Part shown: positions 1 to 64,000 of the stretch, in pieces
How positions within the stretch are numbered: position 1 is the stretch's first letter
Layout: every line of letters begins with the position of its first letter
Sequence record: PZ583739.1
Origin: a phage
Direction: 5' to 3' (one strand)
DNA length: 64,000 bases
Made by a program: the position numbers and the translations under genes
The notes under the pieces: model-generated
Databases searched by the model: none
Told to the model about the DNA's origin: nothing
The model's input: only the letters and a program-made list of their open reading frames with translations

Positions 1-183
1 TTTAGTCATGAAGTGAACATAGATAAATCCTTGCTCAACACATTCCCGCCAGATTGGGTTATCCTTGACCGGATTAATATCAAACGAGTAATTATGATTC
101 ACATGACGAATAAACTGGTTAACATGACCGTAATCCATCGTGGTGACTGGACCACGGTCTGAAATAGTATGAACGACAAACAT
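1..183 (-). CDS. hypothetical protein, N-terminal part only (gene runs off the left edge)
   Basis: ATG at 183-181 overlaps the TGA stop of the upstream gene (ATGA junction); frame stays open to position 1 (MFVVHTISDRGPVTTMDYGHVNQF...). Confidence 0.35.
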   Translation of the reverse strand, partial: MFVVHTISDRGPVTTMDYGHVNQFIRHVNHNYSFDINPVKDNPIWRECVEQGFIYVHFMTK

Positions 184-1007
184 CAATTGCCCCCTTGTCC
201 GCCGGTCGGTTGATTGTACCAATATTCAATACCAGTACCCACGCGTGGGCCATATTGATATGGATATGCTGGATTATAACCAGGAGTCCACGGTTGTCCA
301 GGCTGCCAGCCCTGCTGCATTTGTTGCTGAAGACGGCGAGTTTCACGAAACAGCTCTTCCAGTTTACGGAGTTCATCTGGGGTGAATTCTGGTTTGACTG
401 GTTCATCTTTGTGTTTCAGTTTAAGCTGTCCGGCTACATCGTCCCAATTAAAAACTTTGGAAGCTGTTTTAGGAATAGCATCACGTTCGCCGCGGGCCAT
501 CCAATAAACCGGGACTTCAAGAATTTCACTCGCATGGTCGCAATGGTGTGCAAGGTCATCAATATAACAAATGACATTATATTTGTCTTTTGCCTTCTGA
601 AATAACTCCTCTTTAGAGGCTGTATGGCCGCACATCATCACTTCTTTAAATGCGCCAGGGAACAAAGCGTTCAGGTTGAATTGACGATTCAGACGGGCAT
701 CAATGGAATCACCCAGAGCCGTAACAGCCACAAAATCATATTGCTCTTTGAGGTTATTAATAACCCTTAACGCATCCGTGTAAGGAGACAAATAGCGAAT
801 AAAATCTGAACAGTTATATTTCTCAATCAACTGTGCTCCCAACTCTTCATCACAATTGAACAGTTTACCAGGGGTCACAAATTTTTCATCCTGAATCATT
901 TTAAGGATATGTTCCAGGGGTAAATTATATTTTTGAGCGAAATAAGGCAAGCCTGACTGCCATGACAAACATACGCCATCAATATCTGTTAAAATAACGG
1001 GTTTCAT
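183..1007 (-). CDS. HAD-superfamily hydrolase-like protein with P/G/Y/Q-rich C-terminal tail
   Basis: 274-aa ORF; N-terminal ILTDIDGV (HAD motif I), later YIDD acidic motif; low-complexity tail QGWQPGQPWTPGYNPAYPYQYG; overlaps next gene by 4 nt. Confidence 0.5.
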   Translation of the reverse strand: MKPVILTDIDGVCLSWQSGLPYFAQKYNLPLEHILKMIQDEKFVTPGKLFNCDEELGAQLIEKYNCSDFIRYLSPYTDALRVINNLKEQYDFVAVTALGDSIDARLNRQFNLNALFPGAFKEVMMCGHTASKEELFQKAKDKYNVICYIDDLAHHCDHASEILEVPVYWMARGERDAIPKTASKVFNWDDVAGQLKLKHKDEPVKPEFTPDELRKLEELFRETRRLQQQMQQGWQPGQPWTPGYNPAYPYQYGPRVGTGIEYWYNQPTGGQGGN

Positions 1008-1471
1008 AATGCATCTCTCAATTGGTTAAGTATGTCAATAAATTCTTGTTCAGTCAATATTGTATCATGAACAGTAAGGTGGCTCGCCATCGAATGCTTT
1101 AAAACTTTGCCCTTTGTAGCTTGTAATGCGTCGCGGAATCCTTTGTTTTGGAGCGCTGCTTCAAAATAAGCATTTGTATACAACTCTTTCCATGATGCAG
1201 AGTATCTTGAAAAGGGAATTCCAAGCCAGAAAAGCGTCCCACGGTCCGCAGCTCTTGCATAAGCTCTTCCACTTTGCTGGGCGGCCAATCCGGACATCCC
1301 AAATATACGTTTTTGTTGTTCATTATTTCTCACCTTGCACCCTTGTAGGAAGCATTCAAGACCCCCAAACTGGATACCCTCCATAACAAAAGGCCATTTA
1401 GCAAAGTTACTTAATGCACATGATGGCCACGGAAAATTACTTCTGATTTCTAACTCAGACATCTTTGACAC
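1004..1471 (-). CDS. NADAR (YbiA/DUF1768-like) domain protein
   Basis: 155 aa; LSNFAKWPF...ECFLQGCKV pattern resembles the FSNF / EHYFQAxKF signature of E. coli YbiA-type NADAR domains (recalled, not aligned). Confidence 0.5.
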   Translation of the reverse strand: MSKMSELEIRSNFPWPSCALSNFAKWPFVMEGIQFGGLECFLQGCKVRNNEQQKRIFGMSGLAAQQSGRAYARAADRGTLFWLGIPFSRYSASWKELYTNAYFEAALQNKGFRDALQATKGKVLKHSMASHLTVHDTILTEQEFIDILNQLRDAL

Positions 1472-1667
1472 TGATAATATCTACATCAGCCCAATGACCA
1501 TAACCAGGTAGACGGTCTTTAATAGATAATCCACCGTCAGATTTCAGCATTTTAATTGTTTTAGTATATGGTTCAATATTTCGGGCCCATGGGCTCACGT
1601 CTGTTACACGATAAGTAACTTCAACCATTTCTGTGCCCAAAATTTTCTGAATCAGTTTCTTAAACAT
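1455..1667 (-). CDS. hypothetical protein
   Basis: 70-aa ORF in co-directional packed array; start may be downstream of the track start. Confidence 0.4.
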   Translation of the reverse strand: MFKKLIQKILGTEMVEVTYRVTDVSPWARNIEPYTKTIKMLKSDGGLSIKDRLPGYGHWADVDIISVKDV

Positions 1668-1668
1668 A

Positions 1669-1863
1669 TTATCCTCGCTTTAAGCATTTGATTACAGACA
1701 ACTCACCACCCATGCGAACGTCTTCAGTTCCATCAACCCACAAGACTGCATATGCTTCTTTAATTCGGGTATTGCCTAATTTAAACGCAGGCAGGACCTT
1801 TGAAATCATTCCAGGAATACCCACACCTTTTAACTGAACTGTTTGTGATAAGAATAGTTGCAT
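1669..1863 (-). CDS. hypothetical protein
   Basis: 64-aa ORF, tightly abutting neighbours. Confidence 0.4.
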   Translation of the reverse strand: MQLFLSQTVQLKGVGIPGMISKVLPAFKLGNTRIKEAYAVLWVDGTEDVRMGGELSVIKCLKRG

Positions 1864-2150
1864 TAGAACCTCGTCAGGAAACCGCGTGATTTAACATTAC
1901 CGCCATTAATATCAGATGAATTAATTTCCCGCGCCGCAATTGGGTCAATATCAATGTCGCGTCTAAGCTTGGTGATTGCCAGAGTATCACGTCCATTAAC
2001 AGTCCTGAATTCAACTGGGCAAACTACATCAACATAGTTCTTAATGGAATCGCGTGTTGGTTCACACCCAGCAGGAACATTAGGGCCTTTTTTAGAGAAA
2101 ACAACTTCACAGAAATTTTTACGTGTATCAAAGTAAGTAGTCATAAACAT
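1863..2150 (-). CDS. hypothetical protein
   Basis: 95-aa ORF; GC hairpin GGGGC-tttc-GCCCC at 2165-2178 just upstream. Confidence 0.4.
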   Translation of the reverse strand: MFMTTYFDTRKNFCEVVFSKKGPNVPAGCEPTRDSIKNYVDVVCPVEFRTVNGRDTLAITKLRRDIDIDPIAAREINSSDINGGNVKSRGFLTRF

Positions 2151-2191
2151 AGTATTTTCCTCAAGGGGCTTTCGCCCCCCCCCATTTAAGA

Positions 2192-2557
2192 TTAGATATC
2201 AAATTCATTAAGAACTACATCAAAGATTGCTTCCAGGTGTTCAGGTTTTGCTTTGTTGCTCAGGATGTGACGAATCCAAGTTTTAACCAGAAGCTTGCGA
2301 TTAACACCATTCCAGCAAGGATGAGTCCCTAAATCACGTTCACGGAAATCATCATCTAAAGCAATTTTAAAAGTTGAACCAGTCATAGTGATTGAAAGAG
2401 TGATACCATTTTCAAATCGCATATAAACGTAGTTAGGAGTCATATACTGTTCAATTTCGCACACTGAACCATTTTTATGTTTCCATAAGCAAATAAATTC
2501 AGAAGAACCTGGGATGCAGTTAGAAACATATTTGCGTTCAAAGTTGATGTAGTTCAT
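2192..2557 (-). CDS. hypothetical protein
   Basis: 121-aa ORF preceded by conserved CTGGAGAATAAAATG initiation region. Confidence 0.5.
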   Translation of the reverse strand: MNYINFERKYVSNCIPGSSEFICLWKHKNGSVCEIEQYMTPNYVYMRFENGITLSITMTGSTFKIALDDDFRERDLGTHPCWNGVNRKLLVKTWIRHILSNKAKPEHLEAIFDVVLNEFDI

Positions 2558-2584
2558 TTTATTCTCCAGTTGTTTTCATTTGTT

Positions 2585-2624
2585 GGTACAGGTCTATAAT
2601 ATCATAACCTGTACCAAAGTAAAC
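2585..2624 (-). promoter_or_regulatory. early sigma70-type promoter with stem-loop (PeSL-like cassette)
   Basis: minus strand GTTTAC-17nt-TATTAT; inverted repeat GGTACAGGT (2585-2593) / ACCTGTACC (2607-2615) brackets the -10. Confidence 0.5.
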
Positions 2625-2628
2625 TGTT

Positions 2629-2997
2629 TTATGCGACTTTAATCCAATTATCTAAATTTAATTCACCCTTAGCTTTCATTTTTTCAATCAAATCATCAGC
2701 AGTAGTGCGACCATTTTGATACCATGTAACATCTTCAGAATAACCAGTTTCTTCATCTTCATAGGTCTTACAACGAATCTTACCAAGAATCAAAGTTTTC
2801 AGTTCGTAGGTATCACCAGTAAAAAAGTTTGTTACCATAATTTTCCAAGAGAAGTCATCAGAAGGACCTTCTGGAGTCATACAAGAAACGAATTCAAATT
2901 GTTCTTTATACAAGTGCCATTGCATTTCTTTAGTTTCAATGGCTTTGTAACCGTCGTGGTCTTTACCTTTGATGTATGAGTTAAGATTGATTTTCAT
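2629..2997 (-). CDS. hypothetical protein
   Basis: 122-aa ORF; conserved leader and CTGGAGAATAAAATG start context. Confidence 0.5.
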   Translation of the reverse strand: MKINLNSYIKGKDHDGYKAIETKEMQWHLYKEQFEFVSCMTPEGPSDDFSWKIMVTNFFTGDTYELKTLILGKIRCKTYEDEETGYSEDVTWYQNGRTTADDLIEKMKAKGELNLDNWIKVA

Positions 2998-3035
2998 TTT
3001 ATTCTCCAGTGTTTTATTGTGTAACTCAGTATGGA

Positions 3036-3068
3036 ATCATTATGCACTGGTCAAACCCTGTTGTAAAC
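3036..3068 (-). promoter_or_regulatory. early promoter with conserved leader
   Basis: minus strand GTTTAC (3063-3068 rc) -18nt- CATAAT then conserved leader GATTCCATACTGAGTTAC. Confidence 0.45.
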
Positions 3069-3080
3069 CCCTTTATGGAA

Positions 3081-3107
3081 AATAAAAAAGGGACTCCGAA
3101 GAGTCCC
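3081..3107 (-). terminator. rho-independent terminator, UUCG-loop hairpin
   Basis: GGGACTC-cgaa-GAGTCCC (3090-3107) preceded on plus strand by A-run, i.e. U-run after the hairpin on minus-strand RNA. Confidence 0.6.
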
Positions 3108-3112
3108 TGAAC

Positions 3113-3274
3113 TTATGCTTTCGGCTTACCAAAGCAAGCTGCATCGGCACGCAATACCGCACGAGCACGAGCCTGAAGTTTATCAGTTACCTGATTGATT
3201 CGCTGGTTGGACGCACGCTTGTAACCAGCGCGTTTGGAGGAGCCATCAACAACTTTAACTTCTTTCTTAGCCAT
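3113..3274 (-). CDS. small basic protein (53 aa), not in ORF track
   Basis: ATG 3274, TAA 3113; MAKKEVKVVDGSSKRAGYKRASNQ...; sits immediately before the terminator. Confidence 0.3.
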   Translation of the reverse strand: MAKKEVKVVDGSSKRAGYKRASNQRINQVTDKLQARARAVLRADAACFGKPKA

Positions 3275-3305
3275 ATTAAATTCTCTTTAAAATAGAATGC
3301 AGGAC

Positions 3306-3596
3306 TTATTGACATTGCCTGCGCAAGCCCTCAAGGGGGAACATAGGTTTTGTATATTTAACGACAGGATAACCATAAACCTCGTCATCATACCAACCAC
3401 GACTTAGACAGATAACCTTTTTCTGACGCGTGATAGTACAAAATACATTCAAGAGGTACACCACAAAATTATCGGGGTCTAAAACTATAATGATTCGCAA
3501 ACCATTAATCAGATAATTCGGTGGCTCCTCGGATGATATTAAAGACAATATACAAGCAGGTATCATATTATAGTGGAGGTACCTGCCAACATCCAC
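3306..3596 (-). CDS. hypothetical protein (start uncertain)
   Basis: 96-aa ORF using GTG start; a TATAAT-containing inverted repeat GCAGGTA/TACCTGC (3556-3586) lies inside its 5' end, so the real start may differ. Confidence 0.3.
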   Translation of the reverse strand: MDVGRYLHYNMIPACILSLISSEEPPNYLINGLRIIIVLDPDNFVVYLLNVFCTITRQKKVICLSRGWYDDEVYGYPVVKYTKPMFPLEGLRRQCQ

Positions 3597-3603
3597 CTAA
3601 AGC

Positions 3604-3858
3604 TTACTTCAGGGTTACGACAAAATGGCGAACAGCTTTACGGGCAGCAGATGCCAGTGGCTTAGCAAATTTCAGTTCATCTTTTGCTTCGAGCACTGCG
3701 CGAAGGTCGGTTTGAACCGGGTTAAGATGTTTGAAATACTGCAGAATTTCCAGTGCTTCGGCTTCAACATCAATAGATGCGCCGTAGTTTTCGTGACCGT
3801 TATTCCATGCAGTGCGTTGCAGTTCAAGAGCGTGTTGTAATTGTTTGTTTAAAGACAT
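3604..3858 (-). CDS. rIII: rIII lysis-inhibition accessory protein
   Basis: from internal ATG 3858 (SD GAGG): MSLNKQLQHALELQRTAWNNGHENYGASIDVEAEALEILQYFKHLNP... matches T4 rIII as remembered. Confidence 0.85.
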   Translation of the reverse strand: MSLNKQLQHALELQRTAWNNGHENYGASIDVEAEALEILQYFKHLNPVQTDLRAVLEAKDELKFAKPLASAARKAVRHFVVTLK

Positions 3859-4029
3859 TTTAGAAGCCTCAATATGAGGTGAATATTTGGTGGACACGTT
3901 CTTCTGAATTTCACTTCCTTTCGGCAAGTCTCTCAGTTGTAGTCCACCGTTTAGGATTAGCTAACCCCATACACCAGCAAAGCTCTGTATGACATCAACC
4001 AATCCATATTATTATTTATAACGCTAATT

Positions 4030-4353
4030 TTACTTATAAAGACAAGGAACAGCTTTATAATGACAGGTCACAAATTTCTGCTTAACTTCTTTAGCCTGCT
4101 TAAGTCCCAGAGCAACCAGAGGATGTGGAACGTTTGCAATCTTGCCAACCGGAAGAGGAGTCAAATCACCCACTTCACAGAAACCTTCAGGAACATCCGG
4201 ACCAATCGAAAATACTTCACACATCTCTGGGATTTCACCCTGATGGAGTTTTCCGATAACGATACCTGATGCCGTAGTTTCTTCATCACCAGCTTGCTTT
4301 GGCTCAGAAACCAAAATAATATATTCACCTACTGCTTTAATTGGTAATTCCAT
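4030..4353 (-). CDS. 31: gp31 co-chaperonin (GroES-like)
   Basis: ...[23 protein letters not shown]...[15 protein letters not shown]...[14 protein letters not shown] matches T4 gp31; start set at ATG 4353 (track start 4377 also possible). Confidence 0.85.
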
Positions 4354-4408
4354 ATTTAATCCATGTTGTTTGGTCATGTATTAATAATAACACGCACCGT
4401 TTGAAGCA

Positions 4409-4708
4409 TTAAAGGACAAGCAGAGTCTCGGTCTGTAGCCCATTCACGGAAATCAATTTATTGAAACAGAATGAACGCCATTCATTAAGCTTGGTATCAA
4501 ATACCCGGATATAGCTAACTGGTTCTTTATTGGCTTCTGGTCCAGGGGCCTGGATTTCTTTATACGGTAGCAGGTCCAGGTCGCGAGTACAAGTCATACG
4601 ACGGATGCTACCATCTGCTTTTTCAAACAGAACTTCGTGAAAACCAACAGACAAAATAGTCTTGACTTTTTCACGGAGACGAATTGTTTCTTGTTCAGTT
4701 AAAATCAT
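4409..4708 (-). CDS. hypothetical protein (31.1 position)
   Basis: 99-aa ORF between 31 and cd as in T4. Confidence 0.45.
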   Translation of the reverse strand: MILTEQETIRLREKVKTILSVGFHEVLFEKADGSIRRMTCTRDLDLLPYKEIQAPGPEANKEPVSYIRVFDTKLNEWRSFCFNKLISVNGLQTETLLVL

Positions 4709-4710
4709 AA

Positions 4711-4944
4711 TTATTCCAGAATAGTTTTGATAGTGGTTGCATTACGCTCTTTTAGAGCTCTTAATAGGCTATGGCAATTATCAAGAATAGGCACCGTTTT
4801 ATATTTCATTTCGGGGCGAACCCACTCGGATTTATAGTACGATTTCCAACGAGAGAAAAAGTATTTTTTATATTCTACTGAATAGGCTACCAGGTTTTCA
4901 CCTTTTGAGTTCAGACCTGAAAACTTAACTAGACGAAATTTCAT
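4711..4944 (-). CDS. hypothetical protein (31.2 position)
   Basis: 77-aa ORF; ATGA overlap with cd stop. Confidence 0.45.
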   Translation of the reverse strand: MKFRLVKFSGLNSKGENLVAYSVEYKKYFFSRWKSYYKSEWVRPEMKYKTVPILDNCHSLLRALKERNATTIKTILE

Positions 4945-5525
4945 TATTCACCACAAAATTCGTTAATGTTTTCCCAGTTCAATTTGTCTAGACTACGCTT
5001 AGGCACATTGAACACCTCAATTCCCGCGTTCTTCAGGATATCATCCCAACCAGGAATATTCTTATCATACGTTTCACAGTAAACCAATTTCTTGATTCCT
5101 GATTGAGAAATTGCCTTTGCACAATCAGGACAAGGAGAAAGCGTCACATACATAGTAGCGCCTTCAATTGACGAACCCATTCTGGCTGCGAACAGAATCG
5201 CATTAAGCTCAGCATGAATTTCGTTGTTCTTTGACCATGCAGAATGTTCTTCGCGATGAGCTTTCGCCAATACAAAACGGTCAACCTGACTGAATCTCAC
5301 GCATTCTGGCTTATGACCAGGGATGAGAACAGGTTTAGGTTTATTCAGTAACCAACCTTGCTCTTCCGCATGCTCGCAACAGTTAACCCCACCTGCAGGG
5401 GAACCATTATACCCTGTAGAAATAATGCGGCCATTCTTTTCAATAACAGCTCCCACTTTCCAGGAGCAACATTTGGATTCTTGAGATACAAGGTATGCGA
5501 TTTGCAGAACAGTAGTTGGTTTCAT
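4944..5525 (-). CDS. cd: dCMP deaminase
   Basis: 193 aa; zinc motifs CCEHAE / HAELNAI / SPCPDCAKAI; near-identical to T4 Cd as remembered. Confidence 0.9.
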   Translation of the reverse strand: MKPTTVLQIAYLVSQESKCCSWKVGAVIEKNGRIISTGYNGSPAGGVNCCEHAEEQGWLLNKPKPVLIPGHKPECVRFSQVDRFVLAKAHREEHSAWSKNNEIHAELNAILFAARMGSSIEGATMYVTLSPCPDCAKAISQSGIKKLVYCETYDKNIPGWDDILKNAGIEVFNVPKRSLDKLNWENINEFCGE

Positions 5526-5861
5526 TTACATCACCACGAGATAATTGGTTTTAATAGTTTCAACACGATATAATTCATGTCGCAATTTAGTAATGCTCTT
5601 AACATGTGTTGTAATTATACTATCACCGTCGCTGAAGCGTTTTTTCTTATCGCCAAAAATCACCCCAAACATTCGCTCACCAATTTCTACAGGAGCTTCT
5701 GTGATAACAACCGCATCATAATTACTTGGGTGAATACTTTTAAACAGAGCATCATTCACAAGCGTTACTTTGATAAATGCAGCTGTCTCCGGGTCCAACT
5801 TACGATGGTCACCCAAATCATTTTTAAGTGCTTCCTGAAAAATATCCATTAAATTCATCAT
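5526..5861 (-). CDS. hypothetical protein (cd.x region)
   Basis: 111-aa ORF. Confidence 0.45.
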   Translation of the reverse strand: MMNLMDIFQEALKNDLGDHRKLDPETAAFIKVTLVNDALFKSIHPSNYDAVVITEAPVEIGERMFGVIFGDKKKRFSDGDSIITTHVKSITKLRHELYRVETIKTNYLVVM

Positions 5862-6103
5862 TGAATATACACTCGCTGCGCTTCAACCAGACCGTCAGAA
5901 CCCAATTTCAGTTGGGTCAACTGGTCACCACCTTTTAGAGTAATTTTCGGATTAATGACAATCATAAAACTGCGTGCAGATTCCTGAATAACTTGCAAAG
6001 TCGCAGCAGGGAATCGCTGTGATACGCGGTTAATCATCTCTTGAGCAAATGCCTTCACTTTTTCGTGGAACTCTTCAACAGTAATTGGGGTTTCGCTAAG
6101 CAT
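5858..6103 (-). CDS. hypothetical protein
   Basis: 81-aa ORF, 4-nt overlaps both sides. Confidence 0.45.
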   Translation of the reverse strand: MLSETPITVEEFHEKVKAFAQEMINRVSQRFPAATLQVIQESARSFMIVINPKITLKGGDQLTQLKLGSDGLVEAQRVYIQ

Positions 6104-6645
6104 CAGATTGTCTCCTGTTTTACTTGTTTAACGATAGAAGCTTTTGTGATATCGCCTTTGATAATATAGCAATCTTCAACAGTACCACGGTTTAACAGAC
6201 GCTCTGCTTCGCCTTCCGCATATTCTTTTGACACATGACGAGAGTTAATCTCAATCTTGCCATTTTTAACCACAAGCAATTTCCAAACTGATGCAAGTTT
6301 TACTGGCACAGGTTCAACTTCTGGCTTAACACCAACTTCTGCCTGGATGAAATAATCAAATTCATCAGACAATGGACCAGCAGAAACAAACATTGCCCCA
6401 TGATGCCTGTTCTGTGTGCCAGATATTTTTGGCAAATCCACAAAATCATTTTCATCAATCAAACGAATCTCACAAACTTTTTTACCGCCGCTGATGTCAT
6501 CGGATAAAATCTTAACTTCAAACGGAGTCATACCGATGTATCCAGCAATTTGGTAATTGGCTGCCCAGCCTCCGGCAATAAACTGTTTTTTGGCATTTTC
6601 AGATACAAATTTGTAAAACTTACCTTCTTCAAAGAAATCGCTCAT
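6103..6645 (-). CDS. hypothetical protein
   Basis: 180-aa ORF with its own promoter cassette upstream. Confidence 0.5.
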   Translation of the reverse strand: MSDFFEEGKFYKFVSENAKKQFIAGGWAANYQIAGYIGMTPFEVKILSDDISGGKKVCEIRLIDENDFVDLPKISGTQNRHHGAMFVSAGPLSDEFDYFIQAEVGVKPEVEPVPVKLASVWKLLVVKNGKIEINSRHVSKEYAEGEAERLLNRGTVEDCYIIKGDITKASIVKQVKQETI

Positions 6646-6671
6646 TTTGTTTTCCTCATGTGTTGATGAAA

Positions 6672-6703
6672 TTCATTATACACCATCCATGGTGAAAGTA
6701 AAC
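6672..6703 (-). promoter_or_regulatory. early promoter
   Basis: minus strand GTTTAC (6698-6703 rc) - spacer - TATAAT (6675-6680 rc). Confidence 0.45.
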
Positions 6704-6705
6704 AC

Positions 6706-6984
6706 TTAAATTGCTTCGACAACTACCGTTTGTTTCTGGAAGTCCATTTTGCATGAAATAGCCAAAATATGGTTATCAATTTTAAATGGAACAATTGCAA
6801 ATGCTGCACCAGGCGTGAGTTGAACAGTGATTGCATCAACTGCATCCGGGAACATGATTTCCAGAATAGCAGACAAACGACCGTGCACTTTTAGTTCAGT
6901 CGACACGTCGACGCTTTCGTATAGATAATCAGATACAATCTGACTAAAAAGTACTTTAACAATTTCAGAATATGTAGGAAACAT
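6706..6984 (-). CDS. hypothetical protein
   Basis: 92-aa ORF. Confidence 0.4.
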   Translation of the reverse strand: MFPTYSEIVKVLFSQIVSDYLYESVDVSTELKVHGRLSAILEIMFPDAVDAITVQLTPGAAFAIVPFKIDNHILAISCKMDFQKQTVVVEAI

Positions 6985-7055
6985 TTCTTTTCTCGCTTAG
7001 TTATTGGGGTATCCAAAGGACCTAGACCCCATTATATCATAAAATTTTTAAAGCG

Positions 7056-7271
7056 TTAATGGACGGTATGCACCTTGACATTAACGATAAATCGGTCAAT
7101 GACTTCAGTCAGCGGAACGAATTCAACATAATATTCGCCCTTGTACCGTTCGTTGATGTCATTACGCAGTGCAGCCAGGTTATTGATAAGAGCAGGAGAC
7201 ATATTCTGACCTACCAGTTTCTGAAGCTCTTTATAAGCTTCTTCTTCAACTTCATGGTGTTTGTTATACAT
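7056..7271 (-). CDS. hypothetical protein
   Basis: start moved to ATG 7271 (MYNKHHEVEEE...); track ORF over-extended into the neighbour. Confidence 0.4.
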   Translation of the reverse strand: MYNKHHEVEEEAYKELQKLVGQNMSPALINNLAALRNDINERYKGEYYVEFVPLTEVIDRFIVNVKVHTVH

Positions 7272-7461
7272 AATGTTCTTCCAAGAAGGCCAAGAGTTCT
7301 GGAGCGGATTTAAAGATACCGCCATCGACCTTGTCTTCATCTTTATAGTCCATTACATCCAGGCCAATACGTCCATCAGTTAAAGGCCATACACTGAAAA
7401 AGTATTCGTAACGTTTTTCAATCTCTTCGATTGTACGAAAAATCTTTTCGATATTATTCAT
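7264..7461 (-). CDS. hypothetical protein
   Basis: 65-aa ORF. Confidence 0.4.
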   Translation of the reverse strand: MNNIEKIFRTIEEIEKRYEYFFSVWPLTDGRIGLDVMDYKDEDKVDGGIFKSAPELLAFLEEHYV

Positions 7462-7653
7462 AGGTTTTCCATGGTAATTGGATTCGAGTTTGTTTTACAG
7501 TAAGCTCGACCTCGGGATTCAATTTTTTCAATCGGAGACATTCTTCCCAGGCGTCTGATTCGTTACTGAACGTATAGAAACGGCCGTCAATAACTACAAT
7601 CTTTTTCTGATTGGTAATATTAACAATGGCCCAGGTATCGCAATAATAGCCCA

Positions 7654-7654
<1 letters not shown>
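7454..7654 (-). CDS. hypothetical protein
   Basis: 66-aa ORF just upstream of pseT. Confidence 0.4.
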
Positions 7655-8876
<1,222 letters not shown>

Positions 8877-8904
8877 AATAATTTCCCCAATTTTATAATC
8901 CGTA

Positions 8905-8939
8905 GGAGCATTATACTCTGCTCCCATGAGTTTGTACAC
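8905..8939 (-). promoter_or_regulatory. early promoter with stem-loop (PeSL-like)
   Basis: minus strand GTGTACA ... TATAAT; inverted repeat GGAGCA (8905-8910) / TGCTCC (8919-8924) around the -10. Confidence 0.5.
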
Positions 8940-9042
8940 TACTTTCCAAAAAGACCTTGAACACATAAAGTGGCCGCAATTCCAAAACAAAAACAGAATG
9001 CACCAAATCTAACAATATCCCAACCAAGGCTACAGTTCTCTA

Positions 9043-9333
9043 TCATTTACAACGTTCCTCTTTTAGTTCAGAACGATAATAACATAACATACCTTTTTGG
9101 TCATGTACATATCTTTTTACATCATTCATCCAAATCCGGAATTCTTGCGATGCTTCAAAAGGCATACCAACCCAGGCTTGACCCTCAATTACCTTAACTT
9201 CCCATTGCTGTTTGTAATCAGCCAATGCAACAGGCCAATTGGGATGAACTTGGATTGTGGGCTCCACAACGGGCTTCTGGGCACATGAAACGAGTCCAAT
9301 AGCCAAACATACTGCCATGATAGATTTCATCAT
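9043..9333 (-). CDS. o-spanin-like outer-membrane lipoprotein (pseT.2 position)
   Basis: signal peptide with lipobox GLVSC; ATGA overlap with the upstream i-spanin-like gene. Confidence 0.6.
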   Translation of the reverse strand: MMKSIMAVCLAIGLVSCAQKPVVEPTIQVHPNWPVALADYKQQWEVKVIEGQAWVGMPFEASQEFRIWMNDVKRYVHDQKGMLCYYRSELKEERCK

Positions 9334-9683
9334 TTGGTGAGCTCCTGGAAGTCCCGGGCGAACTTATCAAAAGACTGATTAATCTGTTTTTCAACTAATT
9401 TAGGCTTCGCTACCACAACCTTAGTACGTTTTGCATCTGCACGGAGTTTATCATTTTCCTTCTGCAGAAGTTCAACATATTCCTGCCGCTCCTGGTCAAG
9501 GAGATTAATTTGATTAATTTGGTCTTTTACTGATTGCAGATTTTTCGCGTTATCTTCTGCAACTTTGGTGACCGCAGCCACCTCTGTCTTGAGATTATCT
9601 ACTTTTGCTTTTAGATAGAAACCACTACCAGCAGTTACTACCAGGGCGAGCATAAGCCCTGCAGTGAGATTACTTATTTGCAT
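9330..9683 (-). CDS. i-spanin-like protein (pseT.3 position)
   Basis: N-terminal TM helix (LMLALVVTAGSGFYL) followed by coiled-coil-like sequence; 117 aa. Confidence 0.6.
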   Translation of the reverse strand: MQISNLTAGLMLALVVTAGSGFYLKAKVDNLKTEVAAVTKVAEDNAKNLQSVKDQINQINLLDQERQEYVELLQKENDKLRADAKRTKVVVAKPKLVEKQINQSFDKFARDFQELTK

Positions 9684-10177
9684 AACTTGATGATTACCTC
9701 AACAATATCATCCTGGGATAAACCATTCAGGAGGATGTGATTTGTACTGTCAGACGCTGAAATGCGGAACTGATTACCAACTTCATCCGCCATATCATCC
9801 TGGGTTAACACTGGGTGTTTAATTCCCAGGCGGTGTTGAAGTGTCAGGGGTTCAACCACAACATAACAAACACATCCATTGATATGTACATTAGGTTGGG
9901 TCTGGTTAATGAACACTTCTGCATCATATTTAACCAAATGGTTCTTTAAGAATTCAACCATTTCAGGAACAGATTCATGCAGTGCTTCTTTCCGCTCTTC
10001 TGATTTTTTATCGCGATATTCTTTTTGTTTCGCCTTCAACTTTTTGTTAGAGGCGAGTTTTTTCCGCAGGTCAGTCATAAGACCAATTTTCTTGGTCCCT
10101 TTATAGACATAAATTCCGTCATGACGGTCACCATATTCATTGACAATCATTTCATTTGAAATCAGTTGCATATCCAT
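9674..10177 (-). CDS. alc: probable Alc-like protein (assigned by position and 167-aa length)
   Basis: start at ATG 10177 with SD GAGGAAAATATT; lies between rnlA and the spanins as in T4. Confidence 0.4.
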   Translation of the reverse strand: MDMQLISNEMIVNEYGDRHDGIYVYKGTKKIGLMTDLRKKLASNKKLKAKQKEYRDKKSEERKEALHESVPEMVEFLKNHLVKYDAEVFINQTQPNVHINGCVCYVVVEPLTLQHRLGIKHPVLTQDDMADEVGNQFRISASDSTNHILLNGLSQDDIVEVIIKLCK

Positions 10178-10190
10178 AATATTTTCCTCA

Positions 10191-10424
10191 TTAGTAGCGG
10201 TTATAACCCCGGGGACCAAAAGAGTTGGCACCCAGGCGCTCATCTTTCTTTTTGGCTCTTGCTCTAAACCCGGAATCACCTGTTTGAGCTTTCAGTTCTT
10301 TTAACAATTTGGCCTTTAGGTCAGTAATGAAACCAATCCGGCGGTCTCCCTTATAGACATAGATTCCATCATTTCTGTCACCATATGCCTTTGTAACTCT
10401 GTCATTTGTAATTAAGTTTAACAT
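10191..10424 (-). CDS. small protein paralogous to the N-terminal module of the downstream alc-like gene
   Basis: 77 aa from ATG 10424; shares YGDRxDGIYVYKGxxxIGxxTDLxxKL with the 9674-10177 product. Confidence 0.4.
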   Translation of the reverse strand: MLNLITNDRVTKAYGDRNDGIYVYKGDRRIGFITDLKAKLLKELKAQTGDSGFRARAKKKDERLGANSFGPRGYNRY

Positions 10425-10454
10425 GTTTTGGTCCTCATCAGTAGTTGATGGAAC

Positions 10455-10488
10455 CATTATGTATAGAAAGAAGGGGCTTGTACACCCC
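10455..10488 (-). promoter_or_regulatory. composite terminator hairpin / early promoter
   Basis: hairpin GGGG-cttgtaca-CCCC (10473-10488) follows rnlA; its loop carries the GTGTACAA -35-like motif, CATAAT at 10456-10461 rc. Confidence 0.4.
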
Positions 10489-10494
10489 TTTTTA

Positions 10495-11631
10495 TTATTC
10501 AGGAAGGATTACTTCCGCCTGGTAGTCTAACGGAATGTAAAGTTTATGATTTTTAAGGAAAACTTTATTGATTTGAGCAATCGTTTGTTCAGTTTCCTGT
10601 GGGCGTTGATAGGTGTTCATTAATACGGAGAACAATCCCGGATATGGTTTACATAACTCTTGACCTTTAATCGCAAACTCGCGACGGTCTTTTCCTGCTA
10701 ACTGTTTTTGTGCATCAAGCAACAGTCCAAGAGTGTTGGACAGATAATCCAGATGTGTTGCAGTAAAGGCAGTAACTTTTTCACGAGCATAAGTATCGCC
10801 AGTAAACATGGCAATAACATCATCCGCGCCGCCAGCAACAACAACTTCAAACAGTCGCTCATTATTATTAATGGAGTCTTTAGTATGATGCAGAGCACAA
10901 TACCATTCTGTTTTCATCTTGAACTTCTGACCGTTAGCCATCTCATAGACGAAGCCTTCAATCTCTTTCATACCGCGAACATTCTCAATGGTTGCCGGGT
11001 CATATGCTTCAACCAGGAAAGGACGAAGCGCTGCATCTTTGAACAGCTCCTGATAAGGAATATATTCACCAGTTTCATTATGACGAACGTTCAGTAAAAT
11101 CAGGTCACGTTCCTGGTAAGGCAAAACAATGCGGTTGGTCGGTGCAACATATTCCATGTTGCATGTATAACCAGCTTCAGTGATTTCAGTCACACGAGCC
11201 CTGAATGCACTGCGATGTTCTTGTTTAAACACCTGCAAGGATTCAGCTGCTTGGGAGCTTTTGATTGACCCTTTGGATTTAAAGGCGATATTGGTCTGGT
11301 CCATATAAGTGGAAACCAAACTACCATCAGCTTTTGCAGTAACCAGGACAACTTCATCAAGGTTAAGGTCCATGGTCATTGGATTCTCACCCAGATTAAA
11401 GAATTTTTCCATAGGACGAGCAGCAATGCGAACTGGACCATTGTCATCCATTTCAAACATAATGCCACGGCACTCCAGCGCATCATCAAGGAGCCAATCA
11501 CTATAGGAAGCATAGTTATAGCTAAAGATGCGGAACTTAGTTTCAAATGGAGAAACAAAATCCGTATAGAAAAACTTACCTTTATCAGATTCGGCGCAAA
11601 GCTTCATTAAGTTATCATATAATTCAATCAT
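10495..11631 (-). CDS. rnlA: RNA ligase 1
   Basis: 378 aa; ...FFYTDFVSPF...FRIFSYNYASYSDWLLDDALECRGIMFEMDDNGPVRIAARPMEKFFNL... matches T4 gp63 as remembered. Confidence 0.9.
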   Translation of the reverse strand: MIELYDNLMKLCAESDKGKFFYTDFVSPFETKFRIFSYNYASYSDWLLDDALECRGIMFEMDDNGPVRIAARPMEKFFNLGENPMTMDLNLDEVVLVTAKADGSLVSTYMDQTNIAFKSKGSIKSSQAAESLQVFKQEHRSAFRARVTEITEAGYTCNMEYVAPTNRIVLPYQERDLILLNVRHNETGEYIPYQELFKDAALRPFLVEAYDPATIENVRGMKEIEGFVYEMANGQKFKMKTEWYCALHHTKDSINNNERLFEVVVAGGADDVIAMFTGDTYAREKVTAFTATHLDYLSNTLGLLLDAQKQLAGKDRREFAIKGQELCKPYPGLFSVLMNTYQRPQETEQTIAQINKVFLKNHKLYIPLDYQAEVILPE

Positions 11632-12038
11632 TTCTTCACCTTATGTTGGTAATTCCACGGGGGATTAAAAAGCTTGATGAACATCGGCTCTTCCAGTGAC
11701 ATAGTTTCGACTGACATTGTGCCAAGTTCATTGGTCATTGACAGATTGAAACACTGTCGAGCATAGAATACCACCTTTTTACCTTCTTGTAAAGCTTCGT
11801 GTATCATCCGGGATTTGTTTGAATCGCTCGTCTGGTCGATTCGGTTAATTGCAGTCCGGTAATAGTTGATACGCTTCTTAAGGTTGTTCGTCTTACCAAT
11901 ATACACTAGTTCATCATCAACTGAAATAGCATAGATAACATTTTTCTTGTTCGCGAGAGTAAGGGTAGGGATTGTACCATTGACTAACTCCAACTCCGCG
12001 TATTTTATAAAACTATATTCGTCAGCGATTTGTTTCAT
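11628..12038 (-). CDS. denA: endonuclease II (GIY-YIG family)
   Basis: 136 aa from ATG 12038: MKQIADEYSFIKYAELEL...VIYAISVDDELVYIGKTNNLKKRINYYR; matches T4 DenA as remembered. Confidence 0.85.
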   Translation of the reverse strand: MKQIADEYSFIKYAELELVNGTIPTLTLANKKNVIYAISVDDELVYIGKTNNLKKRINYYRTAINRIDQTSDSNKSRMIHEALQEGKKVVFYARQCFNLSMTNELGTMSVETMSLEEPMFIKLFNPPWNYQHKVKK

Positions 12039-12042
12039 AGAC

Positions 12043-12059
12043 AAAAAGGGCCGGAGCCC
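12043..12059 (-). terminator. hairpin terminator after nrdB
   Basis: GGGC-cgga-GCCC with U-run on the minus-strand transcript. Confidence 0.45.
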
Positions 12060-12064
12060 TTTCC

Positions 12065-13243
12065 TTATAGATATTTACGGAAACCAGCAAGAACGTTCTC
12101 ATCGACGTCATTGTCAATCTGGGCTACCAGGTAAGCAGACAACTCAACTTCTTGTGGTGCTGATTGCACATTATCAGAGTTCAGATATTCGCGAATCCAT
12201 GGAATCGGGTGCTTAGTAGATTCTAACACGATTTCACACGGGAGACCGCATTGCTTCATACGAGAAACTGTAAGGTAATCGATGAACCGGTTAAGAATCT
12301 CGACGCTCAGACCAGGGAGTCCACCATCTTTAAACAGATGCACGGCCCATTCTTTTTCCTGGCGATTAACTTCCATGAAAATGGAAGCGGCTTCTGCTTC
12401 ACATTCGTGCGCGATTTTAACCCATTCGTCACCGTCAACACCAGTCTGCAGCTGACGAAGAATATATTGGGTCCCCTTAAGGTGGAGCTGTTCATCACGG
12501 GCGATGAACTTCATTATCTTCGCATTGCCTTCCATGATTTCCATGTTCTTATGGAAGTTGAAAGTACATGCGAAAGATACATAAAAACGAATAGCTTCCA
12601 GGGCGTTAATAACATGCAGGCAGAGATAAAGAGACTTCATCAATGCTCGTTTGGCGATAGCTTCTTGTTTGATAGCTCGTTCCAAACGTTCGTCCGCTTC
12701 GGGAGTTTCTTTGGCCAGTTCAACAAAAGCAATCTGATTTTGCCATTGACGAGTTTTATTCAGAACATCATCATAGTAATGACCAATGGATTCTGCGCGC
12801 TTCATGATTGCATCATCTAACAGGATTTCGTCGAATACCTTCGCCGGGTCCGTATAGAGATTTCGCATGATGTGCGTATAAGAACGAGAGTGAATTGTCT
12901 CGCTGAATGTCCAGGTCTGAATCCATGTATCAAGACTTGGGTCAGAAACTAATGCGGCTAATGCTGCAGCTGGAGCGCGACCCTGAATACTATCCAGAAG
13001 TGATTGGTATTTCAGGTTGTTGGTAAAAAGTTTTTGTTGATGGTCAGGAAGCTTATTAAATTGAGCTCCGTCCATCATCAGGTTTACTTCCTCTGGACGC
13101 CAGAAGAATGATAATTGCTTTTCTGTTAATTCTTCGAAAACTTTATGGCGCTGGATATCATAACGGGCGATGCCCAATCCTGAGCCAAAAAACATAGGCT
13201 CGGCTAAAACATCCACTGGAGTGGTATTAAAAACTGTACTCAT
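12065..13243 (-). CDS. nrdB: ribonucleotide reductase small subunit (uninterrupted)
   Basis: 392-aa continuous ORF with ferritin-like R2 sequence; adjacent to nrdA. Confidence 0.9.
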   Translation of the reverse strand: MSTVFNTTPVDVLAEPMFFGSGLGIARYDIQRHKVFEELTEKQLSFFWRPEEVNLMMDGAQFNKLPDHQQKLFTNNLKYQSLLDSIQGRAPAAALAALVSDPSLDTWIQTWTFSETIHSRSYTHIMRNLYTDPAKVFDEILLDDAIMKRAESIGHYYDDVLNKTRQWQNQIAFVELAKETPEADERLERAIKQEAIAKRALMKSLYLCLHVINALEAIRFYVSFACTFNFHKNMEIMEGNAKIMKFIARDEQLHLKGTQYILRQLQTGVDGDEWVKIAHECEAEAASIFMEVNRQEKEWAVHLFKDGGLPGLSVEILNRFIDYLTVSRMKQCGLPCEIVLESTKHPIPWIREYLNSDNVQSAPQEVELSAYLVAQIDNDVDENVLAGFRKYL

Positions 13244-13281
13244 TTTATTTCCTCAATAGCTCATCCATGAGCATAATTATA

Positions 13282-15537
13282 TCAAAGTTTACAGGCGGAG
13301 CAGTCTTCTGCTTTAGGAGCTTCGATTTCGTAATCGTCTGTTCCGGAACCATCTCTAGTGTTATGATAATAAAGGTTTTTCCCACCAAAATACCAGAAGT
13401 ACATCAAGTCGTCAAGCATAACTGACATCGGAACTTTTCCTTTCGGATAATTCTGCGGGTCATAATACGTATTTGCCGATGCTGACTGACAAATCCATTT
13501 CAACATAATCGCGACTTGGGTCAGATAAGGTTTGTTACCCTGCTTAGCCAGTACCCATGCGTAATCGTACAATCCTTTATTGTGTTCGATATTCGGAACA
13601 ACCTGGTTAAAGGAACCTTCTTTACTTTCCTTGATACTTACTGGACCGCGCGGAGGTTCGATACCGTTTGTACTGTTGGAAACTTGGGAAGATGACTCAC
13701 AAGGCATAAGTGCTGATAATGTGCTATTACGGATGCCATGTTCAACCAGGTCTTCCCGCAACTGCGCCCAGTCACAAACGTAGTTTGGAGCTGCGATTTG
13801 GTCAATCTTTTTATTGTACCAGTCGATAGGTAATTCGCCTCGAGCCCAACGAGTGTCTGAATAATATTCGCAAGGTCCTTTTTCTTTGGCGAGCTTGATT
13901 GATGCTCGGATAAGGCCATATTGTAATCTCTCGAACAGTTCATGCGTTAAATCGTTTGCATCAGCGTAGGAAGCGAAATTGCTTGCCAACCATGCAGCAT
14001 AGTTAGTAACCCCAACACCCAGGTTGCGGCGTTTTTTGGCTTTCAGAGCTTCTTTAACCGGATAACCCTGGTAGTCCAACAGGTTATCAAGAGCACGAAC
14101 CTGAACTTCAGCCAGCTCGTTAATCTTATCTTGGTCCTGCCAGTCAAAACTATCCAAAACAAATGCAGACAATGTGCACAATCCGATTTCAGCATCTTCG
14201 CTGTTCACATCAGTAGTCGGGATTGCAATTTCGCAGCAAAGGTTTGATTGACGAATCGGAGCCTTGTCGCGGATGAACGGAGTGTAGTCATTCACGTTAT
14301 CGACGAACTGTGGATAAACCCTGGCCGTACCGGAACGTTCGGTCATGAATAATTCAAATACATCTTTTGCTTTGATGCGCTTCTTACGAACCGTCGGGTC
14401 TTTTTCTAAGGCTTCATATAACTCGCGGAATTTATCCGGGTTATCAAAATATGAATAATACAATTCACCGCCAGCTTCGTGTGGACTAAACAGAGTGATG
14501 TAATCATTCTTAGCCAGTCGTTCCATCATCAGGTTATTCAGCTGGACGCCATAGTCCATATGTCTGATGCGGTTTTCTTCAACGCCCTTGTTGTTCTTCA
14601 GAACGAGTAAATTTTCAACTTCCAAATGCCAAATAGGATAATAAGCAGTAGCAGCGCCGCCACGGATTCCACCTTGTGAACATGATTTAACAGCCGTTTG
14701 GAAATGTTTCCAGAACGGAATAACACCAGTATGCTTGACTTCGCCCATACCGATTTTCGAACCTTCAGCACGAATCATGCCAACGTTGATACCGATACCC
14801 GCACGCTTACTGATATATTCGATGATTGAATTAGCAGTCTTATTAATTGACTTCAGGGAGTCAGCCGCTTCGATAACCACACAGGAACTGAACTGCCTGG
14901 TAGGTGTTCTGGCGCCCGCCATGATAGGTGTGGGCAACGAAACCTGTCGGGTGGATACTGCATCATAAAAACGGCAAACGTGCTTCAGGCGGTCCGTTGG
15001 TTCATCCTGGTGCAGTGCCATGCCGATAGCCATGATAGCGAATTGTGGAGTCTCGTAGATTTTACCAGTGGTTTTATCTTTAACCAGGTATTTCTCTTTA
15101 AGTTGCATCGCGCCTGCATAAGTCAGGTCAAAATCACGTTCATGCTTGATACGAGATTCCAGGTAAGTAATCTCTTCGGCGGAGTAGCTTGACAACAGCT
15201 CCGGGTCGTATTTACCTTCATTAACACAATAAGAAATCTGGTCAATAAAAGAACGCGGCTCAAATTGTCCATAAACATCTTTACGCAGAGCAAACATCGT
15301 AGCTTTGGCTGCAACATATTGGTAATCTGGTTCTTCAACCGAGATAAGCCCAGCAGACACTTTGATGATAACCGTCTGAATATCGCGAGTAGTCATACCA
15401 TCGCGCAGATGTGGTTTGATTGTTTCATATAATTCGTATGGGTCGATATTGGTTCCTTCACATGACCAAGAAAGAACTTTAATAATTTTCTGGCCATCAA
15501 AATCTTGGGATACACCACTACTTTTTTGTACTTGCAT
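13282..15537 (-). CDS. nrdA: ribonucleotide reductase large subunit
   Basis: 751 aa; ATP-cone N-terminus, NLCCEI active-site region, C-terminal CSACKL; matches T4 NrdA as remembered. Confidence 0.92.
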   Translation of the reverse strand: MQVQKSSGVSQDFDGQKIIKVLSWSCEGTNIDPYELYETIKPHLRDGMTTRDIQTVIIKVSAGLISVEEPDYQYVAAKATMFALRKDVYGQFEPRSFIDQISYCVNEGKYDPELLSSYSAEEITYLESRIKHERDFDLTYAGAMQLKEKYLVKDKTTGKIYETPQFAIMAIGMALHQDEPTDRLKHVCRFYDAVSTRQVSLPTPIMAGARTPTRQFSSCVVIEAADSLKSINKTANSIIEYISKRAGIGINVGMIRAEGSKIGMGEVKHTGVIPFWKHFQTAVKSCSQGGIRGGAATAYYPIWHLEVENLLVLKNNKGVEENRIRHMDYGVQLNNLMMERLAKNDYITLFSPHEAGGELYYSYFDNPDKFRELYEALEKDPTVRKKRIKAKDVFELFMTERSGTARVYPQFVDNVNDYTPFIRDKAPIRQSNLCCEIAIPTTDVNSEDAEIGLCTLSAFVLDSFDWQDQDKINELAEVQVRALDNLLDYQGYPVKEALKAKKRRNLGVGVTNYAAWLASNFASYADANDLTHELFERLQYGLIRASIKLAKEKGPCEYYSDTRWARGELPIDWYNKKIDQIAAPNYVCDWAQLREDLVEHGIRNSTLSALMPCESSSQVSNSTNGIEPPRGPVSIKESKEGSFNQVVPNIEHNKGLYDYAWVLAKQGNKPYLTQVAIMLKWICQSASANTYYDPQNYPKGKVPMSVMLDDLMYFWYFGGKNLYYHNTRDGSGTDDYEIEAPKAEDCSACKL

Positions 15538-15570
15538 GTTTTCCTCTATAGTTCAAAAGGGTTGGGAACC

Positions 15571-15816
15571 TTAAATTGTCTCTGGTAGTTCCGAAGTCAT
15601 TTCATCATTATATTCTTCTTCTGACTGGACAGTGATGTCAAAATATGACTGGACATCACCGGCTGAATCATGACAGTAGACACGTTCATGTCGTTTGGCC
15701 AGAAATTTGATTCCGTCAATAGTGATATAAGAATTTGGCGCAGGTAAATCCTGTTCGGTAAATTGTGGCATTTCAAAAATGACTTCGCCTGACTGGCGTT
15801 TAAATCGTAAATTCAT
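15571..15816 (-). CDS. hypothetical protein
   Basis: 81-aa acidic ORF between nrdA and td. Confidence 0.45.
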   Translation of the reverse strand: MNLRFKRQSGEVIFEMPQFTEQDLPAPNSYITIDGIKFLAKRHERVYCHDSAGDVQSYFDITVQSEEEYNDEMTSELPETI

Positions 15817-15875
15817 AATTTCCTCTCATTAAATTTTAAATAATTATATCACAGTGCCCTGAAGCGGAATCGTAT

Positions 15876-16175
15876 TTATGTACCCAAATCCTCGAGCGAA
15901 AAGGTGTCTTTGAAAAGTTTGTTAACGACCAGAGCGATAACGTCGCCATGACATGACTTCGGTTTGCATGTGCAGGCTAATCGCATTCCACGAAGGGTTT
16001 CAAGGTGTTCTCTTTTGATTTCACCCGATTTAATCTTTGCTATGAAATATTCTTTAAAGTTCTTTATGTTTTCTTCTCGGGTACCATCTTTATATGGGTT
16101 TCCCCACATGGTACCCCGTTGAATATTCACATCAAAGTCGGATTGATATTTGTTAACAACCCGACAGGCTTTCAT
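15876..16175 (-). CDS. hypothetical protein with conserved Cys/His pattern
   Basis: 99 aa; WGNPY...LACTCKPKSCHGDV; family not assigned. Confidence 0.45.
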   Translation of the reverse strand: MKACRVVNKYQSDFDVNIQRGTMWGNPYKDGTREENIKNFKEYFIAKIKSGEIKREHLETLRGMRLACTCKPKSCHGDVIALVVNKLFKDTFSLEDLGT

Positions 16176-16236
16176 AATAGGAAGTTAAGCCCGACCATTA
16201 CGGCCAGAAATAAAATACCGACAATTTGAATTTTCA

Positions 16237-16433
16237 TTAGACCTCGACAATAAACCAGATAGACCGATTGAAATCATCATATTCATACGATTTAATTACA
16301 CGCATAACATAAAGTTCTTTACCCTGGACAAAAATCGTTGTTTTCTCTTTAGGCAGTTCATCGAGACTTATGTTCATTTTTTCAAACAGCACCTCATTGG
16401 CGCCGTATCTATTGTTTACTATACGAATATTCA

Positions 16434-16434
<1 letters not shown>
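16237..16434 (-). CDS. hypothetical protein
   Basis: 65-aa ORF, stop overlaps td start. Confidence 0.4.
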
Positions 16435-18210
<1,776 letters not shown>

Positions 18211-18220
18211 TATATTTTCC

Positions 18221-18460
18221 TCACGCTTTCTTAGCGACTTTCCAGTCAGCTTTAAATTGGTCAACATCAGAGTGGTGAATCCAGAAACCAGATGAGCTAC
18301 CATCTTCATAAAGAGGACAACCATCACACTCATCTTTCCAACCCATCGCACATAAAGTTTCTTCAGCTTTTTCCAGGGCTTCTGGATTGTTACCCTGGAT
18401 TGTAAAGTACCATTTGCCTTTAACTTCTGAATCTTTGATGCTCTCACGTTGTAATTTCAT
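18221..18460 (-). CDS. hypothetical protein
   Basis: 79-aa ORF; its TGA stop lies inside the SD of the downstream gene. Confidence 0.45.
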   Translation of the reverse strand: MKLQRESIKDSEVKGKWYFTIQGNNPEALEKAEETLCAMGWKDECDGCPLYEDGSSSGFWIHHSDVDQFKADWKVAKKA

Positions 18461-18498
18461 TTTATTCTCCAGTGTTTTAGTTGTTAACTCAGTATGGG

Positions 18499-18531
18499 AC
18501 CATTATGTCATAGCCCCATTTGGTTGTACAC
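18499..18531 (-). promoter_or_regulatory. early promoter with conserved leader
   Basis: minus strand AAAAAGTAGTGTACAA ... CATAAT, then conserved leader ...CATACTGAGTTAAC... Confidence 0.5.
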
Positions 18532-18537
18532 TACTTT

Positions 18538-18804
18538 TTAAATTTTATCAAGCCATTTGCCAAGTTTAATCATTTCCTTGGTGGCTTTTTCCATACTTCT
18601 GAACTTAACTAATAAAGGATGAGTATCAACCCCCATAACAAGATTGGTTGCAAGACTGTGTTCACCAACAAGCCATAATGAGTATGTTTGAACATCCAGA
18701 CCATAATTTCTGTCTTTATGAACTCGTACACCCATTACTTCAAATTGATCGCTTGCTTTTTCTACTGCATCCAGGAAATCATCTTTAGTCATGTTAGACC
18801 CCAA
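18538..18804 (-). CDS. hypothetical protein
   Basis: 88-aa ORF. Confidence 0.4.
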   Translation of the reverse strand: MGSNMTKDDFLDAVEKASDQFEVMGVRVHKDRNYGLDVQTYSLWLVGEHSLATNLVMGVDTHPLLVKFRSMEKATKEMIKLGKWLDKI

Positions 18805-19168
18805 AAGTTGCTTTAATCAGCGCAATGACTTCTGCGGCATTTTTGTGATTGACTTGCACATGAATGGTTTGGGTATCAACATCAGGAGCATCGCCATCAA
18901 CTTCCAGGAAGTGACGGAATTCCCATTCAGCGAGTTCAAAGTACTCATCAGGCCCACCCATACTATTCAGGATAGTGCCATCTTTCATTTCAACTTTTTC
19001 AACAAAATAATCACCTTCAATATAACTCATATCCAGGACTTTGAAGGAATTGCCGTGTTGTTCCATCAACTTGACCATGCATGAATTATAATTATCATCA
19101 GCAATGGCAGAAGTGATGAATTGTTTTTTAGCAGCAGGGTCCAATACGTAAAATTTACCGGTTTCCAT
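18794..19168 (-). CDS. hypothetical protein
   Basis: 124-aa ORF. Confidence 0.45.
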   Translation of the reverse strand: METGKFYVLDPAAKKQFITSAIADDNYNSCMVKLMEQHGNSFKVLDMSYIEGDYFVEKVEMKDGTILNSMGGPDEYFELAEWEFRHFLEVDGDAPDVDTQTIHVQVNHKNAAEVIALIKATFGV

Positions 19169-19226
19169 TTTAATTTCCTCATTTTTGTTGAGGGAACATG
19201 ATAATATGTTCCCATTGGTTTGTATA

Positions 19227-19454
19227 CTACGCTTGAATTAAGCCCATATAAAATTCAGCGTCTTCAGCATGCATACCGTCACAATACTCATCAGCCATAA
19301 AGCGAGTAAGGTCTTCAAGAGGACCTTGAACTTCAATTTGAATACTAAAGAATTGCGTATCTTTAATGTAAGTCATACTCAAAGAAGGATAGCGATTACG
19401 GATAACTTCGTAAGTGTATTCAAAATCAACGATATCAATATTAACCTTAGCCAT
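19227..19454 (-). CDS. hypothetical protein
   Basis: 75-aa ORF. Confidence 0.45.
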
Positions 19455-19478
19455 TTTATTTTCCTCATGTAGTTGATA

Positions 19479-19514
19479 GGTCTATAATAACATAATCATA
19501 GACCCGTTGTAAAC
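19479..19514 (-). promoter_or_regulatory. early promoter with stem-loop (PeSL-like)
   Basis: minus strand GTTTAC (19509-19514 rc) -17nt- TTATTA; inverted repeat GGTCTA (19479-19484) / TAGACC (19499-19504). Confidence 0.45.
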
Positions 19515-19516
19515 TG

Positions 19517-19879
19517 CTATTTGAAAGCTTTTTGTAGAAGTTCAATGATTTGGTCGACGTTATTAGCATCTACAACACAATTAATAGAAACCGCCCCCGA
19601 AGGTGTTTTCGTATAATTGGAGTATTCACGGAAGCAATAAAACTCTTCTTCACTAAGTTCAAAATAATCATCACCCATGCCATCATCATTATAGATTGCA
19701 CCATTAGCACAAATGATTTCGGTTACATAATCATAGCCGTCTGCACTTGATATTGATTTAACTTCAAACCAACCGCCATTTTCTTGGATGATGTCGACCA
19801 TACTAGCATTCGATGAACTAATATCAATGAAAGATTTAATACGATGTGGATTGAACTCATATTTTTTGCCGATTTCCAT
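19517..19879 (-). CDS. hypothetical protein
   Basis: 120-aa acidic ORF. Confidence 0.45.
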   Translation of the reverse strand: MEIGKKYEFNPHRIKSFIDISSSNASMVDIIQENGGWFEVKSISSADGYDYVTEIICANGAIYNDDGMGDDYFELSEEEFYCFREYSNYTKTPSGAVSINCVVDANNVDQIIELLQKAFK

Positions 19880-19914
19880 TTTTATTTCCTCAGTTGTTAT
19901 CAGTAGTTGATGGA

Positions 19915-19947
19915 ATCATTATGCCTTAGCTCAAAGGACTTGTACAC
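19915..19947 (-). promoter_or_regulatory. early promoter
   Basis: minus strand AAAAAGTAGTGTACAA ... CATAAT followed by leader TCAACTACTGA. Confidence 0.5.
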
Positions 19948-19958
19948 TACTTTTTGAA

Positions 19959-19984
19959 AATAAAAAAGGGACCCGAAGGTCCCC
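19959..19984 (-). terminator. rho-independent terminator after gene 32
   Basis: GGGACC-cgaa-GGTCCC (19968-19983) with flanking A/T runs. Confidence 0.6.
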
Positions 19985-19989
19985 TTATA

Positions 19990-20901
19990 TTAAAGGCCAG
20001 CCAGAAGGTCGTCAAGACCATCATCAGAAGGCTCTGGAGTGCTTGGAGCGGTCGCAGTGCGTTCAGACTTAGCAGGTTTGCTGGAAGTGAAGTCTTCCAT
20101 ATCTTTATCAAAATCGTCCAGGTCAGCGCCCAGTTTATCGGCTTGCGCAGCAGCTTTAGAAGCAGCACCACCGAGAGCAGCTGTACCCATTACTTTAGAG
20201 AATTTCTTCTGATTCTCTTCAAGGGATTTAAATGTCAGCAATTCATTCAGGTCAGACATTTCGTCCCAAAGTTTTTTCTGGAATGCTTCATCATTGATAC
20301 CAGCGATTTCAGACTGGTTCATGAATTTGGAATCATCGTAATTTTTATAACCGGAAACCATTTTAGATTTCAGTACGAAGTTCGCACCTTCAAACGGACA
20401 AGTTACATCAATAGCTGTTTCGCCCATGTCAACATCAACTTCAACCATCTGGTTGATTTTGTCCATGATTTTCTTGCCGAAGCGATATTTGAATACTTGA
20501 CCTTCGTTAGACGGAACTGCAGGGTCTTTAATGACCAGGATGTTAGCCCAGTAAGAAGTATTACGCTTCAGTTTACGATATTCGGATTCGTTTGTATTGT
20601 ACAGGTCATTCTTATTCATGTACGCACACACAGGGCAGTTTTCATAATCACCGTGAGTAGAAGTACAGTTTTCAATATACCATTGACCAGCATTTTTAAA
20701 GCCGTGGTTAACGAGCTTGATGAATGGAGATGGATTTTCTTCATTCTTAGAAGGTAGGAAACGAATAACCGCAGAGCCGACGCCATCAGTATCTTTCAGT
20801 TTCCATTCTTTTTTATCGTCAGAAGAGAAACCAGCACCACCTTTCAGAGCGTTAAGGGAAGCAGCCAGGTCAGCAGGGTTTTTACGTTTAAACATAGACA
20901 T
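19990..20901 (-). CDS. 32: single-stranded DNA-binding protein gp32
   Basis: 303 aa; [22 protein letters not shown]... and acidic C-terminal tail match T4 gp32 as remembered. Confidence 0.92.
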
Positions 20902-20961
20902 ATGATTTTCCTTAGATTATTTGATTTTTAGCAGTTGTTTTGATTACGTATTAATTATACT

Positions 20962-21630
20962 TCAAAGTGATTGAAGCGTTATTTGACAGTTTTTAACGGT
21001 CTCGATGAACAATTTACGAGCTTCAAGAGAATCTATATTTAAGATTTTCTTATAGGCATTTAGTTTGGTTGAATACTTTTCCCAAACCAAGTCGTTAGTC
21101 TGTTCATCATGTTTATTTATAATACCTAAAAATGAATCAAGCAAACAAAACGTTTCAAATGAGATAACATTCGATTGGAGAAGTTTGAAAATATAACTTG
21201 TATTCACTTTAGTATTATACTCGAAAATCTCTTGGAGCGATTTGACTTCGACTTTCTTACTGAAGTAATAGATGTTCTTTATATCATCTTCGTATACTTG
21301 TCTAATTCTTTTAAGTCGGCCAATGTATTCTCTATAAAATATCAGAGCATCGGCATCACTTATATCGCCTATCCATGCATCCTGGTTTGCAACCAGGTTT
21401 GACATGAATATTAACGTTAATTCTTTAAGAGTGTACTTATCGCTAAGCTTTTCGAAAAAATACTTATCGCGACGTTTTTGATAAGCACTATCGGAGATTC
21501 GCATGGTCCAGTTATATTTGATAATATCATAACGACCCGAAAAATGCTGTTTGATGGATAAGTACAGTTGGTATACTGATTTACCATTTATATATCGGTT
21601 GTTATTTGGAGGCATGCGAATCGTAATCAT
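20962..21630 (-). CDS. 59: helicase loader gp59
   Basis: 222 aa; ...YINGKSVYQLYLSIKQHFSGRYDIIKYNWTMRISDSAYQKRRDKYFFEKL... matches T4 gp59 as remembered. Confidence 0.9.
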   Translation of the reverse strand: MITIRMPPNNNRYINGKSVYQLYLSIKQHFSGRYDIIKYNWTMRISDSAYQKRRDKYFFEKLSDKYTLKELTLIFMSNLVANQDAWIGDISDADALIFYREYIGRLKRIRQVYEDDIKNIYYFSKKVEVKSLQEIFEYNTKVNTSYIFKLLQSNVISFETFCLLDSFLGIINKHDEQTNDLVWEKYSTKLNAYKKILNIDSLEARKLFIETVKNCQITLQSL

Positions 21631-21920
21631 AACAAAAAGTCCAGCGTATTAGTTTTCTGTGTACGAGACATACTAGGACGAAGCAAGTTATCATCATATG
21701 CTTCATTCATAATCTTATCGACGATTCCCGCAGGGATATATCGCGCAAAATTACCTTCAGGAATTCCACGTTCTTCCAACCAGGCAGTCGCAGCTTCCAG
21801 ATAAGACATTTCAGTTGACTCGACCATGGCTTCAATATCAAGCCCGTTTTGCTGCTTACTAATCGCCCCGGAAGGCGATTCAGTTTTCTGTGTATCAAAA
21901 TTAACTAAAGAGGACATCAT
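21627..21920 (-). CDS. 33: late transcription co-activator gp33
   Basis: C-terminal ...MSYLEAATAWLEERGIPEGNFARYIPAGIVDKIMNEAYDDNLLRPS...KTNTLDFLL matches T4 gp33; start 21920 or 21947 uncertain. Confidence 0.7.
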   Translation of the reverse strand: MMSSLVNFDTQKTESPSGAISKQQNGLDIEAMVESTEMSYLEAATAWLEERGIPEGNFARYIPAGIVDKIMNEAYDDNLLRPSMSRTQKTNTLDFLL

Positions 21921-22170
21921 AGAGCTCCACAGCTTCGGTTTTTTCATCTTCAAAACGCTCACGAGTGCCTTTATGATACAGGCCGAGCTGTGTATTGAAC
22001 ATCTTACCGTCAACGCCTAATTCGGTTTTTGCCTTGTCTTTAAGGTCTTTAATTTCGTCTGCATATGCTTCCATTTTTAATTTGGTATCGGAAGCAGCTT
22101 TAATCAGCTTGGCCAGTTCAGCACCATGAGTATCAGGACAAAATTCAACTTTCACTTTTTTCTCTTTCAT
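21901..22170 (-). CDS. dsbA: dsDNA-binding protein DsbA
   Basis: 89 aa, lysine/glutamate-rich, positioned between 33 and rnh as in T4. Confidence 0.7.
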   Translation of the reverse strand: MKEKKVKVEFCPDTHGAELAKLIKAASDTKLKMEAYADEIKDLKDKAKTELGVDGKMFNTQLGLYHKGTRERFEDEKTEAVELYDVLFS

Positions 22171-22178
22171 AATATACC

Positions 22179-23123
22179 TTAATAAAATTCAGCAATGTTT
22201 GCAGTTAGTTTAGACAAACCAGACTTAACAAAGTAAGGATAAACTTTACTTTTGGCTGGGATAACGTAATTATTATATCGTTCTAAGATTGAAGCGGATA
22301 TTTCCGTTGGGATAAAGTCCATATCAATCAACAATTGGTTTTCACAGAATCTATTATATTGCTCTTCTGTTAAAAGCGTTTTCAGCACGTCATGGTCGTA
22401 ATAGTTGAGAGCAATTTGTTCAAGCTCGGCTGCACGGGTTGGTGGAGTACGTTCACCTTCTTCATGAGTATAATAAAAATCACCACGAACCTTGATGCTT
22501 GACACGTTATCTTTTTTGTCACCTTTAACAACCTTTGTCACGCAATCCATAAGGGCATCGCCTGATTTAGTTTTGACATATTTTTTCTGCATCGGGGACC
22601 ATTGTTTCACCCCAGGGAATTTATGCAACTGTGTAAAGTCACCATCCGAAGAAACAATCATAACCGGATGTCCTAGACTAGTGAGCAACTTCGTTAATAC
22701 TGCAATATGGTCATCAGCCTCGACTTTATCCATATTCATCACGATGTAAGGCATGTATTTTTCCATTTCATCGATGATGATGTGCATGGCAGCATGTAGA
22801 CCTTCCCAATCGAATTGAGACTCTTCACGAGCCTTTGCACGGTTTTTCTTATAATAATAAGATTTAGTCCGGCGCCAATAGCCATTCTTCGAGTTATCAA
22901 CACAAATAATTGGAATTGTATAACCAAGCTTTTTGAACTGTACGATATTTTTTCGGATAGAGTTCAGAACCAAGTGTCTGGTCATTGCAGTTGTTACTTT
23001 CGGAAAGCCTGCGTCTTTGCCGAATTCCTGAAAGGCTGCAGCCATGATGAGCTGACTAAAATCGAGTAACTGAAAACCTTCTTTTTGACGGTCTTCTTCA
23101 GGGAGTAAAAAATCTAAATTCAT
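22179..23123 (-). CDS. rnh: RNase H (5'-3' exonuclease / flap endonuclease)
   Basis: 314 aa; ...GYWRRTKSYYYKKNRAKAREESQFDWEG..., ...DHIAVLTKLL..., ...SSDGDFTQLHKFPGVKQWSP... match T4 RNase H as remembered. Confidence 0.9.
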   Translation of the reverse strand: MNLDFLLPEEDRQKEGFQLLDFSQLIMAAAFQEFGKDAGFPKVTTAMTRHLVLNSIRKNIVQFKKLGYTIPIICVDNSKNGYWRRTKSYYYKKNRAKAREESQFDWEGLHAAMHIIIDEMEKYMPYIVMNMDKVEADDHIAVLTKLLTSLGHPVMIVSSDGDFTQLHKFPGVKQWSPMQKKYVKTKSGDALMDCVTKVVKGDKKDNVSSIKVRGDFYYTHEEGERTPPTRAAELEQIALNYYDHDVLKTLLTEEQYNRFCENQLLIDMDFIPTEISASILERYNNYVIPAKSKVYPYFVKSGLSKLTANIAEFY

Positions 23124-23180
23124 ATGAACCTCTGTTCAATTAGTTGACTCGATTATATTAGCATAAAATTTTTAAAGCAA

Positions 23181-23188
23181 TATAAATA
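23181..23188 (+). promoter_or_regulatory. late promoter (TATAAATA) for gene 34
   Basis: exact TATAAATA about 30 nt upstream of the gene 34 ATG. Confidence 0.6.
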
Positions 23189-23218
23189 CACATATACCAA
23201 TCAATAAGGATAAAGCAC

Positions 23219-26200
23219 ATGGCCGATATTTTAAAACCAGCATTCAGAGCAACATCCGGTCTCGATGCTGCTGGTGAGAAAGTCATTAATGTCGCAAAAG
23301 CTGATTACTCAGTTTTATCAGACGGCGTTAACGTAGGTTTCTTTATAGAAGAAAACACAATTCAACAATATGATGCGACGCGCGGATACAAAAAGAACTT
23401 TGCGGTTATTAATGATAACCGTATTTGGGTTGCTCAACGTGATATTCCGGCACCAGCTGGAGCATTTACCCCTCAGTATTGGTTAGCAACTCGTACTGAC
23501 CCTAAATGGGAAACTGTTGCATCTCCAACTCGTCAGCTTAGCTCCGGGGAATTTATCGCAGTCGACTCAGCTGCAAGCTTTACCACATTTACATTGCCTC
23601 CGAACCCGACTGATGGTGATACCATCGTTATTAAAGATATCGGCGGTAATACCGGTTATAATGAAATTAAAGTTCAATCGAGCAATGTGCCTGGTCAAGG
23701 TAACCAAAAGATTGTTCGCTTTGGTAATCAGTATCCGGAAATTTTAATTACCAAACCATTCTCTTATAACATGCTTATCTTTTCAAACCGCTTATGGCAA
23801 TTTTGGGAAGCTGGCAACGAAGAACGTGGCATCAGAATAGAACCATCGACAGGTCGTTTCCATGCACAAGCTGGCGACTTTATTATGCGTCGTTATACAA
23901 CTGGTGCACCGATTACTTTCATTCTTCCTAAGTATGCAAACCAGGGTGATATTGTCAAATCTGTTGATATCGATGGCATGGGACCAACGTTCCACCTGAT
24001 GGTTGAAACCTTTGACACCAGTTCCAGTCTTGGGAAAGCTGGCCAGCATCAAATGGAATTCCGTACCACAGGTGATGGTTTCTTCGTTTATGATGCTGCC
24101 GAAAAACTCTGGCATGTTTGGGACGGTGATTTTAAAACTCGTCTTCGCGTTATTCGCGACAGCGTTAAACTTTTACCAAACGAAAGTGTCATTGTATTTG
24201 GCGAAGATAACTCAACTCCGGCAACGATTAATATCGATTTGCCAACTAATGTTTTGCAAGGCGATATTGTTAAGATTGCGCTGAACTATCTCCGTAAATC
24301 GCAGACTGTTAATATAAGAGCTGCTGTTGGCGATAAGATTGCAACTGACATTAAATTGCTGCAATTCCCTAAACGTTCCGAGTATCCACCAGATACAACT
24401 TGGGTGATGGTTGATTCATTGACCTTTAATGGCAACATCAGTTATACTCCGGTTATTGAATTATCATATGCAGAAGATGCAGTGTCTGGAACAAGTTATT
24501 GGGTTGTCGCTCAGAACGTCCCGACTGTCGAACGAGTTGACTCATTAAATGATTCCACGCGTACACGTCTTGGTGTTATTGCTCTGGCAAACCAGACTCA
24601 GGCAAACGTTGACCATGAAAATAACCCAGAAAAAGAACTCGCAATTACCCCTCAGACTTTAGCCAACCGTGTTGCTAAAGAGAACCAACGAGGCATTGCC
24701 AGAATCGCAACGACTGCTCAAGTAAATCAGAACAGTGATTTTGCATTTGTTGATGATGTAATTATTTCTCCGAAAAAACTCAATGAACGTACGGCAACAG
24801 AAACGAGACGCGGGCTCGCAGAACTCGCCACACAGCAAGAAACCGATGCGGGTGTAGATGATACCACAATTATAACTCCAAAGAAACTGCAAGCTCGCCA
24901 GGGCTCAGAATCGCTATCCGGTATTGTAACTTACGTTTCAACGACTGGTGCAACTCCTGCTGCTTCGCGTGAATTAAATGGTACAAACGTTTATAATAAA
25001 AATACGGTTAATCTGGTTGTTTCTCCGAAAGCTCTTGACCAGTACAAAGCTACTTACACCCAACAAGGTGCGGTTATTCTTGCGGTTGAAAGTGAAGTAA
25101 TTGCTGGTACTTCTCAATCTGGATGGGCAAACGCAGTCGTTACTCCAGAAATGTTGCATCGCAAAACTGCTCTTGATTCCCGTATCGGTTTAATCGAGAT
25201 TGCAACTCAAGTAGAAACAGATGCAGGAACCGATTATACCAGAGCTGTGACTCCTAAAACGTTAAATGACCGTAAAGCATCAGAAACGTTAACCGGCATA
25301 GCCGAGATTGCTACGCAATCAGAATTTGATACTGGAACTGATGATACTCGTATCTCAACTCCATTAAAAATTAAAAATAGATTTAATAATACTGCTCGTA
25401 CTTCTGTTAATGCATTAAGTGGTTTAGTAGAAACAGGGACGCTCTGGGACCATTATAGCCTGAATATTCTTGAAGCAAATGAGACTCAGCGTGGTACGGC
25501 AAGATTAGCAACTCAGGGTGAAGTCAATACCGGCACTGACGATAAAACAATCGTTACCCCGCTTAAATTGATGTCGAAAAAAGCCACTGAAAATGCCGAA
25601 GGTATTGTTCGCATCGCGACAAACGCAGAAGCAACAGCAGGTACATCAAAAGTCTTGGCCATCAGTCCGTCAGCGCTGAAATATATTGCACAAACGGAAA
25701 CAACCTGGGAAGCATCTGAAACCCTACGTGGATTTGTTCGTTTATCTTCTGGTACAGCTACTTCGGCCGCAACTACAACGACTGGTGCAGGATTTACATA
25801 TGCAAATGGCGTGTATACTCCGGACCCAAGTAAACTGGTTAGCTACGCAAAATCTGGATATGCAGTTTCACCTTACGAATTAAACCGCGTATTGCAAAAC
25901 TTCCTACCGATAAATGCGATGGCTGTTAATGCTGAAAAACTGGATAACCTTGATTCGACCCAGTTTATTCGTCGTGATATTGCTCAGACTGTTGAAGGTG
26001 TGTTAACTCTTACCAAACAGACAAATATATCTGCTCCGGTTGTATCGACGAGCACTGCAGTGTTTACTGATGTAACGGCTGGCACTTCGACGTTCGGAAC
26101 TGTGAACGTTGTTAACGGAACTAACAAGTGGAAAATCACCGCTCCTTCCACCGGAACGACAATGACTATTGGCGATACGACTAACGTATTGACATTAAAC

Positions 26201-27175
26201 ACCGCCTCGGGTAATGCTGCTGTACTGAACAACCTTAGCGCCGGAAATGATGTTCAAGCCAAAAATAATTACGTTCTAAATGGTCGTACTATCGCAACCA
26301 CAACGGGTGAAGCTTCTGGTGCAACTCTGGCTCTGGGTGATAACTCGCAGAATTTAGTGCTTAAAACTCTTGATGCTGGTAATATCATAGCAAATGGTGG
26401 CGGTGCATTTAAAGTCCTGACCGAGAAAAACGCTGTTGAGATTGTAGATAGAAACTTTGTTAACCAAGGCGGTGATACAATGTCTGGTGTGCTCCATGTG
26501 AATGCTCCGGTCCGTGTATTCGGTACGAAACCAAGTCTTATCGCACAAGCTCCGACTGCAGATACTGTTGGCTTCTGGTCTGTCGATATCAATGATGAAC
26601 CGACTTATAGTCAGTTCCCTGGTTATTGGACAATGAAGTTAAAACGTCAGGTAAACATTGATACAGTTCAAACTAAACCTGCTGGGGTAACTGATGAAGT
26701 TTGGAATGCTTCTGGTTGGTTAACTGAAAATGGAACTTTCGCCTCGCCTGTTATTCGTTATCGTAATGACGATGGTACACTCGGTGATGAAGTATTAGGT
26801 AGCTCTGGCCAAAAACTGCGCGGAACCTGGTTTGACTATTCGGTTCGTGATAAGGAAGTTAAATACCCTGGTACGTTAACTCAGTTTGGTAATACATTGG
26901 ATTCATGTTATCAGGATTGGGTGTGTTATCCAACTGGATTGAACGGTGGTACTATTCGTTATACTCGTACATGGCAGAAAAATAAATCTGCATGGACGAC
27001 TTTTGCAATGGTTTACACCGCGGATAACCCTCCGTCTGCAGAGGATGTTGGTGCATTACCGGCCGACAACACAACAATGGGGAACTTAACCATTCTCGAT
27101 TGGTTGCGTATCGGTAACGTGCGCATCATCCCAGACCCGACCACTAAATCCGTTAAGTTTGAATGGGTTGAATAA
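23219..27175 (+). CDS. 34: long tail fibre proximal subunit gp34
   Basis: 1318 aa; N-terminus and C-terminal ...GNLTILDWLRIGNVRIIPDPTTKSVKFEWVE match T4 gp34 as remembered. Confidence 0.92.
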   Translation: MADILKPAFRATSGLDAAGEKVINVAKADYSVLSDGVNVGFFIEENTIQQYDATRGYKKNFAVINDNRIWVAQRDIPAPAGAFTPQYWLATRTDPKWETVASPTRQLSSGEFIAVDSAASFTTFTLPPNPTDGDTIVIKDIGGNTGYNEIKVQSSNVPGQGNQKIVRFGNQYPEILITKPFSYNMLIFSNRLWQFWEAGNEERGIRIEPSTGRFHAQAGDFIMRRYTTGAPITFILPKYANQGDIVKSVDIDGMGPTFHLMVETFDTSSSLGKAGQHQMEFRTTGDGFFVYDAAEKLWHVWDGDFKTRLRVIRDSVKLLPNESVIVFGEDNSTPATINIDLPTNVLQGDIVKIALNYLRKSQTVNIRAAVGDKIATDIKLLQFPKRSEYPPDTTWVMVDSLTFNGNISYTPVIELSYAEDAVSGTSYWVVAQNVPTVERVDSLNDSTRTRLGVIALANQTQANVDHENNPEKELAITPQTLANRVAKENQRGIARIATTAQVNQNSDFAFVDDVIISPKKLNERTATETRRGLAELATQQETDAGVDDTTIITPKKLQARQGSESLSGIVTYVSTTGATPAASRELNGTNVYNKNTVNLVVSPKALDQYKATYTQQGAVILAVESEVIAGTSQSGWANAVVTPEMLHRKTALDSRIGLIEIATQVETDAGTDYTRAVTPKTLNDRKASETLTGIAEIATQSEFDTGTDDTRISTPLKIKNRFNNTARTSVNALSGLVETGTLWDHYSLNILEANETQRGTARLATQGEVNTGTDDKTIVTPLKLMSKKATENAEGIVRIATNAEATAGTSKVLAISPSALKYIAQTETTWEASETLRGFVRLSSGTATSAATTTTGAGFTYANGVYTPDPSKLVSYAKSGYAVSPYELNRVLQNFLPINAMAVNAEKLDNLDSTQFIRRDIAQTVEGVLTLTKQTNISAPVVSTSTAVFTDVTAGTSTFGTVNVVNGTNKWKITAPSTGTTMTIGDTTNVLTLNTASGNAAVLNNLSAGNDVQAKNNYVLNGRTIATTTGEASGATLALGDNSQNLVLKTLDAGNIIANGGGAFKVLTEKNAVEIVDRNFVNQGGDTMSGVLHVNAPVRVFGTKPSLIAQAPTADTVGFWSVDINDEPTYSQFPGYWTMKLKRQVNIDTVQTKPAGVTDEVWNASGWLTENGTFASPVIRYRNDDGTLGDEVLGSSGQKLRGTWFDYSVRDKEVKYPGTLTQFGNTLDSCYQDWVCYPTGLNGGTIRYTRTWQKNKSAWTTFAMVYTADNPPSAEDVGALPADNTTMGNLTILDWLRIGNVRIIPDPTTKSVKFEWVE

Positions 27176-27183
27176 GAGGTAAT

Positions 27184-28314
27184 ATGGAAAAATTTATGGC
27201 AGAGTTTGGACAAGGATACGTCCAAACGCCAGTTATATCAGAAAATAATGCCGTTAAATTTAAAATGAGTATAGCAGGGAGCTGTACTCTTTCCACGGTG
27301 AAATCGTATATCAAATTTCAGGATGAACAAATCGGACCAACTACTTTTGGCAATGGTTTGACTCTATTAGAAATTGATACAACTACGAATAAAATTGTTA
27401 ACACGAAAAACTATTCATTGACCAGCACACATGATGTAATCAGTCAGGCATTAATCACCTTTGTGGAATCTGTTCCAGCTGGAAGATTGATTGCTTTTAT
27501 TTCTTCTGGGAAACTAAATGCCTCGCAAACATTAATTGACTGGCTTCGTAAATGTGGCTCAAGAGCATTCCCCGAGAAATGGCTGATTGATAAAGTTGAT
27601 ACATCGTACTCGGCTTTTTACATAACCGGCCGGAACGTAATTGTTTCGGAGCATGTTAAGTATAATGACGGGAAGTTAGTTGAGGATGTTTCGACTCCGC
27701 TTGAAGTCGTTTATGATACCTTTAGTGATATAGGAGCAACAGGCTATCCTGTGCGCATAACGGAAGACGAGAGCACGTATTCATCAACAGGTGATGGAAC
27801 ATCAACCTCAATTAGAAGGTTCCCCACAGAGGACCTGGTGACTCCTATGAGCACATATAACCTTTTACCTTTGGATGTGCTTTACCTGAAGTTTCAGATG
27901 TCATTTGACGCTGAACTGAAAGCCGCCGGGACTGTAAGGACTTCGGTTCGATTCTTTAAAAGTCCTAGCACTTCTCCGATATCAAATACAAACATCGATA
28001 TTGCAGCAAACGTTCCAGCTGGTGCATGGGTAAGTTTCGAAAGATATGTTGAGATTCCAGCGGGAGCCGATGGCTTTACAGTAGTAACATCAAGGACTGT
28101 AGCTGTGGGAACTGGGTCAATACGTAATATTGTTATTGGTGAGATAACCAGAGGTGACTCGGCATTCAAACCAGCTGAATTTGGTGTCAACGGCATAAGG
28201 ATGTCATATGCAAACGATGCAACAAATACAGGCAATACAATTGTAACATTACCAGATGCACAAGCTCCGAGAGCCGGCAAGATATACGCAGCCGAACTAC
28301 GAGAAAAACAATAG
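27184..28314 (+). CDS. 35: long tail fibre hinge protein gp35
   Basis: 376-aa ORF immediately after 34, SD GAGG; position and size as T4 gp35. Confidence 0.8.
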   Translation: MEKFMAEFGQGYVQTPVISENNAVKFKMSIAGSCTLSTVKSYIKFQDEQIGPTTFGNGLTLLEIDTTTNKIVNTKNYSLTSTHDVISQALITFVESVPAGRLIAFISSGKLNASQTLIDWLRKCGSRAFPEKWLIDKVDTSYSAFYITGRNVIVSEHVKYNDGKLVEDVSTPLEVVYDTFSDIGATGYPVRITEDESTYSSTGDGTSTSIRRFPTEDLVTPMSTYNLLPLDVLYLKFQMSFDAELKAAGTVRTSVRFFKSPSTSPISNTNIDIAANVPAGAWVSFERYVEIPAGADGFTVVTSRTVAVGTGSIRNIVIGEITRGDSAFKPAEFGVNGIRMSYANDATNTGNTIVTLPDAQAPRAGKIYAAELREKQ

Positions 28315-28336
28315 GACTCTTCGGAGTCCTTTTTTC
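28314..28336 (+). terminator. rho-independent terminator after gene 35
   Basis: GGACTC-ttcg-GAGTCC followed by TTTTTT. Confidence 0.6.
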
Positions 28337-28338
28337 GT

Positions 28339-28346
28339 TATAAATA
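28339..28346 (+). promoter_or_regulatory. late promoter (TATAAATA) for gene 36
   Basis: exact TATAAATA directly after the terminator, about 35 nt before the gene 36 ATG. Confidence 0.6.
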
Positions 28347-28381
28347 CAAAATATCATATGCCGGTTGAAGAGGACTTATAA

Positions 28382-29029
28382 ATGGCAGATTTAAAACTAG
28401 GCTCAACAGCCGGAGGTTCGGTCCTCTGGCACCAGGGTAATTTCCCATTAACACCAGTCAGTAATGACTTATATTTCAAAACTTATAAAATTTATTCCGA
28501 ATATAACAAGCCACAAGCAGTCGATAACGATTTCGTTTCTAAAGCTCTTGGTGGTAATTATAAAGCAAACGTATATTTTGAACAAGGCCTGACATTTAAT
28601 GATTCAAATGGTTACGGGATTAAGTTGGGGGCGAGAACGGGCGGTGCACCATTTACAGCATCTTTCCGTATTAAAGGGCCGTTTGGATTTGAGACTGAAA
28701 CGGGAACACCATTCGTTATTTTTGACCCTGACACTACGACAGGAGCAAAACGTCTTACTGTTATGGGTGATACGTTAGCTCGACAGATTTATGATGAAAC
28801 AGGACGTGTATTTTCTCCAGGGAATACTCCGTCAAAAGCTCAAGTTGGTCTTAGTAATGTAACTAACCAGCAACAGGTGGAACTAAATAATAGTACATTG
28901 CAAACAATGACAGGTAACTTGTCAGCACCTAATTTCTTCTCTAGGAACCCAGCATCAGACCCGGCTCACGTGCCCCGTTTTGACCAAATCGTTCTTAAAG
29001 ACTCCGTACAAGATTTTGGATATTATTAA
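28382..29029 (+). CDS. 36: long tail fibre distal connector gp36
   Basis: 215-aa ORF between 35 and 37; MADLKLGSTAGGSVLWHQGNFPL... Confidence 0.8.
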   Translation: MADLKLGSTAGGSVLWHQGNFPLTPVSNDLYFKTYKIYSEYNKPQAVDNDFVSKALGGNYKANVYFEQGLTFNDSNGYGIKLGARTGGAPFTASFRIKGPFGFETETGTPFVIFDPDTTTGAKRLTVMGDTLARQIYDETGRVFSPGNTPSKAQVGLSNVTNQQQVELNNSTLQTMTGNLSAPNFFSRNPASDPAHVPRFDQIVLKDSVQDFGYY

Positions 29030-29037
29030 GAGGCATT

Positions 29038-32000
29038 ATGGCTACTTTAAAACAAATACAATTTAAAAGAAGTAAGGTTGCCGGCGTTCGCCCGGCGCCA
29101 ACAGTTCTTGCCGAAGGTGAACTGGCTATCAACTTGAAAGACCGCTTACTTTTTACTAAAGATGACACCGGCGCCATCATTGACCTTGGCTTTGCTAAAG
29201 GCGGTAATATTGATGGTAACGTTATTCATAACGGTAACTACACCCAAACCGGTGCCTATACTATAGCCGGAGCTATTTCACAAACGTCTGGACATTTTAC
29301 TACTACTGGTAATATAATAGCAACCGGTGATGTCACAGCAAAAGCCCGTTTAATGACAGATAATGGTGAAGTTCTTGTACGAGGTACAGGAACCACTCAT
29401 GTTCGATTCCAGGATTTGGCTGATGCTCGAGAAAGAGGTATAATTTATTCTCAAAACCGTACTGGGGATACCAAGCAAATCTTGAACGTTCGTGTTCAGG
29501 ATTACACTAATTCAACATCTAATATTTTTGCATTCAACGGCGATGGTTTATTTTATGCTCCGTCTATTTCCAGCGGAACATCGGTGAAATCTCCAGTAAT
29601 TTATACTAATACCGTTGATACTGGTAATAAATCAGCTCTTGATTATGATATATCTTCATTAGCAAATAATAATCCTGCAAGTTCAAGCGCAACAGCTATT
29701 AACTATCTTAGAATAAGTAGACACGCTGTCGATGGAATTAGGTATCGTGAACTTAATAATGTAAATGGTATTTCATGGCATTCTATTTCTACAGCCGGAA
29801 CAGCTAAGTATCTTTGGTCATTTAATGCAGATGGCGATGTCAAAACATCAAATTCTCTTTCCGTTGGCCTACCTGGGGATAGCTCAGGATACTCAACATT
29901 AGGTCCGTCTGCTATCGCACTTGGTGACAATAACACAGGTTTGAAATGGAAACAAGACGGTCAGTTCCATACAATTAATAATGGAGCTTATACTTTACTT
30001 ACATCTCCAACTGAAGTTACAAGCCTTAAACAGTTAGTTGCGGGTTATTCAACCAACGGTTCTGATTTAATTCTTCCTACAACTCAAAACTATCCATTAG
30101 TTATTGTTAATACTACTAATGATAAAAACGGCTTCGGCGACGGTCAAACTCTTTTAGGTTACCACCAAAGCGGCAAATATCACCATTATTTTCGTGGCAA
30201 AGGTGTAACAAACGTTAACACCGATGGTGGGTTGTTGGTTACTCCTGGCAACGTTGAAGTCCGTGGTGGTTCGGTTAATATTGATGGTCTCAGTAATGCT
30301 TCGACAGTGCTTTTTAAAGGAAATACAACAGGAAGTAGTTCAGTTGATAATATAGAGCTCAAAGTTTGGGGTGACACTTTTAATACAGTAGATGGTTCTC
30401 GTAAAAACGTAGTGGAAATATCCGATGCTACTAGCTGGATGCACTATATTCAACGAACTACAGCAGGTAAAGTCGAATCCTATTTAAATGGTACCATGAA
30501 TGTAATTGAAGGATTGTCTGTCAATCAAGATACATCCTTAAAACGCAATCTGTATGTTTCCAATGAAATTAAAGTTCGCGCGGCGAGTGGTCTTCGTATT
30601 TGGAACGATAAGTACGGTGTTATTTTTCGAAATTCAGAAGACCAGCTGCATATTATCCCAACCAATGTTAATGCCGGCGAAAGTGGCGGATTAGGTCCAT
30701 TACGCCCATTAAGTATTATGTTAGACACGGGTCTGGTTAAAATCCCTAACTTAGAAGCAGACCAGGTTTCTTTTAAGGGTAGCGGCGTATTAGAATTCCC
30801 TAATAGTAGCGGCGCATCTTATGCCAACCAGAACACGACTAAAGCTCCGTTGTATCAAGCACTTGATGCTGCGACTCAAGCATTTTATCCTATTACTAAG
30901 CAGAAAAATATCGATTCGAATGTAACTGTTACGCAAGGTATGGACCGAGCTACGAGCGAATACCGAATTGTTGCCCAAGGTGATTTGCTTGGCGATGGCG
31001 TTACAACCGGATTAAAATACTGGCGCTTTACCAAAGAAGGTAACTTCATGGCCCAGAACCGCTTATATGCCGGTACAGCTTATATGAATACCGATGGTAA
31101 TATTGCAGGTTCTATTTGGAAAAAGTATAGCGGTGCTACTAACCTTGACGCAGCGGTGAATACTCGTGTAGGTAAAGGCGGCGATACAATGACAGGTAAA
31201 TTGGTCATTGATGCTCCAGGCGATCCTTTAGTATTAAAAACAACCGCAGGTAATAGCTCGCATATCCGTTCTGATGTAAATGGTACCGGCAACTGGTATG
31301 TTGGTAAAGGTGGCGATGATAACGGAATAGCTCTTTACAGTTATGCTACCAACTCGGGTATGTACATCACTAATGATGGGGCTTTCAACGTAGAACTTTC
31401 TGGTGCTGGCTTAGCAATGCAGATGAATTATTATCGCATGTATGTTAATGGCCGAGCATGGGTTAATACACAAGGTCATGGTTACGGAAACCAATGGCAA
31501 ACAGAAGCTCCTTATTTCGTCGACTTTGGTGAATCTGTTCCTAAAGATAGCTATATGCCAATTATCAAAGGAAAAAGCACTCTAATTACCGACGGATATT
31601 CTACTAAAGCAGACTTTGGTATTATTCGATTAGGTGGAGCTGCTACTTGGGGTTCTGCTGTTATTCGTGTGGGTTCTGCCGAAAGCGGCGATGCAAGCCA
31701 TCCTAATGCAATATTTGTATTTCAGGCCAATGGTGATTTTGTTGCACCTGCCGGTTTACGAGCCAGAGCTAACCTAGGCGTGGGCACAATCCCGGTATGG
31801 GGCGGCGCATCCATTGCCATTGGGGACGATGACACCGGCTTAGTCCATGGTGGTGACGGTCGAATTAATATGTATGCTAACTCGCAACATATTGCAAGCT
31901 GGGGAGCCGGTTATCAGATTCATGAAGGTCTTTGGGATACCCATGGGGCTTTGTGGACTGAAACAGGAAAAGCTATTATTTCTTATGGGCATTTAGTCCA

Positions 32001-32382
32001 ACAAAGTGATGCCTATTCTACATATGTCCGTGATGTGTATGTCCGTTCTGATATTCGTGTTAAAAAAGACCTTGTTAAATTTGAAAATGCTTCTCGGAAG
32101 CTTTCTAAAATTAACGGCTACACATATATGCAGAAACGTGGAACTGACGAAGAAGGTAATCAGAAATGGGAACCTAATGCTGGTTTAATTGCTCAAGAAG
32201 TTCAAGCTATTTTACCTGAATTGGTTGAAGGCGACCCTGATGGTGAAGCTTTACTTCGTTTGAACTATAACGGTGTAATTGGTTTAAATACAGCTGCAAT
32301 CAATGAGCACACTGCAGAAATAGCAGAATTGAAATCAGAGATTGAAGAACTTAAAGCTTTAGTTAAATCATTGTTAAAATAA
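29038..32382 (+). CDS. 37: long tail fibre distal subunit gp37 with C-terminal chaperone-like module
   Basis: 1114 aa; [43 protein letters not shown]... matches gp37 N-terminus; C-terminal SDIRVKKDL...GYTYMQK... then heptad-like [22 protein letters not shown]. Confidence 0.88.
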
Positions 32383-32387
32383 TAAGA

Positions 32388-32401
32388 GGGGCTTCGGCCC
32401 C
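32388..32401 (+). other. intergenic GC hairpin between genes 37 and 38
   Basis: GGGGC-ttcg-GCCCC directly before the gene 38 SD; no strong T-run, so probably not a full terminator. Confidence 0.35.
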
Positions 32402-32413
32402 TTGGAGGTTTAT

Positions 32414-33196
32414 ATGGCAGTAGTAGGACCGTGGGTAGGGTGGTCTGCGAGGGTACAAACTGGGGACCCTTGGATGGGCGGCGCTGCCCAACGATTGAGA
32501 ATGGGTATTCCGTTTTGGATGAGTAATATGGTAGGTCGGTCTGTTGAAATAATTCACACACTTGGAGCCGACCATAACTTTAACGGGCAATGGTTTAGAG
32601 ACCGTTGTTTTGAAGCCGGTGCTGCCCCTATTGTGTTTAATATCACAGGTGATTTAGTATCTTATACTAAAGATGTTCCGTTGTTCTTTATGTATGGCGA
32701 TACCCCTAATGAATACGTTACTTTGAATATTCACGGCGGGGTCCATATGTGGGGCCGTGGTGGTAACGGTGGGACCCGTGTTTGGGTAGCGGGTACAAAT
32801 GGTGGTGATGTAATTCAAAACGACATTGGTGGCAGACTCCGTATCTGGAACTATGGCGTTATAGCTTCAGGGGGCGGCGGCGGTGCCGGATGTGCTTCAA
32901 ATAACTCTTGGCTTGTGGCGGGTACAGCTGGTGGCGGTGGCGGTAGACCATATGGATTAGGTGGTACTAATGGCGCCGTAAACCCAGGCGGCAACGCTAG
33001 TTATACCGGACCAGGTGGCGGTGGTAGCTTTGGTGGACAGTGGGGTGGTGGTAATGGCGGCGACGCGGGTGGGGCTGGTGGCGGCGCTTACGGACGAAGC
33101 GTTACATACGGCTCACAAGGCGGAGCTGGACGAGCTGTATTCGGAAGTTCTCCTTCATGGGGCGCTACAGGCACTATCTACGGCTCCTGGCTATAG
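32414..33196 (+). CDS. 38: T2-type receptor-binding adhesin gp38 (glycine-rich motifs)
   Basis: ATG 32414 after SD GGAGG (track start 32402 is TTG); [11 protein letters not shown]...; C-terminal half has poly-Gly motifs separated by variable segments. Confidence 0.85.
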
Positions 33197-33207
33197 TACA
33201 TAAGCGC

Positions 33208-33215
33208 TATAAATA
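33208..33215 (+). promoter_or_regulatory. late promoter (TATAAATA) for holin gene t
   Basis: exact TATAAATA about 20 nt upstream of the t ATG. Confidence 0.55.
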
Positions 33216-33233
33216 TCTTTAAAGGAGAAAAGT

Positions 33234-33887
33234 ATGGAACCAAAAGTAGGAATATCAATACCCGACCTACTTTTTGGACTTCTTGATAGAATTTTTAAAG
33301 ATAATGCGACCGGGAAAGTTGTTTTTTCCCGGGTACTAGTTATTGTTCTATTATTTTTAATGGCGGTAATCTGGTATAAAGGTGATGCACTTTTAGATGC
33401 GTACAGGGATGCTTCATATGCCTCATACACAGAAATGATAAGGCAAGACCAGGACAACAGATTTAAAATTGCAGCTATCGAGCAAATCCAGATAGTCCAC
33501 TCGTCAAGTGGGGCAGACTTTACAGCAATATATTCTTTTAGACCAACTAACCTTAACTACTTTGTGGATATGGTGGGATACGAGGGGATATTGCCTGATA
33601 CAGTCGACGAAAAAAATTTAGGTGGGTTTCCAATAGATAAAACTTCGGCGGAATATTTGGCGGGGGTTAATGGTAATTATTTTGAATCCAGTACGGAATC
33701 TGTATTCTTACCAACAAAGAAAAAAAGCAGCTTCTCATATATGTTCAGCTGCCCATTCTTTAATTTGGAAAACGTTTATGCAGGTACAGTCTCACTGTAC
33801 TGGTATAAGCAAAAACCTAACCTTGGTTTTGATAGGCTTTCTGCTATGTGTGGACAAGCAGGTCGTACGCTTGGGCGTACACGTTAG
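33234..33887 (+). CDS. t: holin
   Basis: 217 aa; ...DLLFGLLDRIFKDNATGKV..., ...LNYFVDMVGYEG..., C-terminal ...MCGQAGRTLGRT match T4 holin T as remembered. Confidence 0.9.
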   Translation: MEPKVGISIPDLLFGLLDRIFKDNATGKVVFSRVLVIVLLFLMAVIWYKGDALLDAYRDASYASYTEMIRQDQDNRFKIAAIEQIQIVHSSSGADFTAIYSFRPTNLNYFVDMVGYEGILPDTVDEKNLGGFPIDKTSAEYLAGVNGNYFESSTESVFLPTKKKSSFSYMFSCPFFNLENVYAGTVSLYWYKQKPNLGFDRLSAMCGQAGRTLGRTR

Positions 33888-34159
33888 AATCCGGAGGTAT
33901 ACATCATAAGATAACGGTGTATATCTTCGAATCCTTCGTTAAATTGTTCAATGATTTGTTCAATTTCATCTTCAGATAAACTTTTAAACAACTTGTTAAA
34001 CGATACATTGTTTAACTCATTCCCATTCTCATTTCTCAATCCCAACTCATTCAAAAACGCGATAAACACATCACGCTTCATCGTAATATCTTCCCGGTCG
34101 GTTTTAATCAAAATTGAAGTTATAGTAACAATTTCAGAAACGATTTCAAATTTAGTCAT
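33884..34159 (-). CDS. asiA: anti-sigma70 factor AsiA
   Basis: 91 aa; ...ITSILIK..., ...FIAFLNE..., ...DEFNEGFEDIHRYLMMYT match T4 AsiA as remembered. Confidence 0.8.
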   Translation of the reverse strand: MTKFEIVSEIVTITSILIKTDREDITMKRDVFIAFLNELGLRNENGNELNNVSFNKLFKSLSEDEIEQIIEQFNEGFEDIHRYLMMYTSGF

Positions 34160-34217
34160 TTTAATTTACTCAAGTATTCAATAAGACATTCAATTATTCA
34201 GTAAGGGTATTATACTA

Positions 34218-34382
34218 TTATTCCTCTGGGTTGTACACATGATTTTCCATGTGTACAACATATTCCTGATACATCTGTTCAACTGGTTCCTGGAACTTAA
34301 AATCAGCTCCAAGGAATTCCTCAAAGCAAGCCAGCTCGCGTGTACGTTGACCGGTGATGGTGTTCTCTAAGTTATGACTCAT
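34218..34382 (-). CDS. small acidic protein (54 aa), not in ORF track
   Basis: ATG 34382, TAA 34218; MSHNLENTITGQRTRELACFEEFLGADFKFQEPVEQMYQEYVVHMENHVYNPEE; contains a perfect 12-bp inverted repeat. Confidence 0.25.
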   Translation of the reverse strand: MSHNLENTITGQRTRELACFEEFLGADFKFQEPVEQMYQEYVVHMENHVYNPEE

Positions 34383-34471
34383 AATGATTCCCTTTGTGCT
34401 TCTGCTTACGTTTGGACTGCATTTTGGTTTTCTTCTTGTCCTTATGGACAGACGCCTTATTGAAATCGTGC

Positions 34472-34753
34472 TTAGCTACCAGATTGTTCATGCAATTTCC
34501 TTAATTGATATTCAAGAGAACTAATAATTTCTTTATTGGTTGCTATATACATATCACGCAGGAAAGGCTTCAATCCTACCATGCTTTCATGAAATGTCTT
34601 AGAACTAATATCCTTTATATATTCATGGTCTAAGGCTATCCATGCAGGTTGGTTAACATAAGTTCCCCAGTTGTCTTCCATCATAGTGTTCAGACGTTTG
34701 ATATGATTGATATGGGTTTCGATTGCATCAATCTGGAGTTGTTTAAGGTTCAT
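34472..34753 (-). CDS. hypothetical protein
   Basis: 93-aa ORF. Confidence 0.45.
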   Translation of the reverse strand: MNLKQLQIDAIETHINHIKRLNTMMEDNWGTYVNQPAWIALDHEYIKDISSKTFHESMVGLKPFLRDMYIATNKEIISSLEYQLRKLHEQSGS

Positions 34754-35250
34754 TAGTAAAGGTCCTCTGAATAAAGTTCTTTTTCGCTACCGCCACGTTC
34801 AATACGCACCTGATTTGCATAAGTCGCAATAATCATTGCTTCTTCGCGGGTCCAGTAATTGCTGTATTGGTCAATGAATCCTTGGTCGTCACCACAAACA
34901 TGGTCCGACACAAGTTTATCACTTACCTGGTCAAGCACTTCTGCCATATCCTTGGAATAATGTCTGGCACCAGGAATAACCAGAGTCCCACCATCTTTTA
35001 ACTTAAAGCGGTTGGCTGCACATACAATCCGTCGCTGATATTTTTCATTATTGTTCCAATGAGCAATCTGCCAACAGATTTCAGGAACTTCTTCTAAAAC
35101 ATCCTCTTCCGTATATTCGGTGTAGTCACCATAGGCCTGTAATTTAGCTGCTAGACTTTCTGGAGTTTCACGAGAAAGAGCTTTATCTAATAAAGCCATA
35201 CGGTCTTTAAAGGATAATTCTTTACCTTTTAATGGATTCATTTGAACCAA
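34753..35250 (-). CDS. hypothetical protein
   Basis: 165-aa ORF. Confidence 0.5.
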
Positions 35251-35570
35251 CCTTTAACACGTTGCCACAGACTTTTCTGTTGAGCTTTATTAACACCAAT
35301 TGAGCGAATAACTGGTTGTGATTCCTGGTATTCTTTATAGTCAGCTTTATATACTTCATATGCTGCTGGAACAAAAGCACCAATCGCTGCCATGAAGTTC
35401 TTGCGGACGCCAAACGGTGCTGTCGCATCATCCTGACGATGAATAAGATACTGACCAGCTTTGACCTTGACAATAGTTCCAAGGTAAGCGCCATGATACC
35501 AAACATCCCAACCCTCTTGAGTAGGTTCCGCACAAGCACGCAATTCATTAACAATATTCAGCTTATTCAT
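35238..35570 (-). CDS. hypothetical protein
   Basis: 110-aa ORF; the overlapping alternative frame 35222-35554 looks non-coding. Confidence 0.5.
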
Positions 35571-35577
35571 AATTTCC

Positions 35578-36186
35578 TCACTTTAAGATGTTAATAACAT
35601 GTTGAATGTTTTCAGTTGACATATGATTGTCAATGTAGGTATTCAATCCACCTACTTTAACGCTAAATCCCACGTCTGTAAACTGTTTTACTATCTTTTG
35701 TTCAGTATTATACGCATGCACACGAATCTGACCATCACGACGTACATCAATCTGTTTTAATGTCTTGATACGCTTGAACTTCACAATCAGATTGCTGCGG
35801 TCTTCTGAAATGCTCTTAAAGTCAATACCAATAGACAATAATTGCTCTTTGATATATTCTGCAGTCGCTTCCATTTCATCAGTCACACCGCGTTTTGTTC
35901 TTGTCTTCTTCACTTCCAGAAGGTCGGGATTATTTTCATTCGCCCACAATTCTGCTGCATCCAGAATAAGGTCAACACCTTTTTCTGTAACCATCAAACC
36001 ATCACCGGAAGCTTCAACATAGTTGTTATTCAACAATGTCTGTACACTATCAATTGATGTGTTCTGCTGGTCTAAAACAACTTCTGGACTCACAAAGTTG
36101 TTTTTGTATACAAACACCAGAGCATTAACATCAGTCTCATGTAGAGCGTTCTGGGAGCATTTAACGATATAATTTAACTTGTTCAC
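35578..36186 (-). CDS. motA: middle-transcription activator MotA
   Basis: 202 aa; MNKLNYIVKCSQNALHETDVNALVFVYKNNFVSPEVV...EASGDGLMVTEKG... resembles T4 MotA; position between asiA and 52. Confidence 0.75.
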   Translation of the reverse strand: MNKLNYIVKCSQNALHETDVNALVFVYKNNFVSPEVVLDQQNTSIDSVQTLLNNNYVEASGDGLMVTEKGVDLILDAAELWANENNPDLLEVKKTRTKRGVTDEMEATAEYIKEQLLSIGIDFKSISEDRSNLIVKFKRIKTLKQIDVRRDGQIRVHAYNTEQKIVKQFTDVGFSVKVGGLNTYIDNHMSTENIQHVINILK

Positions 36187-36188
36187 AA

Positions 36189-36416
36189 TTATCCCTTAAT
36201 AGATTTCATATAATTTGATGCATATGATTGTACCACAGTACGTTTCATATGGGAAGTAGAAACAATCACATCAATCGCTTGTTTACGTTCTTCTTTAGAG
36301 TTTGCCAGTTTGAACATGTCAAAGTAGTAATAACAAGCTTCTTTATTAGATTTGAATTTAGCGTTAATGTATTCTTGACCTTCATTCTGTTGTGCAGTAA
36401 ACATTTTATTCTCCAA
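36189..36416 (-). CDS. hypothetical protein
   Basis: 75-aa ORF with conserved CTGGAGAATAAAATG start context. Confidence 0.45.
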   Translation of the reverse strand: MENKMFTAQQNEGQEYINAKFKSNKEACYYYFDMFKLANSKEERKQAIDVIVSTSHMKRTVVQSYASNYMKSIKG

Positions 36417-36450
36417 AGTTTTTGTGATTCATTGTGTAACTCAGTATGGA

Positions 36451-36483
36451 ATCATTATGCAGCGGGTCAAGGGGATTGTACAC
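36451..36483 (-). promoter_or_regulatory. early promoter with conserved leader
   Basis: minus strand AAAAAAAGTAGTGTACAA ... CATAAT then leader GATTCCATACTGAGTTAC. Confidence 0.5.
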
Positions 36484-36493
36484 TACTTTTTTT

Positions 36494-36520
36494 AAAATAA
36501 AAAAGGACCCCGAAGGGTCC
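36494..36520 (-). terminator. rho-independent terminator downstream of gene 52
   Basis: GGACCC-cgaa-GGGTCC with A/T runs. Confidence 0.6.
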
Positions 36521-36614
36521 TAGTCTTTATCTATCTTATTACCAATAAACATACCAACAATCACACCTGCGATTGCCGCGAAAATACAAAGCAATGCAAA
36601 CTCAACTCCAAAAC

Positions 36615-37994
36615 TCATAGAGCCTCCAAATCATTAAGGTATTCAGTTTTAACATCAGTTGTCTTCCAGTACTCATGCTCAGCTTTCTTAGCCTTTGCTT
36701 CGTCTGCAAGCTTCTTGGCTTCATCAGAGGTCATATGGTAGATGTTCATCGCCACTAACTTCTCTGCATAATCGCCATATATTTCACTCGCCTGGAGTTC
36801 CTCAATCAACTTCTTACGAGGTTTCCCCTGGATAATAACCTTACCATCAATCACTTCTTTAATAAAGAAGACTTTCGCACGGGCCAGTTTAAATGCCGCT
36901 TCAGTTTCTTTAATCTTGCTGTCAATTCGCACTTGAACATAGGTCTTACGGACATCCACGAAATCGCGAATCAGGTCAAGCGTGTTGGTGTATTCAGCTA
37001 ATTTGCCTTTGTGATTAAGCACAGTTAAGTTCTGGGAGAGTTTCTCAATCAGACCAAAGTCTTTCATGATTTTCTCATGATTCTCTTCTTCAGTGCCATC
37101 CAACTTGTATTCTTTGCGGAATTTAATCTTAAACCCAAAACCATGTTCACCGCAGTTATCTTTCCAGGTGATAAAACCTTTCTCTTCCAGCGGGTCAAGT
37201 ATTTTACTTGTATATTTTTCCAGGTTCCATTGGACCGGGATTTCAGTAATTTCCATTTGAGTCCGGGAAGTCATTTTGTATGTGCCATGAAGCTCATACT
37301 TACCAGGCTCTTCCAGCTCAACAACTTCACCGCGGAATTCTGGATATTTTACTTTCGGAGCAACCGGCTCACGACCTTCCACGATAGCTTTAACAGCTTC
37401 CTTGACGTCCTGGAACGAATGAGGAAGTATATCAGTAGCGAAGCCAACAGCAATCCCAGAAGTGGCGTTAAGTAATACAGTAGGAATAACAGGAAGATAA
37501 AAAGCAGGAGGCTTATGTTCTTCATCAGGATGGACCGGAGCATATTCTGTATCCTTAAACAAGTTATAAAAGTTCTTTGAAACCCTTGCGAATACATAAC
37601 GAGCTGATGATGCTTCTGGCACCATTCTGGAACCAAAGTTGCCTTGTCCATCAAACATGGGGTATTCATTTTTATATGTTGCGACCAGACCAGAAGTTGC
37701 TTCTTCCGCTGATGCTTCGCCATGGTGATAACCATAATCAGCTACGCCACCTGCGATGGATGCAACCTTATGGAATTTATTCTTATCACCACGAGCCAGG
37801 TCTAATGCTCTCGCCATAACAAATCTGTGAACTGGTTTAAAACCATCAATCATGTTTGGGATGGCACGACCTTCCACAGTGTAGATAGCATATGACAATG
37901 CTTCCACATCAATAATGTCTTTTAGACTGCGTGGGTTAAGGGTCCCCACGGAATCACTGAACTGTTTGGACATCATACTTAAAACGTCAGACAT
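36615..37994 (-). CDS. 52: DNA topoisomerase II medium subunit gp52 (GyrA-like)
   Basis: 459 aa; ...AIPNMIDGFKPVHRFVMARAL... motif typical of type II topoisomerase A subunits; position as T4 gene 52. Confidence 0.9.
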   Translation of the reverse strand: MSDVLSMMSKQFSDSVGTLNPRSLKDIIDVEALSYAIYTVEGRAIPNMIDGFKPVHRFVMARALDLARGDKNKFHKVASIAGGVADYGYHHGEASAEEATSGLVATYKNEYPMFDGQGNFGSRMVPEASSARYVFARVSKNFYNLFKDTEYAPVHPDEEHKPPAFYLPVIPTVLLNATSGIAVGFATDILPHSFQDVKEAVKAIVEGREPVAPKVKYPEFRGEVVELEEPGKYELHGTYKMTSRTQMEITEIPVQWNLEKYTSKILDPLEEKGFITWKDNCGEHGFGFKIKFRKEYKLDGTEEENHEKIMKDFGLIEKLSQNLTVLNHKGKLAEYTNTLDLIRDFVDVRKTYVQVRIDSKIKETEAAFKLARAKVFFIKEVIDGKVIIQGKPRKKLIEELQASEIYGDYAEKLVAMNIYHMTSDEAKKLADEAKAKKAEHEYWKTTDVKTEYLNDLEAL

Positions 37995-38002
37995 ATATCA
38001 CC

Positions 38003-38143
38003 TTACCAGATTAACGAATGTACTGCCATTATAGCATCAGAAATAAAAAGCACAACCTGCACTAATGCAAATACAACTCCATAATACAGCGCTACCAATA
38101 AGGCAGCAAGGGCTAACGAGTAGCCCAGGATTTTCTTAATCAT
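38003..38143 (-). CDS. small membrane protein (46 aa), not in ORF track
   Basis: ATG 38143 in ATGA overlap with upstream gene; [34 protein letters not shown]... Confidence 0.3.
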   Translation of the reverse strand: MIKKILGYSLALAALLVALYYGVVFALVQVVLFISDAIMAVHSLIW

Positions 38144-38325
38144 TTATTAATAGCCGATTCAAGAAATTTAACTAAGGCATCCAGTACAAACCATGTGCAA
38201 ATAAATCCTGCAAAAAGAGTACTTGGGACCCATACACCTGTAGCAAAAAGAGTCACAGCAACGATAACAGCTACGAGCCAGATAAAAGTAAAAACTGATT
38301 GCATGTTTTCCTCAGGGGCGTCCAA
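38140..38325 (-). CDS. small membrane protein
   Basis: 61 aa with two hydrophobic segments. Confidence 0.4.
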
Positions 38326-38393
38326 AGACGCCAGTTAATTTCAGATTATGACGATGCCATTGCATCACGTGCTCATTATGGAAATTACTCATA

Positions 38394-38843
38394 TTAATAG
38401 CTCTGCAGAATGAATTTAAAGTTATCAGCAAGCATGCGATTCATTTCTGAAAGGGTCTGACAATCAGAATTATGTGAGCGAGTGAACGCCATCGCAATTT
38501 GACCTTTACCGTAACCAGTTGTCAGAGGTTTCATTTTAGAAACTGGGACAAACAGGACTTCATAGATAACCCCATTGTTCGCCATTGTGCGAGACAGTTG
38601 AGAACGCTGTTTGCGGATGTGACTTAATACAGTGTCAAACCCTTGTTGTGAACGTTGGTTACCAACATAAAAACGTGCGGCAACAATACGTGATTCACCT
38701 TCACCTTTAACCACGAAATAAAAACCTGGTTGAGTGATAGCTTCTTTAGTTGGACGCCCTGCAACATAATTGCCATTATGGATGTAAGCAACAGTGGTAG
38801 CGCCAGCATTCAGTACGTCACGACGGGTCATGTAAGTAGTCAT
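38394..38843 (-). CDS. ndd: nucleoid disruption protein Ndd
   Basis: 149 aa; ...[26 protein letters not shown]..., ...[23 protein letters not shown]..., C-terminal [15 protein letters not shown] match T4 Ndd as remembered. Confidence 0.85.
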
Positions 38844-38881
38844 ATTAATTTCCTCAGTAAGTTAAAGTTTTGTGCTCCAGT

Positions 38882-38917
38882 GGGGTCATTATACTCTGAC
38901 CCCATGAGTTTGTACAC
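38882..38917 (-). promoter_or_regulatory. early promoter with stem-loop (PeSL-like)
   Basis: minus strand GTGTACAA -17nt- TATAAT; inverted repeat GGGGTCA (38882-38888) / TGACCCC (38897-38903) around the -10. Confidence 0.5.
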
Positions 38918-39261
38918 TATTTTTGAAGTTGTTCTAAAATAAATCCGCTGGTGTAAAGGCTTGCATTATACAGGCGGTCAAGAGATAACGAATCCAATCC
39001 ATAAGCTTCACGAATTGCATTGATAACACTTTCATAACTTGTATAATAAACATCGCGATAATCGCGGTCCATAGTCATGCGGAACTTAATAAATTTGTAG
39101 AAACCAGTTTCAGGGTCCTGATAGAATGCAAATTCTGCAGACATCAAATTTTTAAGGTTAACAGCCTTTGTACCACCTGAATAACTTAAATCAAATGCTT
39201 CTGATACGCTAATCTGTTTAAAGAACATAATGTTGCGATTACCAAAAAATACTTTAGACAT
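38917..39261 (-). CDS. hypothetical protein
   Basis: start reset to ATG 39261 with SD AAGGAAAATATT; the upstream gene stop lies within this SD. Confidence 0.45.
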   Translation of the reverse strand: MSKVFFGNRNIMFFKQISVSEAFDLSYSGGTKAVNLKNLMSAEFAFYQDPETGFYKFIKFRMTMDRDYRDVYYTSYESVINAIREAYGLDSLSLDRLYNASLYTSGFILEQLQK

Positions 39262-39271
39262 AATATTTTCC

Positions 39272-39484
39272 TTATTCAGCGTCAACAGAAATAGCCATCA
39301 GTTCATCAACGGTAAGGCACTGTACACTAGGGCCTACACAAAAACGCTTAGTTGAATCATAAAGGTCCGTAGCATTAACAGGTTGTAATTCGGTCCCAAC
39401 TTGCAAAGGAGAAATGCGAATCAGTTGTTGGCCATTATGTAATACAAAGCTCTCGCCGACTACCACATCTTTAAAAAGTTTCAT
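39272..39484 (-). CDS. hypothetical protein
   Basis: 70-aa ORF with SD GAGGAAAACATT. Confidence 0.4.
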   Translation of the reverse strand: MKLFKDVVVGESFVLHNGQQLIRISPLQVGTELQPVNATDLYDSTKRFCVGPSVQCLTVDELMAISVDAE

Positions 39485-39501
39485 AATGTTTTCCTCAGAA
39501 G

Positions 39502-39648
39502 TTAAAGAATTTCTTCAATTTGGATGTATTTGCTATAACCTTCCTCAATGAGGATATCACGAGCACAATCAGCACTGATATAAGCATTAAAGCTAAGGGT
39601 TGCAATCACTTTACCGTGCAGCTTTACTTTATAAATTCGATTACCCAT
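39502..39648 (-). CDS. hypothetical small protein
   Basis: start reset to ATG 39648 with SD GAGGAAAATATT; 48 aa. Confidence 0.35.
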   Translation of the reverse strand: MGNRIYKVKLHGKVIATLSFNAYISADCARDILIEEGYSKYIQIEEIL

Positions 39649-39793
39649 AATATTTTCCTCAGAAGTTAAAGAATACACGTACATGGTCAATCATAAAAAC
39701 GATTGGGAAAATGCTCAATACCATTAACAACACAAACATGTTCCAAATGACTTTAAGTAACTTTTTCATAATCATCTCCAGCAGTTGATAGGT

Positions 39794-39824
39794 TCATTAT
39801 ACTACAACCACCGGAGATGTACAA
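39794..39824 (-). promoter_or_regulatory. early promoter
   Basis: minus strand TGTACA (39818-39824 rc) ... TATAAT (39796-39801 rc) followed by leader ...TCAACTGCTGGAG. Confidence 0.4.
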
Positions 39825-39983
39825 CTCTTTTATGCAAGTTTCATTAATAATAAACTAAAACAAACGCAAATTACTGGGATACACAACATCCAGATAAGAC
39901 ACCAGGTTTTGCTGCTCAAAATATCACCTCTTTTATTTCAATCAGACCCCTGTGCAATGCGGTGCGAAGGTCATAAAGAATAT

Positions 39984-40181
39984 CTATGCCATCAACATTA
40001 TCCAGTTTTCCATCAATAAGCTTTTTAAATCACGCTTTGATGCAACTAGCGGGCGAAGAAATTTACATTCAGAAAGAGACAATTCTGTAGTAATATCATC
40101 ACCATCACCTGACGCATCATACATGGCAGCAACAACCATACCTGTAACTTTGTGCTTGGCGTAATATAATTTGATATCCAT
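39984..40181 (-). CDS. hypothetical protein
   Basis: start reset to ATG 40181 (MDIKLYYAKHK...) after SD GAGGAAAACAAA. Confidence 0.35.
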   Translation of the reverse strand: MDIKLYYAKHKVTGMVVAAMYDASGDGDDITTELSLSECKFLRPLVASKRDLKSLLMENWIMLMA

Positions 40182-40191
40182 TTTGTTTTCC

Positions 40192-40347
40192 TCATGCATA
40201 ACGATTGTATGTATTTTTGCGACACGCGTAAAATTGACGCTCAGTAACTGCAAAACTTTTTCCGCGCTGTTGCATTAATTTAAAAAATTCAGTAATATCG
40301 CCATTAACTTCAAGGTATAAAGTCATTGCATATTGAGCAGGTTTCAT
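40192..40347 (-). CDS. small protein (51 aa), not in ORF track
   Basis: ATG 40347 after conserved CTGGAGAATAAA context; MKPAQYAMTLYLEVNGDITEFFKLMQQRGKSF... Confidence 0.3.
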   Translation of the reverse strand: MKPAQYAMTLYLEVNGDITEFFKLMQQRGKSFAVTERQFYACRKNTYNRYA

Positions 40348-40383
40348 TTTATTCTCCAGTCTGTTTGGTAACTCAGTATGGAA

Positions 40384-40416
40384 TCATTATACAATAGACT
40401 CCATACTGATGTACAC
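40384..40416 (-). promoter_or_regulatory. early promoter with conserved leader
   Basis: minus strand AAAAAGTAGTGTACA -18nt- TATAAT then leader GATTCCATACTGAGTTAC. Confidence 0.5.
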
Positions 40417-40426
40417 TACTTTTTAA

Positions 40427-40702
40427 TTAATTGTGCATTTGTTCTTTAACTTCTTTATATGCGCCAACTGCATTCACGACCCCAGTAAAATCTGCAGTCC
40501 CACGATATAGATAGAAAGCAATTTCAGTCAGGTGGTATACTTCAAATTCTGAAAGATAAATGATAACGTCATAATATGCAACTTGACCCTGGACTTCGTT
40601 GAATGCCACATCAAAAATTTCATGGGTTGGAAAATTGATGTTGTTGTTTTTGAGTGCTTGGATAAGGATTTGTTTGATGTTGTGAGTAGTAACGTGTTCC
40701 AT
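40427..40702 (-). CDS. hypothetical protein
   Basis: start reset to ATG 40702 (MEHVTTHNIKQ...) with SD GAGGA. Confidence 0.4.
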   Translation of the reverse strand: MEHVTTHNIKQILIQALKNNNINFPTHEIFDVAFNEVQGQVAYYDVIIYLSEFEVYHLTEIAFYLYRGTADFTGVVNAVGAYKEVKEQMHN

Positions 40703-40749
40703 GATAATGTCCTCATTTGTTGGTATGAGGACATTATTACACAGTTGGT

Positions 40750-41343
40750 TCAGCTTGTAAACCGGTGATAGGGAAATTTTTCTTCTGAACAAGAACGGAG
40801 GTACCAACCATCCCCTTGTGACTTCTGCACAAGACCAGACTCAGGAACGAAAGCACCAGGTCCAGCAAGGAATTTTGGTTTAAATCTATAACCTTTGAGA
40901 GTCTCTTTTACATTAAACATAATCATAAGGTCAGCAAGCTTGTGTTGCATAAAAGGACCAAGATTGACCCCGTAACCATGCGGATAATCACCCTGGTGAC
41001 CAGTATGCACGGATATCCATTTGGAACCAGACTGATGAGTCTTGACTTCGATTCTTACCCCTTCCTTCGAAACTACATCAAATGCAAAGGAATAAGGATT
41101 ATCGTAATCTTCATCACCGCCACATAAAAAACCGGAGGTCCATTTAGCAATAGCTTGTTCAGCCATTGTGGCCACCATACATCTTTGCATGACTTGCTCA
41201 CGGTCCTGACCTGGGTCTTTACGCAATGAATACCTAGCCGTGTCTACAATCTTTTGCAGGGATTCAGGGGTTAAGTCTTCCTTTGTATAAAGAAAGGAGG
41301 GCATCTTTTTCAGATGCTCCCATGTTTTACTCTTCTGAATCAT
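40750..41343 (-). CDS. hypothetical protein at the T4 denB position
   Basis: 197 aa from ATG 41343 (SD AAGGATGAG); between ndd and rIIB where T4 encodes endonuclease IV; identity not verified. Confidence 0.4.
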   Translation of the reverse strand: MIQKSKTWEHLKKMPSFLYTKEDLTPESLQKIVDTARYSLRKDPGQDREQVMQRCMVATMAEQAIAKWTSGFLCGGDEDYDNPYSFAFDVVSKEGVRIEVKTHQSGSKWISVHTGHQGDYPHGYGVNLGPFMQHKLADLMIMFNVKETLKGYRFKPKFLAGPGAFVPESGLVQKSQGDGWYLRSCSEEKFPYHRFTS

Positions 41344-41347
41344 CAGC

Positions 41348-41668
41348 TCATCCTTTAAAATACATATCGGATTTTTCGACAATATCCAAAGAATTTTGCT
41401 CAGCTTGCTCTTGATAATCACTGCCAATATAAACTTTGTCTACATGAACGACGCCATAATAAATTCTGGCACTTTCGGCTAGAGTGGAATGGTCCAGACT
41501 ACGAAGTTCTTCTTTCGTTGCAAGAATGATGTCTCTCGCATATAACCGGCCAGTTGACTTTGTAGAAGCATAATGGCAATCAACACAATAAACAATATCC
41601 GCAACATGATTACCATGCAACCGAATTTCGTTAATAGATTCATCACCAACGTTCATATAGTTAATCAT
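41348..41668 (-). CDS. hypothetical protein
   Basis: 106-aa ORF. Confidence 0.45.
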   Translation of the reverse strand: MINYMNVGDESINEIRLHGNHVADIVYCVDCHYASTKSTGRLYARDIILATKEELRSLDHSTLAESARIYYGVVHVDKVYIGSDYQEQAEQNSLDIVEKSDMYFKG

Positions 41669-41671
41669 AAT

Positions 41672-41869
41672 TTATTCACCAAAATAAGAGATACGAACTG
41701 CCAGTATATGAGCATAAGCGCCCATCGCGTCGAGTTGTGCAATCAAAAGACCTTGTTGACGGATGTCAAGAGTTTCAAAAACACCGCCCTTAATAAATTC
41801 TTCAAGAGCATTGATTTTCAAAACCAGCTGGTCGTATTCTTCAACTACACGTGCTTGGAAACCTAACAT
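41672..41869 (-). CDS. hypothetical protein
   Basis: 65-aa ORF; hairpin GGGGC-cgaa-GCCCC (41882-41895) just upstream. Confidence 0.4.
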   Translation of the reverse strand: MLGFQARVVEEYDQLVLKINALEEFIKGGVFETLDIRQQGLLIAQLDAMGAYAHILAVRISYFGE

Positions 41870-41902
41870 AAAGCCTCATTAGGGGCCGAAGCCCCGATTA
41901 AT

Positions 41903-42874
41903 TTAAAATTGTTCAGTTACATCATCAAGGACCAGGTAACCACAGACCCTCATCTTACTATCCCCATAATCCACCGGGATACTTACAACATCACGCGGGT
42001 GAACTTTACAGGATACGATGCGTCCATCACCATGACCAAAACCACTTCCGATATAGCCTTTAGAGCAAACATGCAACCCGGTTGAACAGGTCTGTTCGTC
42101 ATTGTCATTCACACGAGAGCGCGGCATTTTAACATATTGACCAGGGCTGTTGTCGAATGTGTTTGAGTGACAATCTTTGTAAGTTGCACGAACCATTTTC
42201 CATGCGATGAAATGACCGTCTTCGGTGATTTCGATATCGTTTGCAACCAGGAAGTCAAACAAACGCTGTACAGCTTTCTCACTCGGATTCTCAAGGAGAT
42301 TCTCAAGGAACGGCAGATAGAATTCAAAGTCTTCACCATTTTGCATTGAATCAATGATACGAGTAACCAGGCCAGAGCGCAGTTCAATTCCCTGATAGAA
42401 CAAACTACCACCTTCAATACGCACATCACCTTTCACATATTTTTGTACTGCAGCTTTGATTGAGATAAACTCGATAGCATCTTCATAACGGAATTCAATC
42501 AATGCCTGAATAATATCATCAAAGTGTTTATGGTCTTTTGTTGCGTTCCAGACTGTACGGCCTTCAGTGATGGAAACGAATTTACTCGATGCGTTCCATA
42601 CGATTTCCGGGCGGCTTCCACCGATTGTATCAGTAACCGGGACTTCAACCGTTACTGTCACCGGAGCATTAATCGCCACGCCAACAGCTGCTTTCAGTGA
42701 TGCAGAAATGGTTTTAGCTAATTTTGATTCTTTATCATTTTTCAAAACGCGGCGAATGGTGTCGACGGACACGGCAAAATATTCTGCCAATTCAGGCTGG
42801 GTATAATTGCCTGTTGAATACATCTGGACCACATCAGCTTGTTCGGCTTTAGACATACATTTGATATTAAACAT
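41903..42874 (-). CDS. rIIB: rIIB protein
   Basis: 323 aa; MFNIKCMSKAEQADVVQMYSTGNYTQPELAEYFAVSVDTIRRVLKN... and C-terminal ...HPRDVVSIPVDYGDSKMRVCGYLVLDDVTEQF match T4 rIIB as remembered. Confidence 0.9.
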   Translation of the reverse strand: MFNIKCMSKAEQADVVQMYSTGNYTQPELAEYFAVSVDTIRRVLKNDKESKLAKTISASLKAAVGVAINAPVTVTVEVPVTDTIGGSRPEIVWNASSKFVSITEGRTVWNATKDHKHFDDIIQALIEFRYEDAIEFISIKAAVQKYVKGDVRIEGGSLFYQGIELRSGLVTRIIDSMQNGEDFEFYLPFLENLLENPSEKAVQRLFDFLVANDIEITEDGHFIAWKMVRATYKDCHSNTFDNSPGQYVKMPRSRVNDNDEQTCSTGLHVCSKGYIGSGFGHGDGRIVSCKVHPRDVVSIPVDYGDSKMRVCGYLVLDDVTEQF

Positions 42875-42875
42875 A

Positions 42876-45110
42876 TTATTCCTTATTGGCCGCTTCCACG
42901 GCCTTCATGATTTGAGCAACGTTCTGTACTTGTTCAGTTGACATAGCGTTACGGTTATATAAAAAGTGTGAAACAATCGGGTGATTCTTTTCAAATTCAA
43001 AAACCATTTTATCGCTTGTTACTGAAGCGTTTTTGGTCAGGTCGTAATAAATCTTATTACAAAGGACCAGTGTTTCCTGCATGGTTTTATCAACCGTTCC
43101 ACTGTTATATGCGTTATAAGCAAAGAACTTATTGAACTGCATTAGTTCGGCATAGTCAGTATTCACATCTTTCTGAACATCTTTTGCATAAAAATACTTG
43201 AACATAAAATTCAGTTCTGCATATTCAGACAGGATAGGAATATAATAACGCGAACGGCTTGAAGCGGCAATGTACTGGTCCACATCAACCGCATCAATCA
43301 ATTCTACATAACGATTGACCGCAGCTTCAATCAGACAATCACACTGCGTCAGCTTGGTAACCTTTTTCTGAAGCTGTGGACGAATAACACAGAATTCATT
43401 GATTTCCAACAGGTTTGCCAGTTTACACAATGTCTGGGTCCCGAAGGTCGTGGTGCCATATTCCTGATTCAACGGGGAAATGCTACTGCGGTTAATGAAT
43501 ACAGCATAACCATCGATTTCCTCTGCATCAGCTGCACATGTAAATTCTTCAACAGACTGCCATTTGCCATTAGTTTTAGTCCAACGAATCACCGATGGAG
43601 TCTTTGACTTAACACGCTCTTTCGGGTCCGCAACCGGAATCCAGTCTTTTACAAGGGCAGTCAGTTCAGACGTACGATAGATATTAACTGTATCGCCTTT
43701 AAATCGTTCCTGGAGTTGAACCATCAACCGTGTTTGAATTTCGCTGGTCGGGTCAACAAACAGTAAACTACTACCCTGACGAGTCGGGACTTTACCAGAT
43801 GCAATAAGCTTTTTGGCTTTTGCACTGGTATCATACAACATTGAACTGATACCGCGAATCATCGCAATTCGCCCTTTAACATCATCAATAACAATGTTCA
43901 AGGTATCATTCTGAATACCAAACATGCTCGTCAGACTTGCTGTGTTCGAGTTTGAGCTTGAGTTGCGCAGACGTTTCAGACGAGTGTCACGATAGATATC
44001 ATAAACAACCCCGGCATTAATAAGGTCTTTGTCCAGCTCGAACATTTCGTACATCTGGTTAAAGGTCAATTGTGATTTCGTAAATTTCGTTTCAGCATTA
44101 CGAGCTTTCAGAAAATTACGAGCTTCATAATTCAGATTCTGCAATTCGCGATATGTATGGCGGAGACATTCTGATTCCTGCCATTTCTTACAATCGTCTT
44201 CCATGACTTTCTTATCAAGGGTTTCAATACGTTCAACGATATTTGCGACCGTACGTTTGTCCAGCGATAATGCTTCACGAGAAGGTGCGATATCCAGCGA
44301 ACCCATCGGGAACTTAATAAAGACAACATCATTTTTGGCAGTCATCCAGGTTTTCTTTGTATACCCGCCATCAATCGGATAAACAATTCCGCCATAAATT
44401 GCATAAAGTCCATAACGTTCTGGGCTGCTATAATCAATACGCTCTGGAGCATAATAATCATCAAATTCCGGGAAATAATTAATTTCGCCTACGCCTTGTA
44501 CTTCAGCCAGTCCAGCAAATGGGCGCATGATATATGCAATCTCGTGGCGGAACTTACCAAAATCATTACTATCAACCGGGACAACAACTTCAATCCCTGT
44601 GCGGTCGCCAGGTTTCATTGGTTCGCTAAAGGTTGGCTTAATCTGTGGACCATCGCCGTCCATATAAGCGACATAACCATTAACTTGACCATCATGATAT
44701 GAAATCAGGCTAAACGTCTCTGTATAACTGAACGGAGATTTAGAACCCAGACCAAAGCCACCAATAAAATCGTTGGATTCAGCCTTGGATGATGCAAAGA
44801 AACTGTTATACAGACCTGGGGTATTTTCATCACCACGAATCTGGAAATCACTCATACCTGGACCAAAGTCACGACATACAAAACGTGGGTCCAGTTCGCC
44901 AGGAGCTTGAACAATGAATTTATCCTGACAGCCATTGAGCATATGAGCATCAATCATATTGGTAATCAGCTCACGAACAACCGCGCGCACCTTGTTTGTA
45001 TAAAGGTCGCTGGTCAGAATCTTAAACACCTTTGGAGATGCCTGGATTGTGAATGCTGATGCTTTGGCACCATTACCAAGGATTGTTTCTTTTTCAGTTT
45101 CTAAAATCAT
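42876..45110 (-). CDS. rIIA: rIIA protein
   Basis: 744 aa; MILETEKETILGNGAKASAFTIQASPKVFKILTSDLYTNKVRAVVRELITNMIDAH... matches T4 rIIA as remembered. Confidence 0.92.
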   Translation of the reverse strand: MILETEKETILGNGAKASAFTIQASPKVFKILTSDLYTNKVRAVVRELITNMIDAHMLNGCQDKFIVQAPGELDPRFVCRDFGPGMSDFQIRGDENTPGLYNSFFASSKAESNDFIGGFGLGSKSPFSYTETFSLISYHDGQVNGYVAYMDGDGPQIKPTFSEPMKPGDRTGIEVVVPVDSNDFGKFRHEIAYIMRPFAGLAEVQGVGEINYFPEFDDYYAPERIDYSSPERYGLYAIYGGIVYPIDGGYTKKTWMTAKNDVVFIKFPMGSLDIAPSREALSLDKRTVANIVERIETLDKKVMEDDCKKWQESECLRHTYRELQNLNYEARNFLKARNAETKFTKSQLTFNQMYEMFELDKDLINAGVVYDIYRDTRLKRLRNSSSNSNTASLTSMFGIQNDTLNIVIDDVKGRIAMIRGISSMLYDTSAKAKKLIASGKVPTRQGSSLLFVDPTSEIQTRLMVQLQERFKGDTVNIYRTSELTALVKDWIPVADPKERVKSKTPSVIRWTKTNGKWQSVEEFTCAADAEEIDGYAVFINRSSISPLNQEYGTTTFGTQTLCKLANLLEINEFCVIRPQLQKKVTKLTQCDCLIEAAVNRYVELIDAVDVDQYIAASSRSRYYIPILSEYAELNFMFKYFYAKDVQKDVNTDYAELMQFNKFFAYNAYNSGTVDKTMQETLVLCNKIYYDLTKNASVTSDKMVFEFEKNHPIVSHFLYNRNAMSTEQVQNVAQIMKAVEAANKE

Positions 45111-45117
45111 GTTTTTC

Positions 45118-45321
45118 TCACTTTATGTTACGTTTGATTAATTCTGCAACTTCAAGAAGTTCATCCTTTGTTGCGGTGTCTGAAGCTATTTTAATACGGA
45201 TTTCTTTGAAGCGTTCTTTAAACTCTTCAGCTTCTCTTATATCAAAAAATCGTTGGATAACACGGTATTCTTTATGGATAGCCTTATCAAACAGTTCCAT
45301 ATTAACTTTGAAGTTCGTCAT
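45118..45321 (-). CDS. hypothetical protein (rIIA.1 position)
   Basis: start set to ATG 45321 (SD GGAG); track start is TTG. Confidence 0.4.
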   Translation of the reverse strand: MTNFKVNMELFDKAIHKEYRVIQRFFDIREAEEFKERFKEIRIKIASDTATKDELLEVAELIKRNIK

Positions 45322-45586
45322 TTCCAATCTCCTGCAATATTTTTCTCATACTACGCATGGTAGCTTTATGTTCTTGGCCATGGTATATCAATGCAAGGAG
45401 TGCTTCAATTCGCTCCTCAGGGACCTTCTGGCCAGCCTTAATGCTCATGGCTGTTGTTCTTACCGCTAACAAGTAACTTCGCTTCCTGTCGTTATCTGGG
45501 AGCCCCTGCACCTTCCTCAGGCCTGCTTCCATAATACACCGTGCGACATTTTGCAGATTAACTAAACTTCCGTCAGACATAATCAT
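45302..45586 (-). CDS. hypothetical protein
   Basis: 94-aa ORF. Confidence 0.45.
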   Translation of the reverse strand: MIMSDGSLVNLQNVARCIMEAGLRKVQGLPDNDRKRSYLLAVRTTAMSIKAGQKVPEERIEALLALIYHGQEHKATMRSMRKILQEIGNDELQS

Positions 45587-45634
45587 ATTTTCACCTCAAA
45601 GACATATTAACACACTTTTTGTGGCTTGTACATA

Positions 45635-45656
45635 ATAAAAAAGGACCCGAAGGTCC
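45635..45656 (-). terminator. rho-independent terminator
   Basis: GGACC-cgaa-GGTCC with flanking A/T runs. Confidence 0.55.
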
Positions 45657-45662
45657 TTTTGG

Positions 45663-45815
45663 CTACTCAACTTTATAGACTTGCCCATATGCGGTATAGT
45701 ATTCACCATCCCAGGTCTCGCACATAATGGTGACAAAGGATGCAAACAGAGGTTTAGTCTCGGCCCACAGATAACCGTATTCGCCATTTGACAACGTAAC
45801 CCACCACTTTTTCAT
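45663..45815 (-). CDS. small protein (50 aa), not in ORF track
   Basis: ATG 45815 after SD GGAGAAG; MKKWWVTLSNGEYGYLWAETKPLFASFVTIMCETWDGEYYTAYGQVYKVE. Confidence 0.35.
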   Translation of the reverse strand: MKKWWVTLSNGEYGYLWAETKPLFASFVTIMCETWDGEYYTAYGQVYKVE

Positions 45816-45857
45816 GGACTTCTCCTATAAGACGGGAGAATATTCTCCCGTATCTAT

Positions 45858-47690
45858 TTATAGCGTCGCATTCATCCAGTCTTTACGCTGCTGGGAATCT
45901 TTACCGAATAGCATTTCGAACAGTTCTTTCCAATTGTCGGGCAATTGAACAACTTCGAATACTGGCTCGAGCAATACGCGTTTGTACTCTGAATCTTCCA
46001 GAGAACCAAGCCCCTTGATATATCGAATGGTATGCTTCGGAAGTTTATCCTTAGCTTCTTCGTAATCAGGAAGAGAATAGAACCATTCTTGTTTATCTTT
46101 GAGCTGTGCAATAATAACAGGAGTTTTCACAAAGCGAATTCGTCCTTCATGGAACAGCTCTGGCCAGTTACTGAAAAACGCCAATAACGATGGATAGATA
46201 CTACCAACACCATCCACATCCGCATCTGTCATGATAGCAATGTTTCGGTAATTCATATTCTCGGCCGGTTGTCCAATCGTTAAACCAGTAATCGCACACA
46301 CATCAAAGGCTTCAGCGTTCTTCATAACTTCAACAGCTTTCAGACCCCATGTGTTTTTAAACTTACCACGTAACGGATAAGCACCTTGCAATTCACGGTC
46401 ACGAACCTTGATAAACGGACCCGTTGCAGAATCTCCTTCGGTCAGGAATAGAGTCGTTTCCAGCTTATCATTACCCCATTCGTTGGCTTTGATATGCTTT
46501 TGTACCTTGGCCTTTGAAGCTTTCTTATTTGCTTTAGTCTCTGCTGCTTTCTCTGCAGCCAATTTACGAGCCAATGCAGCTTCAATGATAGGCGTCAGAA
46601 TAGCTTCTGATTTTAACAACGAACCAGCTAACTTTTTGCCATCAACCTGGATATGTGATTTAATTTCACCGGCAGGTGAAGTCAATCGCTCCTTAGTCTG
46701 GGAATCAAATCGCATGTTCTTCATATTGCGAATAAACATCAACAATGTAATACATTCTTTAACGCGTGCTTTGGTTACTTCAATTTTATACTTGCGTTTA
46801 ATCGCCGGGATTAACACATCACACATTTCATCCATAACACATTCAATATGGTGACCACCATTTTTTGTATGGATTCCGTTAACATAAGTCACATGACGGA
46901 AACCATCGGGTGACCGACCAATTGCAATTGAGCAATTATCTTGTTCCTGAATAATGATTTCATCATCGTATTGCTTGGCATATTTTTTAAAGTGACCTTG
47001 CACTTTTTTACCATTGAACTTGAATTCGATATCCGGATAAATGACTGCAAGAGTCTGGATTTGGTCAAGCATAATTTGGACATATGTTTCGTCAAAACCA
47101 GACGTTTCAAAATTCGAAAAATCCGGAATAAATTTAACTTTAGTTCCTTGCAACTTTGATGGTTTTGATTTCCATGAAATATTATCAAGTCCATTTGAAC
47201 AATTAACGGTTAATTCATTTTTCCCATCTGATGTAGTGCCTGTGAACAATATTGAAAAAATATTGGTAAGACTGGACCCAACTCCGTTCATCCCAGTGGT
47301 AACACGATTTGCATCATCACTAAAGTTTCCACCCGAACGAACCTTGGTCCATGCAGCGACCGGCCCAGGAATTTCTTCGCCTTCTGGGGTTACAACAATC
47401 GCCTGTGGAATGCCTCGACCATTATCTTCAACGGTCACTTCGTTTGTTTTGATATCAATATTCAATGAAATTTTGTTTGCAAATTTAAAATTGGTGCGAA
47501 TAGCTTCATCAATAGAGTTATTTGCAATTTCTTCGATTAATTTAATTAAACCTGGAACGTATTGAACCTTTTTATATTCACCAAACAGAAAAATTTCTTT
47601 GTCTTCATTGGTAACACTACCGATGTACATTGATGGGCGAGCTTTTACGTGAGCTACATCAGAAAGGATTTGAATTTCATTCTTAATCAT
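45858..47690 (-). CDS. 39: DNA topoisomerase II large subunit (fused gene 39+60 equivalent, GyrB-like)
   Basis: 610-aa continuous ORF; ATPase motifs ...EDNGRGIP..., TOPRIM ...TLFLTEGDSA..., C-terminus continues through the region that is gene 60 in T4. Confidence 0.9.
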   Translation of the reverse strand: MIKNEIQILSDVAHVKARPSMYIGSVTNEDKEIFLFGEYKKVQYVPGLIKLIEEIANNSIDEAIRTNFKFANKISLNIDIKTNEVTVEDNGRGIPQAIVVTPEGEEIPGPVAAWTKVRSGGNFSDDANRVTTGMNGVGSSLTNIFSILFTGTTSDGKNELTVNCSNGLDNISWKSKPSKLQGTKVKFIPDFSNFETSGFDETYVQIMLDQIQTLAVIYPDIEFKFNGKKVQGHFKKYAKQYDDEIIIQEQDNCSIAIGRSPDGFRHVTYVNGIHTKNGGHHIECVMDEMCDVLIPAIKRKYKIEVTKARVKECITLLMFIRNMKNMRFDSQTKERLTSPAGEIKSHIQVDGKKLAGSLLKSEAILTPIIEAALARKLAAEKAAETKANKKASKAKVQKHIKANEWGNDKLETTLFLTEGDSATGPFIKVRDRELQGAYPLRGKFKNTWGLKAVEVMKNAEAFDVCAITGLTIGQPAENMNYRNIAIMTDADVDGVGSIYPSLLAFFSNWPELFHEGRIRFVKTPVIIAQLKDKQEWFYSLPDYEEAKDKLPKHTIRYIKGLGSLEDSEYKRVLLEPVFEVVQLPDNWKELFEMLFGKDSQQRKDWMNATL

Positions 47691-48483
47691 TTTTGACCTC
47701 TAAATTTTTAGTATAACCTAAACATTTCCAACTGGACCATTTTACATCATCGGAATTGCAGCGTTTTCGTAATGTAGGATAACTAATACCAAGAACTTCG
47801 GCGGCTTCTTTTCGGGTTGTGAATATGACCCCATTTATAGAGTACGTTTTAGCCTCGGGATTTTTATCACCAGAGAATAATTTTGATAATTTATCTTTGT
47901 GTTCAAGAGAAAGATGTTTGCCAAAGAAATGATGATTTTCGCCTGCTTTACGCAGGGAGACATTATAACCAAAATCATCGGGGTATGGCTTTCTTTTAAC
48001 ACCAGTTCCATATATTCTATTATATTCGGTTTTATCTAACAGTTTATTCCGTTTTTTAACGGCTTCGCCTTTAAGTAAATTAATTTCCGCTTTTCTTGGA
48101 TGATTGGACATTGTGTCACCACCAAAATCCGCCAACGTTATATTATAACCGTTTTTGATAGAATTTAATTCAGTTATCCAGAAACTTTCTCTTTTCAAGA
48201 AATATTTTTTATTATAAACTTCTATATTTTCTATTAGTTTGCATACAAATGATTCTTTACCGTATTTGTCATATGCAAACTGTAAATGGCTGTTTATGCC
48301 AACACCTTTGGATAAATTCCGAAAATGCGTGGCAATTCTACGATGAAAATCATTTGAACTTCCTATATAATATTTTTGAGATATTAAATTATAAATTATA
48401 TAAATCCCACTATTTCCACTCGATGGTGGAATATAATCAGGAAATTTATTTTTTATTATCCCGAATACTTCATTAATCATCAT
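47683..48483 (-). CDS. free-standing GIY-YIG homing endonuclease (mobile element)
   Basis: 266 aa; N-terminal GIYIIYNLISQKYYIGSS...R...N; basic linker with repeated motifs and C-terminal helix-turn-helix-like ...TTRKEAAEVLGISYPTLRKR; stop overlaps gene 39 start by 8 nt. Confidence 0.8.
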   Translation of the reverse strand: MMINEVFGIIKNKFPDYIPPSSGNSGIYIIYNLISQKYYIGSSNDFHRRIATHFRNLSKGVGINSHLQFAYDKYGKESFVCKLIENIEVYNKKYFLKRESFWITELNSIKNGYNITLADFGGDTMSNHPRKAEINLLKGEAVKKRNKLLDKTEYNRIYGTGVKRKPYPDDFGYNVSLRKAGENHHFFGKHLSLEHKDKLSKLFSGDKNPEAKTYSINGVIFTTRKEAAEVLGISYPTLRKRCNSDDVKWSSWKCLGYTKNLEVKND

Positions 48484-48528
48484 CTTTCCTCTTGTGTATG
48501 GAGGTATTATAAGTCACATGTTTTAAAG

Positions 48529-48546
48529 CAAAAAGGCCCGAAGGCC
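48529..48546 (-). terminator. rho-independent terminator upstream of the homing endonuclease gene
   Basis: GGCC-cgaa-GGCC with flanking A/T runs, between the 48549 gene and the HEG start. Confidence 0.5.
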
Positions 48547-48548
48547 TT

Positions 48549-48947
48549 TTATTTGAATCGAAGCTGCTCTAACATTTTAATAGCTTGTAGACGGCCGGCT
48601 TCAGTTTTAACCGTAATAATAACATCGCCGCCAGTAACAACGATATCCTCTTTTGATTCCTGTTCGGTTATTTCAGAATCACATTCCGGGACTTCTTCAA
48701 AATATTTAAATTCATCACCAAAAATAAGACCGGTTCCATTACGACTATGGAAAGAAAATCCAGTTCCATCGATAGTACTAAATTCCGTAACAACATTTGC
48801 TTCCATCTTAGTGACTGAAAACTCTTTGGTAGTAACCAAATCAATGATAGAGGTTCCCTGTTGGTTCAAAATGCTACCAGGCATACCAACATGTTTAAGG
48901 AAGCCATCTAAATCTTTAATGTGATAACTCTTTCCAATTTTAAACAT
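48549..48947 (-). CDS. hypothetical protein
   Basis: 132-aa ORF. Confidence 0.5.
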   Translation of the reverse strand: MFKIGKSYHIKDLDGFLKHVGMPGSILNQQGTSIIDLVTTKEFSVTKMEANVVTEFSTIDGTGFSFHSRNGTGLIFGDEFKYFEEVPECDSEITEQESKEDIVVTGGDVIITVKTEAGRLQAIKMLEQLRFK

Positions 48948-48954
48948 AATATCC

Positions 48955-49215
48955 TCATTCGAATCGGATGGTTGAATTCTTAAACAGCAATCCAGAACAA
49001 ACAGTTCCTTTAACTTTCTTACCAGTTGGCCCTACGGCCGTAAAGCCTGTGTGTTGGAAATCATCTTCAGAGCAACCCAACCAGTTATAACCGGTGATTT
49101 GGATTTGTTCATAGCCGTTTGCATCTAATACACGAATGGCATTATCTGCATCAGTACAACTAGCCAATGAAACCGCCAGTACCAGTGCTGCAATAGAACG
49201 ATTAATGTATTTCAT
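48955..49215 (-). CDS. small lipoprotein
   Basis: 86 aa; signal peptide with lipobox LASC; several Cys in mature part. Confidence 0.5.
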   Translation of the reverse strand: MKYINRSIAALVLAVSLASCTDADNAIRVLDANGYEQIQITGYNWLGCSEDDFQHTGFTAVGPTGKKVKGTVCSGLLFKNSTIRFE

Positions 49216-49221
49216 ATATCC

Positions 49222-49395
49222 TCACTTCAAAAGGTCGTAAAAACCGCCATTAACATGTTTAGGAGCCGAGACTAACCGAACAGCCAGCCGATGGCAATCA
49301 GGACAAACATCATTATCTCTTTCAGAGATTTTCTTGATTTTTTCGTATTCTTTCGCGCAGTCATTGGATTGACATTTGTAATCATAAAGTGGCAT
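49222..49395 (-). CDS. small zinc-ribbon protein (57 aa), not in ORF track
   Basis: MPLYDYKCQSNDCAKEYE...CPDCHRL: paired CxxC motifs; its TGA stop sits in the lipoprotein gene SD. Confidence 0.4.
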   Translation of the reverse strand: MPLYDYKCQSNDCAKEYEKIKKISERDNDVCPDCHRLAVRLVSAPKHVNGGFYDLLK

Positions 49396-49396
49396 G

Positions 49397-49771
49397 TTAT
49401 TCCTTAAAGTGTGCTTTCAACATCTGGTAAACGGTCCAGGCTTCAGAGTTATTAGAAATGGTGATTTTAGTCAAAGGGAATTCGCTTGGTTCAAATGCTT
49501 CATCAGCGTCTTCGCATTCATCTTCAGTATCGTCATCTTTTTCTTCTTCAAAGAAACGACGCTCATCTTCCTTTATGAATATTCTCTCTATTCCACCGGT
49601 CGAAAATTCTATCCGATATACATCACCACCTTCAATTCCGACTGGTCTAAATCCTTCACCATTGATTATAGCATCAGCTATATTATCATTATCAGAGCAT
49701 AACAAACGAAATCTGCTTTCAGCAACATTATCTTTAAAATAATACCATTTATCAGTTTCAAATTTCAACAT
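49397..49771 (-). CDS. hypothetical protein with strongly acidic segment
   Basis: 124 aa from ATG 49771 (SD AAGGAGA); contains EDERRFFEEEKDDDTEDECEDADEAFEPSE. Confidence 0.45.
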   Translation of the reverse strand: MLKFETDKWYYFKDNVAESRFRLLCSDNDNIADAIINGEGFRPVGIEGGDVYRIEFSTGGIERIFIKEDERRFFEEEKDDDTEDECEDADEAFEPSEFPLTKITISNNSEAWTVYQMLKAHFKE

Positions 49772-49988
49772 GATAAGTCTCCTTCCAAAAATCTGTGCCA
49801 TCTTCTGATTCTTCGCGGAACAGCGCATAGCTAGGTAGTTCTGCATCTTTATCTGCGTACACATAAATGATGTCAGTGGTACAAAGAAATTCATTGATGT
49901 TTTTCTTCACAATCACTTTATCACTTTCAGCAGTGTCCCAGAACTCTTCAGCAGTCAGGGAAGTGGTCACACAATTTTCATTAAACAT
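49758..49988 (-). CDS. hypothetical acidic protein
   Basis: 76-aa ORF. Confidence 0.45.
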   Translation of the reverse strand: MFNENCVTTSLTAEEFWDTAESDKVIVKKNINEFLCTTDIIYVYADKDAELPSYALFREESEDGTDFWKETYHVEI

Positions 49989-50036
49989 AATATTCTCCTC
50001 ATTGATAGGGTAATTTTACCCTATCATTTTTATAAT

Positions 50037-50597
50037 TTAGGCACGATGAATATCAGCATACTCAACGATAAAGCTTTCAGGAACCACCTTAAAGGTTCCA
50101 AGGAACACGATGTTATAGAGCTTAACGCCTTCTTCAACCCACTGGTCTGTGATGTAACCAGACATGCTAGTGGTTTCATAAGTACCAAAAGGTTCGTCAA
50201 CATATTCAAACGGTTTAGGTGAAACAAAAAAGACACCTTTGCCCAATTTCCATTTAAAATCAACCCCAACATGAGACTGGTCAATGGTTTCAACGTCTTG
50301 AGCAATTACGCCACGGATATCATTGCTTTCGCACACATATCCATCATGGGATTCAACTTCTTCAACCACAGGGAGGTTGGCGGCAGTAATAGCAGTTGAT
50401 TCCAGGAATTTAGCACGAACATAAGCGAATTGAGTTTCAGTCTGACCATTTTTGGGAATGATACGCACCTTTACTTCATTATCAGGATGGTCAACAAAAA
50501 TATCAGCACGAATACTGACAACCTCAACAAAACGTCCAGCGGCTCTTGAACGAGATTTTTTGGATACGCGAACGATTTCGCCAGCTTCAACTTTCAT
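50037..50597 (-). CDS. hypothetical protein, paralog of the 50677-51429 product
   Basis: 186 aa; C-terminal GYITDQWVEEGVKLYNIVFLGTFKVVPESFIVE matches GWVTDQWIEDGVELLNVVHAGEFTVVPRSMVVE in the neighbour. Confidence 0.5.
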   Translation of the reverse strand: MKVEAGEIVRVSKKSRSRAAGRFVEVVSIRADIFVDHPDNEVKVRIIPKNGQTETQFAYVRAKFLESTAITAANLPVVEEVESHDGYVCESNDIRGVIAQDVETIDQSHVGVDFKWKLGKGVFFVSPKPFEYVDEPFGTYETTSMSGYITDQWVEEGVKLYNIVFLGTFKVVPESFIVEYADIHRA

Positions 50598-50633
50598 AAT
50601 TTTCTCTCTTGGTTAATAAGTTTATTCTCCAGT

Positions 50634-50669
50634 GGGGTCATTATACTCTGACCCCAAGAGTTTGTACAC
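50634..50669 (-). promoter_or_regulatory. early promoter with stem-loop (PeSL-like)
   Basis: near-identical copy of the 38882-38917 element: GGGGTCA / TGACCCC around TATAAT, GTGTACAA upstream. Confidence 0.5.
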
Positions 50670-50676
50670 TTTAAAT

Positions 50677-51429
50677 TTAATTAAAAATTTCAACAACCAT
50701 GGAACGTGGTACAACAGTAAATTCACCAGCATGGACAACGTTCAGGAGTTCAACACCATCTTCAATCCACTGGTCTGTTACCCAACCACAAATGGAACTA
50801 TTAAATGGGCGTTTGATTTGAACTGGTTTGCACAACAAGTCAATAGGGTCACCCAGCTCGCTAACTTCTTCCAGCAGTACAGATTCACGCGGATAAAGGA
50901 TAGCTTCAAGATTGTCACCTGATTCATTGACTGCAGTAAATTCAAAGATGCTTTGGTGATTGTGGTACTTAACTGTTTTAACGGTAAATGGAGCAAATCC
51001 AAAAATACCTTTCAGTACCCGCCAACCAGCATTCAATGCATTAGTATTATCAAAATCACCATATCCAACAAGTTGATAGGTTTTGTCAACTTTGATAGGA
51101 GTTTCTTCAACTTCTTTGAAGAGTTCAATCTCAGCTTCATAAACCGTAATTTTTTCTACTTCATTTGTATCAAGGCGACGTGCATGTAGAATATATGCTT
51201 TATCAAACCAGTTACTTTTTACAAAAGTTTCAACAATAAATTCACCTTCACCTAAAGCATCAGTCAGAGTATTATACCCAGAAACCATAGCTGCGTTTTG
51301 AATAATAGGTTCAATCAGTTGATAAGTTTTGTTAATTTCAATAGTCATATTTTGTTTCTCAAGTTTTAATGGTTTAATTGGGCGAACATACATACTTACA
51401 ACATCAAAGTCAATAAATTCTGGTTTCAT
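50677..51429 (-). CDS. hypothetical protein, paralog of the 50037-50597 product
   Basis: 250-aa ORF sharing its C-terminal module with the neighbour. Confidence 0.5.
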   Translation of the reverse strand: MKPEFIDFDVVSMYVRPIKPLKLEKQNMTIEINKTYQLIEPIIQNAAMVSGYNTLTDALGEGEFIVETFVKSNWFDKAYILHARRLDTNEVEKITVYEAEIELFKEVEETPIKVDKTYQLVGYGDFDNTNALNAGWRVLKGIFGFAPFTVKTVKYHNHQSIFEFTAVNESGDNLEAILYPRESVLLEEVSELGDPIDLLCKPVQIKRPFNSSICGWVTDQWIEDGVELLNVVHAGEFTVVPRSMVVEIFN

Positions 51430-51686
51430 TATGCAACCTTATTGAACATCGCCAGTTGATTAGGTTGTACAACCATAATTTCACGACGACCTTTTGCGTT
51501 TGACACGTTCAGGTAGATGCCTTTGTTCATGTCTGTTTCTTTATCATATACCGCAATTTTATTGACAGTAAAGATTTTACCACGAATATTTGTAAATGCA
51601 CATTCAAACGCTTTGGTCAGACCTGCTTCAGCAGCTTGAAGAGCAGACATTTCATATTGTTGGCCAATTTCAAAAGAAGTAATCAT
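51429..51686 (-). CDS. hypothetical protein
   Basis: start reset to ATG 51686 with SD GAGGATAACAAA; track start lies upstream of the promoter -10. Confidence 0.4.
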   Translation of the reverse strand: MITSFEIGQQYEMSALQAAEAGLTKAFECAFTNIRGKIFTVNKIAVYDKETDMNKGIYLNVSNAKGRREIMVVQPNQLAMFNKVA

Positions 51687-51714
51687 TTTGTTATCCTCAT
51701 CAGTAGTTGATGAG

Positions 51715-51747
51715 ATGATTATGTCTCTTTCCATTGGCCTTGTACAC
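51715..51747 (-). promoter_or_regulatory. early promoter
   Basis: minus strand AAAAAGTAGTGTACAA (51741-51747 rc) ... CATAAT then leader CATCAACTACTGATGAGGA. Confidence 0.45.
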
Positions 51748-51753
51748 TACTTT

Positions 51754-52437
51754 TTATCGTTTTTTCGGTAAAGATAACGGGTCTGCATCTTCTTCGGAAG
51801 GAACTTCATCTAAACCAAGAGCATAGCGCTGGGCATACTTCAACATCAAAATATCTTTCGCGCAGTCATGTACCGAATCGTGCGCCACAAATCCATCTAA
51901 AGTCCCTTTCGGTAATGGGGTTTCACACATCTTACGGACGAGTGACAGGGCTTCGATGGCTGTCCTGATATCTCGCTGGTTCCAGAATACAACCGGCTCC
52001 AGGTCATAGGTATTCAATTCACGCTCAGGAATCCCCTCATTGCGCTGTAGGTCGCGGATAAGGTCAACAAATAACGGAAAGTCAAAAGACATTCCACGAC
52101 ACCACATAAGGCTTTCGTATTTGTTAATTCCATTACCATTCAGATAATCAATTGCCTGTTGGATACCGGTCAGAGTATCAACATCTTGCGCAGAAGGAGC
52201 CAAGTTAACACGGGCTTCTGCTGATTGCTTTTTCCACCAACCCATGGTTGTTGTATCGAACAACCGCTTACCTTTTTGATATTCAAGACTAAACTTAATG
52301 CGTTTGCCGCGATTAACCAGGGTTTCGAATGATTCCACAATAGCAGGGTCAGATTCGAATGTAATCAGGGCCAAGTCAATAACGGCTCCCTTCGAGCCGT
52401 TTCCCAGAGTTTCAAAGTCAATAATAGCATCAATCAT
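51754..52437 (-). CDS. dexA: exonuclease A
   Basis: 227 aa; MIDAIIDFETLGNGSKGAVIDLALITF... and ...CRGMSFDFPLFVDLIRDLQRNEG...GFVAHDSVHDCAKDILMLKYA match T4 DexA as remembered. Confidence 0.9.
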   Translation of the reverse strand: MIDAIIDFETLGNGSKGAVIDLALITFESDPAIVESFETLVNRGKRIKFSLEYQKGKRLFDTTTMGWWKKQSAEARVNLAPSAQDVDTLTGIQQAIDYLNGNGINKYESLMWCRGMSFDFPLFVDLIRDLQRNEGIPERELNTYDLEPVVFWNQRDIRTAIEALSLVRKMCETPLPKGTLDGFVAHDSVHDCAKDILMLKYAQRYALGLDEVPSEEDADPLSLPKKR

Positions 52438-52669
52438 CGCACATCTCTTTTAATTTCTGAATTTCACCAGCAACATAGTCGGAGATAAAAATTCCTGGCT
52501 CTTCATTGTTAAAATATTCAATCGCGGCCATACGTTTCTGAATAAGACTCAGTTCCAGTAAAACGTAATTACCCTGTTGGACGATAGTCGGATTATCTTC
52601 GAAAAATTCAACCTCGTCCTGAATACCATAGATAAGAGTATCTAAATCTTCTTTATGTACTTTATACAT
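52430..52669 (-). CDS. hypothetical protein (dexA.1 position)
   Basis: 79-aa ORF between dda and dexA. Confidence 0.45.
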   Translation of the reverse strand: MYKVHKEDLDTLIYGIQDEVEFFEDNPTIVQQGNYVLLELSLIQKRMAAIEYFNNEEPGIFISDYVAGEIQKLKEMCDD

Positions 52670-53990
52670 AATATGCGTCGTACCTCGCTCGTGTGATTCC
52701 TACATAAGCCAACTGGCTCGCTAATGAAGCTTCGGCCATATGGATGCATGGAGTATAGATGAATGCTTTGTCCACTGAAACGCCTTGGGCCTTGTGGATT
52801 GTACTAACCGGAAGAGCACGAACTTTCAAGAAGGTCCGGCGAGCTTTCCAGAAGTCTTTCCACTCTGGACGTTTACCAGCGGCTTTCATCTGTTTGTATG
52901 TGTCAGCAACTTTAGCCAGATATGCCTGGAATTTCGGTTGCTGGTCTTCTGGTAAAACTTTGATGCGGTCAACCTGATATTCTTCATCTTCATCAATTGA
53001 CTCAACTTCCAGGTCCCAGTAATTAATCACTAACTGGTGTGATTCACCTTTACAACGGAGAATGGTGGAAGTGTATTTGCAATCCTTGATGCGAACCAAC
53101 TGACCATTATTAAAAATGGTTTCGCTGAATTTCTTGCCTTCAAATTCCAGCTCTTTCATGTGTGGCTCTTGCATAACCAGGACTTCATACGGTAAAAATG
53201 CTTTATCCGTTTCATAGAGCTTGCGACGAATAATATTGTTCAGTTTTTCAACTGATTTATTCGTGTACGCATACATCCTGTTTTCCATCAACATATCAGC
53301 ATCTTTTACAATACCAAAATAGTTTACCATGAAATCCTTTAAAGCGGTTTGTGAGGTGAAACCCTGTACGCCATGACCATCATACATACAGTCGCGGAAC
53401 CAACCCCCATTACGAATTTCTGTCGCCACTTCAATGATAGGAGCATTGCTTCGCATAACCTCAGTCAGATGAATCTGTTTGAACTTAGGATGCGTAAAGA
53501 ATGGGCTTATCTTTTGTTGTGTGCTTCCTGGGTCAACTGGCTGCAGCTGGTGCATATCACCAATCCCAAGAATAGTACACCATTCAGGAACAGAGTTAAG
53601 AATAATCTTAAACAGAGACCCGTCATACATACTTGCTTCATCACAAACCAGAACATTGCATTTTGACATGTCAGGCATTTCGCGCTGTTCAAAAACGTTT
53701 TGGTCTTCATATGTGGTCGGGTTAATCTTCAGAATACTATGGATTGTATTCGCCGTTTGACCAGACAATTTTGATAGAACTTTTTTTGCCTGGTGAGTTG
53801 GTGCAGCAAGCACAATTCCCATAACTCCATTACGCACCAGATGGTCAATGACAAATTTTGTCAGAGTAGTTTTACCTGTACCCGCTGGACCATTCAGAGT
53901 GATACATTCCCCTGAACGTCGCTGAATAGCTTCAGTGATATAATCAAAAGCTTCTTTTTGTCCTGTGTTCAAGTCTTCAAATTTAATCAT
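52662..53990 (-). CDS. dda: Dda DNA helicase (SF1B)
   Basis: 442 aa; Walker A GPAGTGKTTL; ...VLVCDEASMYD...; C-terminal ...KAQGVSVDKAFIYTPCIH... match T4 Dda as remembered. Confidence 0.92.
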   Translation of the reverse strand: MIKFEDLNTGQKEAFDYITEAIQRRSGECITLNGPAGTGKTTLTKFVIDHLVRNGVMGIVLAAPTHQAKKVLSKLSGQTANTIHSILKINPTTYEDQNVFEQREMPDMSKCNVLVCDEASMYDGSLFKIILNSVPEWCTILGIGDMHQLQPVDPGSTQQKISPFFTHPKFKQIHLTEVMRSNAPIIEVATEIRNGGWFRDCMYDGHGVQGFTSQTALKDFMVNYFGIVKDADMLMENRMYAYTNKSVEKLNNIIRRKLYETDKAFLPYEVLVMQEPHMKELEFEGKKFSETIFNNGQLVRIKDCKYTSTILRCKGESHQLVINYWDLEVESIDEDEEYQVDRIKVLPEDQQPKFQAYLAKVADTYKQMKAAGKRPEWKDFWKARRTFLKVRALPVSTIHKAQGVSVDKAFIYTPCIHMAEASLASQLAYVGITRARYDAYYV

Positions 53991-54286
53991 GCCAATTTTA
54001 CTCGCTTAACATATAAAGTATCTAAAACTAATTTCAATTCTCGTGCGTGTTCTTCAGTAGGAAAAACTGTTTTTGTTTCGCGCTTATCAAACCACCATTT
54101 TCTGGGAGTATACCGTGTTTCAATACGTCCCATGCGTAAATAGCAGTTTGTAGTATATGAATAGTTGGCAAGTTCATATTCTGCGCCCGCTTTTGTGGTG
54201 TATAAGGTAACCTTTCCATCATACTCCAATGGGCGTTCAAAACCATCTTTATCTTTGTGAACCAGCACATATGCGTAGTACATCAC
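53987..54286 (-). CDS. hypothetical protein (dda.1 position)
   Basis: 99-aa ORF. Confidence 0.45.
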   Translation of the reverse strand: MMYYAYVLVHKDKDGFERPLEYDGKVTLYTTKAGAEYELANYSYTTNCYLRMGRIETRYTPRKWWFDKRETKTVFPTEEHARELKLVLDTLYVKRVKLA

Positions 54287-54287
54287 A

Positions 54288-55034
54288 TTAACCTCTAATC
54301 AGTTTAAAAATTGACGCGTTCAAAGGCAGACCACGTTTCAGTTTTAATTTACCAATAAAACCAATCTTCTCAAAACGCTCAAGACCTTGAATGATTTTAT
54401 CATAGCAATCAAAAAGCGTTTCAGCATCAGTTAATTTCTTGGTAACCTTCCAGTCATTACCTTTGAGCAGGACATTCAATTTAGTAAGCTCATGCCCTTC
54501 CGCAACACGGGAACCATCAATGCGAGCCTTCAGAGCAACCATTTTTAATTGGTTTTCTTTAGACTGCTCTGATTTACTCATTTGAGCATAATGCTTAACG
54601 CGATTCTCGCGTTTGTGTTGGATGTTCTTGATATGAGTATATGACTTTTTAATCTGTTCCCATTTCTCTGCAGTCAGATTTAACTTTTCAATCTTCTTGG
54701 CGGAGGGGCGAGCAATTTTTACAGCAACATCATCGCGACGTTGTTTAAGCTCATCCAGGGACCAATCAGAACGCATGGTATTGTATTTCTTTTTAACAGG
54801 AATAACATTACCTTTGATATAACCAATATCATTGTTAAAACGCTCTAATGATAACTTCTCACCTTCAATAGAGTTATTAAATGTCTCACCAGAATAAGCA
54901 CAAACTTTTTGGTCAAGAATGTTAACCAGATAATTGAAATCCAGGTTAAAGTCCTTACCGCGACGTTTAGCGGAAGCTTGAGTGTGTTCCAGACGACGTT
55001 TAACTTTCAGCGTTTTGGTTTTTGATAAAGTCAT
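54288..55034 (-). CDS. hypothetical basic protein at the T4 srd position
   Basis: 248-aa lysine/arginine-rich ORF between dda.1 and the ADP-ribosyltransferase pair; Srd identity not verified. Confidence 0.4.
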   Translation of the reverse strand: MTLSKTKTLKVKRRLEHTQASAKRRGKDFNLDFNYLVNILDQKVCAYSGETFNNSIEGEKLSLERFNNDIGYIKGNVIPVKKKYNTMRSDWSLDELKQRRDDVAVKIARPSAKKIEKLNLTAEKWEQIKKSYTHIKNIQHKRENRVKHYAQMSKSEQSKENQLKMVALKARIDGSRVAEGHELTKLNVLLKGNDWKVTKKLTDAETLFDCYDKIIQGLERFEKIGFIGKLKLKRGLPLNASIFKLIRG

Positions 55035-55078
55035 GATATTTTTCTCATCTTACAGACGATTGAATAACTCAGTACGGA

Positions 55079-55110
55079 ATCATTATACACTATTCATCTT
55101 TTATGTACAC
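55079..55110 (-). promoter_or_regulatory. early promoter with conserved leader
   Basis: minus strand AAAAAGTAGTGTACA (55104-55110 rc) ... TATAAT then leader GATTCCGTACTGAGTTAT. Confidence 0.45.
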
Positions 55111-55191
55111 TACTTTTTCACCTTTAACGCTTTTATTTTTACTGTGTATAATGGTTCTAAGGTCTTTGGCCTTTTGTTAACCCAGAATACT

Positions 55192-55806
55192 TCAGTAAGA
55201 AAGAACGGAAAGATTCCATAATTTATAGTCTTCCCATCTATAAATGCTCTCAATAGAGTCCACGCGTAGCGTAGTTCCCGCAGGGAACATCATCTCATCT
55301 TCATCATTTACTAATTGCAAGTTTGAAGAACGAGTTATTTCAGGATATAGTCCGTTGAACTCTTCAGGAGGTGCCGCACAAATCATTTTAAAAATCGCTT
55401 CCTGATAATCAAATGCGAATGGTGCATCATTAATACAGAAAATATTTTTGGTTCCATAGAAGCTAAAGGAAGCAAAGTTACGCGCAACACTGAAATCTTT
55501 GGAGAAACTCATTACACGGTCAAACTCAATCGTAGCACCAACACATCCTACGGTTTCAAGATATGCCAAAGTTTTCTTAGAAATCCCGCGATATAACTTA
55601 CCAGGCACAGCAGAAGTCAAATTCTTACGAATAATTTTGTTCAAAGTTTCCTGGATAGTGTCTGGCTTATTTTCCATACACTGCCAGAGTGTACTCTGTT
55701 CCAACTCAGAGTAAATTTCATCAATTTCAATCTGGGTATTTTCACGAAAATATTCACATTTAACTGCATTGATGTACTCTGCTAATTGGTGACTTGCGTA
55801 CAGCAT
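55192..55806 (-). CDS. ADP-ribosyltransferase, ModA/ModB family
   Basis: start reset to ATG 55806 (SD GAGGATAATAAA), 204 aa; R (KLYRGIS), S-x-S (MSFSKDFSVA) and acidic (DEDEMMFPAG) motifs in ART order. Confidence 0.6.
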   Translation of the reverse strand: MLYASHQLAEYINAVKCEYFRENTQIEIDEIYSELEQSTLWQCMENKPDTIQETLNKIIRKNLTSAVPGKLYRGISKKTLAYLETVGCVGATIEFDRVMSFSKDFSVARNFASFSFYGTKNIFCINDAPFAFDYQEAIFKMICAAPPEEFNGLYPEITRSSNLQLVNDEDEMMFPAGTTLRVDSIESIYRWEDYKLWNLSVLSY

Positions 55807-55834
55807 TTTATTATCCTCATCAGTAGTTGATAGG

Positions 55835-55867
55835 AACATCTTAACGTGTCTTATTGCTCTTGTACAC
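55835..55867 (-). promoter_or_regulatory. putative early promoter
   Basis: minus strand GTGTACAA (55861-55867 rc) with weak -10-like TTAAGAT; leader CATCAACTACTGATGAGGA follows. Confidence 0.35.
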
Positions 55868-56411
55868 AGTCAAGAACATAATAATCACCAACAAATCCAG
55901 CATCAACTATCACGAATTTCTGGTCAACTGGAACAAACCATTCAAGCTCAGAATCAATCATGTCCATGTATTCTTCACGCCTTAATGTTGCCGCCTGTTC
56001 GGAACCAGAAGCTGTATTGAAGAATTCAAGTGGAACATCAAGTGCGATTTTGCGCATTACATCATGGTAACAAAAAGCTTTTGTATGATTCAATCTGATG
56101 ATAGTCCTTGACACATATTCCATTGCAGCAAAATCCCTGGCAATACCATAGTCTTCTGTAAAGGAGGTTATCCGTCCAAATTCAAAAGGTCGCATTGATT
56201 CTTTTGCTTCATCCAACAAATCAATCTCTTGCTGGGTAACCCCACGATACAAGACTGTATCAGGCACAGATAACCTTGACTTGATGATTGAGTTAACGTT
56301 TGAATGTAAGGTCTTATTAACCTTTGATGTGCGACACTCAAATAATGAAGCTATCTCCATTTCACTAAATTTTAACTGGTTGGGTTCGGTATCAGATTTG
56401 ATGATGTTCAT
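55851..56411 (-). CDS. ADP-ribosyltransferase, ModA/ModB family
   Basis: 186 aa; VLYRGV, ITSFTEDYGIA and acidic REEYMDMIDSELEWFV motifs; tandem to the 55192 gene. Confidence 0.6.
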   Translation of the reverse strand: MNIIKSDTEPNQLKFSEMEIASLFECRTSKVNKTLHSNVNSIIKSRLSVPDTVLYRGVTQQEIDLLDEAKESMRPFEFGRITSFTEDYGIARDFAAMEYVSRTIIRLNHTKAFCYHDVMRKIALDVPLEFFNTASGSEQAATLRREEYMDMIDSELEWFVPVDQKFVIVDAGFVGDYYVLDCVQEQ

Positions 56412-56470
56412 AATGGTCTCTCTGTTGTAAGAAAGACCATTATGTCATTAGGAGGGGAGTAAGTAAACTA

Positions 56471-56644
56471 CTATTTCCATGGTGCCCATGGAGGTGGGTC
56501 GTCGTAATATGAGGCCAGGTCGCGTAGAACTTCCAACGGGAGACTAAAACCATGCTTCTGTATAATCACATCAAGCTCATCAACTAGGTCCACACGGGCT
56601 TCTGTGGGAGCTTTAGGCTCTTCAAAAAGTTCAAATAAATCCAT
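56471..56644 (-). CDS. small acidic protein (57 aa), not in ORF track
   Basis: ATG 56644; [57 protein letters not shown]. Confidence 0.3.
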   Translation of the reverse strand: MDLFELFEEPKAPTEARVDLVDELDVIIQKHGFSLPLEVLRDLASYYDDPPPWAPWK

Positions 56645-57126
56645 TAGTAGCCACCGATAGGACCGTAACCATACATCCGAGCTCGGACTTTAGTATCATG
56701 CATGGCTTCTTCTGTTAAAGTAAAGCGCAGGCCGATATCAAAGTGTTTCCAAATCTGACGTTCGACTTCAGTAAGGTCTTCAGGTGCAGAAATCAGATAT
56801 GTGCGACCTTTAAGGCGTTCAGTGGCCATTTTATCTCTATCTTTATAGAAAATGACATCTTCGCCATAAAGGTCCGGATGACGATAGCCTTTGATGTGCA
56901 GAGCTTCAGAAACAGTAAACGGACACCCTTCGGCAACATCAACATTTTTTCTATGAAATACCTTCATCATGACATTTTCTGGCATCGTCAGGTTCATTAA
57001 TTTTGTTTCCAACTCAGTAACCGAATCCATGCCATTATATGGCAAGATAAGACATGCTGTTGCATCGTAAGGTCGTGTTTGCCCAGCAGAATCACGGACA
57101 TAGAATTCTAATTCGTATACTTTCAT
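56644..57126 (-). CDS. hypothetical protein
   Basis: 160-aa ORF. Confidence 0.5.
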
Positions 57127-57268
57127 AATGATTTCCTCTTACCAACTAATGGACCATCAGGAACTTTATTTTCCTTGATGTACTTTTCATTTTCTTCCAT
57201 CATTTTACTGCCAATTTTCAAAAGCAAATCCAGTGCTTCTTTTGCCTGACGTTCAGCTTCTTCTTGTG

Positions 57269-57463
57269 TCATGATTTATCCCCGTAGATATCACGCAGCA
57301 GTTTAAGCGCAGTTCGTTCGGTCTTCTTTTCCTGCATGGCTTTAAGCCCTGTAGCAGCCCATTCTTCAGCTTCGCGCTGCATTTCTTCCTCGGCTCTGGC
57401 CACCCAGGAATCATCAATCCCTGGGGTAACCAACCAATCTTTAAGCCAACTTGTAATTCTCAT
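57269..57463 (-). CDS. hypothetical protein
   Basis: 64-aa ORF. Confidence 0.4.
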
Positions 57464-57817
57464 TTAATCACACGAGCTGGAAGACGAATCGCAGCTTCCT
57501 GAATCATAGGAGGAATAAGACGAATCCCCAGTCCACGAACTAACTGCAGCAGCGACTACAATCGGAGTGGTATCGATATGTGGTGTGTCGATATGACTAG
57601 TAGAACGTCTTGAATCCAGATGCTCTTTTAACTGTTTCGAATTCAATGGTAATGCGCCTGGTCCGACATTACCGGCTTTTTCTGGACGTCGACGAACTTC
57701 TTCCATCATACCATCACCCATGTAAACATATTCTCTTAGCTTGGCATCTGGTAGGCTAACAGGAACCACACCTTCACCCGGTTTGGTCTTGAATAAATTC
57801 TTGAGCCAACTAATCAT
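57464..57817 (-). CDS. hypothetical protein with Ser/Cys/Asp-rich C-terminus
   Basis: 117 aa ending ...SWTGDSSYSSYDSGSCDSSSSSCD. Confidence 0.4.
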   Translation of the reverse strand: MISWLKNLFKTKPGEGVVPVSLPDAKLREYVYMGDGMMEEVRRRPEKAGNVGPGALPLNSKQLKEHLDSRRSTSHIDTPHIDTTPIVVAAAVSSWTGDSSYSSYDSGSCDSSSSSCD

Positions 57818-58011
57818 AGGAAACCTCGTTTAAATTCAACTTTACCATCATCACAACGGATTTCAATATTGAATTCTAAAGAATCATCATCGTGCATCAT
57901 GAATGAATGTACGACAACCTCATCAAACACACCCAGACCATACTTAAAATGTACATCATGGGCAATAACTTCGTCTAAAGTTTTGTTTGGTTTAATCCAA
58001 CGGTTTAACAT
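57814..58011 (-). CDS. hypothetical protein
   Basis: 65-aa ORF. Confidence 0.4.
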   Translation of the reverse strand: MLNRWIKPNKTLDEVIAHDVHFKYGLGVFDEVVVHSFMMHDDDSLEFNIEIRCDDGKVEFKRGFL

Positions 58012-58054
58012 AGTATTCTCCTCTGTAGTTGAGATAATTATACCATCTCTATTA

Positions 58055-58082
58055 AAAGCAAAAAGGGAACCCGAAGGTTCCC
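58055..58082 (-). terminator. rho-independent terminator after soc
   Basis: GGGAACC-cgaa-GGTTCCC with flanking A/T runs. Confidence 0.6.
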
Positions 58083-58087
58083 TATAA

Positions 58088-58321
58088 TTAAACTACTGGG
58101 GTAGGCGTAAACATCGCCGCGTTCTTAGTTCGCCAATCAGCTGCACTAGACGCTACGGTGACATAAGCGGCCTTTTCGGAAGGAAAAGTCTGATAGTGTG
58201 CATTAGCAATACGGTGCTCGTTCGAATAGATTTCAAACGGAACAGATACTTCAACACCTTTAACTTCTTTACCTTCACCAGCTGGATGCGTGAAGGTTTT
58301 GATATTAACGAAACCACCCAT
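58088..58321 (-). CDS. soc: small outer capsid protein Soc
   Basis: 77 aa; ...VNIKTF... and ...HYQTFPSEKAAY... match T4 Soc as remembered. Confidence 0.85.
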   Translation of the reverse strand: MGGFVNIKTFTHPAGEGKEVKGVEVSVPFEIYSNEHRIANAHYQTFPSEKAAYVTVASSAADWRTKNAAMFTPTPVV

Positions 58322-58352
58322 AATTAACTCCTTTGTTGTTTAATTACAGGCG

Positions 58353-58360
58353 TATTTATA
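58353..58360 (-). promoter_or_regulatory. late promoter (TATAAATA) for soc
   Basis: TATTTATA on the plus strand is TATAAATA on the minus strand, about 30 nt upstream of the soc ATG. Confidence 0.55.
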
Positions 58361-58362
58361 AC

Positions 58363-58644
58363 TTACAATTTGATGGCTTGAACTGCTTTATTGGCTTCAG
58401 TCATTTTAGCTAGATTTTCAGCAGTAGGATTCGCCATCCATTCTGCTGTTGCATTAGCAAAAGCATTATGAGTTTCAATTACATTTTTAGCATTTTCAGT
58501 ATTCGTATCAATTTCATGTTTAGATAAATGTTTTAGTTGATTAGATAAGAGTTCTACGAAGATTTCGGTATTAACATTTTCAATTATATCGTTAATATAT
58601 TTCTTGCGAGCTTTCTTAAGCTGACGTTTATTTAATCGAGCCAT
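58363..58644 (-). CDS. hypothetical protein
   Basis: 93-aa ORF between 56 and soc. Confidence 0.45.
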   Translation of the reverse strand: MARLNKRQLKKARKKYINDIIENVNTEIFVELLSNQLKHLSKHEIDTNTENAKNVIETHNAFANATAEWMANPTAENLAKMTEANKAVQAIKL

Positions 58645-59162
58645 TAATAACCTCGGTCTTGACGAGCAAAGTTTTCGGCATTTTTCAGATAATACAATTT
58701 AAAGATTTCTTCTGCAGTCAGTCCAAGACCGTGGAACATGTTCAGGACAAAGTGCAGGATATCAATCATCTCAAATTTAATTTCGAGCTGGTCTTCAGGA
58801 GATAAATCATTAATCAGGGTTTGCTGCATTTCGCCATGTTGTGCTTTCCATGGTTTCCATACGGCCGAGGCAGCTTTCTCGCCATTGGACATGCCACCTA
58901 ATGCAGTAATCAGTTCACGGAATTCATCATCAATATAATCTTTCTGGTTGCGGAGCCAGGTAACAACTTCACCAGCAGTCGCCAGGTTATCAGGATGTTC
59001 GTTATATTCTGGTTTTTCTTTAGCCAGACGAACCTGCAATGATTTCTGCATATCAAGCATAACTTGCAGTGGGTCAGTGCCTTCAAAAATTGCATTATCA
59101 TAAGCGCCCTGAGCTTTATCAACACCAGCAATCAGTTGAGAACATTCATTAAAATGAGCCAT
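58644..59162 (-). CDS. 56: dCTP pyrophosphatase (dCTPase) gp56
   Basis: 172 aa from ATG 59162 (SD AAGGAAAAATATA): MAHFNECSQLIAGVDKAQ...; C-terminal ...EEIFKLYYLKNAENFARQDRGY matches T4 gp56. Confidence 0.9.
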   Translation of the reverse strand: MAHFNECSQLIAGVDKAQGAYDNAIFEGTDPLQVMLDMQKSLQVRLAKEKPEYNEHPDNLATAGEVVTWLRNQKDYIDDEFRELITALGGMSNGEKAASAVWKPWKAQHGEMQQTLINDLSPEDQLEIKFEMIDILHFVLNMFHGLGLTAEEIFKLYYLKNAENFARQDRGY

Positions 59163-59246
59163 TATATTTTTCCTTATCAATTCATGTTGTTTGTATGTTA
59201 ATTATATCGTATTGGTTTAAAGCATAAATACAAGAAAGGGGGATGT

Positions 59247-59444
59247 ATGCTAAAACTATCTAGTCTAATTCAAGCCATCAAAGGCAGTCGTAAGCGAACG
59301 ATTCTGGTCCTTTCGGTACTCTGTTTAGTTCTACTCTGGAACTTCATTGTTGCTCCAGTTGCAATGGCACATGGTGTTATATTACCAGTCGTCGCGCTCG
59401 AATCAGTTGTAGATGTTTCACTGGCATTAATCGGCCTTATATAG
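59247..59444 (+). CDS. small membrane/secreted protein, tandem paralog A
   Basis: 65 aa, strong SD AAAGGGGGAT; hydrophobic core LLWNFIVAPVAMAHGVILPVV. Confidence 0.4.
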   Translation: MLKLSSLIQAIKGSRKRTILVLSVLCLVLLWNFIVAPVAMAHGVILPVVALESVVDVSLALIGLI

Positions 59445-59452
59445 GTGGAACT

Positions 59453-59659
59453 ATGGGAACATTATTCTATCAGATTTGGAAATTAACCAGTAAGAAAGAC
59501 AAGAAGCTCATCATGGGCTTTTTAGCTCTTGATGTTTTCCTGTGGAACTTACTGGTTGTGCCTATCGCTGCAACACAAGGGGTACACTTACCCCAGGTCA
59601 CAATGGAACATATCCATTCCATCATCGGTTACTTTACCGGAATCCCTTCCTCGTCTTGA
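59453..59659 (+). CDS. small membrane/secreted protein, tandem paralog B
   Basis: 68 aa, SD AGGTGGA; FLWNLLVVPIAATQGVHLPQV parallels paralog A; 3' end converges on the HNH gene. Confidence 0.4.
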   Translation: MGTLFYQIWKLTSKKDKKLIMGFLALDVFLWNLLVVPIAATQGVHLPQVTMEHIHSIIGYFTGIPSSS

Positions 59660-60396
59660 TACTTCCAAAAATGGCCGTTTGACCTATACATTCGGCCTGT
59701 CTTTTTATTTCTTTTACAAGCTGTGTATATATTTTGAGTATTGCCCGCCAATTGTAATAATTCCTTTGCCTCAGCTCCCGAATTATACTTTTCAAGTATA
59801 TTACCAAATTCATCGCATCTACAAACCGGTGTTCCAGTTGCCTTTCGGCATGCTTCTCGCCGCAACTTTTTCGTTTCTTCGGTTTGCGGATTTTCTTTAA
59901 ATCTTCTCATTTGTGCATCGCGATTCTTTTGCCGTTGTTCATCAGTAACTGGATTATTTTGATAATACAATTTTAATGAGTTAGCTATTTTACTTTTGGT
60001 TTTATCAGACACAGGGTGGTCGTTATGTCGCTTGTGTAAAGCAATTAACATTTTGTCTTTAAACTCGGATTGACTCCATAAGTTTGACATATGTTCACTA
60101 ACGGCTTTACTATGTTCTTTTCGCATCCATTCATATTTTGCGCTATCAAATTTGTCACCGCACATCCGGTGTATAGCAAACATTAATTTAGAAAGTCGAT
60201 AAATTTTAAAAAGTAACAAATGTGCAATAAAATGTTCTCTTGCTGATAACAATACCAAATTATCTTCGGTGTCAGGTCCACCCAAACACCTTGGTAGTAT
60301 ATGATGGGACTCCGTATAAAATGGGATATTCTTTTTGTTTAGGCCCCTTGCGAGGCCTTTGTCTATTAATTTATTATATAATTTTAGATAATTCAT
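59629..60396 (-). CDS. free-standing HNH homing endonuclease (mob-like mobile element)
   Basis: 255 aa; HNH core ESHHILPRCLGGPDTEDNLVLLSAREHFIAH; basic C-terminal region; ATG overlaps the gene 61 TGA stop (ATGA). Confidence 0.8.
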   Translation of the reverse strand: MNYLKLYNKLIDKGLARGLNKKNIPFYTESHHILPRCLGGPDTEDNLVLLSAREHFIAHLLLFKIYRLSKLMFAIHRMCGDKFDSAKYEWMRKEHSKAVSEHMSNLWSQSEFKDKMLIALHKRHNDHPVSDKTKSKIANSLKLYYQNNPVTDEQRQKNRDAQMRRFKENPQTEETKKLRREACRKATGTPVCRCDEFGNILEKYNSGAEAKELLQLAGNTQNIYTACKRNKKTGRMYRSNGHFWKYQDEEGIPVK

Positions 60397-61421
60397 ATTT
60401 TTGCATATTTGGATAATCGAAGTTTTGCCATTAAACCTTGTGCAATATTATCATTCATATAGGCTTCAATTTGCTCAGGCGTTGCTCCTTCCGATTTAAT
60501 CATTTCATTTATATCTTTCGTATGCCACGGTGCGTTGTCCCAGAACATAACAGCTTCTCCTGCATCGACTAATTTCTTCATACGTTTAATCGTATCAGGA
60601 TGTCTTGCTTCTGAATCCATCACCCATACTCTGGTTTCTGGGTAAGGAACAGCTTCCAATGCTAATGTTCCACCGGTTATCGCAATGCTGTTAGGGATAA
60701 ACAAACTATCAATTGGACCTTCCATTACCCATACGCGTTTACGCTCATCAATCTTGTCTACGCCATAGACTTTGGAAGCTTCTGGGTGAGCTTTGATTGT
60801 GATATATTTTTGTGGTGCATCTTTGCGAAGAGCTCGTCCTTGGAAAGATTCGATTTCTTTTTTGCCGTTGAAGATAGGAATAACCAAGCGTGGTTCATTC
60901 GTTTCATTCTTATACGTCCCAGGATTAACGGAGTTAACTAATGCAGGCCATTTGTTTGTAAACCATAACCGGTTCCAAACATTGCTCGGAATACACCGAC
61001 TTTTTACATACTTAATTATCGGATGTGCTTCTGGTAAAGTATCGAGTCTTTCACAAAAAGCAAGCTGCTCAATAACCGGAGTTTTTTCTGGTTCTTTCGG
61101 AGCTTCTGCAACTTCAGTGCGTTGTCGCCCAAATGCATTCTCCTTATACTTCTCAACCATATATTCCCGGTGTAAATCCGGCTCAAACTCTTTTATGTAT
61201 TTGCTTATATGCGTGGAGTAGTCACAGTTAAAACATTTCACGTAAACCGCGCCATCAGTCGGATTAGTATACGCCCAGAATCGAGCCTTGTGTGAATCTT
61301 TCTGGGAGTCCCCACAAACCTTGCAACGACAGTTTGCTTTAAATGTGCTCCCGGTGACTTCTCTATAACGTGGTTGATACGATAAAGCTCTGACTGCAAA
61401 TTCTTTATCAATATATGACAT
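60393..61421 (-). CDS. 61: DNA primase gp61
   Basis: 342 aa; zinc motif ...CKVCGDSQKD...C.NCDY...; ...VMEGPIDSLFIPNSIAITGG...; C-terminal IAQGLMAKLRLSKYAKI match T4 gp61 as remembered. Confidence 0.92.
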   Translation of the reverse strand: MSYIDKEFAVRALSYQPRYREVTGSTFKANCRCKVCGDSQKDSHKARFWAYTNPTDGAVYVKCFNCDYSTHISKYIKEFEPDLHREYMVEKYKENAFGRQRTEVAEAPKEPEKTPVIEQLAFCERLDTLPEAHPIIKYVKSRCIPSNVWNRLWFTNKWPALVNSVNPGTYKNETNEPRLVIPIFNGKKEIESFQGRALRKDAPQKYITIKAHPEASKVYGVDKIDERKRVWVMEGPIDSLFIPNSIAITGGTLALEAVPYPETRVWVMDSEARHPDTIKRMKKLVDAGEAVMFWDNAPWHTKDINEMIKSEGATPEQIEAYMNDNIAQGLMAKLRLSKYAKI

Positions 61422-61453
61422 AGTTTCCTCATTTCAATGGCCCCGAAGGACCA

Positions 61454-61621
61454 TTATACTGTAGGTTTATCGTCTTTGTTCTTACGCTTTTTTGATGGGA
61501 TTTGTTCAGGGCCTTTATTGACAACTGCCCCGGAAGTGGTACCTGTTGCGATATTAGTTGGGTTTCCACCCGCATCACCGGCAACCATATTTTCGTTGAT
61601 AAAATCTTTGAATGTTTTCAT
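61454..61621 (-). CDS. small protein (55 aa), not in ORF track
   Basis: ATG 61621, TAA 61454; MKTFKDFINENMVAGDAGGNPTNIATGTTSGAVVNKGPEQIPSKKRKNKDDKPTV. Confidence 0.3.
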   Translation of the reverse strand: MKTFKDFINENMVAGDAGGNPTNIATGTTSGAVVNKGPEQIPSKKRKNKDDKPTV

Positions 61622-61640
61622 AACACCCCCTTTCCGCTAT

Positions 61641-61832
61641 TTATACAACGAAGATAGCTTTATCACCATTTGCATCAGTCACTTCATAAGTGTCTTCATG
61701 ATACAACGGAATAATCCAGGTAACACCATCATCAGCGATAACATGGATTGCTTCTTGGTCTTGCGATACGATTTCATATTCTTCAAAAATCTGGAAGACA
61801 GAAATCTTAGAGCCCGTACACATTGCACTCAT
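61641..61832 (-). CDS. hypothetical protein
   Basis: 63-aa ORF. Confidence 0.4.
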   Translation of the reverse strand: MSAMCTGSKISVFQIFEEYEIVSQDQEAIHVIADDGVTWIIPLYHEDTYEVTDANGDKAIFVV

Positions 61833-62028
61833 ATTGTTCCCTTCTTTTAATCAGTTGACGATGTGCCTTTTTAAGTTTACGAATCTGGCGTTTAGTTGGT
61901 CGAGCAACGTAAGCTTGAGTAGTTACTCGTCCAAAAACTCCGTACTTGGGAGACGGAGTGTCAATAAAGACTTCCCATTGACAAGAGTAACTATATATTG
62001 CTTTAGAGAATTGGGTCAAAACAAACAT
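61807..62028 (-). CDS. hypothetical protein
   Basis: 73-aa basic ORF. Confidence 0.4.
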   Translation of the reverse strand: MFVLTQFSKAIYSYSCQWEVFIDTPSPKYGVFGRVTTQAYVARPTKRQIRKLKKAHRQLIKRREQYECNVYGL

Positions 62029-62029
62029 A

Positions 62030-62380
62030 TTAACCTCGCTTCATGAAGGCATTAAAAATCTGGTCGTCGACAGACTGTTCTTGAGCTTTGCCTACCCCAT
62101 TCAAAATGTCGTTCGCTTCATCAGATAACATGACTCCAATTTTGGGATTTCCCGTTATCCAGGCGGCGCAATCACGCACATTCTTTTTATCAAACGGATA
62201 ACCGCGAGTATCTTCATAAGGTCCTTTCATTACCAGGAATGAGCGAGCCTTTATGATAATATCATCTTTAACGATAATATAACCAATCGCCTGATTAAAC
62301 CGAGGGTCGCGGAATTCATAATGAGCATTACCATCATTATTGCTCGCCAGTTCAAAATTCAGAAAATTGTAATCATTCAT
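62030..62380 (-). CDS. hypothetical protein, paralog sharing C-terminus with the 62382 gene
   Basis: 116 aa ending SVDDQIFNAFMKRG. Confidence 0.45.
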   Translation of the reverse strand: MNDYNFLNFELASNNDGNAHYEFRDPRFNQAIGYIIVKDDIIIKARSFLVMKGPYEDTRGYPFDKKNVRDCAAWITGNPKIGVMLSDEANDILNGVGKAQEQSVDDQIFNAFMKRG

Positions 62381-62381
62381 A

Positions 62382-62819
62382 TTAATCTCGCTTCATGAAA
62401 GCATTAAAAATCTGGTCGTCAACTGAATAAACAGGGGTTTCCAGAATTTTCAAAAGACTGTTTTTGATGTACTTGCCAGGGATACCCATATTAACAATAC
62501 TGTCATTCAATTCATTATCAGGGTTGATGTCTTTAAATTCAAACCCGTCAAACTCAACCTTGTCAGGAATACCATCAGCGAAAAAATAAACCAATTGGTG
62601 CATTGTATTGCACGAAAATAATTTGGACTTGACCGCAATAAGTTCTTTCCAATGGTTTAATTCTTTGTTAAGAAGCTTATGAGCAAACGTAATTCTATCA
62701 TCACTATCAACAAGAAAATAACCCAGGTATTGATGGTCGTCGCTCCAAAACGCCCTGTATGCTTGTGCATTTGGATTTTTACAACGAAGTTTTTTGATAA
62801 CTAAATTTCTGTTAATCAT
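62382..62819 (-). CDS. hypothetical protein, paralog sharing C-terminus with the 62030 gene
   Basis: start reset to ATG 62819; ends SVDDQIFNAFMKRD. Confidence 0.45.
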   Translation of the reverse strand: MINRNLVIKKLRCKNPNAQAYRAFWSDDHQYLGYFLVDSDDRITFAHKLLNKELNHWKELIAVKSKLFSCNTMHQLVYFFADGIPDKVEFDGFEFKDINPDNELNDSIVNMGIPGKYIKNSLLKILETPVYSVDDQIFNAFMKRD

Positions 62820-62820
62820 T

Positions 62821-63114
62821 TTATTCACCTGTAACCCATTGAACAATCTTGCTGTTGTCAAATGAAGCATCGCAATACAGAACATAGTTATACTGCATAA
62901 CGTCACCAGAAGTCAATTGGTCAGATACTTCTTTAACCATATCAGGGCGGTCACGTTTAGTAATATTCATGATATCAGCATAAATCTGATGTTCAACATC
63001 AGTCTGGTCAGCAGTCATAGACCACTCACAAAGGTCTTTATCAAGTCCAGCAGTAACTGGAGCTGTACCACATGATGCTACGGTAAGAATTGCTGCGATT
63101 AATAACTTTTTCAT
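62821..63114 (-). CDS. sp: Spackle periplasmic protein
   Basis: 97 aa; signal peptide MKKLLIAAILTVASC...; ...DKDLCEWSMTADQTDVEHQIYADIMNITKRDRP... and ...VMQYNYVLYCD... match T4 Sp as remembered. Confidence 0.85.
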   Translation of the reverse strand: MKKLLIAAILTVASCGTAPVTAGLDKDLCEWSMTADQTDVEHQIYADIMNITKRDRPDMVKEVSDQLTSGDVMQYNYVLYCDASFDNSKIVQWVTGE

Positions 63115-63134
63115 TTCAATCTCCTCAGTAGTTG

Positions 63135-63172
63135 ATAGGGATAATATACTGCATTACCCCTTTGATGTAAAC
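63135..63172 (-). promoter_or_regulatory. early promoter upstream of sp
   Basis: minus strand GTTTAC (63167-63172 rc) ... TATATTAT; leader CCCTATCAACTACTGAGGAG. Confidence 0.4.
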
Positions 63173-63174
63173 TG

Positions 63175-63378
63175 TTATTTTTCGTTAGAACGATAATCAT
63201 ATTCAAAAACTTTATTGTCATTAACAAAGGCTTTAACCAGCGCATTATTCACTTCTGCATACTGCACTGTAACCCATTCAATCATATTTTTGTCACTGAC
63301 ATCCAGCGCGGTTTCTTTGGTAAACATATTACCATTTTCAAACCAACCAATAAACACTACGTTCTCTAATTTATACAT
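63175..63378 (-). CDS. dmd: Dmd, inhibitor of RnlA/LsoA toxins
   Basis: 67 aa; ...VVFIGWFENGNMFTKE... and ...VQYAEVNNALVKAFVNDNKV... match T4 Dmd (gene 61.5) as remembered. Confidence 0.85.
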   Translation of the reverse strand: MYKLENVVFIGWFENGNMFTKETALDVSDKNMIEWVTVQYAEVNNALVKAFVNDNKVFEYDYRSNEK

Positions 63379-63696
63379 TTAGATTTCCTCACAGAAGGCC
63401 CAGTCAGCGTGATAAACTGTTGCGCCTTTAGTATCATTTAAACAAACCACGTCAACAGGTGCAATCACACGATAAAGACGGGGTTCTCCTCCATATGAGC
63501 GAGCTGCTCTTCCTGCATAGATACGTGCCAAACCAATATCTTCAGTAAAAAACACACGCCCTAAATTTTTCTTACGCCCAACTTCTGACAGAACACCAGT
63601 TGCATCAGGAGGGCAAAGCATATTTTGGATTCCAGCATTAGAGCTTGACCCATGATAATAAACTTTGTATTCTGCCTTGCAATCAATGGTTTTCAT
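63379..63696 (-). CDS. hypothetical protein, unassigned; candidate counter-defence gene
   Basis: 105 aa; stop abuts the dmd ATG; MKTIDCKAEYKVYYHGSSSNAGIQNMLCPPDATGVLSEVGRKKNLGRVFFTEDIGLARIYAG...; own promoter cassette upstream. Confidence 0.5.
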   Translation of the reverse strand: MKTIDCKAEYKVYYHGSSSNAGIQNMLCPPDATGVLSEVGRKKNLGRVFFTEDIGLARIYAGRAARSYGGEPRLYRVIAPVDVVCLNDTKGATVYHADWAFCEEI

Positions 63697-63722
63697 TTTA
63701 TTCTCCAGTAGTTGATAGGGTC

Positions 63723-63755
63723 ATTATAACATAAGAAAAAGGGGCTGTAAGCCCC
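63723..63755 (-). promoter_or_regulatory. composite terminator hairpin / early promoter
   Basis: hairpin GGGGC-tgtaa-GCCCC (63741-63755) then T-run and TTATAAT on the minus strand, leader CCCTATCAACTACTGGAGAATAAA. Confidence 0.4.
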
Positions 63756-63767
63756 TTTTAAAATATT

Positions 63768-64000
63768 TTAAAATTTCATTTGAGCAGCAAGGTCGTCCAG
63801 GTCGCTCCTGTTGACCCTGGTTTGTCGATTCATTTCAGCCTGGCGATTCATCTCACCGGTGGCTTCTTTAACTGTAGGGCCTTGTTTAGGAGCCGAATCA
63901 TCATCAACCTCATACCAGCGCTGATTACCTTTCTTAACACCCATCTTGAATTTATTATAGTAGTTCTTATCACCATAACGAGACTTAAGCTGTTTGATTA
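63768..64000 (-). CDS. 3' end (C-terminal ~77 aa) of a gene running off the right edge; probably gene 41 helicase by synteny
   Basis: open frame ends ...VNRSDLDDLAAQMKF with TAA at 63768-63770; T4 places gene 41 after dmd. Confidence 0.4.
   Translation of the reverse strand, partial: IKQLKSRYGDKNYYNKFKMGVKKGNQRWYEVDDDSAPKQGPTVKEATGEMNRQAEMNRQTRVNRSDLDDLAAQMKF

Follow-up and report, generated by a model that had tools for sequence, protein, structure and literature searches.

Results

A fibre locus with a self-cleaving module at its tip?

Does the distal subunit of the long tail fibre of this phage carry its own folding chaperone, and would that chaperone be cut away before the adhesin is attached? 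An original prediction, made from the letters of the DNA, had proposed that the C-terminal part of gp37 resembles the self-cleaving chaperone domains of phage fibres and spikes, and that the fibre tip matures by autoproteolysis around the time of gp38 attachment. In the window (the whole stretch of 64,000 nucleotides analysed, from phage record PZ583739.1), gp37 is encoded within a T-even-type long-tail-fibre operon on the + strand, with the gene order gp34-gp35-gp36-gp37-gp38-holin t (Table 1). PHROG 1699 ('long tail fiber protein distal subunit') matches residues 1-1003 of gp37 at E 4e-270, and the Pfam families gp37_trimer and Gp34_trimer match upstream of the C-terminal domain described below; NCBIfam returned no match for gp37 or gp38, an uninformative outcome. 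The gp37 frame is closed by TAA at 32380-32382 and a second TAA, and the gp38 gene lies directly downstream. The nearest GenBank records to g37-g38 come from Tevenvirinae phages about 170 kb in size, among them vB_EcoM_RZ of the genus Gaprivervirus.

Elsewhere in the operon, residues 57-128 of the gp35-like hinge protein match Pfam PF15711 (ILEI/FAM3, 'interleukin-like EMT inducer'; E 1.4e-6, 29.1 bits against a cutoff of 27). A 'GG domain' has been named as common to phage tail fibres and FAM3 cytokines (PMC3742443); the match is probably this domain and hence known.

Table 1. Features of the long-tail-fibre locus, with positions in the 64,000-nucleotide window
Feature	Position	Strand	Details
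gp34-like ORF	23219-27175	+	1318 aa
gp35-like ORF	27184-28314	+	376 aa
gp36-like ORF	28382-29029	+	215 aa
gp37, long tail fibre distal subunit precursor	29038..32382	+	1114 aa, 119.5 kDa calculated
Conserved pre-cleavage tip	31987..32046	+	aa 984-1003 (20 aa); putative gp38 docking surface
Predicted scissile bond Arg1003-Ser1004	32044..32049	+	from alignment to the S16 and fPS-phage sites and from the start of 3GUD_A
Ser1004 codon (tct), predicted nucleophile	32047..32049	+	invariant in alignment A1; equals T5 pb1 Ser1264 and MYRF S578
C-terminal intramolecular chaperone (IMC / Peptidase S74) domain	32047..32379	+	aa 1004-1114, 111 aa, 12.3 kDa
Lys1009 codon (aaa), predicted general base	32062..32064	+	invariant in A1; five residues past Ser, like T5 Lys1269 and MYRF K583
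Long C-terminal alpha-helix with heptad repeat	32266..32376	+	aa 1077-1113, predicted trimeric coiled-coil core of the IMC
Stem-loop GAGGGGC-UUCG-GCCCCUU, g37-g38 spacer	32386..32403	+	RNA fold; outside the protein module
gp38 adhesin, partner capping mature gp37	32414..33196	+	260 aa; Pfam GP38 E 1.4e-79, Gp38_N E 8.7e-20
Holin t	33234-33887	+	PHROG 860

The last 111 residues of gp37 are a Peptidase S74 domain

gp37 ends in an intramolecular chaperone (IMC) domain that begins at Ser1004, runs to the last residue, belongs to the Peptidase S74 family, retains the family's catalytic residues and is followed by a cognate gp38. Every string quoted in the original prediction is found by direct translation: SDIRVKKDL spans aa 1004-1012 (nt 32047-32073), GYTYMQK lies at aa 1027-1033 (starting at nt 32116), and the terminal stretch of 22 residues, described as a heptad-like helix, is aa 1093-1114 (nt 32314-32379), reaching the stop codon. 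Within that helix the residues I-L-I-L-V-L are spaced 3,4,3,4,3, a clean a/d pattern of three perfect heptads. The extent given originally, the last ~120 aa from 32020, was close, and the module is in fact 111 aa long: position 32020 falls in codon 995, nine codons upstream of the Ser1004 boundary at 32047.

The search with the Peptidase S74 profile that had been proposed as a check gave a clear match. PF13884 ('chaperone of endosialidase') aligns to aa 1004-1063 over profile positions 1-57 of 58, scoring 53.0 bits (E 4.1e-14) on a 140-aa C-terminal fragment and 48.0 bits (E 1.5e-12) on whole gp37, against a gathering cutoff of 22. In PDB, the top match of the single sequence is the S16 gp37 construct 6F45_A (E 3.6e-38), aligned to the last residue. 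A profile built from 11 homologues of the module additionally matched the MYRF ICA domain (7DC3, E 2.6e-9), a tail fibre (8JOV, E 5e-7), the released IMC of GA-1 (3GUD, E 0.008) and a T5-type L-shaped fibre (8HQZ, E 0.06). The released GA-1 chain 3GUD_A begins, with SDERHK, exactly at the Ser that aligns with Ser1004.

The predicted fold agrees with the sequence matches. Searching for homologues with the 140-aa fragment yielded only 12 short proteins, so the alignment was shallow and the AlphaFold model of the monomeric fragment moderate (mean pLDDT 67, higher in the module); the first 32 residues, which belong to the beta-helix tip, are unmodelled as a monomer. A single helix of 37 residues covers aa 1077-1113 (residues 103-139 of the fragment) at pLDDT of about 86-93. 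The top three PDB matches of this model in Foldseek are the MYRF ICA domain (7DC3; E 2.5e-4, probability 1.0, TM 0.50), and 3GUD, 3GW6 and 4UW8 are among the top 22, with weak E-values (0.6-2.7) and with unrelated proteins in between. A search of BFVD, a library of predicted viral structures, gave 154 matches at E<=1e-3, and the top 50 listed are gp37, tail fibre, neck appendage, 'Peptidase S74 domain-containing' or 'Intramolecular chaperone auto-processing domain' proteins. When an HMM made from the relatives was run against all six frames of the window, it found one IMC domain (E 8.8e-45); a second copy, for instance in gp34 or another fibre, was looked for in the same search and none was found, the next best match having an E of 0.3. 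The best overall explanation, to which we assign a probability of about 0.9, is that gp37 residues 1004-1114 make up an intramolecular chaperone of the S74 family that would help the trimer to fold, cut itself off and leave the tip to gp38, as set out in the model below.

A predicted Ser-Lys cleavage site follows a conserved fibre tip

In S74 proteins such as T5 pb1 and MYRF, the Ser that opens the domain is the nucleophile and is activated by a Lys five residues later (PMC4690869, PMC3742443), and a neighbouring chain of the trimer, once folded, supplies the Arg that completes the active site, with the result that cleavage reports correct trimer folding (PMC4690869, PMC3742443). The T5 pb1 active site comprises Ser1264, Lys1269 and Arg1250, the last of which lies 14 residues upstream and stabilises the oxyanion (PMC4690869). 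At the centre of the T5 IMC lies a trimeric coiled coil (PMC4690869), and cleavage of MYRF, which carries an S578/K583 dyad, depends on its leucine zipper (PMC3742443).

The corresponding residues are present in gp37. S1004, D1005 and K1009 are invariant in alignment A1; in the profile matches to PDB they align with the SDERHK start of 3GUD and with D-L-R-A-K in MYRF, and Ser1004 and Lys1009 are likewise invariant in the gp37 subfamily. Homology places the predicted cut at DVYVR(1003)-S(1004)DIRVKK, which would divide the 119.5 kDa precursor into a mature gp37 of 107.1 kDa and an IMC of 12.3 kDa. The gp37 subfamily does not conserve the sensor residues of the T5/K1F type, an Arg at -14 and an Asp at -25, at these positions; conserved candidates upstream of the cut in that subfamily are Arg998 (-6), Arg1003 (-1), Asp999 and Asp991.

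Immediately before SDIRVK lies the motif G[HD]L.Q..D..ST[YF][VC]RD[VIL][YF][VI]R, which is kept in the closest gp37 relatives and aligns with ...IYCRDLNVS-S of S16. By analogy with the systems described in PMC7917993 and PMC6851490, aa 984-1003 would form the last strands of the mature fibre and serve in docking. Strong conservation of the ~20 residues before the cut in the gp37 subfamily is expected of a docking surface.

A cognate gp38 and a conserved hairpin lie downstream of gp37

The gp38 encoded downstream aligns over its full length with S16 gp38 (6F45_D, E 3.6e-47), is 45% identical to T2 gp38, and has tryptophans W7, W20 and W35 in its N-terminal docking region aligned with those of S16 gp38. 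The base of the gp37 beta-helix has pockets that receive N-terminal tryptophans of gp38 (PMC6851490). While the list of open reading frames starts gp38 at the TTG at 32402, the ATG at 32414 yields MAVVGPWVG..., lies 5 nt past a GGAGG (32404-32408) and gives an N-terminus that matches S16 and T2 gp38. From this spacing and this match, 32414 is likely the true gp38 start.

Downstream of the double stop of g37, and ahead of the GGAGG that serves g38 as ribosome-binding site, sits a stable hairpin with a C(UUCG)G tetraloop, which might stabilise the mRNA, mark a site of processing or couple translation; the 56-nt stretch that contains it (32370-32425) folds at -17.7 kcal/mol (z -2.6). The g37-g38 spacer of T2 has the same kind of hairpin, AGAGGGC-TTCG-GCCCTCT, at about 9056-9073 of T2 sequence L001, and its occurrence at the same place indicates that the hairpin is conserved.

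The fibre locus is strongly mosaic: by megablast against the phage collection, only 5 records reach a coverage of 80% or more of g37-g38. Over the IMC and the gp38 N-terminus the DNA is at best 96% identical, and this conserved block is flanked by variable shaft and adhesin-loop segments. One might speculate that the block of IMC, UUCG hairpin and gp38 N-terminus serves as a recombination linker for swaps of adhesin cassettes, and that the released 37-kDa IMC trimer has a second role, such as timing the loading of gp38; we consider this unlikely.

A model for maturation of the fibre tip

Processing of this kind has been described in close homologues. According to PMC7917993, which cites Dunne et al. 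2018, gp37 of S16 first trimerises and then cuts off its C-terminal 113 residues by itself at DLNVS^SDRRIKK, uncovering the surface on which gp38 docks, and S16 is listed among the fibres whose C-terminal IMCs are removed by autoproteolysis (PMC7289586). The gp37 of T2 and T6 is recounted in PMC3157838 (citing Drexler, Riede & Henning 1986) as losing a C-terminal piece by proteolysis before gp38 caps it. For Tequatrovirus phages, release of the IMC at DVYIR^SDGRLKI followed by gp38 docking has been predicted (PMC7917993).

By analogy, the IMC would bring three gp37 chains into register from their C-termini, with the long terminal helices forming a trimeric coiled coil, and would thereby give the distal triple beta-helix a nucleus from which to fold. 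Ser1004 would adjoin Lys1009 and be activated by it only once the trimer is correctly folded, and the Arg1003-Ser1004 bond would then be cut in each chain. The IMC trimer (3 x 12.3 kDa) would then dissociate, leaving a mature gp37 of 107 kDa that ends in ...YVRDVYVR, and one gp38 adhesin would cap the exposed flat tip through its N-terminal attachment domain of three helices and three tryptophans. The folding function, self-cleavage, release and the placing of cleavage ahead of gp38 docking are all carried over from the close homologues. The original prediction had maturation occurring before or during gp38 attachment; the order given in the literature (cleavage, IMC release, then gp38 docking) favours the former and not the latter.

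The similarity that underlies this model has been checked against the possibility of a chance or low-complexity match, in which a coiled coil and short motifs would imitate an IMC domain without homology to one. Heptad helices do attract spurious matches, which is a general caution only; the Pfam match (E 4e-14) falls on the module's N-terminal 60 residues, which are not helical, 6F45_A is matched at E 3.6e-38, and 10,520 clusters match at E<=1e-3. Given the E-values of the PF13884, 6F45_A and cluster matches, chance similarity is ruled out, its probability being negligible. A homologous module might still be retained as a permanent trimerisation or coiled-coil domain that goes uncleaved, with gp38 attached to it or to some other site. 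Some variants of the domain probably do not cleave, since P0034 (Pro) and P0130 (Gln) are without the nucleophile; against retention here, the dyad of Ser1004 and Lys1009 is intact and does not vary within the gp37 subfamily, gp38 has the same N-terminal attachment domain as S16, and the S16 IMC, 57% identical, is reported as autocleaved in the account cited above, with gp38 docking on the exposed end of gp37. Retention is thus very improbable.

Equally improbable is that a different protease, of the host or the phage, and not the Ser-Lys dyad of the domain itself, removes the C-terminal piece. As recounted in PMC3157838, the 1986 work on T2 established processing but is not said to have established autocatalysis, which leaves some room for such an enzyme. 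Yet a Ser-to-Ala change in T5 pb1 blocks cleavage on expression in E. coli (PMC4690869), S578A and K583A each stop cleavage of MYRF in E. coli, yeast and human cells (PMC3742443), and S16 cleavage, as far as it is covered in PMC7917993 and PMC7289586, is described as autocleavage; the dyad is conserved in gp37. The autoproteolytic reading of the gp37 C-terminus, which the resemblance to self-cleaving domains had suggested, is therefore supported by the Pfam, PDB and fold matches together with the intact Ser/Lys dyad, and cleavage in this phage would follow by homology.

Comparison with known fibre chaperones

The closest precedent is S16, whose gp37 (6F45) is the same T-even-type protein with a gp38 adhesin and has its IMC at the same position. 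The two are 57% identical over the 111-aa module, and the SD(I/R)R(V/I)KKD motif, the GYTY strand, a 14-aa stretch and the terminal heptad helix all align; a homologous gp38 with docking tryptophans follows in S16 as well. The S16 domain is 113 rather than 111 aa long, the residue before the cut is Ser (DLNVS-S) and not Arg (DVYVR-S), only 14/37 residues are identical in the roughly 40 before the site, and the receptor-binding loops of gp38 differ. T2 shares a homologous NVYIR-SDIRLK site, an S74-type module in gp37 and the C(UUCG)G hairpin before g38. Its module is shorter, with 99 aa after the Ser, BLASTP identity is 29% over the 260-aa C-terminal stretch compared, and its gp38 N-terminus is of another subtype (GVPGWIG in T2, GPWVGW here). 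The gp37 proteins of the Yersinia Tequatrovirus phages fPS-2, -65 and -90, which are different phages with different hosts, have nearly the same site, DVYIR^SDGRLKI as against DVYVR^SDIRVKK here, and both sites are predicted.

Among the founding Peptidase S74 members, namely K1F endoNF (3GW6), the GA-1 neck appendage (3GUD) and T5 pb1 (4UW8), the IMC likewise belongs to the Pfam family, carries the Ser-x4-Lys dyad and forms the very C-terminal end of a fibre or spike that is a beta-helical trimer; it also has a coiled-coil core, which in gp37 is predicted. The T5 IMC has 133 aa, compared with a minimal 111 in gp37, and T5 and K1F have a long beta-hairpin 'tentacle' insertion that is apparently missing in gp37, where the AlphaFold model has short hairpins only. 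Rather than acting as the receptor-binding surface itself, the gp37 tip would be capped by a separate adhesin after cleavage. The eukaryotic homologue MYRF (ICA domain, 7DC3) is the best structural match and shares the S/D/K/G key residues and a leucine zipper, predicted in the case of gp37; its domain, however, is internal and followed by a transmembrane segment, cleavage releases a transcription factor, and the biology is unrelated.

The original prediction is a correct reading of a well-known feature. The same module has been documented structurally or biochemically in S16, T2, T5, K1F, GA-1 and MYRF, and public databases label it Peptidase S74. Maturation through gp37, IMC and gp38 has been published for S16 and T2, according to the accounts cited above, and predicted for near-identical Tequatrovirus sequences. 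Departures from precedent are trivial variation only (Arg instead of Ser at P1; 111 versus 113 aa). The value of the assignment lies in annotation and engineering, not in discovery, and current understanding is unchallenged. With the boundary predicted at Arg1003-Ser1004, expression or re-targeting constructs should keep the IMC for folding, and the predicted end of the mature fibre, ...DVYVR, is where gp38 would dock. The cut would also make gp37 from virions about 12 kDa lighter in proteomics than the gene predicts.

The module is widespread and mostly C-terminal

To gauge the spread of the module, 1.84 billion cluster representatives were searched, and 10,520 representative clusters match at E<=1e-3. 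Among the 160 relatives inspected, S-D-x3-K is found at the aligned position in 156, and the domain lies within 20 aa of the C-terminus in 136. At least 28 PHROG families are matched by the module as well, over the final ~100 positions of their profiles, and 26 of the 28 listed are tail families; its placement at the very end of so many families fits a portable C-terminal cassette. At the level of whole records, 179 GenBank phage records contain an IMC protein at least 95% identical, and by tblastn T5-like fibres match the module at 36-42% identity.

Several relatives depart from this arrangement. In P0034 (PDRRVK) and P0130 (QDKNKK) the nucleophilic Ser is replaced by Pro and Gln, respectively, with the Lys kept; judging by these substitutions, they may be forms of the IMC domain that do not cleave. 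In 24 of the 160 relatives (for example P0030, P0047 and P0128) the S74 module has an internal position, with ~100 to several hundred residues after it. Such proteins, if they cleave, would release a C-terminal piece larger than the bare chaperone, comparable to the arrangement in MYRF. Two matched stretches occur in 5 of the 150 representatives listed (for example P0030, P0083 and P0128), not all of which are among the 24 with an internal module.

Finally, three relatives on contigs of 165-167 kb (P0001, P0002 and P0004) are ORFs of 170 aa that start with MVANG... and contain no more of gp37 than the final ~60 shaft residues and the IMC; they are annotated as 'tail fiber domain-containing protein [Escherichia coli]'. 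These look like C-terminal fragments of gp37, whether from a split or frameshifted g37, from a gene-calling artefact or from phage contigs labelled with the name of the host.

Follow-up and report, generated by a model that had tools for sequence, protein, structure and literature searches.

[quoted passage not shown] We asked which kind of gp38 is encoded in a 64,000-nt stretch of phage DNA from sequence record PZ583739.1 (the window), and how far its variable parts point to a receptor. A sequence-only reading had proposed a T2-type adhesin with a conserved N-terminal attachment domain, followed by poly-glycine motifs whose intervening segments are the likely determinant of host range. Based on the comparisons below, we put the probability that gene 38 of this JS98-like (Gaprivervirus/Dhakavirus) T-even phage encodes a monomeric adhesin of the T2/T6/S16 type at about 0.93.

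The 24 kb around gene 38 are ~96% identical to the Gaprivervirus phages UPEC07, TH55, vB_YenM_P8, DK-13 and MN01. The gene is one that is already catalogued, and public data already contain an identical protein. Genetic work of the 1980s described its adhesin family, a modular layout was recognised in 2011, and structures followed in 2018 and 2026. Coordinates of all features are collected in Table 1.

Table 1. Features of gene 38, its upstream region and the gp37 partner in the window.
Feature	Position	Strand	Basis
T4-type late promoter TATAAATA upstream of gene 36	28339..28346	+	pattern search
Gene 37, distal long-tail-fibre subunit, 1114 aa, predicted trimer capped by gp38	29038..32382	+	Pfam gp37_trimer, Gp34_trimer, Peptidase_S74
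gp37 tip segment, aa ~950-1003	31885..32046	+	subtype pairs with gp38 N-domain subtype
gp37 C-terminal intramolecular chaperone, S74 aa 1004-1063 plus coiled-coil tail	32047..32382	+	Pfam PF13884, 1.5e-12
Intercistronic stem-loop AGGGGC-UUCG-GCCCCU	32387..32402	+	sequence, predicted fold
Shine-Dalgarno GGAGG for gene 38	32405..32409	+	sequence
Gene 38, T2/T6/S16-type receptor-recognising adhesin	32414..33196	+	ORF; Pfam, PDB and PHROG matches
N-terminal attachment domain, aa 1-45, RB69/PP01-type subtype, Trp 7, 20, 35	32414..32548	+	Gp38_N profile
Conserved beta-helix core, aa 46-111	32549..32746	+	identity to relatives; predicted strands, pLDDT 85-94
Glycine-rich specificity domain, aa 112-240	32747..33133	+	Gly motifs (polyglycine-II sandwich) and five variable loops
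Variable loop A, aa 122-127, RVWVAG	32777..32794	+	entropy; PP01 loop A, W119-I124
Variable loop B, aa 161-171	32894..32926	+	entropy; PP01 loop B, Q161-V170
Variable loop C, aa 186-192, NGAVNPG	32969..32989	+	entropy; PP01 loop C, N184-W189
Variable loop D, aa 204-212, GSFGGQWGG	33023..33049	+	entropy; PP01 loop D, N204-Y209
Variable loop E, aa 225-234	33086..33115	+	entropy; PP01 loop E, N225-S231
Conserved C-terminal strands returning to the beta-helix, aa 241-260	33134..33193	+	invariant residues; strands predicted at 242-256

The gene and the family of its product

The reading frame of gene 38 runs from an ATG to a TAG stop and encodes 260 aa plus the stop. A program-made list of open reading frames begins the gene at a TTG at 32402 instead, but the ATG at 32414 is the better predicted start, because GGAGG lies 4 nt upstream of it and the Gp38_N profile starts at that methionine. 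This GGAGG is kept in P8, JS98, IME281, UPEC07, MN01 and EAWsc9. Between it and the gp37 stop there is a hairpin with a UUCG loop, and JS98 and T2 have hairpins at the same place with other stems (GGGCCC/GGGCCC and GAGGGC/GCCCTC, respectively).

Glycine accounts for 69 of the 260 residues of gp38 (26.5%) and for 55 of the 149 in aa 112-260, which raises the GC content of nt 331-783, toward the 3' end of the gene, to 58%, compared with 40% for the whole window. A glycine-rich peptide quoted in the sequence-only reading is present letter for letter at aa 153-206. We rejected overlapping reading frames, such as the Pro-rich one at 32851-32994 (- strand) and another at 33015-33203 (+ strand), as GGN repeats read in other frames.

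The protein belongs to the gp38 adhesin family along its whole length. Residues 45-260 match the Pfam family PF05268 GP38 ('phage tail fibre adhesin') across the complete profile (1-218/218; 267.4 bits against a cutoff of 25, E 1.4e-79), and residues 1-40 match all of PF21721 Gp38_N (1-40/40; 70.9 bits, cutoff 25, E 8.7e-20). PHROG 2056, 'tail fiber protein; host specificity', is matched at 3e-102. None of the evidence that we found contradicts the GP38 family assignment. The identity as a T2-type adhesin is borne out by an end-to-end alignment with T2 gp38 (45% identity over 262 columns, E 2e-36), and a phmmer search of all PDB sequences returned two proteins only, both of them solved adhesins: 9V85 from PP01 (2e-74) and, over its full length, 6F45_D from S16 (3.6e-47).

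We modelled the protein with AlphaFold2 from 52 homologues; the mean pLDDT is 83, and most of aa 50-260 reaches 85-96. Scores are low for the first 45 residues, as is to be expected of a domain modelled apart from gp37. Searched against the PDB with Foldseek, the model matches 9V85 (target-normalised TM 0.93, rmsd 1.4 Å, 64% identity) and also 6F45_D, and no other fold was found at E<=0.001. The predicted fold is that of a beta-helix plus a polyglycine-II sandwich.

Attachment domain, glycine scaffold and variable loops

Among the 52 homologues, W7 of the attachment domain is invariant, and conservation of W20 and W35 is 90% or higher. The three align with W7, W20 and W36 of S16 gp38, which in the solved structure of the S16 tip dock gp38 onto the gp37 trimer (PMC6851490); S16 gp38 also has a polyglycine sandwich. 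With that tip (6F45) the window shares a gp38 that aligns over its full length, the gp37 C-terminus including the S74 domain, and the three tryptophans, although S16 is a Salmonella phage whose gp38 is ~45% identical and has shorter loops. From S16 we predict that the gp38 of the window docks onto gp37 through the same three residues.

The description of this domain as conserved holds only in part, since the domain is itself modular: aa 1-45 are 89-98% identical to IME281 and P8 but only 53% identical to JS98. Its subtype tracks that of the gp37 tip, the segment that immediately precedes the S74 domain. In six phages we found three pairs of gp37 tip and gp38 N-domain, one in the window, P8 and IME281, one in JS98, and one in T2 and IME341. 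A lock-and-key rule for the gp37 tip and the gp38 N-domain was given by Trojet et al. (PMC3157838). As the subtype follows that of the gp37 tip, the N-domain is better called a small set of exchangeable adaptors.

Behind the adaptor, the beta-helix core (aa 46-111) is 100% identical in JS98 and P8 and 88-97% identical in the T6, M1, PP01 and IME281 alleles. In the alignment of 52 sequences, invariant glycine runs (114-119, 153-157, 173-177 and 213-216) alternate with five peaks of column entropy, which agrees with the poly-glycine motifs and variable segments that had been proposed from the sequence. The alignment delimits these segments as five loops in structural terms, since the peaks coincide with loops A-E of the PP01 crystal structure (Table 1), or as the four hypervariable segments of the Trojet scheme (HVS1-HVS4), which cover these loops and of which HVS3 holds loops C and D. 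Loop B is the block of lowest pLDDT in the receptor-binding part of the model (68). Beyond the loops, A241, V242, P247, W249, G253, Y256 and G257 near the C-terminus are invariant.

We propose that the parts would work together as follows. The gp37 trimer would fold with the aid of its own C-terminal S74 chaperone domain, which would then cut itself off. A single gp38 would cap the exposed gp37 tip through a three-helix N-terminal domain, with Trp 7, 20 and 35 inserted into three equivalent gp37 pockets. The remainder of gp38 would be a short beta-helix bearing a three-layer lattice of polyglycine-II helices formed by the glycine-rich motifs. From its distal face the five inter-motif loops would project and touch an outer-membrane protein at its extracellular loops, and this contact would set which strains the phage adsorbs to. 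The location of gp38 in the virion, the 3:1 stoichiometry, the cleavage of gp37 and the binding of a receptor are all expected here by analogy with the family.

Loop variation and the receptor

The loop set of the window phage is of the JS98 type and occurs in seven GenBank phages (the window phage, P8, MN01, TH44, EAWsc9, JS98 and TH40), and PhAPEC2 and a truncated RZ record likewise carry it. At least nine phage genomes thus carry the allele, as do several metagenomes, with hosts that span E. coli and Yersinia. The exact gp38 of the window is found on at least eight public metagenome contigs (ENA/Logan), beside gp37 of differing length.

The closest named relative is ORF240 of vB_YenM_P8 (XAO54575.1), also of 260 aa, which is identical at 258 of 260 residues (99.2%) and differs by V4E and, in loop B, V168E. 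P8 has the N-domain subtype, the five loops, the gene order, the upstream hairpin and the Shine-Dalgarno sequence of the window, next to a gp37 of 1106 aa. Its record names ORF240 'tail protein and peptidase', and GenBank records of several other gp38 homologues still carry the label 'distal long tail fiber assembly catalyst'. JS98 gp38 (YP_001595373.1), the founder of the allele type, shares the loop set and is 100% identical in aa 46-111 and 96% in aa 112-240, but its N-domain, longer by 2 aa, is of another subtype and goes with a different gp37 tip. The loop substitutions of JS98 relative to the window are V125I, V168E, N190M, S229N and T231K.

Variation within the allele group leans toward the loops. 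Among the seven GenBank alleles there are 74 synonymous and 6 non-synonymous sites in aa 47-260, and all six of the latter fall in loops, which make up 43 of the 214 codons (Fisher p 5e-5). The independence of this test is limited, because the alignment used to delimit the loops itself contains two sequences from this allele group. When the comparison is widened to the 16 members of the 90% cluster, loops hold 8 of the 21 variable sites (p 0.036), the enrichment being weaker once more divergent PhAPEC2-like members are added. By this sequence comparison, substitutions appear enriched in the loops across the full cluster to a real but modest degree, and a confinement of every amino-acid change to loops holds for the seven GenBank phages and not for the cluster.

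Polymorphisms within the family include V125I and G127D in loop A, N190M in loop C (JS98, TH40 and PhAPEC2), and S229N/R and T231K in loop E. The most polymorphic site is residue 168 in loop B, where 14 anchored cluster members have E (nine), A (three) or V (two). Its codon, at 32915-32917, is GTG (V) in the window and GAA in P8. We considered V168 as a unique feature of the window phage and rejected this, as a second cluster member, with a JS98-type N-domain, also has V168 and three have A168.

That such loops govern the host range of the window phage, as the sequence-only reading supposed, is likely by analogy with the family. In a T6-like phage, replacing gp38 from HVS2 onward switches the receptor from Tsx to OmpA, and a single residue can suffice, as Q206L in HVS3 changes OmpF to OmpW. 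Deletion of any tested glycine-rich motif (2-4) or hypervariable segment (1-3) of T6 gp38 gave no viable phage. In PP01, crosslinks join loops D and E to loops 5 and 7 of OmpC, and loop E engages OmpC. Gene 38 would accordingly mark the primary receptor-binding protein of the window phage, which is useful for annotation and for phage therapy, and loops A-E would be the places to engineer or to monitor for host-range mutations.

Although the JS98-type allele is widespread, we found no experimentally assigned receptor for it in the searchable literature on gp38 adhesins and on Dhakavirus, Gaprivervirus, JS98, P8 and RZ phages, and the P8 paper assigns none to P8. The supplements of a preprint reporting a receptor screen of 255 phages, in which the Straboviridae are represented by Tequatrovirus, Mosigvirus and Krischvirus only, offer neither a usable k-mer list nor entries for Dhakavirus, Gaprivervirus, JS98 or PhAPEC2. 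Receptors are on record for other Dhakavirus alleles: OmpF for IME281, FadL for IME341, OmpA for LHE83 and LamB/OmpC for Bp7.

Over the specificity domain (aa 112-240), gp38 of the window is 67% identical to IME281, 62% to the PP01-like PSD2001, ~50% to PP01, and 43-50% to the T2, T6, M1, FL18 and AV119 alleles. The loops resemble different relatives: D and E are most like the T2/IME281 group, C resembles PP01 and PSD2001, and A and B are distinct. T2 (OmpF/FadL), IME281 and IME341 have the architecture of the window with 47-67% identity in this domain, and the counterparts of loop D in this group are SQFGGGNGG and TFQYGAGNGG. For loop E, YGRSVTYGS in the window corresponds to WGKNLSRSG and WGKNVYTSE in the group, whose loops A and B differ from those of the window. 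T2 and IME341 also have the third N-domain subtype and a different beta-helix sequence. In the PP01 receptor-binding domain (9V85), which binds OmpC of E. coli O157, the fold is shared, the loops are equivalently placed and aa 46-111 are 89% identical, but loops A, B, D and E are unrelated in sequence, so OmpC specificity cannot be transferred to the gp38 of the window.

Our best guess, a weak one, is that the JS98-type allele would bind a general porin of the OmpF/OmpC class, and OmpF itself is the leading though doubtful candidate, in both cases because the nearest allele with a known receptor, that of IME281, uses OmpF. We do not take this transfer of specificity further, because identity to IME281 in aa 112-240 is only 67% and the loops differ. 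Much of that identity is in the glycine scaffold. It seems to us unlikely, if conceivable, that the JS98-type loops recognise a receptor that is new to the gp38 list or one that E. coli and Y. enterocolitica have in common, with residue 168 at the tip of loop B as a natural host-range switch comparable to Q206L.

Equally unlikely, in our judgement, is that the gp38 of the window recognises the lipopolysaccharide core or another carbohydrate and not an outer-membrane protein. Such a target would account for the spread of near-identical alleles over phages from E. coli K-12, pathogenic E. coli and Y. enterocolitica, with a 99.2% identical allele in the Yersinia phage P8 and close alleles in the E. 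coli phages JS98, MN01, RZ and EAWsc9. Among gp38 relatives, RB32 uses OmpA plus LPS, and Pet-CM3-4 is reported to use LPS. However, in the literature covered, the characterised gp38 alleles of E. coli phages use the proteins Tsx, OmpA, OmpC, OmpF, FadL, OmpW and LamB, and general porins are conserved in E. coli and Yersinia, OmpF serving other Yersinia T4-like phages.

The gp37 partner and gene order

The C-terminal 194 aa of gp37 match the S16 gp37 that was crystallised with gp38 (6F45_A, E 6e-44), the chaperone region also aligns with gp37 of T2 and JS98, and the partner of gp38 is of the T2/S16 type. By analogy, the window gp37 is presumably auto-cleaved before the serine at ~1004, between VYVR and SDIRVKKD. 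Further toward the N-terminus, aa ~700-950 share only 36-56% identity with UPEC07 and P8, which are elsewhere the closest phages, and are nearest to UP19 (93%) and EAWsc9 (86%). Judged from these alignments, the window gp37 is a patchwork in which aa ~700-950 would come from a different lineage than the closest phages.

This mosaic bears on whether host range might be set mainly elsewhere, by the distal shaft of gp37, by the short tail fibres (gp12) or by barriers after adsorption. The divergence of aa ~700-950 from UPEC07 and P8, the identical gp38 beside gp37 of different length in metagenome contigs, and the role of gp12 in setting the secondary LPS receptor of relatives would all fit, but in T6-like phages exchange of gp38 alone switches the primary receptor, and because gp38 sits on the tip of S16-type fibres, the gp37 shaft there is not the distal part. 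We consider such a main role improbable, and it concerns how much each part contributes to host range, not the identity of gp38.

That gp38 is instead a T4-type assembly chaperone absent from the virion, with receptor recognition in the gp37 tip, is ruled out at the level of sequence and fold and has a negligible probability: the gene name, the map position after g37 and before t, and the 'assembly catalyst' labels on homologues are all that speak for it, whereas BLASTP against T4 gp38 gave nothing better than E 1.9 over 9 residues (4/9), T4 gp38 has no Pfam match where the gp38 of the window matches GP38, the predicted fold matches two solved adhesins only, and the window gp37 has the S74 self-chaperone and lacks Collar, while the T4 gp37 on which T4 gp38 acts has a Collar-type receptor-binding tip plus Phage_fiber and lacks S74.

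Gene 38 stands in the order g34 (1318 aa)-g35-g36-g37-g38-holin t, which is the same in T2, JS98, P8 and IME281. Rfam and tRNA scans of the whole window gave no matches, and a scan for sigma-70 promoters and terminators gave background level only. A pattern search for the late promoter motif TATAAATA found none between the one at 28339 and gene 38. With no such motif directly upstream, gene 38 is probably read from the g36 transcript, and g36, g37 and g38 would then be co-transcribed late from the 28339 promoter. Motifs of the same kind also lie upstream of g34 (23181) and of t (33208).

A patchwork tail fibre

Over 24 kb around the part of g37 that encodes the distal shaft of gp37, the distal long-tail-fibre subunit, the phages UPEC07 and P8 (Yersinia phage vB_YenM_P8) are about 96% identical to the window. 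In the distal shaft itself (gp37 aa ~700-950, window 31100-31900) we found that identity to these two phages is 36-56%, and that the nearest relative of this segment is UP19 (93%), followed by EAWsc9 (86%). Given this divergence from UPEC07 and P8 and the closeness to UP19 and EAWsc9, the tail fibre is a three-way patchwork made up of the gp37 body, the gp37 distal shaft, and the C-domain of the glycine-rich adhesin gp38.

The gp38 attachment domain and its annotation in relatives

The N-terminal attachment domain of gp38 alone matches a second PHROG family, phrog_1121 ("tail fiber adhesin", 5.7e-20), and in tblastn many Klebsiella phage adhesins match gp38 over aa 1-44/66 only. These matches suggest that the adaptor domain is also present in adhesins that bind their receptors through a part with no relation to the glycine-rich domain of gp38.

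In many phage GenBank records, homologues of the gp38 adhesin are named "distal long tail fiber assembly catalyst", "tail protein and peptidase" or "hypothetical protein". Such labels on adhesin homologues are the T4 gp38 name carried over to an unrelated protein. The deposited gp38 sequences of vB_EcoM_RZ (NC_070780.1) and Bp7 have frameshifted C-termini that are non-homologous past about aa 205-220, and the RZ gene runs across both ends of its record. The frameshifts probably have no biological basis and instead reflect mistakes made in assembling or sequencing the glycine-rich, GC-rich stretch.

Intercistronic signals and the gp35 hinge protein

Features of the tail-fibre region, in window coordinates
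Feature	Position	Context
Late promoter motif, T4-type, TATAAATA	23181, 28339, 33208	motifs precede g34, g36 and t (holin gene) by 30-45 nt
UUCG-tetraloop hairpin, intercistronic	28313-28330	3' of g35, followed by a T-run; just ahead of the g36 late promoter
UUCG-tetraloop hairpin, intercistronic	32387-32402	after g37 and before the Shine-Dalgarno sequence of g38
gp38 N-terminal part, aa 1-58	32414-32590	phrog_1121 match

JS98 and T2 both have a hairpin at the same g37/g38 position but with differing stem sequences, suggesting that the structure itself is under selection. The late promoter motif occurs 8 times in the whole window, a total that is not above chance (13/100 shuffles reach 8), so it is the placement of the motifs alone, and not their number, that is suggestive.

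The gp35 hinge protein (window 27184-28314) matches the Pfam domain ILEI (interleukin-like EMT inducer / PANDER-like) at aa 57-128 with 29.1 bits, narrowly clearing the cutoff of 27, and its counterpart in the GenBank relative EAWsc9 bears the same ILEI-type annotation.

Follow-up and report, generated by a model that had tools for sequence, protein, structure and literature searches.

The locus described here raises the question of why a perfect inverted repeat lies inside a small gene directly upstream of asiA in a T4-type phage, and whether its symmetry serves any purpose. In the 64-kb stretch of DNA analyzed (hereafter the window), the repeat finder returned GTTGTACACATG, ATTTTC and CATGTGTACAAC at positions 34230-34259, i.e., two fully complementary 12-bp arms (GTTGTACACATG at 34230-34241 and CATGTGTACAAC at 34248-34259) around a 6-nt spacer, which confirms the palindrome reported in an earlier note. 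On the minus strand, the 12-6-12 element likewise reads GTTGTACACATG GAAAAT CATGTGTACAAC, with the arm that is upstream with respect to transcription (GTTGTACACATG) at 34248-34259, the loop GAAAAT at 34242-34247 and the downstream arm (CATGTGTACAAC) at 34230-34241. The earlier note had suggested a protein-binding operator or a recombination site. Our analysis points to another reading, which we hold with good but not full confidence, namely that asiA has an early (sigma-70) promoter of the T4 type whose upstream half is this feature, located in the last 14 codons of an AsiA.1-like gene; the palindromic symmetry is most likely without a function of its own.

At the level of the sequence itself, the repeat folds well. 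The RNA fold of the 38-nt segment reached -17.4 kcal/mol, a stability equaled by 0 of 200 shuffles, and the single-strand DNA fold of the repeat gave -11.8 kcal/mol (z = -5), with 4 of the 12 stem pairs being G-C. Counted over the whole 64-kb window, the perfect repeat is mildly unusual and not significant, because 11% of 300 dinucleotide-preserving shuffles of this window also held one or more perfect 12-bp inverted repeats whose loop did not exceed 20 nt (shuffle mean 0.15 register counts, compared with 3 observed counts at 2 loci). When up to one mismatch was allowed in the 12-nt arms, a shuffled window contained about four inverted repeats, and the 11/12 form of the ancestor, which is the state in nearly all relatives, is therefore unremarkable against chance. 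The earlier note had also proposed to look for the palindrome elsewhere, and within the 64-kb window we found no arm copies beyond chance: the search returned only both arms and two matches with two mismatches each (4 compared with 5.8 by chance). A dispersed binding site was rejected on this deficit.

The phage behind the window is of the T4 type and belongs to the JS98/VR7 group (Dhakavirus/Gaprivervirus), with Yersinia phage vB_YenM_P8 as best match over 951 nt (96.5%). Locally, a gp38-like adhesin and holin t (33234-33887), both on the plus strand, are followed on the minus strand by asiA (33884-34159; Pfam PF09010, E = 1.7e-20; phrog_1166), coding for the anti-sigma-70 factor and co-activator of middle transcription, and by the 54-aa ORF at 34218-34382, in which the repeat occupies codons 42-51 (VVHMENHVYN). 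AsiA of the window is 100% identical to that of JS98. Further along, a 39-aa DUF7230 ORF, a 93-aa homologue of Arn.2 (40% identity to T4 Arn.2) and an Arn.3-like ORF follow, all on the minus strand. The ORF had been placed downstream of asiA, whereas on the transcribed strand it lies upstream. It is acidic (11 Asp/Glu vs. 3 Lys/Arg), and the earlier statement that the repeat sits in a small acidic ORF is borne out, as this minus-strand ORF is conserved and encoded in 84 phage records. Together with its Shine-Dalgarno sequence and a dN/dS of 0.06–0.29 relative to related phages in codons 1-38 (dS up to 0.79), this distribution indicates that the ORF is a real gene.

By profile match and synteny, the 54-aa ORF corresponds to JS98 orf247 and represents a full-length member of phrog_5245 (E = 2.5e-33). 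Its N-terminus (MSHNLE...F.EF) and its synteny are shared with T4 AsiA.1 (phrog_3762; BLASTP E = 2e-5 over residues 1-24, 46% identity), and the two families phrog_5245 and phrog_3762 match each other with E = 0.006 and 2.6e-4; only the first 24–28 residues align, however, while the C-terminal halves are unrelated. Based on the phrog_5245 match, the shared N-terminus, the cross-matches between the families and the lack of similarity to Arn, we regard the ORF as a positional and N-terminal homologue of T4 AsiA.1 and not as Arn, whose position it had been thought to occupy. In T4, asiA.1 (50 aa) is located directly upstream of asiA with arn mapping beyond it, and the ORF sits at this asiA.1 position, between asiA and arn in T4 terms; a homologue of arn was not found between asiA and arn.2 in this phage. 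What the ORF has in common with T4 Arn (McrBC inhibitor, phrog_3151) is that of a small acidic early protein from the asiA-motA segment, but the two show no similarity (BLASTP E = 0.6 over 6 residues), they differ in length (92 vs. 54 aa), and the PHROG matches of the ORF are 5245 and 3762, not 3151. GenBank labels of its homologues as “YozE-SAM-like” or “RNA polymerase sigma factor” are unsupported, since a Pfam search of the ORF gave no match at E ≤ 0.1.

Apart from its coding role, the end of this gene carries the signals of a promoter directed toward asiA. The promoter scan placed TGTACA, a 17-nt spacer and TATAAT at 34237-34209 on the minus strand (10/12 matches), where the minus strand reads, 5' to 3', GTTGTACACATG GAAAAT CATGTGTACAAC CCAGAGGAATAATAG TATAAT ACCCTTA. 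The sigma-70 hexamer TGTACA occupies 34237-34232 and overlaps GTGTAC at 34238-34233, which agrees in 5 of 6 positions with the GTTTAC found at -36 to -31 in T4. The -10 hexamer TATAAT (34209-34214, minus strand) adjoins the stop codon of the ORF on its downstream side and lies about 50 nt 5' of the asiA ATG; the stop codon itself (TAA, 34220-34218) falls inside the 17-nt spacer, between -35 and -10. From this geometry, transcription is predicted to start at an A 7 nt past the -10 element (34202), which would give a leader of 43 nt up to the ATG at 34159 on the same strand. Relative to this predicted start, the repeat spans approximately -58 to -29. The downstream arm carries the -35 element, as supported by the promoter scan, the motif family and the alignment, and the loop contains an AAAA tract at about -44 to -41; the upstream arm, at about -58 to -47, is coding sequence and not notably A/T-rich.

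Early promoters of T4-type phages are described by the consensus GTTTAC at -36 to -31, an A-rich stretch at -40 to -44 and a -10 element TAnnnT (PMC1524935), or, for T4/PST, by TTTACW-N17-TAYWAT (PMC4122927). The element upstream of asiA combines a -35 sequence resembling GTTTAC, a TAnnnT 17 ± 1 nt further on and A-rich positions at about -40 to -44 with the proper orientation and a short distance to an early gene, as well as with conservation that is independent of the overlapping coding sequence. Moreover, the motif belongs to a family. GTGTACAA, which is present on both strands of the repeat (plus, 34250-34257; minus, 34238-34231), occurs 10 times on the minus strand of the window and once on the plus strand, this single plus copy being the other arm of the repeat, and judging from these counts it is the usual -35 motif of early promoters in this phage. 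GTGTAC and GTTTAC are found 23 and 22 times, respectively, on the minus strand, and GT[G/T]TAC-N17-19-TAnnnT occurs 13 times on the minus and twice on the plus strand, compared with about 5.7 expected in total; several of these sites are near-identical strong promoters, e.g., aaaaataGTGTACaaactcatggggtcagagTATAAT.

The earlier observation of a promoter motif on both arms is therefore correct as far as GTGTACAA is concerned, but only the arm on the minus strand is accompanied by a -10 element. For the plus-strand arm, neither the promoter scan nor the motif search found a TAnnnT at 17–19 nt, and a plus-strand promoter from this GTGTACAA copy was rejected, since a -10 element at a workable distance and a conserved ORF on that strand are both lacking. 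A middle promoter with a MotA box was likewise rejected: TGCTT is present inside the ORF, but no -10 element was seen by eye at 11–13 nt. In the mechanism that we propose, the arm at 34230-34241 would supply the -35 element (GTGTACAA), the loop the A-tract at -41 to -44 and TATAAT at 34214-34209 the -10 element, so that the sigma-70 holoenzyme of the host RNA polymerase could start at about 34202 right after infection and yield the asiA transcript.

The region was aligned with its counterparts in 26 relatives, T4 among them (27 sequences with the window). GT[G/T]TACAA and TAnnAT vary little or not at all across these 27 sequences, with a spacer of 16–17 nt, and this set includes T4 as well as the Mosigvirus ESCO47, whose ORF is just 38% identical. 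Among asiA loci from IMG/VR, the motif was found upstream of asiA in 41 of 47, nearly always 60–82 nt before the asiA match. The T4 element is cagTTTACAaatcaagcgtctgatgaTATTAT inside asiA.1, where it is read in the frame caG TTT ACa (Q-F-T), whereas the frame in the window is GTG TAC (V-Y); the DNA motif is thus kept across differing frames and amino acids, which argues for conservation as DNA and not as peptide. In addition, most of the ORF is gone from a natural variant (L011), in which the promoter is kept and even duplicated.

The same observations bear on the view that nothing regulatory is present at all, i.e., that both arms are plain coding sequence, that the promoter match arose by chance and that asiA is transcribed via upstream read-through only. 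A simple sigma-70 scan of 33800-36400, which returned 8 sites compared with 9.7 in shuffles, would agree with such a view, as would the -35 hexamer, which matches TTGACA at just 4 of 6 positions. However, the maintenance of motif and constant spacing from the window to T4 despite a different frame and different amino acids, the strong strand bias of the motif family and the persistence of the promoter in the natural variant without the ORF render it highly unlikely.

The closest known counterpart of the feature is the T4 early promoter, namely the one that T4 has at the corresponding position, followed by the PeSL cassettes discussed below. In both phages the small ORF that immediately precedes asiA carries the promoter at its 3' end, and the gene downstream is the same; the T4 asiA.1 promoter consists of GTTTACAAA, 18 nt and TATTAT, compared with GTGTACAAC, 18 nt and TATAAT in the window, and both share A-rich -40s and fit the GTTTAC consensus at -36 to -31. 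They differ in that the window has G instead of T at -34, a common variant in this phage, in that the motif is placed in another reading frame of the ORF, and in that the ORF of the window stops before the -10 element, whereas T4 asiA.1 runs through it. Finally, an inverted copy upstream of the -35 element is absent in T4. On the grounds of motif, position and conservation, we thus consider it quite probable that the element is a previously unannotated early promoter of asiA in JS98/VR7-like phages, situated inside the end of the AsiA.1-like gene.

Conservation of the other half of the repeat follows a different course. According to the alignments and the per-pair counts, the upstream arm (34248-34259) exists in five variants among the 26 relatives (GTTGTACAGATG, GTTGTACGGATG, GCTGTACACATG, GCTGCACAGATG or GTTAAAAAGAAC) and is perfect in none of them. 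The form GTTGTACAGATG, with CAG for Gln, is found in JS98, P8, TH44, VR20/25/26, SP18, CLBP2 and TH15, GTTGTACGGATG in VR5, dhaeg, ESCO10 and AV111, GCTGTACACATG in VR7 (C being the differing base), and GCTGCACAGATG in UPEC01; most close relatives thereby show 11/12 pairing and a Gln where the window has His. The whole Bp7/JS10/WG01/IME clade carries GTTAAAAAGAAC while keeping the ORF at 79–81% amino-acid identity, and in Bp7, JS10, WG01 and others, in which the arm reads GTTAAAAAGAAC, the hairpin is absent (about -2 kcal/mol). Altogether, 10 of the 26 aligned relatives have a wholly different sequence in place of the upstream half-site.

Consistently, the predicted hairpin energies separate the lineages. 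The window reaches -17.4 kcal/mol and the first clade (JS98/VR7/VR5) -8.3 to -14.8 kcal/mol, so that a hairpin is present in 17 of 17 sampled members of this clade, all of them close relatives (-8.3 to -17.4 kcal/mol with the window included), while the Bp7 clade (-2.0 to -2.5 kcal/mol), ESCO47 (-4.1 kcal/mol) and T4 (-0.6 kcal/mol) do not exceed shuffles in stability. The perfect form could not be recovered elsewhere: a megablast search of 50,697 phage records gave no full match to the 30-mer and found only VR7 (28/30), and a 100% match to a 46-nt query was not found either. A degenerate pattern built from the variants observed in the clade identified no perfect copy in IMG/VR, only five relatives that were already in the alignment, and a scan of 241 million metagenome records with the same pattern yielded one contig, which is not perfect; all six sequences from these two scans carry the CAG or CGG forms.

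These data weigh heavily on the operator proposed earlier, according to which the 12-6-12 palindrome would bind a dimeric phage or host protein, cover the -35 element and repress asiA, e.g., in the course of early-promoter shut-off. Two 12-bp half-sites with a 6-bp spacer overlapping a -35 element are indeed a geometry typical of repressor operators, and the shut-off of early promoters in T4 is not explained by AsiA (PMC2988021). One half-site is, however, unconserved even at >90% identity, with its five variants and full replacement in 10 of 26 relatives, and it is missing where the same promoter and neighboring genes are kept; the perfect form exists in one genome only, and the 64 kb hold no second site beyond chance. 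Given the unconserved half-site and the missing second site, an operator is very unlikely and hardly to be expected here. The earlier note had itself named loss of the palindrome from relatives that conserve the ORF, together with a lack of protein binding, as what would refute its proposal of an operator or recombination palindrome, and the sequence half of this condition is what Bp7, JS10 and WG01 display.

The main rival is a composite cassette of the PeSL type, in which the hairpin over the -35/UP region would be selected in the JS98/VR7 clade. At the RNA level, it would attenuate or pause read-through from early promoters further upstream or shield the 3' end of the upstream message, with the embedded promoter restarting transcription for asiA, and, as DNA, the hairpin might provide a site for recombination. 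PeSL cassettes (Arbiol et al., 2010; Comeau et al., 2014) join a strong sigma-70-like early promoter to a stable stem-loop, and subclasses with the stem-loop over the -35 box or just upstream of it have been described (Arbiol et al., 2010; PMC2839356). The present locus shares this combination, i.e., a sigma-70-like early promoter with a stable stem-loop (-17.4 kcal/mol) over the -35 element, and the same genome has PeSL-like promoters with stems around the -10 element: several other early promoters in the window have inverted repeats bracketing -10, and one pair of promoter copies shows compensated differences (ggggtc...gacccc vs. gggagc...gctcct). Within the one clade, the hairpin recurs in 17 of 17 sampled members, the VR5 subclade adds a second stem that brackets the -10 element, and short stems touching -35 are found in two other lineages of asiA promoters (L051-54 and L058-60).

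Codon-position counts could also be taken in favor of a selected hairpin. In the hairpin clade, third positions vary in 2 of the last 14 codons, compared with 23 of 38 in the 5' part (Fisher p = 0.004), whereas first and second positions vary at 9 of 28 sites in the last 14 codons and at 13 of 76 in the 5' part. Since third positions are suppressed and first and second positions more variable there, the end of the ORF is constrained as nucleic acid rather than as protein, and this constraint reaches into the upstream arm. Such a suppression of synonymous variation across the hairpin region fits an embedded promoter, with the -35 element and UP-element contacts to about -60, and equally a selected hairpin.

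Other features of the locus set it apart from PeSL cassettes. Its stem is coding instead of intergenic and AT-rich in setting, not rich in G/C tracts, and confined to one clade; both the stem and the -35 element lie inside the ORF, and the upstream stop codon is located in the spacer between -35 and -10, not upstream of -35. CCCAGAGGAAUAAUAG, the sequence after the stem, contains no U-run, and the scan for terminators gave no hit at this site. An intrinsic (Rho-independent) terminator was rejected, the stem having 4 of 12 G-C pairs and being followed by CCCAGAGG, with no U-run and no hit in the scan. Rfam gave no match at E ≤ 1 in 33800-34800. The window holds no other copy of the stem, so that pairing between copies, as recombination would require, is not possible, and the hairpin is absent from the Bp7 clade, ESCO47 and T4, all of which keep both ORF and promoter. 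The clade members that share it are about 85–96% identical to the window at this locus, so that shared ancestry alone would suffice to explain its recurrence.

Within the stem, we counted in the hairpin clade two T-to-C changes that break pairs, two A-to-G changes that keep the pair as a wobble, one G-to-C change that makes a pair and one G-to-A change at the mismatch, i.e., about half pair-breaking and half pair-keeping, a mix that neutral drift would give. A two-sided compensatory change was not found within this clade, and pair-breaking changes occur in VR7 and UPEC01. One CG-to-AU double change (columns 19-36) was considered as covariation and rejected as structural evidence, as it separates the two clades and coincides with the loss of five other pairs. 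Overall, we regard selection of the hairpin as part of a PeSL-type cassette as rather unlikely. Still less probable, and in our view distinctly doubtful, is the more specific idea that the hairpin of the JS98/VR7 clade is a selected device, acting by RNA attenuation or as a DNA operator, that would tune AsiA from read-through vs. local initiation as a coding-embedded PeSL variant, with the 12/12 form as an adaptive strengthening.

Under the preferred reading of an embedded early promoter, the symmetry would have arisen from its neighborhood. The upstream arm at 34248-34259 would be passenger coding sequence (Val-Val-His-Met) that happened to acquire 11/12 complementarity to the -35 region in an ancestor of the JS98/VR7 clade, a coincidence eased by the fact that TGTACA is its own reverse complement. 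The 12/12 form in the window may then have come about via a single G-to-C change, turning CAG into CAC (Gln to His); this CAG-to-CAC polymorphism is also seen in VR7, and the perfect repeat is found in none but this genome. The feature is thus probably an ordinary early promoter, of a kind already known, whose symmetry is lineage-specific and most likely functionless.

The case also holds a methodological lesson. A self-reverse-complementary -35 core such as TGTACA readily creates striking palindromes with its neighbors, and the conservation of each arm consequently needs to be checked separately. If the hairpin were selected after all, PeSL cassettes would extend into coding sequence, and the locus could offer a handle on how the dosage of AsiA is set. 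The main value of the finding lies in annotation: the small ORF should no longer be taken for Arn, an early promoter of asiA is placed in JS98/VR7-like phages, and the end of the AsiA.1-like gene appears to contain this promoter from these phages through to T4.

Within the acidic 54-aa ORF upstream of asiA (34218-34382, minus strand), the last 14 codons (34218-34259) were found to show reduced third-position variation among members of the JS98/VR7 clade: third codon positions are variable in only 2 of these 14 codons, compared to 23 of 38 elsewhere (p = 0.004). By contrast, the first two codon positions are more variable here than in the remaining ORF. Such low third-position variation represents the footprint of a constraint acting at the nucleotide level, which we attribute to the embedded promoter; a selected hairpin, as formed by the palindrome at 34230-34259, would fit the pattern equally well. 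A terminator scan revealed a terminator-like hairpin inside the ORF on the minus strand (34306-34327; GCTTTGAGG-AATT-CCTTGGAGC, followed by TGATTTTAAG), featuring nine pairs, three of them G-U, and an EcoRI site at its centre. According to the alignment of relatives, the DNA at this hairpin is highly conserved across both the JS98/VR7 and the Bp7 clade, but in several relatives one of its pairs is disrupted by a substitution at a third codon position (alignment column 72, T to G or A).

The start of the acidic ORF overlaps by 11 nt with a very basic 39-aa ORF (34372-34491, minus strand), which was assigned to DUF7230 (PF23876, E = 3.9e-12; phrog_1359), and the two constitute a tightly coupled micro-ORF pair. 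In comparison to JS98, the AsiA protein (33884-34159) is 100% identical and the 951 nt of DNA around asiA are only 93% identical; the neighbouring 54-aa ORF differs in 3 of 54 residues. In GenBank records (PP693301, OM386655, PQ341120 and others; asiA loci L013, L019, L002), homologues of the latter carry the names “RNA polymerase sigma factor” and “YozE-SAM-like domain-containing protein”, and none of these labels was supported by Pfam at E ≤ 0.1. In these records, “anti-restriction nuclease” is the label of Arn.2/Arn.3 homologues, and the holin of ESCO10 bears the label “recombination endonuclease VII”.

Further variation was observed at the asiA promoter itself. VR5, CLBP2, dhaeg, ESCO10 and AV111 (loci L004, L016, L018, L019 and L021) feature an additional 7-bp stem, AAGAATA...TATTCTT, bracketing the -10 (TACAAT; locus positions about 760-785), and together with the -35 hairpin this stem reaches -23 kcal/mol (z = -4.6) for an 86-nt region in the VR5 subclade. 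In the IMG/VR locus L011 (IMGVR_UViG_2974741249, 155 kb; 601-992), a natural variant, a deletion has removed the greater part of the AsiA.1-like ORF and created a frameshifted fusion at 645/646, while the asiA promoter is retained. A unit of 172 nt, which spans the promoter and codons 1-32 of asiA, is present there as a direct repeat (647-818 and 821-992; 99% identical, 174 nt apart). This arrangement reflects either a genuine rearrangement at the promoter or an artefact of assembly.

Apart from the palindrome at 34230-34259, the only perfect inverted repeat in the window whose arms reach 12 bp or more is a 13-bp repeat at 40704-40737 (ATAATGTCCTCAT-8-ATGAGGACATTAT). On the minus strand, a motif search identified a family of sites that resemble strong early promoters (aaaaa(g)ta-GTGTACA/GTTTACA-N17-TATAAT), with the G of the -35 at 50669, 38917, 8939, 40416, 19514 and 2624, and further sites at 55110, 6703 and 63172. 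The inverted repeats I2 (40368-40414) and I10 (2583-2617), detected by the repeat finder, belong to this family. In many of the sites the -10 is bracketed by an inverted repeat: those at 50669 and 38917 have ggggtc-agagTATAAT-gacccc, the one at 8939 has gggagc-agagTATAAT-gctcct, and the difference between these stems is compensated. Early-promoter-like sites with such stems around the -10 look like the promoter-early stem-loop (PeSL) cassettes described for RB49/phi1 and PST/T4.

Follow-up and report, generated by a model that had tools for sequence, protein, structure and literature searches.

Hairpins that enclose the -10 hexamer of early promoters are a real and significant feature of the phage DNA analysed here, where they occur far above chance. 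The window, i.e. the whole 64,000-nt stretch of sequence record PZ583739.1, is from a T4-like coliphage of the genus Gaprivervirus, and its promoter cassettes are almost certainly, judging from their layout, of the PeSL type (promoter-early stem-loops) and of the subclass with a stem-loop overlapping the -10. Here, we present evidence that the arms of these hairpins covary, which supports the view that the hairpin itself is maintained by selection. Overall, PeSL-type cassettes with a hairpin that would form specifically in read-through RNA are the explanation that we consider reasonably probable. This kind of element was published in 2010 and is not a new kind of system; the added value of the present analysis lies in the orthologous covariation, the strand-bias argument and a rationale for the geometry, and its main relevance is to the annotation and evolution of T4-like phages.

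The ndd cassette and other early promoters of the window

Approximately 6 kb around the focal site is 95.5% identical to Escherichia phage vB_EcoM_RZ (RZ; Straboviridae, Tevenvirinae, Gaprivervirus) and 94-97% identical to VR20, VR26, TH22 and others. Genes in the window lie on the minus strand, apart from a tail-fibre block at 23219-33887, and by the annotation of RZ the focal site (38882-38903) is located in the gap upstream of ndd and its twin (50634-50655) in the gap upstream of motB.

The complete ndd cassette (38841..38919, minus strand) spans from the stop codon of the upstream ORF to the ndd ATG, and the site reads aaaaaTAG-TGTACA-aactcaTGGGGTCAgagTATAATGACCCCActggag on the coding strand. 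The TAG stop (38919-38917) directly precedes the -35 TGTACA (38916-38911), with a spacer of 17 nt separating the latter from the -10 TATAAT (38893-38888). Further downstream are a fossil GGAG module, the true SD GAGGA and the ATG at 38843. The focal hairpin (38881..38904, minus strand) consists of the 5' arm TGGGGTCA (38904-38897), the loop GAGTATAA and the 3' arm TGACCCCA (38888-38881), or, with the outer pair in brackets, (T)GGGGTCA in the distal spacer and TGACCCC(A). The -10 is in the loop, its last T being the closing T and first base of the 3' arm, and this arm stops 6-7 nt past the -10. With 8 Watson-Crick bp, the hairpin has a minimum free energy (MFE) of -17.0 kcal/mol and z = -3.06. 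The paralogous motB cassette (50595..50679, minus strand; -35 at 50668-50663, -10 at 50645-50640) is nearly identical to the ndd cassette over ~45 nt and carries an identical copy of the hairpin, TGGGGTCA / TGACCCCA, at 50633..50656 on the minus strand (MFE -18.3 kcal/mol, z = -3.56). Both sites have TGTACA-17-TATAAT (38916-38888 and 50668-50640), which at the sequence level is the pattern of a sigma-70-like early promoter.

These two sites were among six inverted repeats reported in the initial annotation, where the -10 was said to sit in the loop of repeats belonging to promoter cassettes. The arms are as quoted for all six pairs, and five of the sites do lie in minus-strand, sigma-70-type early promoters, with an A-rich tract, the -35 T(G/T)TACA, a spacer of 16-18 nt, the -10, and then CAACTAC..GGAG/GAGGA..ATG. 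The sixth, GCAGGTA / TACCTGC at 3556..3586 (minus strand), is without promoter context and was dropped as a promoter element, as no -35 is found at a usable distance from its TATAAT, which directly adjoins an ATG. This stretch is missing or different in relatives, and its fold is no better than that of shuffles (z = -1.07).

For the promoter search, all minus-strand intergenic gaps were read, a scan for T(G/T)TACA-N16-18-TAnnnT was made, and the promoter set was defined by the phage-specific -35 T(G/T)TACA with SD and ATG required. Gap reading and scan together yielded 25 plausible early promoters, including a few false positives (e.g. 21978 and 15617) by which the statistics are diluted. A generic sigma-70 consensus scan, which also picks up the hexamer pairs of focal-type sites, found 56 sites vs 49.7 expected from shuffles, i.e. 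no enrichment, and was therefore useless for establishing the promoter set; the phage-specific definition was used instead. In nearly all window promoters, the 15 nt upstream of the -35 are 60-93% A+T, typically aaaaagtag. No Rfam family matched the window when its full length was scanned at gathering thresholds.

The 25 promoters were sorted by folding the core together with 70 nt upstream. In nine of them, a stable hairpin encloses the -10 or overlaps it (-10.8 to -19.2 kcal/mol; -10 positions 2601, 8915, 18507, 19203, 19489, 38893, 40391, 50645 and 63148), and their RNA folds have z from -2.2 to -5.2. In addition to the ndd and motB copies, these are, all on the minus strand, (G)GGAGCA / TGCTCC(T) at 8904..8925, around the -10 TATAAT 8915-8910 (z = -2.94) and in the same register as at the focal site; the 11-bp TTGGTACAGGT / ACCTGTACCAA at 2583..2617, around TATTAT 2601-2596 (z = -4.58), which is conserved across 14 genomes, '988' being the one to carry a G·U variant; (G)GGTCTAT / ATAGACC(T) at 19479..19505, around and overlapping TATTAT 19489-19484 (z = -3.69), with arms AGGTCTATAG/CTATAGACCT and AGGTCT/AGACCT in orthologues; GGGAACAT / ATGTTCCC at 19192..19213, with a -10-like loop ATTATC (z = -3.67); TCAGTATGGA / TCCATACTGA at 40373..40409, 10 bp with a 17-nt loop around TATAAT 40391-40386 (z = -5.21); AUGGGGCUAU / AUGGUCCCAU at 18494..18519, around CATAAT 18507-18502 (z = -2.49), where two of the pairs are G·U and the hairpin thus forms on the sense strand only; and AGGGGTAATG / TATTATCCCT at 63137..63161, which includes G·U pairs and overlaps TATATT 63148-63143 (z = -2.23).

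Hairpin position varies among the window promoters, from around the -10 to the spacer, the -35, upstream and downstream. A hairpin lies inside the spacer in one or two promoters (6680; CACCAT gg ATGGTG at 6681..6694, minus strand, between -35 and -10) and around the -35 in three (10461, 63728 and 34214). The first two of these are followed by a T-run and are terminator-like: at 10473..10488 (minus strand) GGGG and CCCC enclose the -35 in the loop TGTACAAG, with a T-rich spacer next to it, and at 63741..63755 (minus strand) GGGGC [TTACA] GCCCC has the -35 in its loop and is followed by TTTTTCTT. Four promoters (3044, 19923, 36459 and 45609) have a separate canonical terminator just upstream, with a CUUCGG-type loop and a T-run, and at two (40738 and 56444) a downstream hairpin buries the promoter's own SD or AUG. 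Neither hairpin nor terminator was found at 7 of the 25 promoters in these folds, and the element is thus not obligatory.

Enrichment and covariation of the arms

As a null model, we used chimeras that combine one promoter's spacer with the -10 and following sequence taken from an unrelated promoter, which preserves position-specific composition. Within the window, a stem was counted by its Watson-Crick bp if 4 nt or more of the -10 lay between its arms; only Watson-Crick counts are reported, because the region is AT-rich and allowing G·T pairs inflated the background. Stems of at least 6 bp are present at 7 of the 25 promoters vs 9.4% in chimeras (p = 0.007) and stems of at least 7 bp at 6 of the 25 vs 0.8%, while with the three near-identical cassettes of the window collapsed to one the count at the 6-bp threshold is 5/23 (p = 0.06). 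The larger set comprises 240 unique promoters, taken from the window, from RZ and from 50 IMG/VR loci that represent about 13 related genomes. Here, stems of at least 6 bp occur in 34% of the promoters (6.2% in chimeras and 7.0% in spacer shuffles), of at least 7 bp in 21% (1.6% and 1.9%), and of at least 8 bp in 16% (0.4% in both). When every helix of 6 bp or more between -80 and +60 was mapped across all promoters, the highest peak fell on the centre of the -10 hexamer, with secondary peaks at the positions of the upstream terminator, the -35 and the 5'-UTR.

The initial annotation held that the arms differ between copies while remaining complementary. This is true of paralogues within the window, where the focal GGGGTCA/TGACCCC and GGGAGCA/TGCTCC at 8915 differ at two doubly compensated positions, and it is seen more convincingly in orthologues. 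The ndd promoter has GGGGTCA/TGACCCC in Gaprivervirus vs CGAGAATCA/TGGTTCTCG in Dhakavirus-like genomes, with the register unchanged. Four arm variants are found among motB orthologues: GGGGTCA/TGACCCC in the window, RZ and '408'; GGGGCCA/TGGTCCC in '394' and '401'; GAGAGCCA/TGGCTCTC in '865', from which '520', '671' and JS98 each deviate by a single G·U; and GGGACCA/TGGTCC(T) in the third clade. At the 6680 promoter, the spacer hairpin of Gaprivervirus corresponds to a -10-bracketing GGTAGGAC/GTCCTACC in Dhakavirus-like genomes. That a hairpin is kept at orthologous promoters despite replaced arms is stronger evidence of selection than the original comparison of paralogues.

The covariation statistics over this and related genomes that had been suggested as a check were obtained in a fixed-register test on alignment A1, which includes all 46 unique TATAAT promoters with no selection for pairing. 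In total, 69.3% of the cells are paired vs 60.3% in shuffles and the covariation score is 0.431 vs 0.283, the observed value being reached by 0 of 500 shuffles in both cases, although the 46 sequences are related and these figures are not strict probabilities. Sliding the partners by 1-3 columns, a control that retains this relatedness, gives scores of 0.17-0.26, still well below the observed one. Selection for the hairpin itself, as originally proposed, is thus supported by the enrichment, the replacement of arms between orthologues and the fixed-register covariation.

The same comparisons bear on two rival explanations. One is a site for a dimeric, sequence-specific regulator overlapping the -10, in favour of which is the dyad symmetry centred on a promoter element; however, the sequence of the arms, their length and their distance to the -10 differ between promoters, even between orthologues, and such a site was rejected in view of the lack of a common half-site, which leaves it very improbable indeed. 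The other is that complementarity is made or repaired by mutation, through template switching where the sequence is quasi-palindromic, and through gene conversion or recombination between repeated cassettes. The cassettes have clearly been copied and recombined, as the near-identical ndd and motB copies illustrate, and there are chimeric promoters with a 3' half from another cassette and mismatched arms (p3044 orthologues in Dhakavirus-like genomes). Additionally, the loop is exactly inverted between orthologues at 19192-19213 (ATTATC vs GATAAT, inverted in two relatives) and, in clade C, upstream of ndd (GTATTCAT vs ATGAATAC), showing template switching or inversion at the repeats. Nevertheless, a purely mutational origin would leave unexplained that repeats are centred on the -10 in one third of independent promoters, that completely different arms occur at the same orthologous promoter, that intermediates are G·U rather than A·C, and that a terminator tends to lie just upstream of promoters lacking an internal hairpin, and we regard it as improbable.

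Structure in RNA or in DNA

Of the mechanisms put forward in the initial annotation, i.e. a cruciform, a dimeric regulator site and an RNA hairpin in read-through transcripts, the last fits both the position of the arms and the sense-strand G·U pairs, whereas the regulator is contradicted and the cruciform disfavoured. The RNA hairpin is the best of the three because the arms lie at or upstream of the expected start and because intermediates, when read on the sense strand, are almost always G·U and not A·C. Such a bias is informative because the strand opposite a G·T pair has A·C, which is a mismatch. Within helices that have at least 6 Watson-Crick pairs, internal mismatches comprise 29 G·T/T·G and 8 A·C/C·A (1058:856 in chimeras), or about 19:6 when grouped by hand into independent events. 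By reading, nine wobble intermediates and no A·C were counted in the GGGNNCA/TGNNCCC family, and the RB49 sequences add two G·T and no A·C. When both strands were folded, the sense RNA was the more stable in 62 of 71 structured cores (252:172 in structured chimeras), with mean fold energies of -14.0 kcal/mol for sense vs -10.7 kcal/mol for antisense. Sense is also favoured in 17 and antisense in 6 of the 23 sequence clusters, including every multi-member cluster for sense; this ratio is only modestly significant, with p = 0.035 when tested against 0.5 but p = 0.11 when the composition-matched 0.594 is taken as the reference. Mutation from C to T with a strand bias could account for part of the wobble bias, since a C-to-T change on the sense strand always gives a wobble pair. 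The strand bias therefore points to a structure of the sense strand, most simply RNA, in a manner that is suggestive rather than decisive, and represents a first, modest argument for the structure working in RNA and not in DNA.

A structure in DNA would be either a cruciform or a single-strand hairpin arising during replication or recombination, which would switch the promoter off under supercoiling or provide a recombination hot-spot recognised by a structure-specific enzyme. The two exact loop inversions show that the arms interact at the DNA level at least occasionally, the breakpoints of indels and promoter swaps are at cassette edges, and one mini-circle crossover has been mapped inside the loop of a stem-loop (Arbiol et al., PMC2839356). 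In the relatives, the same genes are found behind different cassettes and there are cassettes with halves from different promoters, and in a comparison with a VR20-like genome the starting points of three indels coincide exactly with cassette edges (40185-40344, 8874/8877 and 56472/56477); swaps and edge indels agree with the published role in recombination. However, arms as short as these (6-11 bp) with loops as long (6-17 nt) are unfavourable for cruciform extrusion, the wobble bias of the sense strand argues against a structure that needs both strands, and loop flips may simply accompany any inverted repeat as a passive side effect. We thus consider a DNA structure unlikely as the main explanation. 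Dual use, in which an RNA hairpin would mark the origin of a transcript while DNA extrusion is recognised by a structure-specific phage enzyme, is less likely still; if true, the cassettes would be quasi-site-specific recombination modules moving small ORFs together with their own promoter, and the enzyme would have left its traces in the two loop inversions and in the breakpoints located at the edges of cassettes.

The preferred reading, a hairpin on read-through RNA, follows from the geometry of the promoter. In this reading, each cassette is a strong sigma-70 early promoter located between genes. Transcription from sigma-70 promoters generally starts ~7 nt after the -10. At the sites studied here the -10 is in the loop and the 3' arms reach about 6-13 nt past it, so that, with the start assumed at this distance, the 3' arm ends at about -1 to +7. 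By position, the promoter's own transcription would begin at or inside the 3' arm, and its transcript would thus be without the 5' arm and unable to fold. Both arms lie at the predicted start or upstream of it, and folding would thus be limited to RNA reading through from upstream: transcripts from the upstream, co-oriented early gene would carry both arms and form a stable hairpin. In this arrangement, the distal spacer and the stretch from the -10 to the start, neither of which is read base-specifically by RNA polymerase, are complementary to each other, and the -10 hexamer consequently sits in the loop. Only these two segments of the promoter escape sequence constraint, and because the arms fill them, about 40 bp can accommodate both the promoter and a hairpin specific to read-through RNA.

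On read-through RNA, the hairpin may act as an attenuator or terminator, or as an insulator of 3' ends between successive early transcription units, and the repeated cassettes may also serve as short homology patches for gene shuffling. The -10 class does not consist of canonical intrinsic terminators, an identity that was rejected as the hairpin is present and the U-tract absent: no U-tract follows any of the -10-bracketing hairpins, the tails being ACUGGAG, AUCAACUAC and similar, and a terminator scan calls none of them, yet it does call the neighbouring CUUCGG hairpins with T-runs. A separate upstream terminator is found at 0 of the 9 promoters with an internal -10 hairpin, while 7 of the 16 others have either a canonical terminator just upstream (4) or a hairpin around the -35 (3). 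This complementary distribution fits an internal hairpin doing the job of the terminators and insulating early units. A role as attenuator or insulator on read-through RNA, supported experimentally by analogy with an RB49 stem-loop, has an even or slightly better chance of being correct.

Alternatively, the hairpin could discriminate at translation between transcripts of different origin, with those from the internal promoter being translated, as in the T4 genes e, soc, 49 and I-TevI, which provide a precedent (PMC3014915). This holds for a subset, as a minority of helices (39801 type) do include the SD: the spacer CTCCGGTGGTTG at 39801 pairs with CAACT(A/G)CTGGAG, SD included, and clade-C relatives have TCCTCGGT/ACTGAGGA and CCTCCGTGGT/ACTACGGAGG. 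At the focal sites, however, the 3' arm contains neither SD nor start codon and ends 25-35 nt before the real SD, so the ribosome binding site (RBS) is not sequestered, and as a general account this has a low probability.

Relation to PeSLs and other known systems

In the T4 genes e, soc, 49 and I-TevI, the DNA encoding an inhibitory hairpin also contains a promoter, and only RNA initiated at this promoter escapes the fold (PMC3014915). Shared with the sites studied here are the location of the promoter within a hairpin-coding segment, the folding of read-through RNA and the absence of the 5' arm from promoter-initiated RNA, given the start predicted above. The T4 promoters are late ones (TATAAATA) and their hairpins bury the SD or AUG, whereas those of the focal sites are early, sigma-70-type promoters with an untouched RBS. 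The C(UUCG)G-loop terminators of T4-like phages resemble the -10 hairpins in being GC-rich and located between early genes, upstream of or overlapping the next promoter, and the two show a mutually exclusive pattern in the window; the -10-bracketing hairpins differ in having no U-tract and larger, AU-rich loops. Promoters, engineered or natural, in which an inverted repeat over the -10 or -35 exerts control by extruding as a cruciform were reportedly described by Horwitz and Loeb in 1988. Here too, the inverted repeat spans core promoter elements. Cruciform-controlled promoters need long, perfect repeats with short loops and are symmetric on both strands. In contrast, the window sites have arms of 6-11 bp, loops of 6-17 nt and a conservation that is strand-biased, more weakly so at the level of clusters.

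The closest match is to the PeSLs, which Arbiol et al. (2010; PMC2839356) defined in the coliphages RB49 and phi1 as an AT-rich tract, consensus sigma-70 boxes and a stem-loop, followed by SD and start codon, with stems that are often GGGG..CCCC and include G-T pairs. Five positional subclasses were distinguished, the commonest having the stem-loop between the -35 and -10 or overlapping the -10, and PeSLs, which have been implicated in mini-circles and in the shuffling of ORFs, were found to be enriched in hyperplastic regions (PMC2839356). Promoter and attenuator/terminator activity was demonstrated for selected RB49 and phi1 elements, the PeSL211/210 stem-loop of RB49 reducing lacZ expression as much as rrnB T1, and along with the crossover in a stem-loop a recombination protein binding GGGG..CCCC was speculated upon (PMC2839356). 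The assayed stem-loop (AGGGGAT-cacgt-ATCCCCT) lies in the spacer, is of the spacer class and comes from another genus. RB49 also has examples overlapping the -10, i.e. GGGAGTA-gtaaga-TACTCCC, GGGGATAT-agcata-ATATCCCC and GGGTGTAT-atcata-ATACACCC. PeSL-like sequences were noted in JS98 (PMC2839356), and Comeau et al. (2014; PMC4122927) described further PeSLs, with other stem consensus sequences, in T4/PST and KVP40/nt-1.

The sorting of the window promoters corresponds to the five positional subclasses of Arbiol et al. (PMC2839356). Neither the published PeSL architecture nor the variation in hairpin position between promoters was recognised in the initial annotation.

At the sequence level, the window elements have every feature by which PeSLs are defined. 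Both PeSLs and the Gaprivervirus cassettes are intergenic, with an AT-rich tract, sigma-70-like -35 and -10, a stem-loop, an SD and a start codon; both occur in many copies per genome, with stems that are often GGGG..CCCC with G·T pairs and a stem-loop position that varies and includes the surroundings of the -10; and, as PeSLs do, the Gaprivervirus cassettes may tend to occur next to small ORFs and at indels that distinguish close relatives. The differences are that the genus here is Gaprivervirus, with orthologues in Dhakavirus-like genomes and a third clade, that the -35 is T(G/T)TACA here and TTGACA there, and that the arms are less G/C-homopolymeric. Further, the -10-bracketing position dominates here, whereas RB49 frequently has the spacer position and T4/PST the upstream one. 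The PeSL architecture is thereby extended to Gaprivervirus, where it was previously uncatalogued, and to Dhakavirus-like relatives.

Middle-type promoters, terminators and a palindrome

Stems bracketing the -10, that is, inverted repeats with the -10 in their loop as at the early promoters, were found at none of five middle-type promoters in the window (about 7030-7050, 23150-23180, 48500-48520, 58030-58050 and 59180-59200), all of which carry a MotA-box-like GCTTTA about 12 nt 5' of TATAAT. Canonical intrinsic terminators, with a C(UUCG)G-type tetraloop and a T-run, lie on the minus strand directly 5' of promoters without an internal hairpin (about 3060-3100, 19950-19985, 36504-36521, 45639-45660, 48520-48545 and 58050-58085). 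Additionally, a perfect 11-bp palindrome, TTGTACACATG-gaaaat-CATGTGTACAA (34231-34258, minus strand), holds in its 3' arm the -35 of the promoter preceding the anti-sigma (asiA-like) gene.

Cassette origin and variation among relatives

At 38870-38880 and 50620-50632 (minus strand), directly 3' of the focal hairpins of the ndd and motB promoters, the sequence ACTGGAG(AATAAA) is a fossil ribosome-binding module. Both copies of the module are without an ATG and lie 25-30 nt ahead of the real SD, which suggests that the focal cassette was copied in from a ...ACTGGAGAATAAAATG-type promoter. Small-ORF indels distinguish the window from genomes like that of the relative VR20 (40185-40344, 8874-8877, 56472-56477, 15548-15856 and 7462-7651), and in three of these five the start coincides precisely with a promoter-cassette boundary.

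Hairpin loops are also inverted between orthologues. At 19192-19213 the window reads GGGAACAT-ATTATC-ATGTTCCC and two relatives read GGGAACAT-GATAAT-ATGTTCCC, while about 70 nt upstream of ndd (loci L010 and L011) one clade-C relative has GGCCGC-GTATTCAT-GCGGCC and another GGCCGC-ATGAATAC-GCGGCC, the loop inversion being exact in both cases. These inversions are a footprint of hairpin or inverted-repeat activity at the DNA level. A further difference, the minus-strand ORF at 47683-48483 with GIY-YIG, NUMOD3 and I-TevI DNA-binding domains, adjoins the topoisomerase large-subunit gene and is a free-standing homing endonuclease polymorphism; in its place the phage RZ has a different, non-alignable endonuclease gene and VR20-like genomes have none.

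Hairpins covering the SD and start codon

Two minus-strand hairpins located 3' of the -10, within the promoter's own transcript, bury both SD and AUG, namely AAUGGUCUUUCU..AGAGAGACCAUU-AUG (56411-56444) and AUAAUGUCCUCAU..AUGAGGACAUUAU-c-AUG (40702-40738), and are probably translational control elements. The arms of the former covary among relatives, from GGTCT/AGACC through GGTCT/AGGCC (U·G) to GGCCT/AGGCC.

At the early promoter with its -10 at 39801 (39775-39823, minus strand), the spacer CTCCGGTGGTTG and the stretch CAACTGCTGGAG, in which the downstream gene has its SD, are complementary, and this pairing is maintained in relatives, with G·U variants. The SD would thereby be hidden in read-through RNA entering from the upstream early gene and exposed in RNA initiated at the promoter itself, so that transcript origin would determine its accessibility, as at T4 gene e.
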